Below are positions 1-57,997 of a stretch of 57,997 nucleotides of DNA, one piece after another (positions within the stretch are counted from its first letter, which is position 1; each line of letters begins with the position of its first letter). Source of the DNA: Macrostomum lignano (Eukaryota); the NCBI GenBank assembly GCA_002269645.1, contig NIVC01003434.1:1-57997 (forward strand), given 5' to 3'. The position numbers and the translations under genes were made by a program. The notes beneath the pieces were generated by a model that was not told where the DNA came from, ran no database searches, and was given only the letters and a program-made list of their open reading frames with translations.

Positions 1-475
1 GTCAGAAGCTAAACAGGCCAGTATATTTATCTTACCCTCTCTATACACCTTTATATATACACTGCCCGCTTATACACACTGTTTATTGTTTTTAATGAAC
101 ATCATAAAGTTAGGCCAGTACAGTTGCCTAACTCCGCAAATACACTGTGTCTGTCCGATTATACACGGCTTTAACAAGTGTATAGACAATTTTTTTGTTT
201 GATCGACTGTTGCGGCGAATCGGCATCCATCGCTGGCAGTGGATCTTTACCGAAGCTGGCCATGGCAAGGGTGCTGCTGACGGTGTGGGAGCGGCCATTA
301 AAGCGGCGGTGCGACAACCGGTGTCCACAGTGAGCAGAGGCAGTGGTCACGGTGCAGGACATGATGGAGGCGATGATGATCGGTGGCAGTGACGAAGAGA
401 AGAAGATTTTGCTTTTCGAGGTTACAACTAGTGACATCGAAGAGTTTGGAAATGTGCTGCAGATGGTGAACCTGT

Positions 476-2026
476 TGTCGCGACTTTCCTAGTCATTTCT
501 TTAGTTCACCTTCACTTGTCTCTGTTTACTCTGTTTCTCTCTTCTCTGTCCAGCCAATCTTGTTATTCTCATCTCTCTCTCTCCCTTGCTGCCTTCTGAT
601 TGGCTCTCCGTTCTCGCCTCTTTCCTCAGTCGCGCACTCCACCCCCTCTCTTTATTATCTGCAATTCAAACCCCCCCCAAGTTAATGTCTGGTATAAATA
701 TACTTGTTTGGGCCCTGCGCCCACTTACTGGCTAATCTTAGATTCAGTTTAACTCCAAGTAACTCTCTAGTCTTTAGTTTAGTATTTTTTCTGTACTGTA
801 CATGTACCAGTTGTCATCAGTTAAAAATTACTAAATTTTTAGGGGGAGAGTGGATATATTCAGTCTTTTCAGTCTTCTCATTGGTTCAAAAACTACAATA
901 AAAATCTAAGTTTAAAATTCTCGGCCGGGGCGCCTCAGGGCTCGCCTGCCGGATCGTCTCTTCGCTCTTCGTCTGCGCGGGGTGCGTCCTGCGGTGTCCT
1001 CGGTCTCTCTCGGTTCAAATTCTCGGCCGGGGCGCCTCAGGGCTCGCCTGCCGGATCGTCTCTTCGCTCATCGTCTGCCGGGGGGCGTCCTGCGGTGTCC
1101 TCGTCTCTCTCGGTTTCAAATTCTCGGCCGGGGCGCCTCGGGCTCGCCTGCCGGATCGTCTCTTCGCTCTTCGTCTGCCGGGGTGCGTCCTGCGGTGTCC
1201 TCGGTCTCTTCTCGGTTTCAAATTCTCGGCCGGGGCGCCGCTGGGCTCGCCTGCCGGATCGTCTCGACTCTCTTCACTCATCGTCTGCCGGGGGTGCGTC
1301 CTGCGGTGTCCTCGGTCTCTCTCGTTCAAATTCTCGGCAGGGGCGCCTCAGGGCTCGCCTGCCGGATCGTCTCTTCGCTCATCGCCTGCCGGATCGCCTC
1401 GTTAATTCGTCATTCAATTTTTTCTTTCACAATGTAAAAAATTAAAATAATTTTTTAGGGGGGAGGGTAGATGCAGTCAGTTTTTTCATTGGTTATACTC
1501 GTAAAAATTTATTCATTAAAATCGCACACGTGAAATTTCTTGGTCAATTTTGCATTCACTCTAGTCTCCACAGTTTTTGTATTGAAATTCTTAGTCGTAT
1601 TTGTAGCTCGTACACCATTGTTAAATTTGTTTTAAAGTTGTTTCTTGAACTCTAATTCATAATTCTATTGGTACTCGAAAATTCAAAAAATGTTCCATTT
1701 TTTGGGGGGAGTGTCGCGACTTTCCTAGTCATTTCTTAGTTCACCTTCACTTGTCTCTGTTTACTCCGTTTTCTCTCTTCTCTGTCCAGCTCAATCTTGT
1801 TATTCTTATCTCTCTCTCTCCCTTGCTGCGTTCTGATTGGCTCTCCGTTCTCGCCTCTTTCCTCAGTCGCGCACTCCACCCCCTCTCTTTATCTGCAATT
1901 TAAACCCCTAAGTTAATGTCTGGTATAAATATACTTGTTTGGGCCCTGCGCCCACTTACTGGCTTATCTTAGATTCAATTTAACTCCAAGTAACTCTCTA
2001 GTCTTTAGTTTAGTATTTTTTCTACA
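476..2026 (+). mobile_element. Non-autonomous LTR retrotransposon (TRIM-like), about 1.55 kb
   Basis: Direct repeats 476-~802 and 1712-2026 with TG...CA termini; 5-bp TSD CCTGT at 471-475 and 2027-2031; purine tract GGGGGGAG immediately before the 3' LTR; CCAAT-like box and TATAAATA inside the LTR; no internal coding. PBS not recognised. Confidence 0.9.
914..1400. repeat. GC-rich ~100-bp tandem repeat (about 5 copies) inside the LTR element
   Basis: Unit begins AAATTCTCGGCCGGGGCGCC...GCTCGCCTGCCGGATCGTCTC and recurs near 915, 1017, 1118, 1220, 1328. Confidence 0.9.
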
Positions 2027-2296
2027 CCTGTCTACGATGCCGGGCATTGCCAACTGCCACCACGTCTGCCGAGTTGATGAAAACGGCATCTTGTATCGGG
2101 AGCTGGCCTGTCTCTGCACAGAAGCTACTGATTGCTGTCGGTGCCACAACGCAAAGCTGTGGCAACCACTGGCTTTGCCACCGATGCCGAGACAGACAGT
2201 GCTGTCGGTGAAAGATGCAGTTGGTGCTGCAGGGTGTTCAACTGGAAAACGTGTCAGGGGTCGAGAACGAGGTCGTGATCATAGTAAGTCGGGGCT

Positions 2297-2494
2297 GATG
2301 TCGAGCGCTGCAGTTCTACCATCTGTATTCAACCTGCAAGTTCGAGAATCCAGTGGATTCAATGTGATGGCTGTGATGCTTGGCATCATTGTGAATGTGC
2401 TGGCTTTCCACCAAATAGCAACCTGCCACAAAACTATTATTGCTCACCTGATTGCGCCTTCGACATCACACAGGCTGAGATGAGGGAACTTTGA
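2297..2494 (+). pseudogene. PHD finger coding remnant, probably the C-terminal part of the same transposon
   Basis: Frame absent from the ORF track: CSSTICIQPASSRIQWIQCDGCDAWHHCECAGFPPNSNLPQNYYCSPDC, a C4HC3 PHD pattern. Stop codons lie just upstream in this frame. Confidence 0.75.
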
Positions 2495-4699
2495 ATATTA
2501 ACGAACTCAACTCACATGGGAATCAATTTTTAGTTTTCAATGCTATTTATTTTATTACGAGCGAAGCATCGATCCAGTGACTTAGGTTATTAGGCAGTTT
2601 TTCTTTGACTTGGGCTTGAAAGACACCACTTGGTTTTTAATGAAGACACCACACGTAAATTTTTAAAACTTTATGCATCACACACTAACTGTAATCGGAA
2701 AGGTCTTAATCTCTTCCGGTACTTGAAAACCGCACCGAACTGGATAACATGCATGGGCGGGTGGGGAGAAAAACGATTTTGGAATCAATGTGACAGCAAT
2801 GCGATGTACATGAAAGATCAGAGCAGACAAGGGGTGAAGAGGAGGGAAAGAAATTGTCTTCAACCAGTCTGCAGTCAGTCAGTTTGTCCTCCAGTCGGGC
2901 AGTACAGAAGCTCAGCGCTTACGGTCTCACAAAAAACTAAGTCTGGTATTGGGTTATACCGGTAGATCCCAGTCAGCCGGCCGTCTGTTGTGACCACAGC
3001 TGACCTCCTTAACCCTCTATGGATATGCCATTGCAGTGAGGTCAAGGTCCACATGCTAAAGCACGCGCCCCCTTAGTGTTTACAGATCCATGCTAAAGAA
3101 AGTCACGGCTACAAGGAAGCACCCAAAGAAACTCCTATCTATAACTACGGCAAAAATTTTGGGGGTGTAGGCATCAAACAGTTCTAAGACCCTACAGTGC
3201 TTCATGTACAGTTTATAAGTTATCCAAGATGACCGGCTTCACTACGCGAGATGCCCCAAATGCCAAATTCTCACGTAAAAAAATCTAAAACAATGTAAGA
3301 GTCAAAAACACACAATACTTAAAACATAATTTATAGCATATAATCAAAATAGCTACTGTAGTCTTCTATGCATAGAGTGGATCGATTCCTGGATCTCGTG
3401 CAGGTCTTTTGAAGGACAGTCAATCAATTCATATAGTGTATTATTGATGCTGAAGTAAACTTAATTTTCTGGATTCTCTTTAAAACCTGTCTTCAAATCT
3501 GAAGTGAAATAAAGCTCATTATATTAGCTCCATATTAAATAAGCTAACGAAGTACTTTTAATGTCTTTTTGAAGTATCTAAATAATATATATATGAATAT
3601 TCAATGTCTATTGAAGCTATGCACAGACTTCTCAGAAGTGTCGAAGTCCTAATAGGTACTTTCAAATCAGTGGTTTGTTTCATACTTTTGTATCAAGGAA
3701 TTGGATTTGAATATGTGCTTCATTTTACAAATAAGATTCTTTCCACTGATGTTTGTTAATTTTTCATCTTTAAATTTAGCTTATTAAAACTAAATGGCAA
3801 ATGGTTGAACTTCAAAGAAATTTTTTTAATTATTTGCATACAAAAAATTTCCAATTTTATATCGACTTGTTCCATTCATTTCATTTACATCCATTCTTGT
3901 TTCATTTACATATTCTGAATTTTTAAGAACTTGAAGACAAACAGGTTAACAAGACTGATGTAAAAGAATTTTTTTCTTCGAAGTTAAAAACGTGTGGTGT
4001 AACTATTTTTAAATAGTAAAACAAAAGCGAATACAACTATTAAAGTTGTTTACCTTTGTAACTTGAAAAAAAATAAATGGACAGATATATTACTTTTTAA
4101 TGTTTTATATGCAATTTAATCAGATATTCTAAAACAACGACATAGTCGTTTATAGACCCTTAAGTCTTAACAGTAAAATAAACAAACACGCCTTTTTATT
4201 GAATATTCAAGGATTTTGTGGTTTAATAAACCTATATCTGTTGTGGTGCCAGAAATGAAAATTTTAAAGCCAAAAAAGTAATATTTTATGCTGTATATAT
4301 TTTTTTTCATAAATTCCAGCCAAGATTTGAGAACTACCCATTTACCCCCCGTTTAACGTTCAATTCAAATAGTACATGTAGTCTATCCTCGAGCCGGGAT
4401 GATGTGGTGACTGGACTATAACAAACAATTTAGCTGCTGGTGCATGCTTAAGTGTTAATTCGTTCACTCGTTTCATATTTTAGACTTCACTCTACTATTC
4501 TACAAATAGAAAGAATCGAATTGAAGCAGAAAAATAATTTAACGAAAGATTGTATAAGCTCAAGCCAGTATTGTTTTTTGAACTTGAAAAGTAGCTCATA
4601 TTAAATTTAAATATAGCTCGTTCTCGTACGCGGAAATTACGAATAATTTGCGCAGCTCAAACATACTAATACTAAATAATAGTAGTAGTAAGATACTTA

Positions 4700-4870
4700 C
4701 CTATCGGAAGAACACGGCCTAAGTTTCAATAGAAACTCGATTTCTCAGGCTGCGCTCCGAGAGTCGGGTGGGGCTTTATTATCTAAACAGACCAGACCCC
4801 CAATTCAGTCAACCCCAAGCCCCAACCCCTGCAGACGGCCCCGACGGATCACAGCCAATCAAAGAAGCGG
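4700..4870 (-). promoter_or_regulatory. Possible promoter and non-coding first exon transcribed leftwards
   Basis: Strong donor AG|GTAAGT on the minus strand at about 4699; CpG-rich patch with GCCAATC at about 4854. No downstream coding exon identified. Confidence 0.3.
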
Positions 4871-5899
4871 ACGGGTTAATTTAAACAACACACGGTTTGG
4901 CTTTGGTGAAATTTAATCGATAAAGCGAGTGAGAGGGCTCAACAATAAAACTTAAATTAAGAGCTTCTTACTCTTGTTTTTTCACACCCCGAGCCAGCTG
5001 ATTTGTAATTATTTGTCTGGCCCCCATTGGAATGGAAATAGAATGGGCCTTCACTAAAACTCGAAGTGGTAAACAAAACCAGCATAGCATAACCAGCCAC
5101 AGCAGCCAAGCCCAGATAAGACTTTTCTAGCGCTTGCCTGAAAATTTCTGACTGCAATTTGCAACCAGTTTTTGTGAAACACTTCCGATTGCGAATTTGC
5201 ATTGCCTCCCGATGAGCTATCAAGATTAAGAGGCACTACTTCCAGTAGTTATTGTCGTGAATGTGCTTTATAAAATATGCTTCTTTGCTAAAAGCTTATT
5301 ATTAATCAATTATTGGCTTGAGTTGAATGGGAATTAGGAACGCATGAAAATGGAAAGTTAAAGCAAATTTAGTTTCGCCTATTAAATAAAATTCAAGTAA
5401 AAATTACTATCAGGAGAGAAACGCTGACAATCCGTAATGGTAGCTAAACTCAACGCAAAGCTTGCAGCGGAAAATTTTGAACAGGCCAGTTAAAACGCAA
5501 CAAATAATAAGCCGGATTAATTTTCAAATTATAATAAATCCGGAACTAACAAAGCTTTGCTGAATTTTCTAAATTCCCTCGATTTTTTTATTTAGTTCGT
5601 AACTGCGTAGTTGCTGCAATAATCTCTCAATGCGGAACGAAACCTTATTGCATTTAGACTAGAGGAATTTCCGGGGTTTAAATTTAACTTGTCTGATAAA
5701 ATAATCACTTACGAGCGTACTTGCAGTTCCACTGATGCGATACATGGCTATAACCCTATTAAATTTGCACTTCCGGTGAATTCCTATGTGATCGAAGTGT
5801 CGCAGTTTAATTTTTAACCCCTTATTTTGTAAATTTAGGACTACAAATTTCTACTTCAAGCCAAGGGGAGCAACAAAATTCTATGGATGGGGAATTGCC

Positions 5900-6742
5900 C
5901 AGTTCTCGACAGGGATTGCTAACTTCTAGACAGGGGATTGCTAACTTCTAGACAGGGGATTGCTAACTTCTAGACAGGGGATTGCTAACTTCTAGACAGG
6001 GGATTGCCAACTTCTAGACAGGGGATGCCAACTTCTAGACAGGGGATTGCTAACTTCTAGACAGGGGAGTGCCAACTTCTAGACAGGGGAGTGCCAACTT
6101 CTAGACAGGGATTGCTAACTTCTAGACAGGGGAGTGCTAACTTCTAGACAGGGAGTGCCAACTTCTAGACAGGGGATTGCCAACTTCTAGACAGGGGAGT
6201 GCCAACTTCTAGACAGGGGAGTGCCAACTTCTAGACAGGGGAGTGCCAACTTCTAGACAGGGGAGTGCCAACTTCTAGACAGGGGAGTGCCAACTTCTAG
6301 ACAGGGGAGTGCCAACTTCTAGACAGGGGAGTGCCAACTTCTAGACAGGGGAGTGCCAACTTCTAGACAGGGGTGCCAACTTCTAGACAGGGGAGTGCCA
6401 ACTTCTAGACAGGGGAGTGCCAACTTCTAGACAGGGGAGTGCCAACTTCTAGACAGGGGAGTGCCAACTTCTAGACAGGGAGTGCCAACTTCTAGACAGG
6501 GGAGTGCCAACTTCTAGACAGGGAGTGCCAACTTCTAGACAGGGAGTGCCAACTTCTAGACAGGGAGTGCCAACTTCTAGACAGGGAGTGCCAACTTCTA
6601 GACAGGGAGTGCCAACTTCTAGACAGGGAGTGCCAACTTCTAGACAGGGAGTGCCAACTTCTAGACAGGGAGTGCCAACTTCTAGACAGGGAGTGCCAAC
6701 TTCTAGACAGGGAGTGCCAACTTCTAGACAGGGAGTGCCAAC
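5900..6742. repeat. 21/22-bp minisatellite (GCCAACTTCTAGACAGGGGAGT)
   Basis: Many tandem copies; 22-bp variant switches to a 21-bp variant near 6500. Confidence 0.95.
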
Positions 6743-7689
6743 TAAGTTTTAAGTTAGTTGCGCTAAGTTTTTTTGACGGACAAAGTTTTACACGAGCGCG
6801 AAAATTAACTAAAGTCTTGACGAATTAAAACAAATTCAGCCCTAGATTAACCGCCCAAAATGACCTTGAAACGGACTTCCAATTAAAATAAATTAGTTCC
6901 ATTAACAGACACATTAAGCACCCATTGTAGGGATAAAAATTGACCTAAAAACGGCAATGGAATTTGGCCAACAAGTGGCCCCAGTCGGTGACTCCACACA
7001 GTGTGCTTGTTGACTCTGCAGTATTGACTCGATGCCAGCTGATCAAATGGAAAGCAATTTAACTCGATTTTTATACACTAAGGTTTCAGCTGCGGGTGAC
7101 CGGCGGCCGCTTCTCTCCCTCCCGGCCCTGCTCCCAACTTTTCAACAATACAGTTTTCTTCAGCGAAAGCTTAATAGTGAGTCTACAATGTATTGGTTAG
7201 TTGTGTTATTATTTAATTTCACACAAATTGTAAGAGCACTGCTCAAAATTCAGAATGAAGAAGTAGTTATTTCATAGAATGCATGCAACTGCAAGTTTAT
7301 AATTATGGCGCTGTATTTTTAGCGCCACTGAGCTTAATTTATTGAAATACTAAATCTAAATTTGGTAATTTGGTATTTTTTCGGAAATAACAAAATTTTA
7401 TTTGTTTTCGACTAAAATGTTGTACAAATAATTGTTATTTTCATTCTAAATGGATAAACAGAAAGTTTAATTTGGTCTTTGTTATAATTTACGTACTGCT
7501 ATTTAATTTTTATGTCATACTCGTACGACTGAGTTGACATGTGGTGATATTGAATCAAGAAGTTGATTGCCCTTTTCCAATTAATAAATAGAGTTTTTTA
7601 TTTAGCGAGGCTATAAATACATGCATTTCTTGTTTCGTTTATTTTATTTTTTTTTCGTACACAGAATCAAAATCTAGTAGGCGGAAAGG

Positions 7690-7940
7690 AGAGAGAGGCA
7701 GAGAGGAGGGAGAGAAACAGAGAGGAGGGAGAGAAACAGAGAGGAGGGAGAGAGGCAGAGAGGAGGGAGAGAAGCAGAGAGGAGGGAGAGAGGCAGAGAG
7801 GAGGGAGAGAGGCAGAGAGGAGGGAGAGAAGCAGAGAGGAGGGAGAGAAACAGAGAGGAGGGAGAGAGGCAGAGAGGAGGGAGAGAGGCAGAGAAGAGAG
7901 CAAAGCAGAGAGAAACAGAGAGAGAGAGGCGGAGAGAAAA
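7690..7940. repeat. 19-bp purine-rich minisatellite (GAGGAGGGAGAGAGGCAGA)
   Basis: Direct tandem copies with minor variants. Confidence 0.9.
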
Positions 7941-8022
7941 GAAGGGGAGTCTGAGACTATACAGGAAAGAATATACAGACAGAGTGAGTAGATATACCCA
8001 AGCGGCTGCAGTGGAGCAAGGA

Positions 8023-8270
8023 GCACAGATGAGCAGCACATAATGCGGGTCAGCTAGCTGACAAAGGCTGGAAGACACCTGGGCACAGATGAGCAGCACA
8101 TAATGCGGGTCAGCTAGCTGACAAAGGCTGGAAGACACCTGGGCACAGATGAGCAGCACATAATGCGGGTCAGCTAGCTGACAAAGGCTGGAAGACACCT
8201 GGGCACAGATGAGCAGCACATAATGCGGGTCAGCTAGCTGACAAAGGCTGGAAGACACCTGGGCACAGAT
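8023..8270. repeat. 60-bp tandem repeat, about 4 perfect copies
   Basis: Sequence lines 8041, 8101 and 8161 are identical. Confidence 0.95.
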
Positions 8271-8349
8271 ATAACCGAAGCAAACGGTGCAACTGAACAA
8301 AGCAATATAGCAGTAGTGTGTTTAGAAGTAGGCGAATTTCGAATCGAGT

Positions 8350-12135
<3,786 letters not shown>

Positions 12136-12414
12136 GGCTGAGCCGGCTGTGGGTGAAAACTGCGAGATGTCTTGTCCGCTCTCCTGCAGTAGGGGGATTT
12201 TTTCCCATTTGCTAACTGAATATGGAGCAGAGGAGCTGAAATTGCAGGTGGGGGCAACGGTGGGCCAAGCGAGCCAATGCGGTGCGGCTGGAATCTCTGG
12301 GACTGGCGTGCGGTCTGGGGATTTCTTTGAGGGCCAACTTTCAGGCTGGCCCTCGGATGATTCCACAGCAATAACAAAACCAATTACATGTTGAATCACT
12401 GTTTTAGAATTTAC

Positions 12415-12700
12415 AGTCTACAGGCATACAGTAGATTTGAGTAAAAATCTACAGGCATACAGTAGATTTTGTGAGAATCTACAGACATACAGTAGATTTG
12501 TGTGAATATCTACAGGCATACAGTAGATTCGTGTGAGAATCTACAGGCATACAGTAGATTCGTGTGAGAATCTACAGGCTTACAGTAGATTTGAGTAAAA
12601 ATCTACAGGCATACAGTAGATTCGTGTGAGAATCTACAGGCATACAGTAGATTTGTGTGAGAATCTACAGACATAAAGTATAGATTTGTGTGAAAATCTA
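12415..12700. repeat. 31-bp minisatellite with internal ATCTAC/GTAGAT hairpin
   Basis: Unit ATCTACAGGCATACAGTAGATTCGTGTGAGA, about 9 copies, no spacers. Confidence 0.9.
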
Positions 12701-13574
12701 CCGGCAAACACCGCATGTCTGCATTATACAAGCTCGTACAGTTATCGACAGGATCGACAGGACATCGATCTGAGTGTACATTGCACAGGTTATGCCGAAC
12801 AGGGGAGCGCAGTACTTGAAGAACATATACAGGAGTCCCATTGAGACAAAAGGAAAATCAGGCAGTCAGAAATCTCTTTTTTTGCTTTTCCGATTAAGAG
12901 CACAAATATTATAACAAATCTGGAATATCAGTTAAACAAAGCGAACAAAAACGCTGCCCAAGTCAGGCGGCGCGGATGTTACTGGAGATGGGGAGGGGTA
13001 AATGATGGAGGATCATAAACTGGGCGGGGAAATCTTCATTAAGGAATGGGATATCAAGGTGTGCCCGGGCGAGGTGTCGGGGATATAAGGGAAAACAGAT
13101 AATATTTATATTGATAATAAATAACACTGGGCGCGAACCCGCCTCCACCATAGCTGCTGCTCCCAGATCTGCCGGCATCAATTTCAGCCTTATCGCAATC
13201 TGTATGTGCCGGGAAAGTCATCTATCAGGGATGGGATCTACCCGCTGCTGACCGAGGCCCCGCGGTTGCCGCTGCTGTTGAAGGCTCTGTGCGGTCACTC
13301 CACAGATCCGCGTCTGTTGTGCAGCCACAATGCCATCAATCCGAGTGCAGTTAAGACTCGACTGCCGCGGTCCCATGCCTTGAAAATATTCAGGAGCTTG
13401 AGAAAAGAACTTCAGAAGCCAACTTTAGAAACTTCAGAACAGAACTGCAGTTGAAATTGAGTAATTTTAGAGCAGAGCTTTAGAGTAACAATCAAATCAA
13501 CAAAATATAGTGAAGGGGTCAAGGGTTGTAGTTGTAGCCAGCGGAGCGGTGGCGCCCAAATGGCTGGCAAAAGT

Positions 13575-13812
13575 ATATGCTGGCGCCCCTGGTGCTGGCG
13601 CCCCTGTCGCTGGTGCCCCTGTCGCTGGCGCCCCTGGTGCTTGCGCCCCTGTCGCTGGCGCCCCTGTCGCTGGCGCCCCTGTCGCTGGCGCCCCTTGGTG
13701 CTGGCGCCCCTGGTGCTGGCGCCCCTGGTGCTGTCGCCGCTGGTGCTGGCGCCCCTGGTGCTGTCGCCGCTGGTGCTGGCGCCCCTGGTGCTGGCGCCCC
13801 TGGTGCTGGCGC
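13575..13812. repeat. 15-bp GC-rich minisatellite (GGCGCCCCTGGTGCT)
   Basis: Tandem copies; produces the spurious VAGAPG / CWRPW ORFs. Confidence 0.9.
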
Positions 13813-13824
13813 GCTAGATCACCG

Positions 13825-14245
13825 GTGAAAGACCAACCTGTCCAGCTCAGGTCACAGGTGAGAGAACAACCTGTCCAGCTCAGGTCACAGGTGAGAGAAC
13901 AACCTGTCCAGCTCAGGTCACAGGTGAGAGAACAACCTGTCCAGCTCAGGTCACAGGTGAGAGAACAACCTGTCCAGCTCAGGTCACAGGTGAGAGAACA
14001 ACCTGTCCAGCTCAGGGACTACTCGAACACCGGGACGGGAAACTTGGAATTCTTTACGAGGCTGGTCTTTTAGCAGCAGTAGAAAATAACCATAGACAAC
14101 AAAGTAACACAGCATCGCTCTATGAAAATAAGCCAGCCAGCCTCGTCTTAGCTGCTAAAAGACCAGCCTCGTAAAAAATTCCTAGTTTCCCGTCCCGGTG
14201 TTTGAGTAGTCCCTGGTCCAGCTCAGGTCAGAGGTGAGAGACCAA
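13825..14245. repeat. 33-bp minisatellite (CAGGTGAGAGAACAACCTGTCCAGCTCAGGTCA), interrupted by a MITE
   Basis: About 6 copies before the insertion and one after. Confidence 0.9.
14013..14215. mobile_element. hAT-type MITE, 203 bp
   Basis: About 65-bp TIRs CAGGGACTACTC...GAGTAGTCCCTG; 8-bp TSD GTCCAGCT at 14005-14012 and 14216-14223. Confidence 0.92.
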
Positions 14246-15164
14246 GTATAAGAGTATTCTAGCCAGCCAATAAGTATCGAAAATAAAATTTTGTGACAGA
14301 TCCAGCTGGATAGGTCATACGTATCCGAAAGTCCAGATACTTAGACAGAATTCCACGCAACATTCAAGGAAGCCAAAATTGTATGGCCCTTTCGGCAGGC
14401 ACAGCAATCCTGTTCAACTCCTTCTGTCTTCGGGCCAGCAGCCCCCTTATCTTCATTCCGTCCGGCTATCCTATGAAAGACGCTGGCATCGCCCGCATGC
14501 CGCAGGATAGTTTATAATTCGCCTCAGCGAAGCGCGTCAACATTCCAATCCGCGAGGGTGTCGGTCGCAAAACTTTTTTGTTTTCAAAAACACTCCAGAC
14601 CGCAGACTGTCCTACTGGCAGGGGGGATCAGATTCAAAACAAACACCGAACACTGGGGAGGGTCAAGAAGTGCTGCAGTTTTTTAAACATTCACTTTTGG
14701 CTGTGAAGTCAAGGAGACCGCGCGGCTATCCAGCATCTGGAGTGCTGCTCTCACTTCTTGGCGACAATCGCTAAAGATATTATAAGCTCCCCACTGTAGT
14801 AGCTGAAGTATCCTAAATAAAGCTTTTTCAACTTAATTGCATGCTAACTCACGAGTTGTCTCACTTGTTAATTCACTGGTTGTCGGGGAGTTACGAGCAA
14901 CTTAAAATGTCGAAAAATCGTGTCGAAGATAATTGCCGAAGGTTATGTGTGTAGAACGGTAAAAGTATTCGCTACGCTAGCTTGTATGCGTCTATAGTCC
15001 GCAATGCGCCCTGGCTTGTTTATTTACTCGCACAAGTCAGTGTGAAACTGCTGTAAAGCTTTGCTGATTCGGGAGCGAATCAGTTTATTGGGCAACGGGC
15101 TCGTGTTTTCCGCCTGGCGTCTTTGCACTGCTTCAAAGCTACATGTACCTGCGTAACTGTCCAC

Positions 15165-16440
15165 AGGTGAGAGTTAAGAGACTAACCTGTCTAGCTAGGT
15201 CACAGGTGAGAGACTAACCTGTCTAGCTAGGTCACAGGTGAGAGACTAACCTGTCTAGCTAGGTCACAGGTGAGAGACTAACCTGTCTAGCTAGGTCACA
15301 GGTGAGAGACTAACCTGTCTAGCTAGGTCACAGGTGAGAGACTAACCTGTCTAGCTAGGTCACAGGTGAGAGACTAACCTGTCTAGCTAGGTCACAGGTG
15401 AGAGACTAACCTGTCTAGCTAGGTCACAGGTGAGAGACTAACCTGTCTAGCTAGGTCACAGGTGAGAGACTAACCTGTCTAGCTAGGTCACAGGTGAGAG
15501 ACTAACCTGTCTAGCTAGGTCACAGGTGAGAGACCAACCTGTCTAGCTAGGTCACAGGTGAGAGACTAACCTGTCTAGCTAGGTCACAGGTGAGAGACTA
15601 ACCTGTCTAGCTAGGTCACAGGTGAGAGACTAACCTGTCCAGCTCAGGTCATAGGTGAGACCAACCTGTCCAGCTCAGGTCACAGGTGAGAGACTAACCT
15701 GTCCAGCTCAGGTCATAGGTGAGACCAACCTGTCCAGCTCAGGTCACAGGTGAGAGACTAACCTGTCCAGCTCAGGTCATAGGTGAGAGACTAACCTGTC
15801 CAGCTCAGGTCATAGGTGAGACCAACCTGTCCAGCTCAGGTCACAGGTGAGAGACTAACCTGTCCAGCTCAGGTCATAGGTGAGACCAACCTGTCCAGCT
15901 CAGGTCACAGGTGAGAGACTAACCTGTCCAGCTCAGGTCACAGGTGAGAGACTAACCTGTCCAGCTCAGGTCATAGGTGAGACCAACCTGTCCAGCTCAG
16001 GTCACAGGTGAGAGACTAACCTGTCCAGCTCAGGTCATAGGTGAGAGACTAACCTGTCCAGCTCAGGTCATAGGTGAGACCAACCTGTCCAGCTCAGGTC
16101 ACAGGTGAGAGACTAACCTGTCCAGCTCAGGTCATAGGTGAGACCAACCTGTCCAGCTCAGGTCATAGGTGAGAGACTAACCTGTCCAGCTCAGGTCATA
16201 GGTGAGACCAACCTGTCCAGCTCAGGTCACAGGTGAGAGACTAACCTGTCCAGCTCAGGTCATAGGTGAGACTAACCTGTCCAGCTCAGGTCACAGGTGA
16301 GAGACTAACCTGTCCAGCTCAGGTCACAGGTGAGAGACTAACCTGTCCAGCTCAGGTCACAGGTGAGAGACTAACCTGTCCAGCTCAGGTCACAGGTGAG
16401 AGACCATCCTGTCCAGCTCAGGTCACAGGTGAGACCAAGT
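15165..16440. repeat. 31-33-bp minisatellite, same family as 13825-14245
   Basis: A 32-bp TCTAGCTAGG variant block is followed by mixed 31/33-bp TCCAGCTCAGG variants. Confidence 0.95.
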
Positions 16441-18289
16441 ATAAGAGTATTCTAGCCAGCTGAGATGCGGACAAATAAAAATTACTAAAAAAGACTCTGT
16501 GCATCGCATCAAACTGTTTAAAGCGAGAAAAGCCGAGCTTAAAACCCGAAACAGCTGGTTGGTTAACAAAAAGCAGCAAGGCGGTGCGATTAAATATCAA
16601 TTTATTTTTTATAACAAAAACAGTGCGAAAAATAACAATTTTGTAACACAAAGCGAGCAAAAATTGCTTTTGAAATTGCAAAGCTGGATAGCGCAGAAAT
16701 TCAATAAGCAGCATTTTTGAACGCTGTGAGAGCTGCACTAGGGCAGTGATTGGCCTCTGGTTGAATTTCGGGAGCGCGGAATTCCCAACGATTTTGACTA
16801 CTCTTAGTAACATTGAGAGTGCAGTAACTAAGGAAGTATGTAATTCTAAGACAGCTCTTTCCAGGCCAAACAACTTCAGCTAGTGTTTAATAAGCTTAAC
16901 AAAACTTCAAAATCGAAAAGGAAAATATGATAAAAATAAGATCTAGTAGCACCTGATTATTGGTTAATTGAGCACTTATTCGCAAAGTTTGAGTTAGCGC
17001 AAAACTAATAAAAAGACTGTGTGTATATATTTGGGAATATTAAAAGCAATTTGCAGCAAAAAAGTTCAATTTTGCTGAGCATCAAATCGAAACAAAAAAT
17101 GCTTTGGTGTAGGAACTGAGAATTATCAACCAATGGGATGTTAAAAAATATGCAACTCAAAGGCTAGGAGAACAAAACAGGATAACATTGCACGCTTTTT
17201 AACAAAATCAGAGGCTTATATTGATTATATAATTAACAAAAATATGAATAAAAACCAATATAGATAGATATAGGTAGATATATAGAAATCGTATAAAGGC
17301 AGCACAATGTGACCGGCAGAATGCCGCACAAACAGTAACAAAATAACGCGCATTATAACAAACTGCAACCCGACTCTGCCCAAAAACTAGACAATGCTCA
17401 CATTCCAGCTGAAATCTTCTCGGTCAGCAGTCAGCACCACACAGGTACTAAAATAGCTAGATAGGCCGCTCAGCAAATTTGCGTGTCAGTCAGCTACTCT
17501 TTCAGTTCAGTAGAAAGTGAAACAGGCACGTTTTCATTTATTCTAAGACAAAACCAATGAATAATTGAACAAAACTGCACACTGACCCAAGATCAAAATC
17601 AACCATATCAAAGCCTTGCCCATTTACAAAAGTACATTATCTCCTCTTGTTGCAAGTCTCATTCGTCGTTTATATTTATTTATCCAAGTTTAATTGGTTC
17701 AATTGTGCACACCCATGCACTGGGTTAGTTTTTCTTATCTTTTCTCAATTAGCGCGTGCCGAAAGAGTCAACCGAAACTGATTGCCTCTCACCCCGTTAG
17801 CTGAAGCCCTCCCGCCGGGACTTTCCGCATATTACCTCTACCCCAGCCACGCCGCCCGATTTTTATTGCCTTCCCCTGTGTGCCCCGTCTAAATTTGGCA
17901 TGTACATTCAAGCGGCGCCGGCTAATGTACATTACCGCTAAATCAATAACAAGCTGTTTACGTCTGAAAGCTTGGCTTCTTGTCTTATAAGTCATTTCAA
18001 CTGCCTTTTGTTGGAAGCTTAATGCATTCCTCTTTGCCACTGAAAGTAGAAGAGCTGTTTTACTAAGCAAGTGGCCAATCTAGTTATTTCAGTCTGTGAT
18101 GAGTCCTGGATAAAATGGGGATCAAAAACAAAAAACAGCAAAAACACAAACAACAACAAGTGCCCAAGCGATGACAAAACGTGTGCAAAATTAGAGAGAT
18201 GGGAAAGTTTAAAACAGCACAACAACCGCAAAGAACAAAAACCTGGTCTGTGGGGAGAGACGGTGCACAACAGAGAATGCTTAACCGAC

Positions 18290-21200
18290 TCACTGCTGCT
18301 CAATAGCCGGCTGCTGTTGCTGTTGCTGCTGCAGACTGCTGCATCTGTAGATGTAGATCCGGTAGTCTTTACTAGCCAGCACAATAGACCCGTCGTCAAG
18401 CAGGTCGATGTCGAAGCACTGGGCGTGCTTAATCCTCGACTCCAGAGCCTGCACTAGCTGGCCCTGCGGGTTGAACACTGTCACATTGAAGTTGTTATGA
18501 TTGTCCGCCACCACTATGTTGCCGTCGGACCGGACCGCCACACCGATAGGGTAGTTGGTGACCCCGCTCATGCCGATCTGGCCCAGGTACACTCCGTGGT
18601 AATTAAATACTCGAATGCAGTGGGCTCGGTTGTCGCTGATGTAAATCCTATAGTTGCCATCCACAGCAATGCTGTTGGGGAACTGCAGCCGGCTGCACTT
18701 GAAAGTCTTCAGAACAACTCCGCTGGAGTCGAAAATCACCACGCGCATTATCTTGCACTCGATGCAGATCACCCGCCCGTCCCGGTCGACGCACACGCCG
18801 CGCGGATGCTGCAGCACATCCGAGCCGAACTTGCGAATGAATTCGCCGAGGCGGGTGTACACCTGCGCAAGTTTGGAGTCAGGTATGGCCAGGCTTATCG
18901 TTACTGGCTGCGCGTAATCAGTGTCTACCCTGCTATCCCCTCAGTGTCTACCCTGCTATCCCCTCAGTGACTACCCTGCTATCCCCTCAGTGTCTACCCT
19001 GCTATCCCCTCAGTGTCTACCCTGCTATCCCCTCAGTGTCTACCCTGCTATCCCCTCAGTGTCTACCCTGCTATCCCCTCAGTGTTTGACCTGCTATTAC
19101 GTCAGTTTCTGCCCTGCTACCCCCAGTGCCGTTCAATCAGCGCTCACCTGAACCTGATGCGTAGGCGAGCGCTCCGTGACCACAATATTGCCGGTGGCTC
19201 GGTGCACAGCCACCCTATTAGGATAGGTGAACTGGCCCTCCCGCCGGCCGTTCTCGCCAAAGTGGAAGCGCAGCTGGCCAGTGACGCTGAACACCTGAAT
19301 CCGGTGATTGTTTGTGTCCGCCACGATTATCTCCTGCTGGGCGTTCACGGCCACGCCGCTGGGCTCCGTGAACTGGCCGTCAGTGAGGCCGAACTCTCCG
19401 AATTTCCTGCCGGTAAGAGGAAAAAAAGCATTTGCTTAAACACTTGTGGGGAAGCAGGGAGAGAAGGAAAGACAGGAAGGAGTGAGGGGGGCATACATGC
19501 TCAACCTCCAAAATTCAGTCGGCCGTGCGACTTAGTTTTAACAAAGAATGCGACGTAGTTTTTGGCCAAAGATGCGACTTACATGTAAAAGAAATCCTAA
19601 AGCAAAATAAACGCTACTTTGGGTAAACGGCAGGAGTAACAATGACTGTCTTATTGAGGCACAATCGCTCGTTAGCTACTTAGTTATACTTGGTATTTAT
19701 TCAGGTGGGCATTTTTGCGACTTACCTTGGTTGGCCGCCAAATCGGTCGGCCAGATTGGCCGACTGTTGCGCATGTATGGAGGGGGGAGGGAAGGAGTGA
19801 GGAGGGAAGGAGTGAGGGCGGGAATGAAGGGGTGAGAGCGGGAGGGAAGGAGTGAGGGCGGGAAGGAAGGAAAAACCACTCACATGTGGTACTGAATCCT
19901 GGCCCTAGCAACCAGCGGAGCGGACGGCGAGGTGCCGCCGCCGATGTGCGACCGAAGCAGAGCCTCGGCCAGCTGCAAATCGATAATGCCGCCGCCTCCG
20001 CCACCGCCAGCAGCTTGGCCAATCAGCAGCTGCTGCTGTTGCTGCTGCTGAGGCTGCTGCTCTACCAGGCTCTGCTCCACCGAGCCTGGCGACACCGCCG
20101 AAGGCAAGTCCGCAACCGCGGCGCCGCCATTCATCGCAGCTGGGCCGCCGCAGTCGCCGCCGTGGGACCAGTAGACAGCGCCGCCACTGCCGCCTCGGCT
20201 CTTTTGCCTCTGCCGCTGCTGCTTTTGCTGCTCCTCTGCTGCTAGTAGAAGCGGAACCGAATTCTCCTTGTCTGTGCAGCCGGACTGCACCGGCCAGCCG
20301 GTGAGAGAGGCCGAGGCAGCGGCAGCGGCCGGAATCGCAGAGTCTTCGACGACAGCCGCTGTCTGCGAGCGCTGCTGCTGCGGCTGCGGGTGCTGCTGCT
20401 GGTGATGGCGACCTTCGCCGATAGCACCAAGGGGGTTGCCCGGACGGCCAGAGGCGGTGGATGCAGCGACGGCCTTAATTGGGAGGTAAATTGGGGCAGC
20501 ATAGCAATATCCTATAGGATAGCAATAGCAATGTTCTGAGGAAATCCTCCTCACACAGATAATCTTTCTTCTCACACCGATAATCTTCCTTCTCACACTG
20601 ATAATCTTCCTTCTCACACTGATAATCTTCCTTCTCACACCGATAATCTTCCTTCTCACACTGATAATCTTCCTTTCACACCATATAATCTTCTTCTCAC
20701 ACAGATAATCTTCCTTCTCACACCGATAATCTTCCTTCTCACACTGATAATCTTCCTTTCACACCATATAATCTTCTCTACTCAAACAGATAATCTGAGC
20801 AGAATGATTACAGCGCCACTAGTCACCTGTACCTGGTCGGGTCCAACAACGCTGCCCATGAGGCCCAGGGCGTGAGCCACAATGGACGGCGGCGGCAGGT
20901 AGGTGATGCACTGGGCCGGGTCGCGGTCCAGCTCCGGGTAGCGGTGCTGCAGCACGGCGTCCAGCGACGGCTCCAAAGCGGCGTGCAGCATCGTCCTCTC
21001 GGCCGGGGCGGAGTGGGGGCCACAGTGCGCGTGCATCAGGGTGTAGTGCCTGGCCAGCAGCTGCATATCCTGACGCAGTTGGCGCCTGGAGCGCTGTAGT
21101 CCCGCGCCATAGTCAGCGGCACATTTGTTGAGCTCCTGGGTGAGCTGCTGACGACGGTCTGCGATGGCGGCCTGTGGGATTCATCGGAAATATTCCATCT

Positions 21201-23544
21201 CACTATTATATGGATCCCACTCACGATAGGTACATCCCAATCCTCAATAGACATATCCCCACTCCTCACTAGATACATCCCATTCCTCACTAGATACATC
21301 CCATTCCTCACTAGATACATCCCACTCCTCACTAGATACATCCCACTCCTCACTAGATATATCCCACTCCTCACTAGATATATCCCACTCCTCACTAGAT
21401 ACATGTACATCCCACTCCTCACTAGATACATCCCACTCCTCACTAGATACATCCCATTCCTCACTAGATACATCCCACTCCTCACTAGATACATCCCACT
21501 CCTCACTAGATACATCCCACTCCTCACTAGATACATCCCACTCCTCACTAGATACATCCCACTCCTCACTAGATACATCCCACTCCTCACTAGATATAAC
21601 CCCAATACTCACTAGATATATCCCACTCTTCACTGGATAATACCCTATTCCTCAGTCGCACAGCAGCAGGAGTCCCACCTGATAATCCTGATAGCTGCGT
21701 TCGATCCGCTCGGCCACCAGTCGGCAAGACTCGGCCAACTTGGCCTCCCACTCTGGCAAGGTGTCCAGGGCTCGCTGTACCCAGTCTAGGCGGGTCTTGG
21801 CAGCGTGGCCGGCCGTCTCTAGCAGGGCGGCTTCGCGCTGCAGCATCGCCTGCGTCAGCTGCTTGATGGGGTGGCCGCGGTGCTCGCCGGCCAGGCACTC
21901 GTCGCAAACCGGCCGGGCGCAGTGAGCGCAGAAGAATGTCAGCGACTAACGGAAGGATTGGCAGATAGAATAGCGAGACTGACATGGCAGGAGAGACTGA
22001 TATAACTAAGACGTGAGATTGACATGGGAAGAGGTGAGATTGACATGGGAACTGGCGAGATTGATATGGGAACTGGCGAGATTGATATGGGAATAGGTGA
22101 GATTGACATGGGAACTGGCGAGATTGATATGGGAACTGGCGAGATTGATATGGGAATAGGTGAGATTAACATGGGAACTGGCGAGATTGATATGGGAACT
22201 GGCGAGATTGATATGGGAACTGGCGAGATTGATATGGGCATAGGTGAGATTAACATGGGAACTGGCGAGATTGATATGGGAACTGGCGAGATTGACATGG
22301 GAATAGGTGAGATTAACATGGGAACTGGCGAGATTGATATGGGAACTGGCGAGATTGATATGGGAATAGGTGAGATTGACATGGGAACTGGCGAGATTGA
22401 TATGGGAACTGGCGAGATTGATATGGGAATAGGTGAGATTGACATGGGAACTGGCGAGATTGATATGGGAACTGGCGAGATTGATATGGGAATAGGTGAG
22501 ATTAACATGGGAACTGGCGAGATTGATATGGAAACTGGCGAGATTGATATGGGAACTGGCGAGATTGATATGGGAATAGGTGAGATTAACATGGGAACTG
22601 GTGAGATTGATATGGAAACTGTGAGATTGATATGGGAACTGTGAGATTGATATGGGAATAGATGGGAATAGGTGAGACTGACATGGAAAGAGGTGAGATT
22701 GATGTGAAGATATGAGACTGATATGGGAACTGGCGAGATTAATATGGGAAGAGGTGAGATTGACATGGTAATAGGTGAGATTGACATGGTAATAGGTGAG
22801 ATTGAGATGGGAAGAGGTGAGATTGACATGAAAAGAGGTGAGATTAACATGGGAACTGGCGAGATTGACTGAGAAGCAAAGTGGAATGGACTCAAGCCAT
22901 GCTCAACCAGACATCATTGACCCCCAACTTACCTGCTGCCGGTGCTCGCTGCAGGGCACGGCTGGCTGCCCATCGGGAGCCGAAGACCCAGGCGCCAGTC
23001 CCAGGTAGCGCTCACCAGCAAAATTGCACAGCAGTTTAGCGACGGGCACCTCCTGGGCGTCCGGGCAACGCCGACAGCGATAGGCCGCGCCGCCGGACAG
23101 GATGTCCACAGCCAGGCCGGACTCCAGGCACCTGTCGCAGTAGTGATGGCCGCACGGCAGAATCCGGGTCCGCCTGCGGAGACCGCAATGGCCGCAGCTG
23201 ACGGCCCAGCGGAGCATCTCCTCCGGGCTGCAGCAGGCTGCCAGACCGTCGGCGTCGTCGACAGCGGCTTCTTCGGCGTCGGACTGCGGCGCAGGCGTCG
23301 GCGAGTAGGTGAACCCGGATGCCAGGGCGTTGGCCGGAGCGGCGGCAGTGGCGCGGGAACTGGCGGGACTGCAGCTGGCGGTGGTGACGCCGGCGCGGCC
23401 GCTGCCGCCGCTGTTGCTGTCGACGCTGCTGCCGCTGCCGTGGCCGACACCGATAGTCAGCATCGGGCTAGGCGTCATCGGGCCGATGGCGGTGACCGAG
23501 TACGGGCGACTCTGAGCTTCCTGGAATGCCGGCGAGTACACGGG
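18290..23544 (-). CDS. brat: Brain tumor (brat/ncl-1) family TRIM-NHL protein: RING-like, B-box, coiled coil, low-complexity linker, NHL repeats
   Basis: Phase-consistent exons 23544(or 23520)-22933, 21945-21679, 21171-20833, 20473-19884, 19406-19148, 18862-18290. NHL text KFGEFG..DGQFTEPSGVAVNAQ.EIIVADTNNHRIQ...YPNRVAV...TERSPTHQ.Q...LQHPRGV.VD...DNRAHC...TNYPIGV...DNHNNFN...KHAQCFD...LASKDYRIYIY closely matches Brat as I recall it. B-box CSEHRQQSLTFFCAHCARPVCDECLAGEHRGH is reconstructed across intron 1. Confidence 0.92.
18920..19085. repeat. 23-bp intronic minisatellite (CAGTGTCTACCCTGCTATCCCCT)
   Basis: Tandem copies in the last brat intron. Confidence 0.9.
20548..20778. repeat. 21-bp intronic minisatellite (ACACTGATAATCTTCCTTCTC)
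   Basis: Tandem copies between brat exons. Confidence 0.9.
21250..21625. repeat. 21-bp intronic minisatellite (CACTAGATACATCCCACTCCT)
   Basis: Tandem copies between brat exons. Confidence 0.9.
22012..22870. repeat. 21-bp intronic minisatellite (GAGATTGATATGGGAACTGGC)
   Basis: About 40 copies with a higher-order variant pattern; lies in the intron that splits the B-box. Confidence 0.95.
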
Positions 23545-23649
23545 CTTAGGTGTGGTGTAGACTCAGGTGTGGGGTGTGGGGTAGACTCAGGTGTGTAGTG
23601 AATACAGACTCGGGAATGTAGGGTATAATATAGACTTTGGTGTGTAGGG

Positions 23650-23825
23650 TAGACAGGATCCGGTATGTGGGGTGGACAGGATCCGGCATGTGGGATTGAC
23701 AGGATCCGGTATGTGGGATAGACAGGATCCGGTATGTGGGATAGACAGGATCCGGTATGTGGGATTGACAGGATCCGGTATGTGGGATTGACAGGATCCG
23801 GTATATGGGGTAAGACAGGATGGGA
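23650..23825. repeat. 23-bp minisatellite (GACAGGATCCGGTATGTGGGATA)
   Basis: Tandem copies just upstream of the brat RING exon. Confidence 0.9.
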
Positions 23826-24141
23826 TCTATAGCGACATTCGCAGAGATATACATTATAGTTTACACTTAAGAAGGAAATTCTAGGCAAATATTTTAAAAG
23901 GAAATCTTATATACTAAAACTAAGATTGATCCCAAATCAGTAAAAAATTACAAAAAAACACATGGAAACAATTCTACCCCTTCCGAAAGAAGATAAACAC
24001 AAAGAGCCTAAAAAATGTCAATACTTCTGCGCCGTGAACAATGGAAATGATCAATAACAATGACTTTATTTGGAAATTAATGATGCTAAGTTTATACACC
24101 ATATATACTACTCATCGACTACTTAGTAATAGCTTAGTAAG

Positions 24142-24560
24142 TCAAGGCAGATTATCGAAGCTGATCAAGTCCGCGGCTGCCGGGCTCTGCAGAGCCCCCT
24201 CCTTGTCAGCTTGATCCGTCTTAGCGTCCACCGGAATATACCAGGCTTCAACTGGCAGGTCGCTGCCCACATTCTCGTCCAGCTCGGACAGGCTGTTTCG
24301 CCGTGGCCGGTTGCTGTCCAAACTGTCCGGGAAATCGTCATCAAAGCAGCAGATGCTGACGGACCGCCTCAGGTGTGGCTGCAGCAGCGGACGGGCCGAC
24401 GGATCGGCCGGGACGGATGGGGACGGCAGGAGGCTGTCGGCTTCGGTGGCAGCGGCAGCGCTGGCAGCGGGTTGGCAGCCGGAGAGCCACCAGCGCCATT
24501 CCAGGTAGCGCCAGGCGCGCGTTCGAGATAAGCGAGTCTGCGATTCAGCAAGAGGGGTGG
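24142..24560 (-). CDS. Terminal coding exon (alternative last exon of brat, or end of a small upstream gene)
   Basis: GC-rich open frame ...RRSVSICCFDDDFPDSLDSNRPRRNSLSELDE...DLISFDNLP* with phase-0 acceptors, no strong internal donor, and AATAAA about 75 nt downstream of the stop. Confidence 0.6.
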
Positions 24561-24589
24561 CTGACTGTCTGCGTCTCACTCCACTCACC

Positions 24590-24905
24590 CATCTATCTAT
24601 CAGGATCTCACTCCACTCTCTCAACCATTTATCAGGATCTCACTCCACTCTCTCAACCATTTATCAGGATCTCACTCCACTCTCTCAACCATTTATCAGG
24701 ATCTCACTCCACTCTCTCAAACATTTATCAGGATCTCACTTCACTCTCTCATCCATCTATCAGGATCTCACTCCACTCTTCCATCTATCTATCAGGATCT
24801 CACTACATTCTCTCATCTATCTATCAGGATCTCACTCCACTCTCTCATCTATCCATCAGGATCTCTCTCCACTCTCTCATCTATCCATCAGGATCTCTCT
24901 CCACT
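24590..24905. repeat. 32-bp intronic minisatellite (ATCAGGATCTCACTCCACTCTCTCAACCATTT)
   Basis: About 10 tandem copies. Confidence 0.9.
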
Positions 24906-25166
24906 CTCTGATCGATAAAACTTAGAAAACTCGGGAAATACTTGGATGAATCTAATTATACCGATTTACATAACTCTCTTCTCTTCTAGCGGAAAGATCT
25001 TACCCGAACCAAGCTGAAAGGTGATACCCTTTCTGGGAAACAAAGCAGCATTCGCACCGCAGCAAACAAAATTTACATTATTCAATGCAGCGGTTTCTAA
25101 CAAAGATACATGTAGGAACCATTTGTACTAGACGCAGTATCCTAATCTCGAAACTAGGAAGCTTAC

Positions 25167-26510
25167 CTTGTCAGCCAAGGCGGACGCGTCCGAGCCCAGA
25201 CAGGTGAGTAGCGAGCCGTCAGTCACCTGAGTTTAGGAATAAGCAAAGGTGTAGCTTGCATTATTTTGTCAAAAATCTGCGACTTTAGACAGTGGCGATA
25301 AACTAAAGGATTGGAGGAGGGACTTTGTAGCACCAACTGAAGGATTGAGGGAGGGGCATTGTGGCGCCAACTGAAGGATTGAGGGAGGGGCATTGCGGCA
25401 CCAACTGAAGGATTGAGGGAGGGGCATTGTGGCACCAACTGAAGGATTGAGGGAGGGGCATTGCGGCACCAACTGAAAGATTGGGGAGGGGCATTGTGGC
25501 ACCAACTGAAGGATTGAGGGAGGGGCATTGTGGCGCCAACTGAAGGATTGAGGGAGGGCATTGTGGCGCCAACTGAAGGATTGAGGGAGGGGCATTGTGG
25601 CGCCAACTGAAGGATTGAGGGAGGGGCATTGTGGCACCAACTGAAGGATTGAGGGAGGGGCATTGCGGCACCAACTGAAAGATTGGGGGAGGGGCATTGT
25701 GGCACCAACTGAAGGATTGAGGGGCATTGTGGCGCCAACTGGGATTGAGGGAGGGGCATTGTGGCGCCAACTGAAGGATTGAGGGAGGGGCATTGTGGCA
25801 CCAACTGAAGGATTGAGGGAGGGGCATTGTGGCGCCAACTGAAGGATTGAGGGAGGCACCAACTGAAGGATTGAGGGAGGCACCAACTGAAGGATTGAGG
25901 GAGGCACCAACTGAAGGATTGAGGGAGGCACCAACTGAAGGATTGAGGGAGGCACCAACTGAAGGATTGAGGGAGGCACCAACTAAAGGATTGAGGGAGG
26001 GGCATTGTGGCGCCAACTGAAGGATTGAGGGAGGGCATTGTGGCGCCAACTGAAGGATTGAGGGAGGCACCAACTGAAGGATTGAGGGAGGCACCAACTG
26101 AAGGATTGAGGGAGGCACCAACTGAAGGATTGAGGGAGGCACCAACTGAAGGATTGAGGGAGGCACCAACTGAAGGATTGAGGGAGGCACCAACTGAAGG
26201 ATTGAGGGAGGCACCAACTGAAGGATTGAGGGAGGCACCAACTGAAGGATTGAGGGAGGCACCAACTGAAGGATTGAGGGAGGCACCAACTGAAGGCCCA
26301 AGGTATCAGGGACCGTCAATTGCTTTAATTACCCAGAAGCACTGAACTGCTCACCCTTCGATTCTTGCAGGGAATCTGGCCACCGTCGCAAGCTGCCGGC
26401 GCCTCATCATCCCATTCGCTGACGCTGGCAGCAGACTTTGGCGCGGTCGCCACAGCTGCTGCTCCCTTTCGTCGGATTCGACCCTTGAAGTAGCTCCAAG
26501 TGGACTTCAT
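25167..26510 (-). CDS. Two upstream coding exons (26510-26355 and 25226-25167) of the brat locus
   Basis: ATG at 26510 MKSTWSYFKGRIRRK...CKNRR|GTGAGC; 60-nt exon CTCAG|VTDGSLLTCLGSDASALADK|GTAAGC. Both phase 0 and in frame with either 24560 or 23544. Confidence 0.6.
25330..26295. repeat. 24/34-bp intronic minisatellite (GCACCAACTGAAGGATTGAGGGAG +/- GGGCATTGTG)
   Basis: Blocks of 34-bp and 24-bp variants. Confidence 0.95.
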
Positions 26511-27199
26511 TCTATTCACAAGTCTTTCAAAACCGTAGCTCCGTGTTCTGCTTCAGTGATCGACTGTGCACTTAAGACTCAGTATTGTCTGCTTTATGCT
26601 TTAACCGGCTCCATGCTCACATACAGACAACCAATGCTCTGCTGACATTGCAGTCCCAGGCCGCATGAGCTGCGGGGGTTTCTCTCTCTCTCTCTCTCAA
26701 ACCGATACTTTGAGACGAATTTAGCAGATCGCCGTGGCTGAGCAGTTAGGGAAAATCGATAAATTTAGCTAGCCAGAGACAGTGGTCTCATAACTATGGG
26801 CAAAACGGAAACTCACTATTCTCAGAAATCGATTAAAATTCACTCGAACAGCAGCAACTGGACATTGGTTGACTGAACTTGCACCGGCTTAGCCAGTACT
26901 CTCTAGTGTCTGTAAATAGCCTGTTTTGCATACTGGTAACCTGGTAACAGTGGTAAGCACATGTGGAAGGAGGGCATAGATAAAAGATGCAATATGCTAA
27001 CATAATAATCCCTCAATTATCACATAAATAAACACTGTGACATGAGCACAGATTGCATATGATATTATATATTGTACATGAGCACACCATGCAACAATTA
27101 CATTACAACTAACTATATGAAGACTCATTGAGATGGAATTCACTCATAACCCTACAACTATCACAGTATCTAGATCTAGGAACTTGGAAATTCTACCAG

Positions 27200-27950
27200 A
27201 TGCTTATAGCCTTATCCTACTTGCTTGTTAAACACAGCTCAAGGCCAGAACCAGATTATCGCTATAATAGTTGCATACACTCCTCAACTTTGCCAGGTAT
27301 ATGAGCAACATTGCTTACCATTCAGATCCATGCATTTACTGAAATTAGCATTTTGGGCAAGCAATTTACATCAACAATGAAGTCATAGGCTGGCACTAGG
27401 GACTAAAGCAGAAAGTGGAGCACACTTACCTGACTGACACTTTATTCCCTGTTGAGCTCTTGCACCAAGAGGCACTATTAGTGCTAATCTATGCTTTTTT
27501 AGTTGGCTGAGGAGCTAAGACTTAGGGCATGAGATTAGATTTGCATGGGTGCTGGCATATTCTGGCCTGCTAAGGAACAAGGCAGCCAATATAGCTAGTA
27601 AAGCCAATCAACTTCCCTAAAAGGATGTCAAAATCATTGTAAGAGTGATCTGTACTATAGACTATAGACACTACAGACTAACTCTAAGCTATATCACAAG
27701 AGTACCAATAGAAGAGGCAATAGAGGAAGCAAGGCTACGTTTAGTTCCAGAGCTAAAGCTATTAGCTTTTACCACTTAATATCTAGGCATTCCCTGGAGC
27801 TTGCATCTCTGTGCCCTATTTGCAAGATCAATGAGGCCTTAGAGAGATGCAGACATTGCAATGAGAAGGCAGAAACTATTGAGCATATTTGCTATTGTGT
27901 AGTAACCTTTTAGGCTAGAGCCAGACATGCCATTATGGAGCTATTTAATA
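27200..27950 (+). mobile_element. Heavily C-to-T mutated non-LTR retrotransposon fossil (RNase H plus C-terminal zinc knuckle)
   Basis: 27546-27605 reads WVLAYSGLLRNKAANIASKA versus the RNase H motif WVPAHSG.PGNE.AD..AK.A. About 27848-27900 reads CRHCNEKAETIEHICYC, like the LINE C..C....ET..H....C motif. Confidence 0.6.
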
Positions 27951-28399
27951 TTTAGACTAATAAATAGGGCACTGGCATTTAGGTCCTAGTTTAAAGAATA
28001 TTTACCCTTAAGCTCTGATGGATGAACTTGGCAACAACAATAATAACAAGCAATAGCAGCAATAATTGAACTAAGAATAGGCCTAATATATAAATCATTT
28101 TATGAAGTAAATAACTAATATTTTGTTGCTTTTATAGCATAATGTTTATTTTAGATTTTAAATTCTATTTTTTATTTCCAACAGCAATTATATAATTATA
28201 CTACAGTTTCATAGTCACTTTTTGAGCTTTTGTCTTTACTTGTTTGATTAATAGATGATAAAATGATAACAAAACTCATTGAATACATTTGGCTTTATGG
28301 GTAGATAACAAAGTGATTAACTAAATAATAGATAACAAATTTTTCAGATAACAAAGTGGCAAATGACAGTGTCTAAGAACTCAGAACTACAATAAAAGC

Positions 28400-28930
28400 A
28401 ATAGGCCTATCTATAATTAAAGGGAAGAAATTACAAATATATATTCTTATTCAACTAACATGTTTTGCTTAGGCAATGGCTAGAGTTCTGGCACCAGAAC
28501 CCATTTGGCCATTTTCTAACTGCTATAGATCTGGCAGTGGTATTCCAGTAGTGTAATTTATGGGTAGGCCTATAATATAGCAGAAACATTTTACTTTTTA
28601 ATGGGTGGTTTGTATTGAGATTTTGTTCAAGATAAGATCAAAATGAAATGATAAGATTCAAATCAAGATACTTCTATGTTTAAGACTTCATTAGTAGATA
28701 ATTGCCTGCAGAAGATTGCTGGATCCATAGCCATTAGAAAATGGGTTCCAGTGCCAGAAATCTAGCCATTACTAGGCCTAGGCCTATTTTGTTTAAGCAT
28801 CTTTAAGTTGTTGAAAATTTTACTTAGCATTTATCAAAATTGTAATAGTGTATAGCCTAAAGTTAGGCAAAACATGTCATTTGAATAAGAAAAAATGCTC
28901 CAGATTTCTTTCTATTAATCCTTATCAAGC
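28400..28930. mobile_element. Degenerate foldback/MITE with diverged inverted arms
   Basis: AATGGCTAGAGTTCTGGCACCAGAACCCATTT (~28475) matches the reverse complement of ~28735-28770; TTCTTATTCAACTAACATGTTTTGC (~28444) matches the reverse complement of ~28866-28890. Confidence 0.55.
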
Positions 28931-29239
28931 AAAGCATGTTGTTCTGCCAGAATATCTATAATTGCCTAATTTTTTGAAATTCTATACTAACTATACCTAT
29001 AATCCATGGCATACCTGCCTGCCATATAGAATATTTATCAAGGAAACCAACTTCATAGAATTGTAGACATAGGCCCTTTAGGCTTTAGCTTGTTTTAAAT
29101 GTTGGTGCATAAAAATAAGTTTAAAGTCACAGTCATACTAGTCATAGTTATAGTCACTCACTCAGTCACTGTCATTATAAATATTTTATATACTCTATAG
29201 GCTACTGAGTTTAACTTTAAGTCAAGTCAAGATGCCAAT

Positions 29240-30244
29240 CGACATCGAGTCAATGTCCAATGAATGAAACTGGAAAGTAAAACACAAACTAGGCTAGGCC
29301 TAGGCCTAGTGACATTAACATTACTTTAAATATAAAAGTGAAAATTCTAAGTGATTACTGATTGGGTACTTCGAAACACTCTCCAAGAGCTACAAAAATC
29401 AAGATCAGATATCATCAGATAATAAAAATTTTGTTGATGACTTTGACTTATCGTTTTATGGGAGAGACAATTGCGGGGTGATTGCGGCGGCGGATCGATC
29501 GAGAACTATCATTACTCAGACTCAGACTATTCTATCAAATTAGTCAATAAAGGCTTTGTCAAAAACAATAATTAAATGATCTGTTTCATCTGAAACAACT
29601 AAGCATTTATCTTGCAGTAGTAGGTCTAACATTTGTTATTTCCGTCTCACGAAGCCACGTGCAGCAATTTTAGGGGTGATTCTCATCGAGAGGTTTCGGA
29701 GGTTTTGAGGTTTTTCAGAGGTTTCATTTTGAACAAATATTTTTGCACAAAATTTTAATATTTTAGATTTATTTCTACATTACCGAGGCGACCGGTATAC
29801 GGCTCGGCTCGGCTTAGCTAAAAATCTGAAGTAATTTACTTATATTTATAAGATAAATGAAAGGAAAGGTAAATGAATTCAATTTCTATGCAATTTTCAT
29901 TTCTGTCAGTGTGTTAATGTCGAAGCAAGGGAACGCAAAGACTTACTAGGTATCAGTTCATTAAGAACCTCAATAGGCGATCTTCCAGTTTGTTTCGATA
30001 TTATTTTCAAGTTTCGATATTCGATATTCGATATTTTTTCAAGTTTGAATCGTTACCACAACATAGTGCCTCTAAACACTAGATAGAGCAGTTGATAGAG
30101 AAGTATAAATGGAGCAGTAGCTAGAGTGGTAGATAGAGCGATAGGGCCGTAAAAGTAGTGATAGATGGAGCAGTAGATAGAGCAATAGATATAGTAGTAG
30201 ATAGAACTAGAGCATTTTCTAATACCATTTCCCATCCATTTTCG
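29240..30244. promoter_or_regulatory. CpG-retaining island, probable divergent promoter for the brat locus (-) and SLC52 (+)
   Basis: About 1 kb with dozens of CpGs between two CpG-free domains, centred between head-to-head genes; Inr-like TCAGTT near 29953. TSS not determinable from sequence. Confidence 0.55.
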
Positions 30245-31439
30245 CCACAGATATCATTTTCTACCATGACACTATATATTGTGGCACCAATTCAAATATA
30301 AATATCTAGGCCTATTGTAGTATTGACATTTATAATGCCAATTTCAATATAAAATCTAGATATCAACATAGACATCATAAAAAATTATTGCTATGATATC
30401 AATTTTTAGGTAATAAAGCTTTCTATTTATATCAATTTTCATAAACTAGTAGGTGCCTATCTATAGAGTATAGCTAAAGCCTAAAACTTATAGCTCAGCT
30501 AGCTAGGTTTATACTTTTTATTACTTTGGTATCAAAAGAATGGTAAGGCAACCAGAAATTTGTTGAGGGTGGGCAGATTTTAGAGGGTAAAGACCAAAAA
30601 GGGTAGAAAAAGAGTGGCTCTATATTTTGGTAAGTTTGCTTGGTCTCCCCTTTGATTTTTTTCAGGTCTTTGCCTATAAGTTTAACTATCTAAATTCTAT
30701 CCCCATGGTTGTACCACTGCAAAAGAAGTAAAAGAGTTCTAGTAATAGTTGAAAACTACTTGCTATTAGACCTCTATAGTCTAAACCATAACTTTCATAT
30801 ATGATTATTATATATCTCATTTTATATTAAAGTTTCTATTTAAGCATATTGCATTCCAATCAAAAGTTTGATTTAACTTTTTATAGCTATATTTATATCA
30901 ACTACATTTAAGTCAAATGGTAATATGAAAGGACTTGATAAAAAGTTAATGTGGTTTGATGAACATTAAGCCAAGGCCTATATTCTTCTAATCTAAATAT
31001 AGGAAAAAATGACATTAGTCCAGCATTAGCCAGTTTTATGTATTTTATTTTTTAAGTATAGTATCTCTTATCTTTTACTTTTAGATTTCTTAATCTCTAA
31101 GGTTCTTAAGCTAGTATGCTATTTTTTTAGACTAGGCTATTATCCTATTAGAACAATGTAGTCTAAGGTTCAACCACACTTTTGAAAGCTTTTATCTAGA
31201 TGTTAGGTATTATATTGCACTTAAAGTCAAATTTTGAGGTGTTATTTTTTTAATTTGAATAATATTACATAAAAAGAATTAAACTTTTTACCTAGGATTT
31301 GATTTTAAAGCTATAATGTTAAATGTTTGTCTAAAAGTTCAAGGCATTATTTGGACAATTCTGATGTCAATGGAATCCCTTTGTATAAAGCCTAGTCTTT
31401 AGGCTAGATTATGACTTCCAAAGCCTTTAGGCTAGGTCA

Positions 31440-31870
31440 CTATACTTCTAGACCCTTAGGCCATTGCCATTCTCCTAGACCCTTAGACTAGGCCATTGTC
31501 ACCCCCACAGACCCTTTAGACTAGGCCATTGTCACTCTCCTAGATCCTTAGGCTGGGCCATTGTCACCCTCCCAGATCCTCAGAGTAGGTTATTGTCACC
31601 CTCCTAGATCCTCAGACCTGGCCATTGTCACTCTCTCAGATCCTCAGACCAGACCATTGTCACTCTCTCAGATCCTCAGACCAGGCCATTGTCACCCTCC
31701 TAGATCCTCAGACCAGGCCATTGTCACCCTCTCAGATCCTCAGACCAGGCCATTGTCACCCTCTCAGATCCTCAGACCAGGCCATTGTCACCCTCTCAGA
31801 TCCTCAGACCAGGCCATTGTCACCCTCTCAGATCCTCAGACCAGGCCATTGTCACCCTCCCTGATCCTCA
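31440..31870. repeat. 32-bp minisatellite (CTCAGACCAGGCCATTGTCACCCTCTCAGATC) with a leftward decay gradient
   Basis: Near-perfect copies on the right; CAG-to-TAG variants accumulate on the left. Confidence 0.9.
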
Positions 31871-31995
31871 GGTTGAGCCACCTGATGAATTCAATTTTTG
31901 TTAGTAATCAGAGATGATTTTGGCATGCGGCTGCTCAATTCCCCAAATTCGACTCGGACTGACAGGAGCCAAAAGCGCCAGCCAGCAGACAGTCC

Positions 31996-34900
31996 ATGTC
32001 GCTGCCGTCCATGTCTGAGCGGCCTGAGGCGCCTCCTTCACCGCGCCCAGCTCCACCGCGTCTGTCAATGCTGGCCTGCTTTCTAATTGGCAGCTTCGCC
32101 CTGGGCTCCTGGATCGACATCAATGGCGTGTTCAACCAGCTGCCGCTGATGGTGAAGAGCCTGCCGGAGGGCTGGTCGCTGCCGTCCTACCTGGCCGTGA
32201 TTGTGCAGCTGGGCAACATCGGCCCGGCCGCCTTCCTGTTGGCCAGCCGGCTTAGCCGCGGCAAATTCACTGACCGGGCAGGCGTGTTCGTCATCAATGC
32301 GACTGGCGCCGTGGCTTTGCTTGTGCTCGCCTTCGTCTGGCCAATCACCATCGACGGTCGCAGCCTTCCACTCATGCTGGTAGTGCTGACCCTGTCCCTG
32401 GTAGACTGCTCCTCCTCTGTTGTCTATCTCAGCTACATGTCCGCCTATCCCACCGCGTATCTGAGCGCCCTGTACGTTGGCGAAGGAGTTGGCGGACTGA
32501 TCCCAGGGCTGCTGGCATTGATACAGGTGAGTCCATTGACTGGGTCTTGCCGTGATGGTCTGAGTGAGAGCGGAGAGGTAGATTCAAGAACTGGGAGAGA
32601 GCGGAGAGGCAGATTCGGGGATTGGGGAAAGCGGAGAGGCAGATTCAAGAACTGGGGAAAGCGGAGAGGCAGATTCAAGCACTGGGAGAGAGCGGAGAGG
32701 TAGATTCGGGGATTGGGGAGAGCGGAGAGGCAGATTCAAGCACTGGGGAGAGTGGAGAGGCAGATTAAGGGATTGGGGAGAGCGGAGAGGCAGATTCGAG
32801 AACTGGGGAGAGCGGAGAGGCAGATTAAGGGATTGGGGAGAGCGGAGAGGCAGATTCAAGCACTGGGGAGAGAGCGGAGAGGCAGATTCAAGCGCTGAGG
32901 GAGAGCGGAGATGCAGATTCAAGCGCTGAGGCAGAGCGGAGAGGCAGATTCAAGCGCTGAGGCAGAGCGGAGAGGCAGATTCAAGCGCTGAGGGAGAGCG
33001 GAGAGGCAGATTCAAGCGCTGAGGGAGAGCGGAGAGGCAGATTCAAGCGCTGAGGCAGAGCGGAGAGGCAGTATCAAGTTTGCTAACAGGAAATTTGCTA
33101 GCCGAAGCTTGCTAGTAGCTGTCAGTGGCAGTACGAGCTATATATTTATACTCGTACGAATCAAAGCGGCTGATTAACTTGTCGATATGAAAACAAACAG
33201 CAAATAAGAGAACAAGGCAGCAAATTCGGCTAGCAGATTTCGGCAGGCAAATTTCTCGCTAATAAACTTAGGCTAGCAAATCTCATACTATCTGCAGATT
33301 CAAGTGCGTCAGTATGAGCCTCATAAGTTTATGTATCCAAAAAAGCATTCCACGTGAAGTATTTGGTGTGCTTGATGCTAAGAAAAATTACTGTATTCTA
33401 ATGCTTCGCACTTCGCAGCTTATAGAAAGCGGACTGCAGGTCAATCGGCACTGCTATTATGCAGCACTCAGCGGTTAAAGATAAGAATCGCTACAGTCTG
33501 CTGGCCTTGCTGTACAATGAAAAGTCATTTGGTCATTGTATTTAGTCAAGCTTTTTCTTGTAGGCCATAAATATGTTGGCGAAAGTGCGCAGTTCAACGG
33601 CTAAGAACCAAGGCCCCATCGGCATAAGCCATGGCGCACAGGTGCGGCAGCGTATAAGTGCCGCCTTATCGTTATCGAACAGTAATTACTACAAAAAATT
33701 TCAACACAATGAACACACGAAATTGCAATTATATTTTCGATGAAAGCAGAAACTGAGGGTAGGCACCTTCGCTCGCTTTTTGGTTGGTGGGTCTACTTAA
33801 CTAAATCAACTCCTTCTCACACTGCTCAATATTGCTACTTAGAGTAGGCTACTTTGCACTCTACTTCTCATCCTACCTACTCATACCTAGGTTTCTAATT
33901 TCTATGCATATCGGTGCTTAAAAGATAAGCTTGTCTTAAGCTTGTATTGCTCAGGAAACTTTTCTGCCGATATGTATCGAAAAAACAGTTTTTTGATACT
34001 TGCATATTAAAAAGGCCTTTACAAAGTTACCATAAATAGTCCAGAACCGACTGGGTGATAAACTGCTTCAATGTTGAAGCATTAGAACGCCGATATTTTC
34101 TTAGAAAGCCGACCTATTTATCATTCCCAGGGCTCGGGCGGCGCCCCAGAGTGCATCAACGGCACGCATCCGGAGTACGCGCCGCCCCGCTACTCTGTGG
34201 GCGCATTCTACGGCCTGCTGTGCGGCATGCTCTGCTACAGCCTGCTGGCCTTCTGGCTGCTCACCGCCTGGCCGTTTAAGCTGGCTAATAGGCCGCCATT
34301 GAAGACTGAGCAGCAGATGGCCGCCTCCGGAGCCCAGGTGGGTGGCCTATCTCAAGTTTATTCGGCGTTTAGACAATGAAAAGTAGGAGGATGAGAAACT
34401 ACTGAGGAGAACTTTATAATATCAGAAACATTTTCCCGAGTTTTTTCCGGGTACATCACGAACCGAAGTAATTTCCGGTTGAGCTACCGGATGTAGTAGA
34501 CCCTGCGGTAATTTGACTCCAAGACTGTGCTTGCAGCGATTCAACCCCCCCCCCATTCAGGTATCCCCTCAGCCCGATGCCAGCCATCGCAACACCCGGA
34601 CGAGACCACCAGCCTTCGGCAGCCTCGCCGAAGCGGCAGCGCACCCAATCGCGCCTTCCTGCTCTGCCTGGTGGCCCTGCTGAACGCCTGGGGCACCGGC
34701 CTGCTGCCCTCGTTGCAGTCCTACTCTGCCCTGCCATACGGCTACAGCGCCTACCACCTGGCCGTGACCCTGGCCAACCTGGCCAACCCCCTGGCCTGCT
34801 TTGCCACCTTTGCCTGGCGGGCCCGGACTGCCCGCAGCCTGCTGGCTCTGGTGGCCGCCGGCTGTCTGGCCAGCGGCTACGTCACCACGCTGGCCGCTAT

Positions 34901-35159
34901 GTCACCGACGCCGCCTCTGCTGCACGGCGGCCTTGGCGCCGCCCTCATGATCATCGGCTGGACAGCCGCGTCGGGGCTGTTCAGCTTCGCCAAGGCCTGC
35001 ATCGCTGCCAGCGTCAGCGAGGGCGGTAGCAGCGGCGAGGGCCGACGCTGGCTGCGTCTGACTGGCGTCGCCACGCAGGCTGGCGCAGCAGTCGGCGCGG
35101 TGGTTGGCTTCCTGCTCAGCGTGGTGTTCGGCGTGCTTAAGGATGCGCCGCCCTGCTAG
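31996..35159 (+). CDS. slc52a: Riboflavin transporter, SLC52 family (3 exons)
   Basis: Exons 31996-32526, 34131-34337, ~34561-35159. Motifs LGSWIDING...LPEGWSLPSYL..IVQLGNIG, SLVDCSSSV.YL.YM, GEGVGGLIPGLLALIQ|G.GG.PEC.N, LLPSLQSYSALPYG..AYHL...LAN.ANP.AC, SF.K, TQ.GA..GA. Exon 2/3 phases disagree by one base (probable indel). Confidence 0.9.
32560..33070. repeat. 31/32-bp intronic minisatellite (GGAGAGCGGAGAGGCAGATTCAAGCGCTGAG)
   Basis: About 16 copies starting ~40 nt after the donor at 32527. Confidence 0.95.
33070..33289. mobile_element. Small degenerate inverted-repeat element (MITE-like) inserted at the end of the array
   Basis: AGTAT...ATACT ends with AAATTTGCTAGCCGAA / TTCGGCTAGCAGATTT arms; the array unit GCAGATTCAAG resumes right after it. 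No clear TSD. Confidence 0.4.
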
Positions 35160-35554
35160 CAGGTTGTTGAGTAAATTTATCGCTAGAGCATCCGCAAGAT
35201 ACCGGCTGAAACCAGGCTGCTGCTGTCTGCCCTGTCATCTCTGAGAACCGCCTTGAATTCTCGTTTAAATCAAACCTTATCTTAATCTGTTAAATACGAG
35301 CTAGCTTTGCTTGCAATCCATTGCTTTTTTCTATATATTTTCTTAGAATTGTTTAGAAAAACCCTTACTCACCTACTAGCCGTTGTTAGTAGCTGATTGC
35401 GCGCATAAAATCGCAAATAGTTCAATAATTATTTGATTTGATTTTTAAAGCTGTTTTTACATAGTCAATCAATAATTCTATTATTTGGTTTCAGAATTCT
35501 CTGGTGCTGTATCGCTGTTGATTTTTCTCTAACTTGACTGCTTCCGTCCATTTT

Positions 35555-36090
35555 AAGATGTATTGTATCTAGATGAGATGTATTGTATCTAGATGAGATG
35601 TATTGTATCTAGATGAGATGTATTGTATCTAGATGAGATGTATTGTATCTAGATGAGATGTATTGTATCTAGATGAGATGTATTGTATCTAGATGAGATG
35701 TATTGTATCTAGATGAGATGTATTGTATCTAGATAAGATGTATTGTATCTAGATGAGATGTATTGTATCTAGATGAGATGTATTGTATCTAGATGAGATG
35801 TATTGTATCTAGATGAGATGTATTGTATCTAGATGAGATGTATTGTATCTAGATGAGATGTATTGTATCTAGATGAGATGTATTGTATCTAGATGAGATG
35901 TATTGTATCTAGATGAGATGTATTGTATCTAGATGAGATGTATTGTATCTAGATGAGATGTATTGTATCTAGATGAGATGTATTGTATCTAGATGAGACG
36001 TATTGTATCTAGATGAGATGTATTGTATCTAGATGAGATGTATTGTATCTAGATGAGATGTATTGTATCTAGATGAGATGTATTGTATCG
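35555..36090. repeat. 20-bp minisatellite (GATGTATTGTATCTAGATGA)
   Basis: About 27 near-perfect copies. Confidence 0.97.
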
Positions 36091-36440
36091 CTGCTTGGAT
36101 TAGAAATATATATGCATGAATGTGTCAGGATTCTGCTTGTATATGACTATCAGTAAATTTTGTACTTTTTCTGGGACACTCTTCCACAGTGGTATGCAAT
36201 ATATTTGGCCGACACGCACAGACTAGCTGTTCTCAGCAGGGTTCCCTCCTACTCTTACGAGATGCTTCTCTTGTAAGATTTAGTTTATCCCAGCTTTTAT
36301 TCCTAGGCAGCATCCCGCCTGCTTCATCAATAATTTTATGGCCGGACTGGGATTTTCGGTTGCCAGTTTTTGTAGCGCATCCGCGGTAGTGCAAAGCTGT
36401 GTAGAAAATGCAGATTTTATGTGCACAGATTGCAGCTGGG

Positions 36441-37147
36441 CTACTCGAATCGAGTGCAGGCCGGGTTGACCAGAACTGATGCTGGTGACTCGGCCGGGAC
36501 CGGATTCGGGTGGCGGTTCCGCTGGTGTCCGGGTGAATTCCGGGTTTTGTTGGAATTCGAATTCGGATTTGGATTCAAATTAGAAGTAGAATTCGGATTC
36601 GGGCTGGCGACGGCCGTCATGAGAGGCAGCTGGGCGGCCAGCCGCCTGTGCAGTCGCAGGCTGACCAGCCGCAGGCGGCAGGCCACGGCTTGGGCGGCCA
36701 GCAGCAGCCCCAGGGCGCCGAACAGCAACAGTGGCGTGCCGATCAGCCAGTCGAGATTGGCAGACGCGTCCAGCTGCCCGATGTCATCCAGCCGGGGTCC
36801 CTCGCCCTGGCCAGGCCGTAGGTGAGGCCGCCGATCAGCGCTGCGGCTGCGAGAGCCAACAGGCATCGGCGGAGTCGAACCCAGGCCATCAAGCTGGGCT
36901 GCAACTGACAGGCCAGGCCGAGTCGAACACGCTGAAGCTCGTCGGCGCAACCTGGTGATGCCTCTAGCTGGGCGATGCGGCGAAGGTGATTGCTACAGTG
37001 TTCGAGGGACGGCGATGCCCGCTGCTTCTGTTGCAGCCTCGGAGAACGCGACGAAGGCCAGGCGAGGCAGCGAAGACGCGTCGGTGGTCGGCCGGCGTCG
37101 TCTGCCCATCCTATTCTTCCGTCAGTGGACTCTGTTCTACTTTCCAT
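36441..37147 (-). CDS. Unknown two-transmembrane protein, apparently frameshifted near 36780
   Basis: Frame A (ATG 37147) gives TM1 CLLALAAAALIGGLTYGLA; frame B gives TM2 LIGTPLLLFGALGLLLAAQAVAC plus an NP-rich tail. GC-rich coding-like composition. No family recognised. Confidence 0.5.
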
Positions 37148-38699
37148 GGATTCTTTTATCCGAGGATTCAATTCCAACTACTGCTCTGCCAGTAGCTTCT
37201 GTTGCTCCGTCAGATTCTGTTGGTTTGATATCGTTCTCCGTCCGTGAACGTTATAAGTCTAATTAAAGCTTACTTTATTCCTCCATGTAACATTACTGCT
37301 TTTTATATTATTACATCCGGACTTCTTCCAATGCCAGCAAATCAGAGAAACATCACATTGTGTGGCGATTCCATTTACAGTGTTGCTGTGTTGCTGCCGA
37401 ATGCTCTGCGGGCCAATGAAATTCCAGCATAATGTCAGTTAGTTTTTCAGCCCATTAGCACGCAGGACTGTCAAGACACTCAACGACTGCTTCAAGAAGG
37501 TAGGATTTTATTGTCAATAGAAAACTTGGTGTGTTCCTACCTTTGGCCACCTTGTCAACACGGTAAAAACTTGTCTTTGAGATTAGCTTCATGAGGAATT
37601 GAAATGAAAAGTCAGGCGATGCTTAATCAAGAGAGACTGGGCAGAGCATGGCATGAAAAGTTGAGGGGGGGGATAAGAAATCTTGATCTATCTGGTTTAG
37701 TGTGATATCTGAATTGCAAGTTTATTGAAGAATTCGTCCTACCTTGGTAACTGCGTAGAGTTGTCAATCTTGGTGGGTATGTCCAAAAACGAATACGGAA
37801 AAAACTCCTTTTTGCTGCAACGTTTTACACAAAGTACGAGCTGTGACATTATTTATTCTGTTTCAACATCTGCTTCTGTCAATTCGCGTAGGCCGTAGGG
37901 TATCTGCAGTGGCACCAACGGTACGGAACTGCGCCGGTGATCCCTACAAGACCACAAAGATGTTCCAGGTCGCAAACTCGCACGTTCCATTAGAAATGGT
38001 AAGAGTTGAAAAATATTGAATTTTGAATTTTACAACAACAACAACAACAAAGCTTGAATTTTCAAGGCTCGTTCGCCCTACAATCAACTCACAACAAATC
38101 ACCCATCAATTACCACTTAGTCTTTGCCATATGACACTCGTACCCAATTGTGGAGCGCCTGGTCTCAAAAAGTGAACTGCCTGACGGACGAACTGGTGAA
38201 GGAGTTCACAACTTTGCGAGTGCAGGCATGTTACCCTTTTTTATCAAATGAATTCTGCTCTGTAAAAGAGACCAAGATGTCTCTCCTTTTAAGCATCAGC
38301 AGAACAACCTCCGGGGACGTGGCCGGTGCAGAGGGTGTGTGGTATACGGTAATCCGGGCGATTAGAACAAATACTCATACACATTATATTTCACTTCTGT
38401 TACTTATTCTGCTTATACTCAAAGAATATACTGTTAGTGCTCTTGGATACCGATTACATGTATACGTTCTGATGCTGCGTCAAAAATTGCGGATAATAAA
38501 CATCAGAAGCCCTGTCTTTCGCCTTGGTTGAATAGAAATCGACTAGTGGGGGCGGCCGGCTGCGCCCGCCATTGGAGAGTTATGGGAGGTGGCAGGCTTG
38601 CGGCAAGGGTGAGCCAGTTAAGTGCGGAACTGTTGTAGTGAGGAAAAATCATTTGAAAATACATTAGAAGCCCCATTTCAAAGTTAAGTTAAGAGGGTG

Positions 38700-38950
38700 T
38701 GCAAAAAAGTCATACTACTGGGCAGTACCACTCGGCGCGGATGATGTGGTCTGCCAGCTGATGTCGCCGACGGCGACGCAACAAGTCGCTTGGAGAAGGG
38801 CCAGGCCGGCGCCATACAGCACCACATTTATCGCTCGCTCGCTCGTCCGTCAGCGTCCAGGTCTCGGCGTAGAGTAGAGCAAGCCGCATTGAAATGCCCC
38901 ATGACAGAGCGGCAGTCTCCAACAGTCAGCAAATGAACGATTGCTTAGTG
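38700..38950 (-). mobile_element. RTE-clade LINE reverse transcriptase C-terminal fragment
   Basis: LLYAETWTLT and RRRRHQLADHIIRAE..CP resemble RTE motifs LLYG.ETWTL and RRRRL..AGH..R. It appears to continue beyond the hAT insertion at about 40200-40330. Confidence 0.5.
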
Positions 38951-38954
38951 AGCT

Positions 38955-40190
38955 CAGTGGTGGGACTGAGGCGCGAATTTCAGTAAAGATGGCGCGAATA
39001 CGCGATTTTTCAGGTGTGGCGCGGATTTTGAGGCGTGAATGGCGCGGATTTATATTTAGTGTGTGCGGTTTATGCTGCAACTTCATTTTCTTTCAAGTGT
39101 GGCTCTGGGCTTGTATCGAGCAAGATGCATTCTTAGCTTCCCTACAGAACATAAATATAACTCCACTAGCTCTGTTTTTTTGCACAAAATATAGTGTGGT
39201 GACTCGCTAGGAGGTAACTACGAGGTAGGTAGGTAGGTAGGCATATGTGACGCTTGCGACGCTTGCGACGCTTGCGACGCTTGCGACAAGAGAAGCAACA
39301 AGAGAAGCTGCAACGAAAGAAGATGAAGGAGTCTGAGAAACTGGCGCAAAGCATTCTCAAGCGACGGGCTGTTGAGCAGTCGGTGTCAACTCTTCTGCCT
39401 GCAGGTATTATGCAGAAAAAGTTCAGACACAATTGATGTGCGCTTCATGCAATCATGCTCTATGTGACTCCATGCTACTGTGTTTAGAACTGGTTATCAC
39501 AGTGAATTTAATGCGCATATAAGTAGGAATAAAATTTCTTGTCATCTTATTTGGTGGTATGTAAAAGACGGAGCGGATCGAATCTACATCGGATCTACGG
39601 ATAAGCGAAATTTAGTGTTAAAGTCGATTTTTTTTCTCAAAAGTCAAATAAGCAAGAAAGCAGATGCCATTTTATGTAAAGAACTGTTAAGTGCCAATAC
39701 TAAGAATGTTTTTAAATATTTGTTATTATACTTTTGACTGATCCGTGGTCCCATTACTTTCAATGTACGGATGGATCCGTATTCCATACCAATCTGATCT
39801 GCTTCGTCTTTTACATACAACCTCTTATTCTGCTTCTTTTGCTACGAGCCTGAACCACGAATACTGAAACTTCTGAAAGTGAGTGAGAGGACTTGTGTTT
39901 CACGAAAAAAGTATATCTACTTTGCGACAATGACAAATAAACGTGACGCTCTGTCAAAACTTCGTTAAAAGTGTCCACTTCATTCATTAGAGTAAATTCG
40001 TAAGATCGTAATTTACGATATTAAAAAATATTTATAATAGACCATTAATTAACTATACTATCGTAACAAGGGACCCCAAGGCTGCATAAAAGGAAATTTA
40101 GTAGTGCGGGGCACTGGGCAGGAAATTTTGGACGGCGCGAATATTTTTTAATGGCGCGAAAAAAATGGTTGCCTCTCAGTCCCACCACTG
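38955..40190. mobile_element. Non-autonomous hAT element, 1236 bp
   Basis: 16-bp TIR CAGTGGTGGGACTGAG / CTCAGTCCCACCACTG; 8-bp TSD AGTGAGCT at 38947-38954 and 40191-40198; subterminal TGGCGCGAA/TGGCGCGGA motifs at both ends. Confidence 0.92.
39560..39815. mobile_element. Tc1/mariner-type MITE nested in the hAT element
   Basis: TIR TGTAAAAGACG(G/A)AGC(G/A)GATC; TA at 39558-59 and 39816-17. Confidence 0.75.
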
Positions 40191-40904
40191 AGTGAGCTAC
40201 ATTGGCCGAATTGATAAGGACTGAATATTCTACACGCCCGTGTCAGGCCTTATGCAGCCATATCTCTCACGGTATCGAAATTGCACAAAACATTCTCCCA
40301 TGTCGTGCTGGACGACTTTTCCTCTGGAAATTGGAGCGAAACTGAGCGGACAGGCCTTTTGACCCAGACTGCCTCCCTGAGGGATTGCAATTTGCAATTT
40401 TGCAATTTCAATTCAGGATCTCTTCCTCTGTGTCAGGCTCAGACTGACTGCAATCCTGCATTGCCTTTGGCTCCACGTTTCTGGGGTTCTGAAATCGATA
40501 GATCAGAAAGATCCTATATCCCTAAGCTTGGATTCCCTGCACTCAGGAGTATCCAAAATGAAATTAAACGCGCATTTTAAGAATTCCCAACCGTTTTAGC
40601 GGTGGTCTCTGGGGGAATCTCGAATCTTTGGCCCTAAGTGATCCTTTCCAAAATCGATTTAGCACCCTTTCTTAGACCTCCAAGATTAAAAGGAATCTTT
40701 TATTATATATAGGTTTTTCCAAGAAACAAAAAGTGTTCCACTTGTGCCTTTAGAATTGCAGTCTGTATTTACACAGGAAGTGTATTCTGTTCTGCGTTAT
40801 TCTAATTAACATCTTGACAACAATAAATAACATCAATATAATATTTCACCGAACGACACATTTTAAGGTGAAAGAGTAAAAACGTGCTAAACTTTAGGAG
40901 CATC

Positions 40905-41180
40905 ATTTTGTCGGCAGTCAAATTGTCGGCAGTCAAATTGTCGGCAGTCATTTTGTCGGCAGTCAAATTGTCGGCAGTCATTTTGTCCGCTTGACCGCAG
41001 TCAGTTGTCGGCAGTCATTTTGTCCGCAATCAAATCGCCGCAGTCAAATTGTCGGCAGTCATTTTGTTGGCAGTCAATTGTCGGTCGGCAGTCATTTTGT
41101 CCGCTTGACCGCAGTCAATTGTCCGCAGTCATTTTGTCCGCTTGACCGCAGTCAATTGTCCGCTTGACCGCAGTCAATCG
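40905..41180. repeat. Irregular ~15-bp repeats (TTGTCGGCAGTCAAA / TTGTCCGCAGTCAA), possibly transposon subterminal repeats
   Basis: Clustered imperfect copies. Confidence 0.75.
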
Positions 41181-41299
41181 ACCGAAAGCGTTGCGCCATG
41201 GTGACCACAGCGCTCTTGCGGATATTGCTTTTTTGGTCTATACCCGACATTTCTTAAATTTGATTGTTTGCAAAGTTTTTTTCTAAAATTACCCTGATT

Positions 41300-42300
41300 C
41301 ATTTACTGTCAGTAGAGTGAGTTGCTCTTACATTCACTTGCTCTTTCGCGCGTAGCCTCACGACGGTCTCTAAAGGTGAACGCGAAAATGTGGTGATTCT
41401 TACCTGAGTTATTAAATTTCTTTGCTTAGATTTGAAAGTAAAACTCAGGTAAAGTTGCTCGCTTGGCAAGTAAGATTGGCAAGTAAGACGGAATGAGAGG
41501 CTTGATGGGGGAATCCAGATACTTGGCCAGCTCATATTCAGCGGTGTTAATCATAGACGATTGGTCTAAGAGGTTTTCAGGTTTATGAACCTTACAGAAC
41601 CCCGTAAAGCTCATGGATAAAAGCACTTACCAGCACATCCTGCCCAGTGGGAGCCAACTTGGTCAGCTCTACGGGGTCTGTGAGGTTCATAAACCTGAAA
41701 AACCTCTGGTCATCTTTCGTTCTGCTAAGGTTGACAACTTTGTCGGTCGGTTGAAGTCACGTGTTCCCTGTGCTCTTCGTGCTGGTGTCGTTTATCAGTT
41801 CAACTGCTCTGATGACCAGAGCGTCTCCTACGTGGGGAAGACAAAAAGGCACCTGCACACTAGAATCAGGGAGCACTGGCTGAAACCGTCGGCTATCCAA
41901 AACCATCTCTTAGAGTGTAATTGTTGCTCCAACTGCAAACCCGAAGAGCGCTTCAAAGTCGTTGCTCAATGCTCATTTGACTCCAAACTCCAGATACTTG
42001 AAGCGCTGTAGATTAAAGCGCATTCCCCCAACCTCAACACTCAACTCCAACACAGTGGCGCGGGACATGTTCTCCGTGTGTTCTGAGGGAGGGGACACTG
42101 GATGTACATTATATACTTCTAACTATATCGCTATCATTCCGTCCCTGGACTTTGCCTCTCGACTTTTGGACCAACAAACCTGTACTTCAAATATTATTTA
42201 TTTACTGCCGATCACACTCGTTTCTTTCGCTCAAAAATAAACCTGAAGATGCACAGTATCGTGCGAAACGCGTCGTTAAATTAAATTTATTTATTGTTGA
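41300..42300 (+). mobile_element. Rearranged Penelope-like element (RT fragments, GIY-YIG endonuclease, pLTR)
   Basis: Plus strand YQHILPSGSQLGQLYG...VHKPE joined to GVVYQFNC...SYVGKTKRHLHTRIREH...SAIQNHL...LEAL*IK...P.LNTQL. Minus strand 41626-41430 KVHKPE...SMINTAEYELAKYLD..IKPLIP is the next RT segment, inverted. Confidence 0.85.
42234..42280 (+). ncRNA. Minimal type I hammerhead ribozyme in the PLE 3' region
   Basis: CTGAAGA (42243-49), stem II GCAC/GTGC, GAAA (42265-68), palindromic ACGCGT helix III, GTC cleavage triplet ending at 42274, short stem I AAC/GTT. Confidence 0.75.
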
Positions 42301-42872
42301 TTTTTGTCTTCCTATTCATCTTTGCTTAGAAATTGGCGAGTATCGTGACAGCCGGGTGCTCCTTACTCGTACGTATTGAGACATTTCCGCTAGCAGAGCA
42401 ATTTAAGAAAAAAGATATATTTTTTAATAATCTGCCTTGAAAGAAGACGGAGGAAGTCGCTCGCAGATGATTAGTTGGGGGGAGACTGGCTGTATCTGGG
42501 AATAGACCTTGATGAAGTGCAGGCAGCTTAAATTTGGCTAATCTGCGAAAAAATGAGCGCGGAATAGCTGGGGAGAAGGACGCGCGGACTCGAGGCTGCC
42601 TGCGAAAGAGATCGGGGCCATGCAGATCCGTGCGGGTCTACAGCCCGGCCGAGGAGTTTTAAGACGAGACATCCGGACTCGCAACTCAATTTCACTGTCT
42701 TTTTTACTCTGAAGTCAGGCTCCGCACACGCTCACGGATGTGCAGGCTTGTACAGCGTCCCCGACTGTCCAGCGAATATAATTACGAGCTATTTGTACCT
42801 TCAGGGTTGGCATCTACGTCACGCGACAAGCCCCTGGTCGATTTCCGCTCTGCTACTAAAACTGAGAAATGA

Positions 42873-43200
42873 TTTGTGAATTTCTGTTCAGTGAAGACCA
42901 AAGGATGTTCCGCTAAAAGCGGTTGAACTGTGGTTGAACTTTAAATTTCTGTTGATCAATCCTGCTTTGAAGTTGGCCAGTGAGTCAGATCTCTGAATTT
43001 CCACTGTGCTGCAGACAAAGCTAAAGCAAACTGCTTCCGGTGTTCTCTTGTAATAAACGAAGGTTTCAGGGGTGCAGTTTGCCAGTCCAGATTTCAGTTC
43101 AAGTACGCCTTGGCCGCGCTCTCACCCTCAGCTCAAGGCTGCTTCATCAACTTATTCAGCTTCCGCATCGCCCCGCCCTGTCTGTGTGTCAGCGAATGAC
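42873..43200 (+). pseudogene. Possible cystine-knot growth factor (Spaetzle/neurotrophin-like) exon or remnant
   Basis: One frame reads FCSVKTKGCSAKSG*TVVEL*...EVGQ*VRSLNFHCAADKAKANCFRCSLVINEGFRGAVCQSRFQFKYALAALSPSAQGCFINLFSFRIAPPCLCVSE*. Cys spacing and the terminal RI...CxC resemble the family. By-eye match only; in-frame stops present. Confidence 0.3.
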
Positions 43201-43579
43201 TTGATGCGGGCAGAACCGAATTCACATGCAACTGTAGACCCCCGTCTCCGATCCAGCTTCCGAATACAAGACAGCTTCATCAGGCCTTACTCAAGTCTGC
43301 CTTTCTTGTCATTAGTTTTGCTGCTGCTGCAGTTTTCGATTTTCTTGCTTCTCTTTCGACACCATCAGGTGAGGGCTGGGTCATTTTCGGCTGCTGTTTG
43401 TGAAAGGGCTGAAAAATTATAATATAGGGGACATTGTTTACAGTAACTGCATCTGGCCAGCATCCAGTTGAATTCTCGGCTGTTCTGACATGGAGATTTA
43501 TTGATCTGCTCTTATGAAAATATTTTGCTCCTTGTGCGCCAGGAAAGAATAAATGGGGGCGTGGGGGATCAAAATCACC

Positions 43580-43950
43580 TGATTGAGATTGGGATTCGAG
43601 TTTATCGGGGTGGGGATTCGAGTTTATTGGGGTGGGGATTCAAGTTTATTGGGGTGGGGATTCAAGTCTATTGGGGTGGGGATTCGAGTCTATTGGGGTG
43701 GGGATTCAAGTCTATTGGGGTGGGGATTTGAGTTTATCGGGGTGGGGATTCGAGTTTATTGGGGTGGGGATTCAAGTCTATCGGGGTGGGGATTCAAGTC
43801 TATTGGGGTGGGGATTCGAGTTTATTGGGGTGGGAATTCAAGTCTATTGGGGTGGGGATTCGAGTCTATTGGGGTGGGGATTTGAGTTTATTGGGGTGGG
43901 GATTCGAGTTTATCGGGGTGGGGATTCGAGTTTATTGGGGTGGGGATTAA
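43580..43950. repeat. 22-bp G-rich minisatellite (GGGGTGGGGATTCGAGTTTATT)
   Basis: About 17 copies with paired G4 tracts. Confidence 0.95.
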
Positions 43951-44234
43951 AGTGAACAGTATTTTTAGGCTAGAAGGCACGGTAGACGCTGGTACGAGAT
44001 TAGAAAAGAAGTAGAAGACAAAATCGCTGAGTGAAATCGTGCAAAAAAGGGGAATATTTTGCAGGCTAGAAGAGCAGCCTCTCCGCTAGACGAAAGAGCA
44101 GTCACGAAAGCTGAGGCAGAAAAACTCAAATTTCTTTAAAACTGAAAAACAGAAATTCGAATCAAAAAGATTATTCAGCTACACGGGTTTGCGATCTGAA
44201 AAAAAATAGACATCCAGGTTTGACATCCAGGATT

Positions 44235-44520
44235 CCGTTCCTGATCCCGCATCCCGATCCCACATCCCAATCCCACATCCCGATCCCACATCCCAATCCC
44301 ACATCCCAATCCCACATCCCGATCCCGCATCCCGATCCCACATCCCAATCCCACATCCCGATCCCGCATCCCGATCCCACATCCCGATCCCACATCCCGA
44401 TCCCACATCCCGATCCCACATCCCGACCCCGCATCCCGGTCCCGCATCTCAATCCCACATCCCGATCCCACACCCCGATTGGGATCCCGATCTCGATTTC
44501 GCTTTCCGATCCAACGTCCC
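44235..44520. repeat. 6/12-bp C-rich repeat (ATCCCG/ATCCCAC)
   Basis: Imperfect tandem array; resumes at about 45708-45740 after an insertion. Confidence 0.9.
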
Positions 44521-44527
44521 CATCCCC

Positions 44528-45707
44528 GGGGGCATCACAAACGCGAAAAATCACAACTCGGAAAAGCGCTTTCCATCATAAACCCGAAATATCATAAACC
44601 CGAAATATCATAAACCCGAAATATAATAAACCCGAAATATCATAAACCCGAAATATCATAAACCCGAAATATAATAAACCCGAAATATCATAAACCCGAA
44701 ATATCATAAACCCGAAATATCATAAACCCGAAATATAATAAACCCGAAATATCACAAGCCCGAAATATCATAAACCCGAAATATCATAAACCCGAAATAT
44801 CATAAACCCGAAATATAATAAACCCGAAATATCACAAGCCCGAAATATCATAAACCCGAAATATAATAAACCCGAAATATCATAAACCCGAAATATCATA
44901 AACCCGAAATATTATAAACCCGAAATATAATAAACCCGAAATATAATAAACCCGAAATATCACAAACCCGAAATATCATAAACCCGAAATATCATAAACC
45001 CGAAATATTATAAACCCGAAATATCATAAACCCGAAATATCATAAACCCGAAATATCACAAGCCCGAAATATCATAAACCCGAAATATCATAAACCCGAA
45101 ATATCACAAGCCCAAAATATCATAAACCCGAAATATCATAAACCCGAAATATCATAAACCCGAAATATCACAAACCCGAAATATCATAAACCCGAAATAT
45201 CATAAACCCGAAATATCACAAGCCCGAAATATCATAAACCCGAAATATCATAAACCCGAAATATCATAAACCCGAAATATCATAAACCCGAAATATTATA
45301 AACCCGAAATATCATAAACCCGAAATATCATAAACCCGAAATATCATAAACCCGAAATATCATAAACCCGAAATATCATAAACCCGAAATATCATAGACC
45401 CGAAATATCATAAACCCGAAATATCATAAACCCGAAATATTATAAACCCGAAATATAATAAACCCGAAATATCATAAACCCGAAATATCATAAACCCGAA
45501 ATATCATAAACCCGAAATATCATAAACCCGAAATATCATAAACCCGAAATATCATAAACCCGAAATATCACAAGCCCGAAATATCATAACTCCGAAAGTT
45601 CTAGCAATGTCCAACACTATTTTGGTTTTCGAAGTTATGATATTTCGGGTTTGTGATGGGAAGTGCTTTCGGAGTTGTGATTTTTCGGGTTTATGATGGC
45701 GACCCCC
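44528..45707. mobile_element. Inverted-repeat element whose left arm expanded into a 16-bp satellite (TCATAAACCCGAAATA, ~44575-45590)
   Basis: Left arm CATCACAAACGCGAAAAATCACAACTCGGAAAAGCGCTTTCCATCATAAACCCGAAATATCATAA matches the reverse complement of 45625-45707; GGGGG/CCCCC termini. No clear TSD. Confidence 0.75.
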
Positions 45708-46089
45708 GATCCCGCATGCAGCATCCCGATCCCGCATCCCAATGGAAAGTAACCAAAAACGGCTGGCTTTTACTCGAGCAGAATTTCTACTTGTAGTTTC
45801 GAGCCAATCCTGATAATTCTACTTAATGGGCGGCCCAATTGCGACTTTTCGCCATCAGCGCTTAATAATTGATGGCTCCGCCATGCACTACTACCCCGTG
45901 TGCATTAGCCGCAGCACTTTCTTTGCTGTAAAAATGTGGTGCAGATGACCCTGAGGACCATGCAGATGTTTACAATGCAGTCCTAGTCAGAGACGAGCCC
46001 TGCTAAACGCCTGTGAGTGGCAGACGCACTGCCCCTCGCTTCGGCACAGATCTAACCGCTGCTGTCGCCAAGCTCCGCCCCGACTGGAT

Positions 46090-47000
46090 GTGGCGCCCCA
46101 AACATCTTTGGGCGCCTCCCTGTCCCATTTGACGCCTTTCTGTCCCATTTGGCGCCTTTCTGTCCCATTTGGCGCCTCCCTATCCTATTTGGCGCCTATC
46201 TGTCCCATTTGGCGCCTCTCTGTCCCAGTTGGCGCCTCCCTATCCTATTTGGCGCCTCTCTGTCCCATTTGGCGCCTCTCTGTCCCATTTGGCGCCTCCC
46301 TATCCTATTTGGCGCCTATCTGTCCCATTTGGCGCCTCTCTGTCCCAGTTGGCGCCTCTCTGTCCCAGTTGGCGCCTCCCTATCCTATTTGGCGCCTCTC
46401 TGTCCCATTTGGCGCCTCTCTGTCCCATTTGGCGCCTCCCTATCCTATTTGGCGCCTATCTGTCCCATTTGGCGCCTCTCTGTCCCATTTGGCGCCTCCC
46501 TATCCTATTTGGCGCCTATCTGTCCCATTTGGCGCCTCTCTGTCCCAGTTGGCGCCTCCCTATCCTATTTGACGCCTCTCTGTCCCATTTGGCGCCTTTC
46601 TGTCCCATTTAGCGCCTCCCTATCCTATTTGGCGCCTATCTGTCCCATTTGGCGCCTTCCTGTCTCATTTGGCGCCTTTCTATCCCATTTGGTGCCTCCC
46701 TATCCTATTTGGCACCTCCCTATCCTATTTGGCGCCTCTCTGTCCCATTTGGCGCCTCTCTGTCCTATTTGGCCCCTGCCTGTCCCACTTGACGCCTCTC
46801 TGTCCCATTTGGCGCCTCTCTGTCCTATTTGGCGCCTCTCTGTCCCATTTGGCGCCTCTCTGTCCCATTTGGCGCCTCTCTGTCCTATTTGGCGCCTGCC
46901 TGTCCCATTTGGCGCCTCTCTGTCCCATTTGGCGCTTCTCTGTCCCATTTGGCGCCCCCTATCCCATTTGGCGCCTTCCTGCCCCTTTTGGCGCCTCCCT
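46090..47000. repeat. 20-bp minisatellite (TGTCCCATTTGGCGCCTCTC / TATCCTATTTGGCGCCTCCC)
   Basis: About 45 copies with interleaved variants. Confidence 0.95.
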
Positions 47001-48115
47001 GCTCCATCTGACGCCTCCCTGACATCTGAAAGCTTTGCTGCCACCGACACCCTAAGCGCCATACGACAGCTTTCGGCGGCACTTAGCATATTTGGCAGCA
47101 AAGACAGCTTAACACATCGCTCATTAGTATAACAGGATTGATATAATCATTTTTTGCCTCATCATTCCCATCTCAGCAGCCGTTTCGGAGCTTGAAGTTG
47201 ATGTCATAGTTCATAATTTGCAAACTACAATAACGAGAAGCAATTTAACAGCAGTCATGCAGCCTGGACGGAGAGGCTTCAAACTCTGCTTTTATCTGAA
47301 TGGAAGCGTCCGGCTTGGTGTTTCGTCATGAGAGCGAAATAAAAAGCAATAAAATTTGTTTCTATTAATAGTCACGCCGCGTGACATCAGCGCTAAAAAT
47401 GCGTAGGTGGCGCGCCGGGACTGCCTGCCAGTCGAGCTCAAGCTCGGCTTTGCTAAAAAAACAGGACCGCAAAAATTGAGTTCTAACTCTACGCCCACAA
47501 GTGGGTGCGTGAGCATTGAGAAAGCACAGATGAGCGAAGTGCCTCAAGTTTCAAAGTGGCCGACAAGTTCGGCAGTGTGCGGGGGCGGGGGGCGGAGGGG
47601 GGTTAGTGAGGCGCTGGCACGGCTCCACAGGGCGCTGTGTGTCTCACCTGCTGCCAAGCGGAGCCCTCCGTCCCGCCTAATCTCTGTATGCAGCTGCGAG
47701 CCACCTGCCCCGCCCACCCCTGCTTGGCCCACCTGCCCTCTGGTTGGCTGGAGACAAACACACACAGCAATTCGCCCCGATTGAACAGGGCTTGAGGAGA
47801 GAGAGAGAAGATAAGAAGAGGTAATGCGAAAATTTGCTCAGCGATTCCCTGCAATATTCGTCAGAGCCCGGCTGCAAACTCCCTTGCCGTTGCCAGTATA
47901 ATCTGACTTCTGCTCTGCGCTCCGCCGAGCCAACGCCGCCCATTGCAACTCCTGCCAGGACTGCTTCGATTGCATCCCCAGCCTCTCCCGTTACTGTTTG
48001 CTGAGCCGTGCCAAGCAACCAACAAACTTCTTTTCATCTTCTCGATTTCTTGAAGCCATGCGCGCAACTTAACTGGAGCAGCTCCAGTGTGCGTGACCGA
48101 CTGACTGAGCTGGCG

Positions 48116-50544
48116 ATGAGGCCGGAGACGCTGCTGCCGCTGCTTCTGCTGTTGCTGCTGCCACCTGTGGCAGTCGGCTGTCCCTGGCGATTTTGCCACA
48201 GCGTCCAGGTGAAAAATATTCGGTCAAGCTCGGGCGGCGGCGACTACCGAATGCTCACCGCCCACGAGTGCCGGCCCAGCAACAATTTCCCCGAGCGCTG
48301 CCACCTGCACGAGACGGCCTACCAGCCCGACCGGGTGCTCAACTTCACCATGCGCCGCGCCCAACTGTCCGAGGCTCCCCTGTCCGGATTCTGCCAGTTC
48401 GATCAGCTGTCCGGCCTGGACTTGGCCGAGAATTTGATAGCCGAATTCCGCTATCCTGCCGGCCAGCTGTCCGACAGGCCCGGCTGCCTGTCCCGCCTGC
48501 GCTGGCTCAGCCTGCGGGCCAACCGCCTTCGCGAGGCCGACATCTCGCAGTTCCTCCGCCTGCCGGGCCTCGAGCAGCTGGACCTGTCCGACAACCGCCA
48601 GCTGGAGTCGCTCTACCTCAGCGAGGCGCTGCAGTCTCAGTCAGGCCGCAGCAGCGCGGCGCTCAAGACGATCCTGGCCAGCCGCTGCCGCATCAAGCAG
48701 GTGGACATCTCACTGGTGCGCCTGCCCAGCCTGCAGGACATCGACCTGAGTTACAACCGGGTGTCCCGCGTCACTGACCGGCTCCGATGGCGCTGGACGC
48801 CCGACAAGGTGGCCGCGATCGCCGCCGAGCGGAACTGGCGGCGCACCCAGGACCCGAACTACTACGCCCGCCTGTCCGTGCAGCTCGTGCAAAACCGCAT
48901 CGGCCCGGAGGCCTTTGCCGACGGCCGCACCCTCTGGGGCCTCCCGGTGCCCAGCCTGGACTCCGACTCTGACGCGGCCACTGACGCCGTGGTAAACGCG
49001 CTGAAGCTCTACCGGGACGCCTTCCGGTCGTTTTTGTACATCGACAACACCGACTCGACGGTCACCTGCGACTGCCGCCTGCTGTCCGCGTGGTCATTCC
49101 TGCGCCGGGTTCACCGGGATCCGGACGAGTTTTCCAGGCGGAACGCGCTGTCGCTGGCTTACTGGCTCCGCCTGCGCTGCGACCCCGCCAGCCTCCCAGG
49201 TGGTGGCTATGTCAGCAGGAAAAACATCACGAGCTTGGCCGATACGGATCTCCGCTGCGAGCACACCGACGACTGTCCGACCGGCTGCGGCTGCACGAGC
49301 GCGTCATGCCGTCCGAGCTGACACTGAAATGCCGCGGCGCCGGGCTTTCAGCTTTGCCGCGGCGCCTTCCAGCCAGCGTGCACCCGGTGCGCTACAATCT
49401 GCTGCTGGCCGACAACCGGATATCCAGCCTCAAATTCGCCGGCAAGCTCGCCAACGCCAGTCTTGTGCAGCGGATCGACCTGAGCAGAAACCGCATCACT
49501 GCGGCTACGGATTTCGCCCCGCTGGCCGCCTTCACCAGCCTGCACTGGCTGAACCTCAGCGGCAACCCGCTGCTCAGCCTACCGCCCAGCCTGCTCAATC
49601 TGGCGTCCGCCGGCCGCGCCACGCCGCCACGTGTGGACCTTGGCGCTTCCGTCACCGTCCGCTGCAGCTGCTCCCAGCTCGAGCCGGACGCCTGGGAGCG
49701 GCAGCGGCGACTCCTCGGCGACGGGATTCGCGGCCTGCGCTGTTTCGGCGCACAAGGAGAACCCGAGCCTCCTGCCGAGTTCCGCCTCAGGAAGTGCGTG
49801 CAGCGGCCCAACACCACCAACTCGGTGGTGGTCAGGGAACAGCAGATTGTCGACCAGTCGGTGATTCTCTGGGCCGGTATCGGCTCCGTGCTGCTGTTCC
49901 TGCTGGCCCTGGTGGCCGTGGTATTCGCCGTGCTGCGCTACCGGCGCAGTCAGGACACACCAGACAAGGCGCCGCCAACATCGCCGCCGCTGCAGCCACC
50001 GTCGACGCAGCCGATGGCAGCAATGCAGGGGCAGCTGCCGATGCTGTGGGGCTCGGCTGGCGGCTGCGTCTCGCCCGATTATGTACCGCCGGGCGGTTGT
50101 GGCTCTCCGTACGACTCCATGACGGCACTGCCTCGGTACGCTCGCGATCCGGCGTCGGCGTCGGCATCGGCGCTTTTTCTGCTGCGCGGTGGCGTCTGTG
50201 CCGACGCCAATCCGGCTGGTGGCAGCGCCAATTTCCCCGTGGCCGGCCGGCTCGGCCAGGAGGATGACAGTGACGATTTCAGCAGCGAAGATGAGGGCGC
50301 AGGCTGCGGGGCTCCGAGCGGAAGCGACCCGGCCATCGCCGGCGCCCGCTGCCCGCTGCATCGCCCGGACTCCTGGCGCGGTGCCGGCGACCAGCGCCGA
50401 GGTGGCGGCCGCCTGCCAGCGACGCGGCTGCTGGTGGAACGCGAGCTGCTGCTGCCGCCACCGCTGCCACCGCGGACGCAGCCGCTGTTACAAGGTCACG
50501 TTCTCGGTGGTTCCGCGGCTGTCACCTTGACAACCGATGTTTAG
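48116..50544 (+). CDS. Single-exon LRR type I membrane protein with Toll-like ectodomain and no TIR; 1-nt frameshift at about 49294
   Basis: Signal peptide MRPETLLPLLLLLLLPPVAVGC; LRRs (LSGLDLAENLI, LRWLSLRANRL, LEQLDLSDNRQL, LQDIDLSYNRV); LRRCT CDCRL...LRC; LRRNT DCPTGCGC continuing in the other frame as ERVMPSELTLKCRGAGLSALP; further LRRs; CSCSQL cap; TM ILWAGIGSVLLFLLALVAVVFAVL; low-complexity tail. Confidence 0.85.
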
Positions 50545-51464
50545 CCCGGATTTGTGCAGCTAATTAGACTCTGCTCGATGACGCTACGGTACCCTCGATT
50601 GACGCTTTGATGCATCCTTTTCCCCATTGGCTGTAGCTTCATTCCCTCACCTGGAGAATCCCGTCACTATCTTGCATTTGACTATGACGTCACTAGCAAC
50701 CAAGGCTGTGACGTTGTCTTCGCTTCTAGCTAGATTGTTTTGTCATCCTCGTTTTCTAAGCTTCGACGCTACTGGGACGGCCCCTGGATATCGTACGAGT
50801 ACTTTGTATCTTTAGAAGGCTGCAATTTTGCTTGCATTTTGCCTGGCTTTGCAGTCCAGTCAATCTACCATTGTGTAAACTATTATTTTGTTTCTGACTT
50901 TTCTGTTCCCTTTAAAATGGCGCATTAAAATGGAGGCAATAATTTCGTAGGCAATAAACAAATAAATAAATAGCCCTGACACGCTAAATCAAAACGGTGG
51001 CTAAAATGCTTGAACTTATTTTCTAGCCTTGCATTTGCTCTGTTCTCCTAAAAGCTGTTGCTTTACACAAGCCGAGCTCGCTCTCTGAGCGTGACACAGC
51101 TACTGTTTGGAGAACCGTTTGAGCCCAGCGCAGGCTTATGGTATAAGCAGAAGGTCTAGCCGGCAGGACGCGAGGAACCGAAACCCGACACTCCGGCCCG
51201 GCTGGCACAGCTGCACTCTCAGCGCCTTGCTTTCGATACATTGCCTGTCCGCCTCACCTCTGATACCCAGCTAGCAGTTGCATCGCATGGGGAAAGCTGT
51301 ACTGTAAGGTGTTAGAAAAGGGGAATCGAAAAATGGGGGGATTGCGTGACCAGCTAGCCGATGACCGGCCCATCAAGGATGGGAAGATCGGGTTCAGTTT
51401 GAGATCAGCCGGCTCATGCAAGTTTATTGTAACAATCTGCTCACTGCCCTTGCTCACTAGCTCT

Positions 51465-51905
51465 AGCTGACTGCCCTTGTCCCCCAGATCACTGCCCTTG
51501 CCCACAACCTCACTGCCCTTGTCCCCCAGATCACTGCCCTTGCCCACAACCTCACTGCCCTTGTCCCCCAGATCACTGCCCTTGCCCACCACCTCACTGC
51601 CCTTGTCCCCCAGATCACTGCCCTTGCCCACCAGCTCACTGCCCTTGTCCCCCCAGCTCACTGCCCTTGCCCACTAGCTGACTGCCCTTGCCCACCAGCT
51701 CACTGCCCTTGCCCACTAGCTGACTGCCCTTGCCCACCAGCTCACTGCCCTTGCCCACTAGCTGACTGCCCTTGTCCCCCAGATCACTGCCCTTGTCCAC
51801 TAGTTGACTGCCCTTGTCCACCAGCTCACTGCCCTTGTCCACCAGCTAACGGCCCTTGTCCACCAGCTCACTGCTTTTATCTACCAGATCACTGCCCTTG
51901 CCTAC
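51465..51905. repeat. 21-bp minisatellite (CACTGCCCTTGTCCCCCAGAT)
   Basis: About 20 copies with variants. Confidence 0.93.
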
Positions 51906-52362
51906 CAGATCACCGAGCTTGACCACTCGCTCACTCTCCCGTCCAACTGAACTTCATTTTTACAAAAAATTAGACGTGTAGAAAATCACTCACGAACTGA
52001 TTGCACTGCCAAATACTCGTGTTTTATAGCGTTTTAAATTTATTAAAGCAAAAAACGAAAATTGCAAGCAAGAACTGAGAAAAGCGCTCTTCACTCGTAC
52101 AATTTGCATTGAACAGGCAATGTGCCGCAAAGTCTAGAGTTATAAAAAGTCACTTCAAACTGTGCAGAAATACTTTTCGCATTCTATCATAAAACGTAGC
52201 ATAATTTTGCATAAAAAATAAAAAGACAAAACAATTCGAGATTCCAGTTGTCTGCATTGCTTTGCAAAGCGCCAAATTGCAGACTAAATATTCGAAGGAA
52301 GACAGGTCTCTACTCGCTTACTTACAGTAGAAAAACGAGGGAATTTTGTAAACTCAACTAAT

Positions 52363-55300
52363 TTAAGGAAGCAAAACAGTCTGCTTGCCAGCGATTTGTC
52401 CCCGGCAAATCGGGCACTCGAGCAGCTTTGCCGAGCAGTCCTGGCAGCTCAGCATGTGGCTGCACGGCACCAGCACAATACTGATTGGCTGGTCTGAGCA
52501 CAGGCAGCAGGTCCGCTCTTGAAGCAGACACTCCAAACGACTAGCTAACGCATTAATGCTCTGCGGAAATTAAAGTTACCTTACATTATTCTATGAAGTT
52601 ACATTATCATGCTAATTACAGGTAGTGCAAGAGAACATCCATCTCACCTCGTCTGGCCCGGCAGGACAGGCGGCCGGCTCTGCGGTCGTAGCAGCAGCAG
52701 CAACTGCCGGCTTCAGTGCGCCGCCGGCGCTGCGCAGGTCACGGAACTGACGGCGCCTGGCCGCGTCGTGCACCTCTTTGGCTGTGCAGCGAACGTCGAA
52801 AGCGTAGCAGCTGCATGGGCCTGCGGGTTCGGGGCCGGCCTCGCGTGGAAGGGCACTGCTGAGAACCCACTGACCCAACTGACCCCACAGACCCTACGGA
52901 CCCCAACTGACCCAACTGACCCAAGGGACCCCAACTGACCCTAACTGACCCCACTGACCCTAACTGACCCCACTGACCCTACTGAGCCCACTGACCCCAC
53001 TGAGCCTATTGACCCCACTAACGCCTACTGACCCCACTGAGCCTACTGACCCCACTGACCCCACTGAGCCTACTGACCCCACTGACGCCACTGCCCTACT
53101 GAGCCTACTGACCCCACTGACCCCACTGAGCCTACTGAGCCTACTGATCCCACTGACCCCACTGACCCCACTGACCCTACTGACCCCACTGACCCCACTG
53201 AGCCTACTGAGCCTACTGAGCCTACTGACCCCACTGACCCCACTGACCCCACTGACCCTACTGAGCCTACTGACCCCACTGACCCTACTGACCCCACTGA
53301 CCCCACTGACCCTACTGAGCCTACTGACCCCACTGACCCCACTGACCCTACTGAGCCTACTGACCCCACTGACCCCACTGAGCCTACTGAGCCTACTGAC
53401 CCCACTGACCCCACTGACCCCACTGACCCCACTGAGCCTACTGACCCCAGACCCCACTGACCCCACTGACGCCACTGCCCTACTAAGCCTACTGACCCCA
53501 GACCCCACTGACCCCACTGACGCCACTGCCCTACTGAGCCTACTGACCCCACTGACCCCACTGACCCCACTGACGCCACTGACCCCAACAAAACAGATCA
53601 ACCCCAGACCATAAGCAGCGCAATGCTCACAGCAGTCCTCAGCGGATTTTGCCTCGCTGTTGACGGCATCACTGCCCACGGCGCCGCCTTTGATGAGCGC
53701 CGCCAAACTGGCCTTAAGGTCGCCGACCCTCGGCGAATTCCGCAGCGGGTGCCGCCGCCGCCGCTGCATCGCCAGCCGGGAGCGCACGCTGCCGCTGCGG
53801 AAGAAACTGTGCGTCTCCGTCACGCAGCGGTACAGGCCTTCGGCAGCTTTGCCGCTGGCCAGACGGAAACCAAATTCCCTAGCAATTCCGTCTTGATTAC
53901 TTAGCAACAGGTAAATCAGCCTGCCGCTTCTGGTCACCTTCTGAACTCTGGGAAACGCGTACCTGTTTAATAGTTGGTTAAATTTATAAATTATTGTTGT
54001 TACTTGCGTTTCTATACTGGCTAATTTCTTGCAAAATGCATACGGATATAAATGCGCCACTAAAATCTGCCACTAAAAAGTTACGTCCATTGTTAAAGCG
54101 GAACGCTTGCAGCCCAGCCCGTAAACAACTTGTTATCAATCTGTAATGTACATTGGCTAGCGCCCCGCTGGAAATGTACATGGGAGAGGAGGGCTGTGGG
54201 GGGTAGAGGGTTCGCGTGTAGAAGACGCGGTCGGGGGTTGAGCTAAGGGCTGGGGGCTGTTAATGGTCGATAAAAATATACATGAGCCAATAAGAAAGTC
54301 AGAAAGGAAAAAGGAAAGAGATTAATAACTTTGCACACCAGCCAGCCGAAGCCAAATTTTACTCAGAACACAAATTTAGCCAAAAAAACGCCAAACCGAC
54401 GCCCATTGAAAGTAGCAGATATAGCATATATTGATAGGCCAGGAATAAAAAAGTCTGGCACCAACCTCAGCAGAACTCCGCCATCTGCGCGGCAAAGGAG
54501 GACCGATTCACAGTCAACTCCAATTAATAGTTTTCGTCGCTGACAGTCTTTGACGGGATGAAAGTGACAGCCGTAAGCGGCTCCGTTTGCCACCTGTTCT
54601 AGGGTTGTCGTGCGAGCAGCTTCGGTTGGGTGCTGGTGGCCAGCGCGCCTGAGAGCCTCCAAGTGAAATAGCTGCCTGTGAGGACATTCAAAATGATTTT
54701 CTAAATCTTAAAATAACCTTGACCTCCCATAATGACCCCTGATAACCCTAAAAACCCAGAACGAATAGGCCTCCAGAATGACCTTGACCTGTGACCTGCT
54801 ACCAGAGTGATCGTGACTTCCCTGAGTGACCTTGACAGGGTGACCTTGAACTCGCTGCTGGGTGATCTTGGACTCCCTGCTGGTGACCTTGGACTCGCGG
54901 CTGGGTGACCTTGGACTCCCAGAATTACTATATGAATTCCTTAGGCTAGGCCTTGACCTCAACCTACGATGCCCACCCAGAGACTGGCTCACCGAGTCGC
55001 CTCTTCCACCAGCATATGGGGCTGCACGAAGAACCTGACAGCCAGGCGCAACTGGCAGCGGCCGGGCCGGGGCACCTGCTTGGCGAGCCGATTGCGGCTG
55101 TTGACCCAGAGCTCCTCGCCTCGGCTGCCTGGATAGGTCAAGCCGAAATAGTCCGCCTCCTCGAATACGCCCTCACTGCGGCACAACTGCAAACATGTTG
55201 GGAGCGGGCGGGTTCAGCTAAATAGATTTAAATTCTCTAGTAATATGCCAACAATATGCTGGTAGTTATCAGTAGACATAAGCGAATTTTCAGACGGGCA

Positions 55301-55691
55301 TAGCAAAATGGGTGTCTTTCATTGTTGCTCTTAGCTACAAGACCTCTTCTGTATGCCAGAAACTAAAATTAGACGTCGCACCCGAATATTCGAATGTTTA
55401 TTTTTATCTAAGTTAGTGAGCATTGTGACATTGTCAGATTTTTTTACCGAAATCCCTGCTTAGCTGTGTATGTTTTCACTTTTTGCTAAGATTTTTTGTA
55501 CCAACTGAATTTTTTGACTACTGCTTAACTCACAGAAAGCAAGAAACTCAGTCACTGCTCAGGTCGCCAAATCAAACTGCAAAATTTTGCTCACCAATTT
55601 AATGCAGTCGTATCCACTGCACTTTGTCGAACGAGACAACCCGAACTCGCCCGTCTGGCAGAGTCACTTCGTAGTGAACGAGGCAACTCAT
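52363..55691 (-). CDS. mylip: FERM-RING E3 ubiquitin ligase, MYLIP/IDOL (Drosophila dnr1) family
   Basis: Exons 55691-55595 (frame break), 55186-54993, 54675-54466, 53962-53631, 52820(or 52858)-52648, 52560-52363. DYFGL.YPGSRGEELW.N.RNRL...VRFFVQPH; YG..FH.VKD..RKLLIGV; AAEGLYRCVTETHSFFR; YAFDV..T.KEVHD.ARR; RING CCLCSDQPISIVLVPCSHMLSCQDCSAKLLECPICR (missed by the ORF track). Confidence 0.88.
52870..53585. repeat. 9-bp intronic repeat (GACCCCACT/GAGCCTACT)
   Basis: Long imperfect tandem array in a mylip intron. Confidence 0.95.
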
Positions 55692-56795
55692 TTTATTTTG
55701 AAAAAAATCTTTAAAATAGTTAATTTTAGGACAATTGCGATTGTTTCATGAAGGCAAATCAACACACTCACTGTTTGTTTGAACAGACGCTTTTGTATGG
55801 CGTATGCTGTGTGCGCAATCCTGTTTATATAAAGGAATTCCGGGGTGAGAATCTGAAATTGCACACGCCACATGCGCATGGGGCTTCCTTTTCCATCCTC
55901 TCCTACTGTGGTAACCCGAAATTTGGCGAGTGAGAATGGTTTCTTGTCAAGGTCAATTCGTGCAGGGCCACGCAGCATGCGCATGGCGCACTCAAAGCCG
56001 GGAGAAGTTGCCTCGATTCATTTTTAGCACTATGCGCCATTTTCCATTCGCGTGTCGCGTGACCCTTAATAGCAGTGCCTGTAAGTACGCTATGGGCATG
56101 GAAATCCAAATGGACCAGATAGATACTACTGACTGCTACTCCACATTCCAATGTTCCAAGTTCCAACCAAACAATCTCATTAAAGGAAAAACCTAGGCTT
56201 TCGAATCATCTTACATTATCTGTTTCTAACAGATAATTTCATATTCGTAAGCGCAACTCTAGATTGCATGCTCATAAATACTAGCTGAGTACTAAAAATG
56301 TAGTTGCAATCGACTGGCTATGGGATTGATTAAAAAAAACGGCTCAATGATTTTCACCAAAACTTGGTTAGAAAATAATTGTTATCTCTGAAATTCATTC
56401 CACGATTGGTAAACTCTCTTAGAATCCACAGTTTATTCAAAGTATACTTATAAGTAAAGCATAGCAATAGTACGAGAGATTAACATGAATAAGCCCAAGC
56501 TTGGCCACAATCGAACAGACAACAAATAAGAGTTGTAAGGCTGCTGACACTGTACAAATGATGAAAGGCGGCGAGTCCAGGCGCGAACAAAAGCACACAA
56601 TGCTATTTAATAGTTAACAGAAATAGATTCAGCAAATATAGGCCGTGTACAGCAAAAGTAAAAACGAGAAAAACAAGAAAGAATGGCAGCTAGTCCAGCA
56701 ATTTCTTTCAATTATGAAGTTGCTTTTACAGTCACGCGGAAAAGTGCATTTCATAGAGAGCGAAAGCATTGTACCATTTAATTCAGCTTAATTGC

Positions 56796-56954
56796 ATCTG
56801 ATTGGCTGGCGTATGACACTTGTTACCCAACCCCACTCCCTTGCCTAGCTAAACAATCCCGCCTCTACCCATCAGTTGTATCTGATTGGCTGGCGTATGA
56901 CACTTGTTAACCCACCCCACTTCCTGCCTAGCTAAACAATCTCCGCCCGCCTCT
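56796..56954. promoter_or_regulatory. Tandem duplicated ~75-bp module with CCAAT, AACAAT and GC-box motifs
   Basis: Copies 56796-56866 and 56880-56954 share ATCTGATTGGCTGGCGTATGACACTTGTTA...GCCTAGCTAAACAAT...CCGCCTCT; about 1.1 kb upstream of the mylip ATG. Confidence 0.5.
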
Positions 56955-57997
56955 AGTCCCCTAATTCCGCTTGCGTACTATAGAAACTATTGATTAATTT
57001 CAACGTTGTTAAGACTACGCCAAAAAAGAGCTCAAGAAAATAATTAGTTCATATGACCAGCAGCTGAGTCACGATCCAGCCAGTAAATAGGCAGCCAGCA
57101 GCAGAAGCAGCAGAACTCCTTCGTTAAGGGTTAGTAATTTCATCCACAACCAAACAGGGCCCCTACGCAGCAGACCCAACAATTGGGACAATCGCTGCCG
57201 ATTGTACAGATGCGGCTGCTGTTGTTGTTTTCTGGTCAGCAACTTCGATAGAGTGTAGACAGTAAACATGGCGATGCAGGCCCACTTGTAAAACCAGCAC
57301 TGGCCGCTGCTACCGGGCTGAAATGAATGGATAGTAAGTCTGCATAGTTTACCAATATCACTCGGGCTGCTTTGCTAGCATTATTGTAGTGTCGTGTAGA
57401 GATTTTGTCTATATGGTGGATCGCAGCTGCAAATAAGACGAAGCGTTGTCAGGGCGACTGCAAGCTCAGCTGTGCCCAATATAGATTATGAACTACTCAA
57501 ACTTTGAAAAGAATTGTCGAACACATATGCAACTGTACAACCACACTACCGGCCGCTTTTATCGTACAGTTCATTTAAATAAAACTAGTTACCTTGACTA
57601 TTTTCTTCGAATCTGAGTCTTCGAGAGGCCCTTGAAGGATATGCACAAAAATCTGTTCCTCCATTTTAGGTTTAGAAGAAGGAAGAATCCTACTACACAG
57701 TGGCAATGCAGAAGCAGCTGGGTTAGTGTTTAGGCAAAAAGAAGAAATGTTTTGACAAAAGTTCATTAATTGTACAGCAGCAGCAGCAGCATGTACACAG
57801 CACGACAAAATGAATCCGTTTAAGTGTTACAGAAGTGGGTTCCAGCGCCTTGAAAAATGTCCCTACTCGGCTTGATGTCAGCCTCCTTTAAACGCTACTT
57901 TGACACTCGAGTTAAGCTATTTTAATCTTATAGAATTAATTAAGTTCGCAAAATGATTAGTCTATTTGTTCACAGCGCAGCCAAATCATCTGTATAT

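What the first reader, a model, noticed from the sequence alone, without database searches (positions are those of the whole stretch)
26887..31927. Two CpG-free hypermutated domains symmetrically flanking a divergent promoter
Line-by-line reading finds only 2 CpGs in 26887-29239 (2353 bp; at 27260 and 27738) and none in 30245-31927 (1683 bp), where the base composition predicts dozens. The 1-kb island between keeps dozens, and CpGs return abruptly at the first coding exons on both sides. TpA and CTAG are conspicuously enriched. TEs, introns and even more AT-rich DNA elsewhere in the window keep CpGs, so the effect is positional (the first ~2 kb each side of a promoter), not repeat-wide or gene-body-wide. 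This points to long-term, locally targeted germline cytosine methylation or deamination in promoter-proximal 5' UTR introns or outrons, a pattern I do not recognise as described for this kind of genome.
Basis: partly seen in the sequence, partly recalled or inferred. Interest (0 to 1): 0.88.

Follow-up and report, generated by a model that had tools for sequence, protein, structure and literature searches.

The report
CpG-free spacer blocks between flatworm genes
Two AT-rich stretches in the 5.5-kb spacer between two head-to-head genes of the flatworm Macrostomum lignano have lost almost every CpG while a 1-kb piece between them kept them, which most likely marks patchy germline DNA methylation on repeat-rich DNA, not a new promoter-centred hypermutation system.

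Summary
Block 26887-29239 holds 2 CpGs against about 70 expected, and 30245-31927 holds none against about 51. The 1-kb piece between them has 32 (O/E 1.03). Among non-tandem 500-bp windows, none inside the blocks exceeds O/E 0.07 and none elsewhere falls below 0.32. The window is Macrostomum lignano, which keeps DNMT1 and DNMT3 and has low 5mC.

- About 414 bp of the right block is a 32-bp tandem array with a CpG-free unit.
- The left block holds a 500-bp foldback element. Its arms differ at two TG/CA dinucleotides, a footprint of CpG decay in place.
- There is no TpG/CpA excess, so "hypermutated" is not shown.
- No promoter could be shown in the island.
- Two other gene 5' ends in the window lack such blocks.
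- CpG loss is also patchy in tandem arrays far from this locus.

Best reading (confidence 0.45): patchy germline 5mC on repeat-rich spacer DNA, with an unmethylated or younger core. Copy number, bisulfite data and TSS maps would decide, but the M. lignano genome could not be reached with these tools. All eight TAGGCCTA palindromes of the window cluster here, unexplained.

The parts
26887..29239 (.). Left CpG-free block (2353 bp, 34% GC, 2 CpGs against 70 expected)
   Evidence: Trinucleotide signature shared with the right block: CTA/TAG, AGG/CCT and GCC/GGC are about 2x the control level.
26887..28075 (+). Possible decayed, 5'-truncated LINE 3' part. This is a motif-level lead only and is unconfirmed.
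   Evidence: The translations show three motif-like strings: 'QYANII' (YADD-like), 'FAWVLAYSGLLRNKAANIASKA' (like an RNase H C-terminal motif) and 'CRHCNEKAETIEHICYC' (like an ORF2 zinc knuckle). A (CAA/TAA)-like run follows at 28020-28075. All database tests were negative.
28416..28919 (.). Foldback or MITE-like inverted repeat, with arms at 28416-28536 and 28717-28919
   Evidence: pairs I1-I3, 75-91% complementary. The DNA hairpin has dG -73.4 kcal/mol and z -6.2. The arms differ at two TG/CA dinucleotides that restore CCGG.
28078..30314 (.). Cluster of all eight exact TAGGCCTA palindromes in the window
   Evidence: 8 found against 0.98 expected in 58 kb. The flanks are not homologous to each other.
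29240..30244 (.). Island that keeps its CpGs (32 CpGs, O/E 1.03, 35% GC). The core is 29372-30051 (O/E 1.29); the shores are 29240-29371 and 30052-30244 (O/E 0.44-0.50).
   Evidence: About half the CpGs sit in three small clusters or micro-repeats. No Rfam family matched and there is no ORF of 60 aa or more beyond chance.
30245..31457 (.). Right CpG-free block, non-tandem part (1213 bp, 29% GC, 0 CpGs against 25 expected)
   Evidence: There is no detectable relic of the adjacent 32-bp unit left of about 31428.
31458..31871 (.). 32-bp x 12.9 tandem array with a CpG-free unit (AGGCCATTGTCACCCTCTCAGATCCTCAGACC)
   Evidence: One column carries CA (7 units), TG (2) and TA (2) but never CG.
31895..31904 (+). 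Candidate 3' splice or trans-splice acceptor (tttttgttag), 92 nt before the SLC52 ATG and 24 nt before CpGs resume
   Evidence: Read from the sequence. This is an inference. 38.8% of M. lignano genes are trans-spliced (PMC5730564).
31996..32560 (+). Exon 1 of a riboflavin transporter (SLC52) gene
   Evidence: Pfam PF06237, E 3e-53.
26325..26510 (-). ATG-containing exon of the left gene. It is probably the 5' exon of the TRIM2/Brat-like RING-NHL gene at 18290-23541. Its upstream 26511-26886 keeps 15 CpGs (26534-26885).
   Evidence: The link to the TRIM gene is inferred.

Best explanation
The 5.5-kb spacer between the two head-to-head genes is made largely of old repeat-derived, AT-rich DNA: a foldback element, a minisatellite, and possibly a LINE remnant. 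This DNA has been a target of the sparse, patchy germline CpG methylation that M. lignano can perform with its retained DNMT1 and DNMT3.

Deamination of 5mC, without effective repair, has removed essentially all CpGs. It keeps removing new ones that arise from TpG/CpA. The 680-bp core of the 'island' escaped, either because it is kept unmethylated (a regulatory or promoter element) or because it is younger DNA.

On this reading the target is the repeat-rich spacer, not a position relative to a promoter.

Shown here: the CpG absence and its sharp limits, the repeat content of part of the blocks, the TG/CA footprint in the foldback, and patchy CpG loss in repeats elsewhere in the window.

Inferred: methylation as the cause, germline timing, and the status of the island.
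For: - CpG O/E is 0.00-0.03 inside the blocks, against at least 0.32 (median 0.87) in all other non-tandem DNA of the window.
- The organism is M. lignano. P0004 is identical to the window's NHL ORF apart from a 12-aa gap.
- The literature reports DNMT1 and DNMT3 retained and low 5mC in this species (PMC11292947, PMC9246332, PMC10658182).
- The foldback arms differ at two TG/CA dinucleotides, both restoring CCGG. There are no GT/AC control differences, and P is about 0.012.
- With about 450 TpG/CpA sites and no residual periodicity, neutral drift should have created many CpGs. This points to continuing removal (inference).
- CpG loss tracks repeats elsewhere in the window. 17 of 29 tandem-array consensus units lack CpG against 7.5 expected.
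- Arrays at 9073-9859, 43591-43948 and 44239-44479 show CpG transition variants 8-36x more frequent than non-CpG ones. Neighbouring arrays show none.
- The shores of the island have the flanks' composition and intermediate CpG O/E. This fits a graded epigenetic boundary better than an insertion edge.
Against: - There is no TpG/CpA excess in the right block (0.82/0.99), and in the left block only control-level values.
- O/E is far below the roughly 0.2 equilibrium of fully methylated mammalian DNA, so an unusually strong or unrepaired decay must be assumed.
- Most of both blocks has no proven repeat or TE identity. There is no similarity to each other or to the rest of the window, and every homology search for the LINE lead failed.
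- Other AT-rich DNA and a Penelope-like fragment keep their CpGs.
- The outer limits fall within 68-375 bp of the two start codons, as a positional model predicts.
- Variant counts in the arrays are not independent events, because unit amplification can copy one mutation many times.
- No methylation data were available.
Confidence: 0.45

Rival explanations
1. CpG-free by descent. The blocks are fairly recent copies of repeat families (MITE or foldback, LINE, decayed minisatellite) whose consensus already lacks CpG. Nothing special happens at this locus, and the island is simply different DNA.
For: A 414-bp array and many other arrays in the window have CpG-free units. More than half of the M. 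lignano genome is repetitive (PMC5730564). The two blocks share an unusual word usage, with TAG, AGG and GGC words about 2x the control level. The outer boundaries are sharp.
Against: No copy of either block exists elsewhere in the 58 kb, and no periodicity remains. The foldback arms carry TG/CA paired differences that imply ancestral CpGs lost after arm duplication. DNA diverged enough to have lost all repeat structure should have regained CpGs (inference).
Confidence: 0.2
2. A position-specific process methylates or deaminates cytosines in the first ~2 kb of 5' UTR intron or outron on each side of a bidirectional promoter lying in the island.
For: The layout is symmetric around a core that keeps its CpGs. 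CpGs resume 68 bp (right) and 375 bp (left) from the start codons. A plausible splice acceptor lies at 31895-31904. There is a weak mirrored AT skew, with T>A on the would-be sense strand on both sides (z 2.5 and -2.0). Trans-splicing is common in this species (PMC5730564).
Against: The Fox and LRR genes in the same window have no such blocks upstream. No TSS evidence exists. The left gene has its own proximal upstream region that keeps CpGs. GC skew is zero in both blocks. No decay-product excess is seen. Patchy CpG loss also occurs in arrays far from any 5' end.
Confidence: 0.12
3. A functional, selected domain. The spacer is a regulatory or architectural element, for example an insulator or enhancer cluster built on the TAGGCCTA palindrome, in which CpGs are avoided by selection or by protein binding, not lost through methylation.
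For: All eight TAGGCCTA sites of the window lie within 2.2 kb here against about 1 expected, and their flanks are not homologous.
Against: Selection against every CpG over 3.6 kb of otherwise unconstrained AT-rich DNA has no known precedent. The motif cluster covers only the inner half of the region (28078-30314). No binding factor is known (my knowledge).
Confidence: 0.08
4. Assembly or contamination artefact.
For: None found.
Against: The blocks are contiguous with two M. lignano genes on both sides. The composition changes occur within unique sequence. No N runs or junction signatures were seen.
Confidence: 0.02

Closest known systems
Vertebrate CpG islands (non-methylated islands) embedded in methylated, CpG-depleted DNA
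   Same: A ~1-kb segment with CpG O/E of about 1 is flanked by CpG-depleted DNA and lies between divergently oriented genes. Intermediate 'shores' are present.
   Different: The background genome here is not depleted (median O/E 0.87). The island is 35% GC, not GC-rich. Depletion is near-total (0-0.03) instead of about 0.2. A TSS in the island is unproven.
Repeat- or TE-targeted 5mC with CpG decay in invertebrates with mosaic methylomes (general knowledge; reviewed in PMC9246332, PMC11292947)
   Same: CpG loss is patchy and coincides with repeat DNA, both here and in some tandem arrays of the window. DNMT1 and DNMT3 are present in the species.
   Different: TE identity is unproven for most of the two blocks. 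Methylation patterns in free-living flatworms were called unknown in 2022 (PMC9246332). No methylation data were available here.
Fungal RIP and RIP-like CpG hypermutation of repeats
   Same: The blocks are AT-rich, have raised TpA, and have lost a C-containing dinucleotide almost completely, with sharp edges.
   Different: The RIP index (CpA+TpG)/(ApC+GpT) is 1.51 and 1.12, above the RIP threshold of 1.03. No duplicate partner is seen. RIP is not known in animals (my knowledge).
Minisatellite arrays with CpG-free units
   Same: 31458-31871 is exactly this, as are all other long CpG-free gaps in the window.
   Different: About 3.57 kb of the two blocks is non-tandem, with no residual periodicity.

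Membership tests
5mC-deamination (methylation footprint) domain | CpG O/E far below neighbouring DNA of the same composition | tested here: met
   0.00-0.03 against a median of 0.85 in AT-rich controls.
5mC-deamination (methylation footprint) domain | Excess of the decay products TpG and CpA | tested here: inconclusive
   Left block 1.11/1.27, the same as controls. Right block 0.82/0.99, which is no excess.
5mC-deamination (methylation footprint) domain | Related copies differ by TG/CA at the same dinucleotide (independent decay of an ancestral CpG) | tested here: met
   Two such sites in 116 aligned bases of the foldback arms, none of the GT/AC control type, P about 0.012. The sample is small.
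5mC-deamination (methylation footprint) domain | The organism has maintenance and de novo CpG methyltransferases, and 5mC is present on the domain | not testable with these tools
   The literature reports DNMT1 and DNMT3 retained and low 5mC in M. lignano (PMC11292947, PMC9246332, PMC10658182). No locus-level data exist, and the primary paper (Wasik 2015) is not held.
CpG-island / non-methylated-island promoter | At least 200 bp with CpG O/E of at least 0.6 | tested here: met
   1005 bp at O/E 1.03; core of 680 bp at 1.29.
CpG-island / non-methylated-island promoter | G+C of at least 50% | tested here: not met
   35% GC.
CpG-island / non-methylated-island promoter | Overlaps a transcription start site | not testable with these tools
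   No RAMPAGE, CAGE or RNA data were available. The scan tool on offer is for sigma-70 promoters only.
RIP-like repeat-induced hypermutation | TpA/ApT of at least 0.89 together with (CpA+TpG)/(ApC+GpT) of at most 1.03 | tested here: not met
   The first index is 1.04 and 1.17, but controls reach 0.79-1.00. The second index is 1.51 and 1.12.
RIP-like repeat-induced hypermutation | The targets are duplicated sequences | tested here: inconclusive
   No partner was found within the 58 kb.
Non-LTR retrotransposon (LINE) remnant, 26887-28075 | RT, RNase H or ORF2 C-terminal domain recognised by a profile or by homology | tested here: not met
   Pfam on 3 frames: none. 5.8-billion-protein search: none at E<=10. 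1.84-billion HMMER search: none. PDB: none relevant. Only motif resemblance recalled from memory remains.
Foldback / MITE-like element, 28416-28919 | Long inverted arms forming a stable hairpin | tested here: met
   Arms are 75-91% complementary. dG is -73.4 kcal/mol and z is -6.2.
Foldback / MITE-like element, 28416-28919 | Target-site duplication and multiple genomic copies | not tested
   The ends are ambiguous in AT-rich DNA, and the genome is not available.
Minisatellite with CpG-free unit, 31458-31871 | Head-to-tail copies of one unit that lacks CpG | tested here: met
   32 bp x 12.9 copies, 89% matches. 0 CpGs against 25.6 expected.

The most novel reading that the evidence does not exclude
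M. lignano, an animal with low global 5mC, builds vertebrate-like local architecture. A non-methylated, CpG-retaining bidirectional promoter sits inside a tightly bounded, heavily methylated domain that covers the outron or first intron on each side. CpG decay there (O/E at most 0.03) goes beyond the mammalian equilibrium, which would imply enzyme-driven or unrepaired deamination targeted by promoter-proximal transcription.
Probability: 0.1. Interest if true: 0.75.

Novelty: new member of a known kind. Interest (0 to 1): 0.42.

Why it matters
A 2022 review (PMC9246332) called the genome-wide methylation pattern of free-living flatworms unknown, although M. lignano keeps DNMT1 and DNMT3. Sharply bounded, completely CpG-free non-tandem blocks in a genome that otherwise keeps its CpGs would be a sequence-only map of where the germline or neoblast lineage has been methylated over evolutionary time.

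If such blocks prove common, they give a cheap way to find methylation targets in this regeneration model, whether these are repeats, spacers or promoter flanks. They would also allow a test of whether piRNA- or repeat-directed methylation exists in flatworms. The near-zero O/E also raises the question of whether 5mC deamination repair is weak in this lineage.

If the blocks are just copies of a CpG-free repeat family, the finding is ordinary.

Tried and rejected
- **Similarity between the blocks.** Self-BLAST and tblastx of both blocks and the island against each other and the rest of the window found nothing beyond the 32-bp array and the foldback. The two blocks are therefore not LTRs or TIRs of one element.
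- **RNA genes.** Rfam at gathering level on the whole window and at E<=1 on 26400-32100 gave nothing credible. There are no tRNAs. A search for the spliced-leader sequence, recalled from memory, found nothing.
- **LINE lead for 26887-28075.** All of these were negative: Pfam (an earlier attempt failed on stop codons), a frame-joined query against 5.8 billion proteins, an 81-aa ORF against 1.84 billion representatives, and three PDB searches. It is kept only as an unconfirmed lead.
- **Mitochondrial insert.** No long ORFs appear under flatworm or invertebrate mitochondrial codes outside the tandem array.
- **Right block as a decayed copy of the adjacent 32-bp array.** An nhmmer profile finds nothing left of about 31428.
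- **Composition model without CpG words.** A 4-mer likelihood scan trained on one block and tested on the other mostly tracked AT-richness and did not single out the blocks.
- **TG/CA against GT/AC column test across all arrays.** 8 against 6 sites, which is not informative.
- **M. lignano paralogous or orthologous loci.** P0004 has no contig on record. The SLC52 query found no close relative.
- **Wasik et al. 2015, the primary methylation data.** The paper is not held.
- **ATCGAT/DRE-like motifs as a promoter marker.** 11 sites are scattered over the window, which is not diagnostic.

Full report
**Observation**

- 26887-29239 (2353 bp, 34% GC) has two CpGs, at 27260 and 27738, against 69.7 expected.
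- 30245-31927 has none against 51.4 expected.
- The 1005 bp between them has 32 against 31.1 expected.

The two longest CpG-free gaps of the window are 1685 bp (30243-31928) and 1502 bp (27738-29240). Every other gap longer than 221 bp is a tandem array whose unit lacks CpG.

I compared 500-bp windows with less than 10% tandem repeat. The 269 outside the region never fall below O/E 0.32 (median 0.87). The 27 inside the blocks never exceed 0.07. Against the local AT-rich norm, the Poisson probabilities are 3e-23 for the left block and 5e-10 for the non-tandem right block. Against a mammal-like equilibrium of 0.2, the joint probability is still 1e-6.

There are four qualifications.
- 414 bp of the right block (31458-31871) is a 32-bp tandem array with a CpG-free unit. 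Only about 25 of the 51 'missing' CpGs on the right come from non-tandem DNA.
- CTAG is about 2.5-fold enriched. TpA is only mildly raised, at 1.05-1.07 against 0.72-0.97 in controls.
- On the left, CpGs resume 375 bp upstream of the start codon, not at the exon.
- The island has a 680-bp core (O/E 1.29) and two shores at O/E 0.44-0.50.

**Organism and genes**

The NHL ORF at 18290-18862 (minus strand) is identical to a UniRef Macrostomum lignano TRIM2 model, apart from a 12-residue gap in that model. The window is therefore M. lignano.

The genes, from Pfam and ORFs, are:
- a Fox gene (minus strand, 8454-12399);
- a RING-NHL TRIM2/Brat-like gene (minus strand, 18290-23541), with a probable ATG exon at 26325-26510;
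- an SLC52 riboflavin transporter (plus strand, from 31996);
- a GIY-YIG (Penelope-like) fragment (41613-42011);
- an LRR gene (plus strand, from about 48008);
- a FERM-like exon (minus strand, 52960-54060).

The finding occupies the 5.5-kb spacer between the head-to-head TRIM-like and SLC52 genes. About 26% of the window is tandem arrays. This fits the published description of the genome, in which more than half is repetitive and 15% is simple or tandem repeats (PMC5730564).

**Anatomy of the spacer**

The two blocks are not similar to each other or to anything else in the 58 kb, so they are not LTRs or TIRs of one element.

The left block contains a 500-bp foldback (arms 28416-28536 and 28717-28919, 75-91% complementary). 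It folds as a hairpin at z = -6.2.

The first 1.2 kb of the left block (26887-28075, plus strand) shows strings that resemble, from my memory of LINE ORF2 proteins, a YADD box, the RNase H C-terminal motif and the C-terminal zinc knuckle in the right order. A (CAA/TAA)-like tail follows. Every database test of this idea was negative, so it is a lead and not a result.

The right block ends in the 32-bp array. A profile of that unit finds nothing left of about 31428.

Both blocks share a word usage that differs from other AT-rich DNA of the window. TAG/CTA, AGG/CCT and GGC/GCC are about 2-fold up, and AAA and GAA are down. All eight exact TAGGCCTA palindromes of the window lie within 28078-30314 against about 1 expected. 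Their flanks are unrelated, so this is a short recurring motif and not a repeat unit. It remains unexplained.

The island matches no Rfam family and has no meaningful ORF. About half of its CpGs sit in three small clusters or micro-repeats.

**Is it hypermutation?**

The classical product signature is missing. TpG/CpA O/E is 1.11/1.27 in the left block, the same as controls, and 0.82/0.99 in the right block. RIP indices are not met.

One direct footprint does exist. The two arms of the foldback differ at two dinucleotides by TG against CA, both restoring CCGG. There are no differences of the GT/AC control type. Simulation gives P of about 0.012. CpGs were therefore present when the arms were duplicated, and were lost independently afterwards.

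The blocks hold about 450 TpG/CpA sites and have lost all repeat periodicity. I infer that neutral drift should have recreated tens of CpGs. Their absence implies continuing removal and not merely a CpG-free origin.

**Is it positional?**

The window offers two other 5' ends. The 2 kb upstream of the Fox gene and of the LRR gene keep their CpGs, with O/E 0.59-0.87.

The left gene has its own 375-bp upstream stretch that keeps CpGs and carries a (CT)n run. Its promoter need not be in the island. On the right, a plausible acceptor (tttttgttag, 31895-31904) lies just before CpGs resume. This is compatible with an outron, since 38.8% of genes are trans-spliced (PMC5730564).

GC skew is zero in both blocks. 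A weak mirrored AT skew exists, but a plus-strand LINE on the left would explain it equally well.

CpG loss is not confined to this locus. 17 of 29 tandem-array consensus units lack CpG against 7.5 expected from composition (P about 4e-6). Among arrays that still have a CpG, three (9073-9859, 43591-43948, 44239-44479) show CpG transition variants 8-36 times more frequent than non-CpG ones. Others, including the immediately adjacent 44575-45597, show none. One caveat applies: variants can be copied by unit amplification, so these are not independent events.

CpG decay in this genome therefore looks patchy and repeat-associated.

**Mechanism**

M. lignano retains DNMT1 and DNMT3 and has low overall 5mC (PMC11292947, PMC9246332, PMC10658182, all citing Wasik et al. 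2015, which I could not read).

The best-supported reading is sparse germline or neoblast-lineage CpG methylation aimed at repeat-rich DNA. This spacer is one long-standing target, and the island core is an unmethylated or younger segment. I give this a confidence of 0.45.

The rivals are:
- blocks that are CpG-free by descent, as copies of a CpG-free repeat family (0.2);
- a selected regulatory domain built on TAGGCCTA (0.08);
- an artefact (0.02).

**Comparison with known systems and novelty**

The layout works like a vertebrate non-methylated island in methylated DNA. It fails membership on GC content and on the genome-wide background, and a TSS is untested.

It resembles repeat-targeted methylation in mosaic invertebrate methylomes, and this is where I file it: a new member of a known kind. 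For free-living flatworms the pattern was called unknown in 2022 (PMC9246332), so a sequence footprint of it has some value. One locus without methylation, copy-number or TSS data does not, however, establish a new phenomenon.

The unusually complete loss (O/E at most 0.03) and the TAGGCCTA cluster are the two features that remain surprising.

**What would settle it**

The following would decide between the models:
- copy number of the blocks in the M. lignano assembly;
- CG-to-TG/CA differences against the duplicated copy of this locus;
- bisulfite or nanopore 5mC over 26000-32500;
- a genome-wide cross of non-tandem CpG-free runs with repeats, RAMPAGE signal and trans-splice sites.

None of these could be run, because no M. 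lignano genome sequence beyond this window was reachable.

Noticed in passing
window 28078-30314: All eight exact TAGGCCTA palindromes of the 58-kb window cluster here (about 1 expected). Two are doublets (TAGGCCTAGGCCTA). The flanks are not homologous to each other. Function unknown.
   Followed up: partly
window 28416-28919: A foldback or MITE-like inverted repeat that forms a ~500-nt hairpin (z -6.2). Its arms differ at two TG/CA dinucleotides that restore CCGG.
   Followed up: yes
whole window (29 tandem arrays, 26% of bases): 17 of 29 tandem-array consensus units contain no CpG, against 7.5 expected from unit composition (P about 4e-6). Arrays are either CpG-free or have normal CpG content.
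   Followed up: partly
window 9073-9859, 43591-43948, 44239-44479 versus 44575-45597, 46111-47021, 910-1392: CpG transition variants among repeat units are 8-36x more frequent than non-CpG transitions in the first three arrays. They are not raised in the last three, although 44239-44479 and 44575-45597 are only about 100 bp apart.
   Followed up: partly
window 44575-45597: A 16-bp array (ATCATAAACCCGAAAT x 64) gives the highest CpG O/E in the window (3.65), in 33% GC DNA. It is the opposite extreme to the finding.
   Followed up: no
window 10788-11653: An (ATCT)217 microsatellite, followed by a 16-bp array, lies inside the intron that splits the forkhead domain of the Fox gene.
   Followed up: no
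window 18290-18862 (minus strand): The UniRef M. lignano TRIM2 model (P0004) lacks 12 residues (VQALESRIKHAQ) that are present in the uninterrupted window ORF. This is probably a gene-model artefact.
   Followed up: no
window 41613-42011 and 38710-38922: A GIY-YIG (Penelope-like) ORF fragment, and a minus-strand ORF with a LINE-like 'RRRRHQLADHIIRAE' string. Both lie in DNA that keeps CpGs (O/E 0.8-1.1).
   Followed up: partly
window 29485-29500, 29784-29815, 29995-30035: About half of the island's CpGs lie in three small clusters or micro-repeats: GCGGCGGCGG/ATCGATCG, (CGGCT)3 and (TTCGATA)3.
   Followed up: no
window 31458-31871, unit junction column: One column of the 32-bp array carries CA (7 units), TG (2) and TA (2) but never CG. 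This is the pattern expected of a fully decayed CpG.
   Followed up: partly
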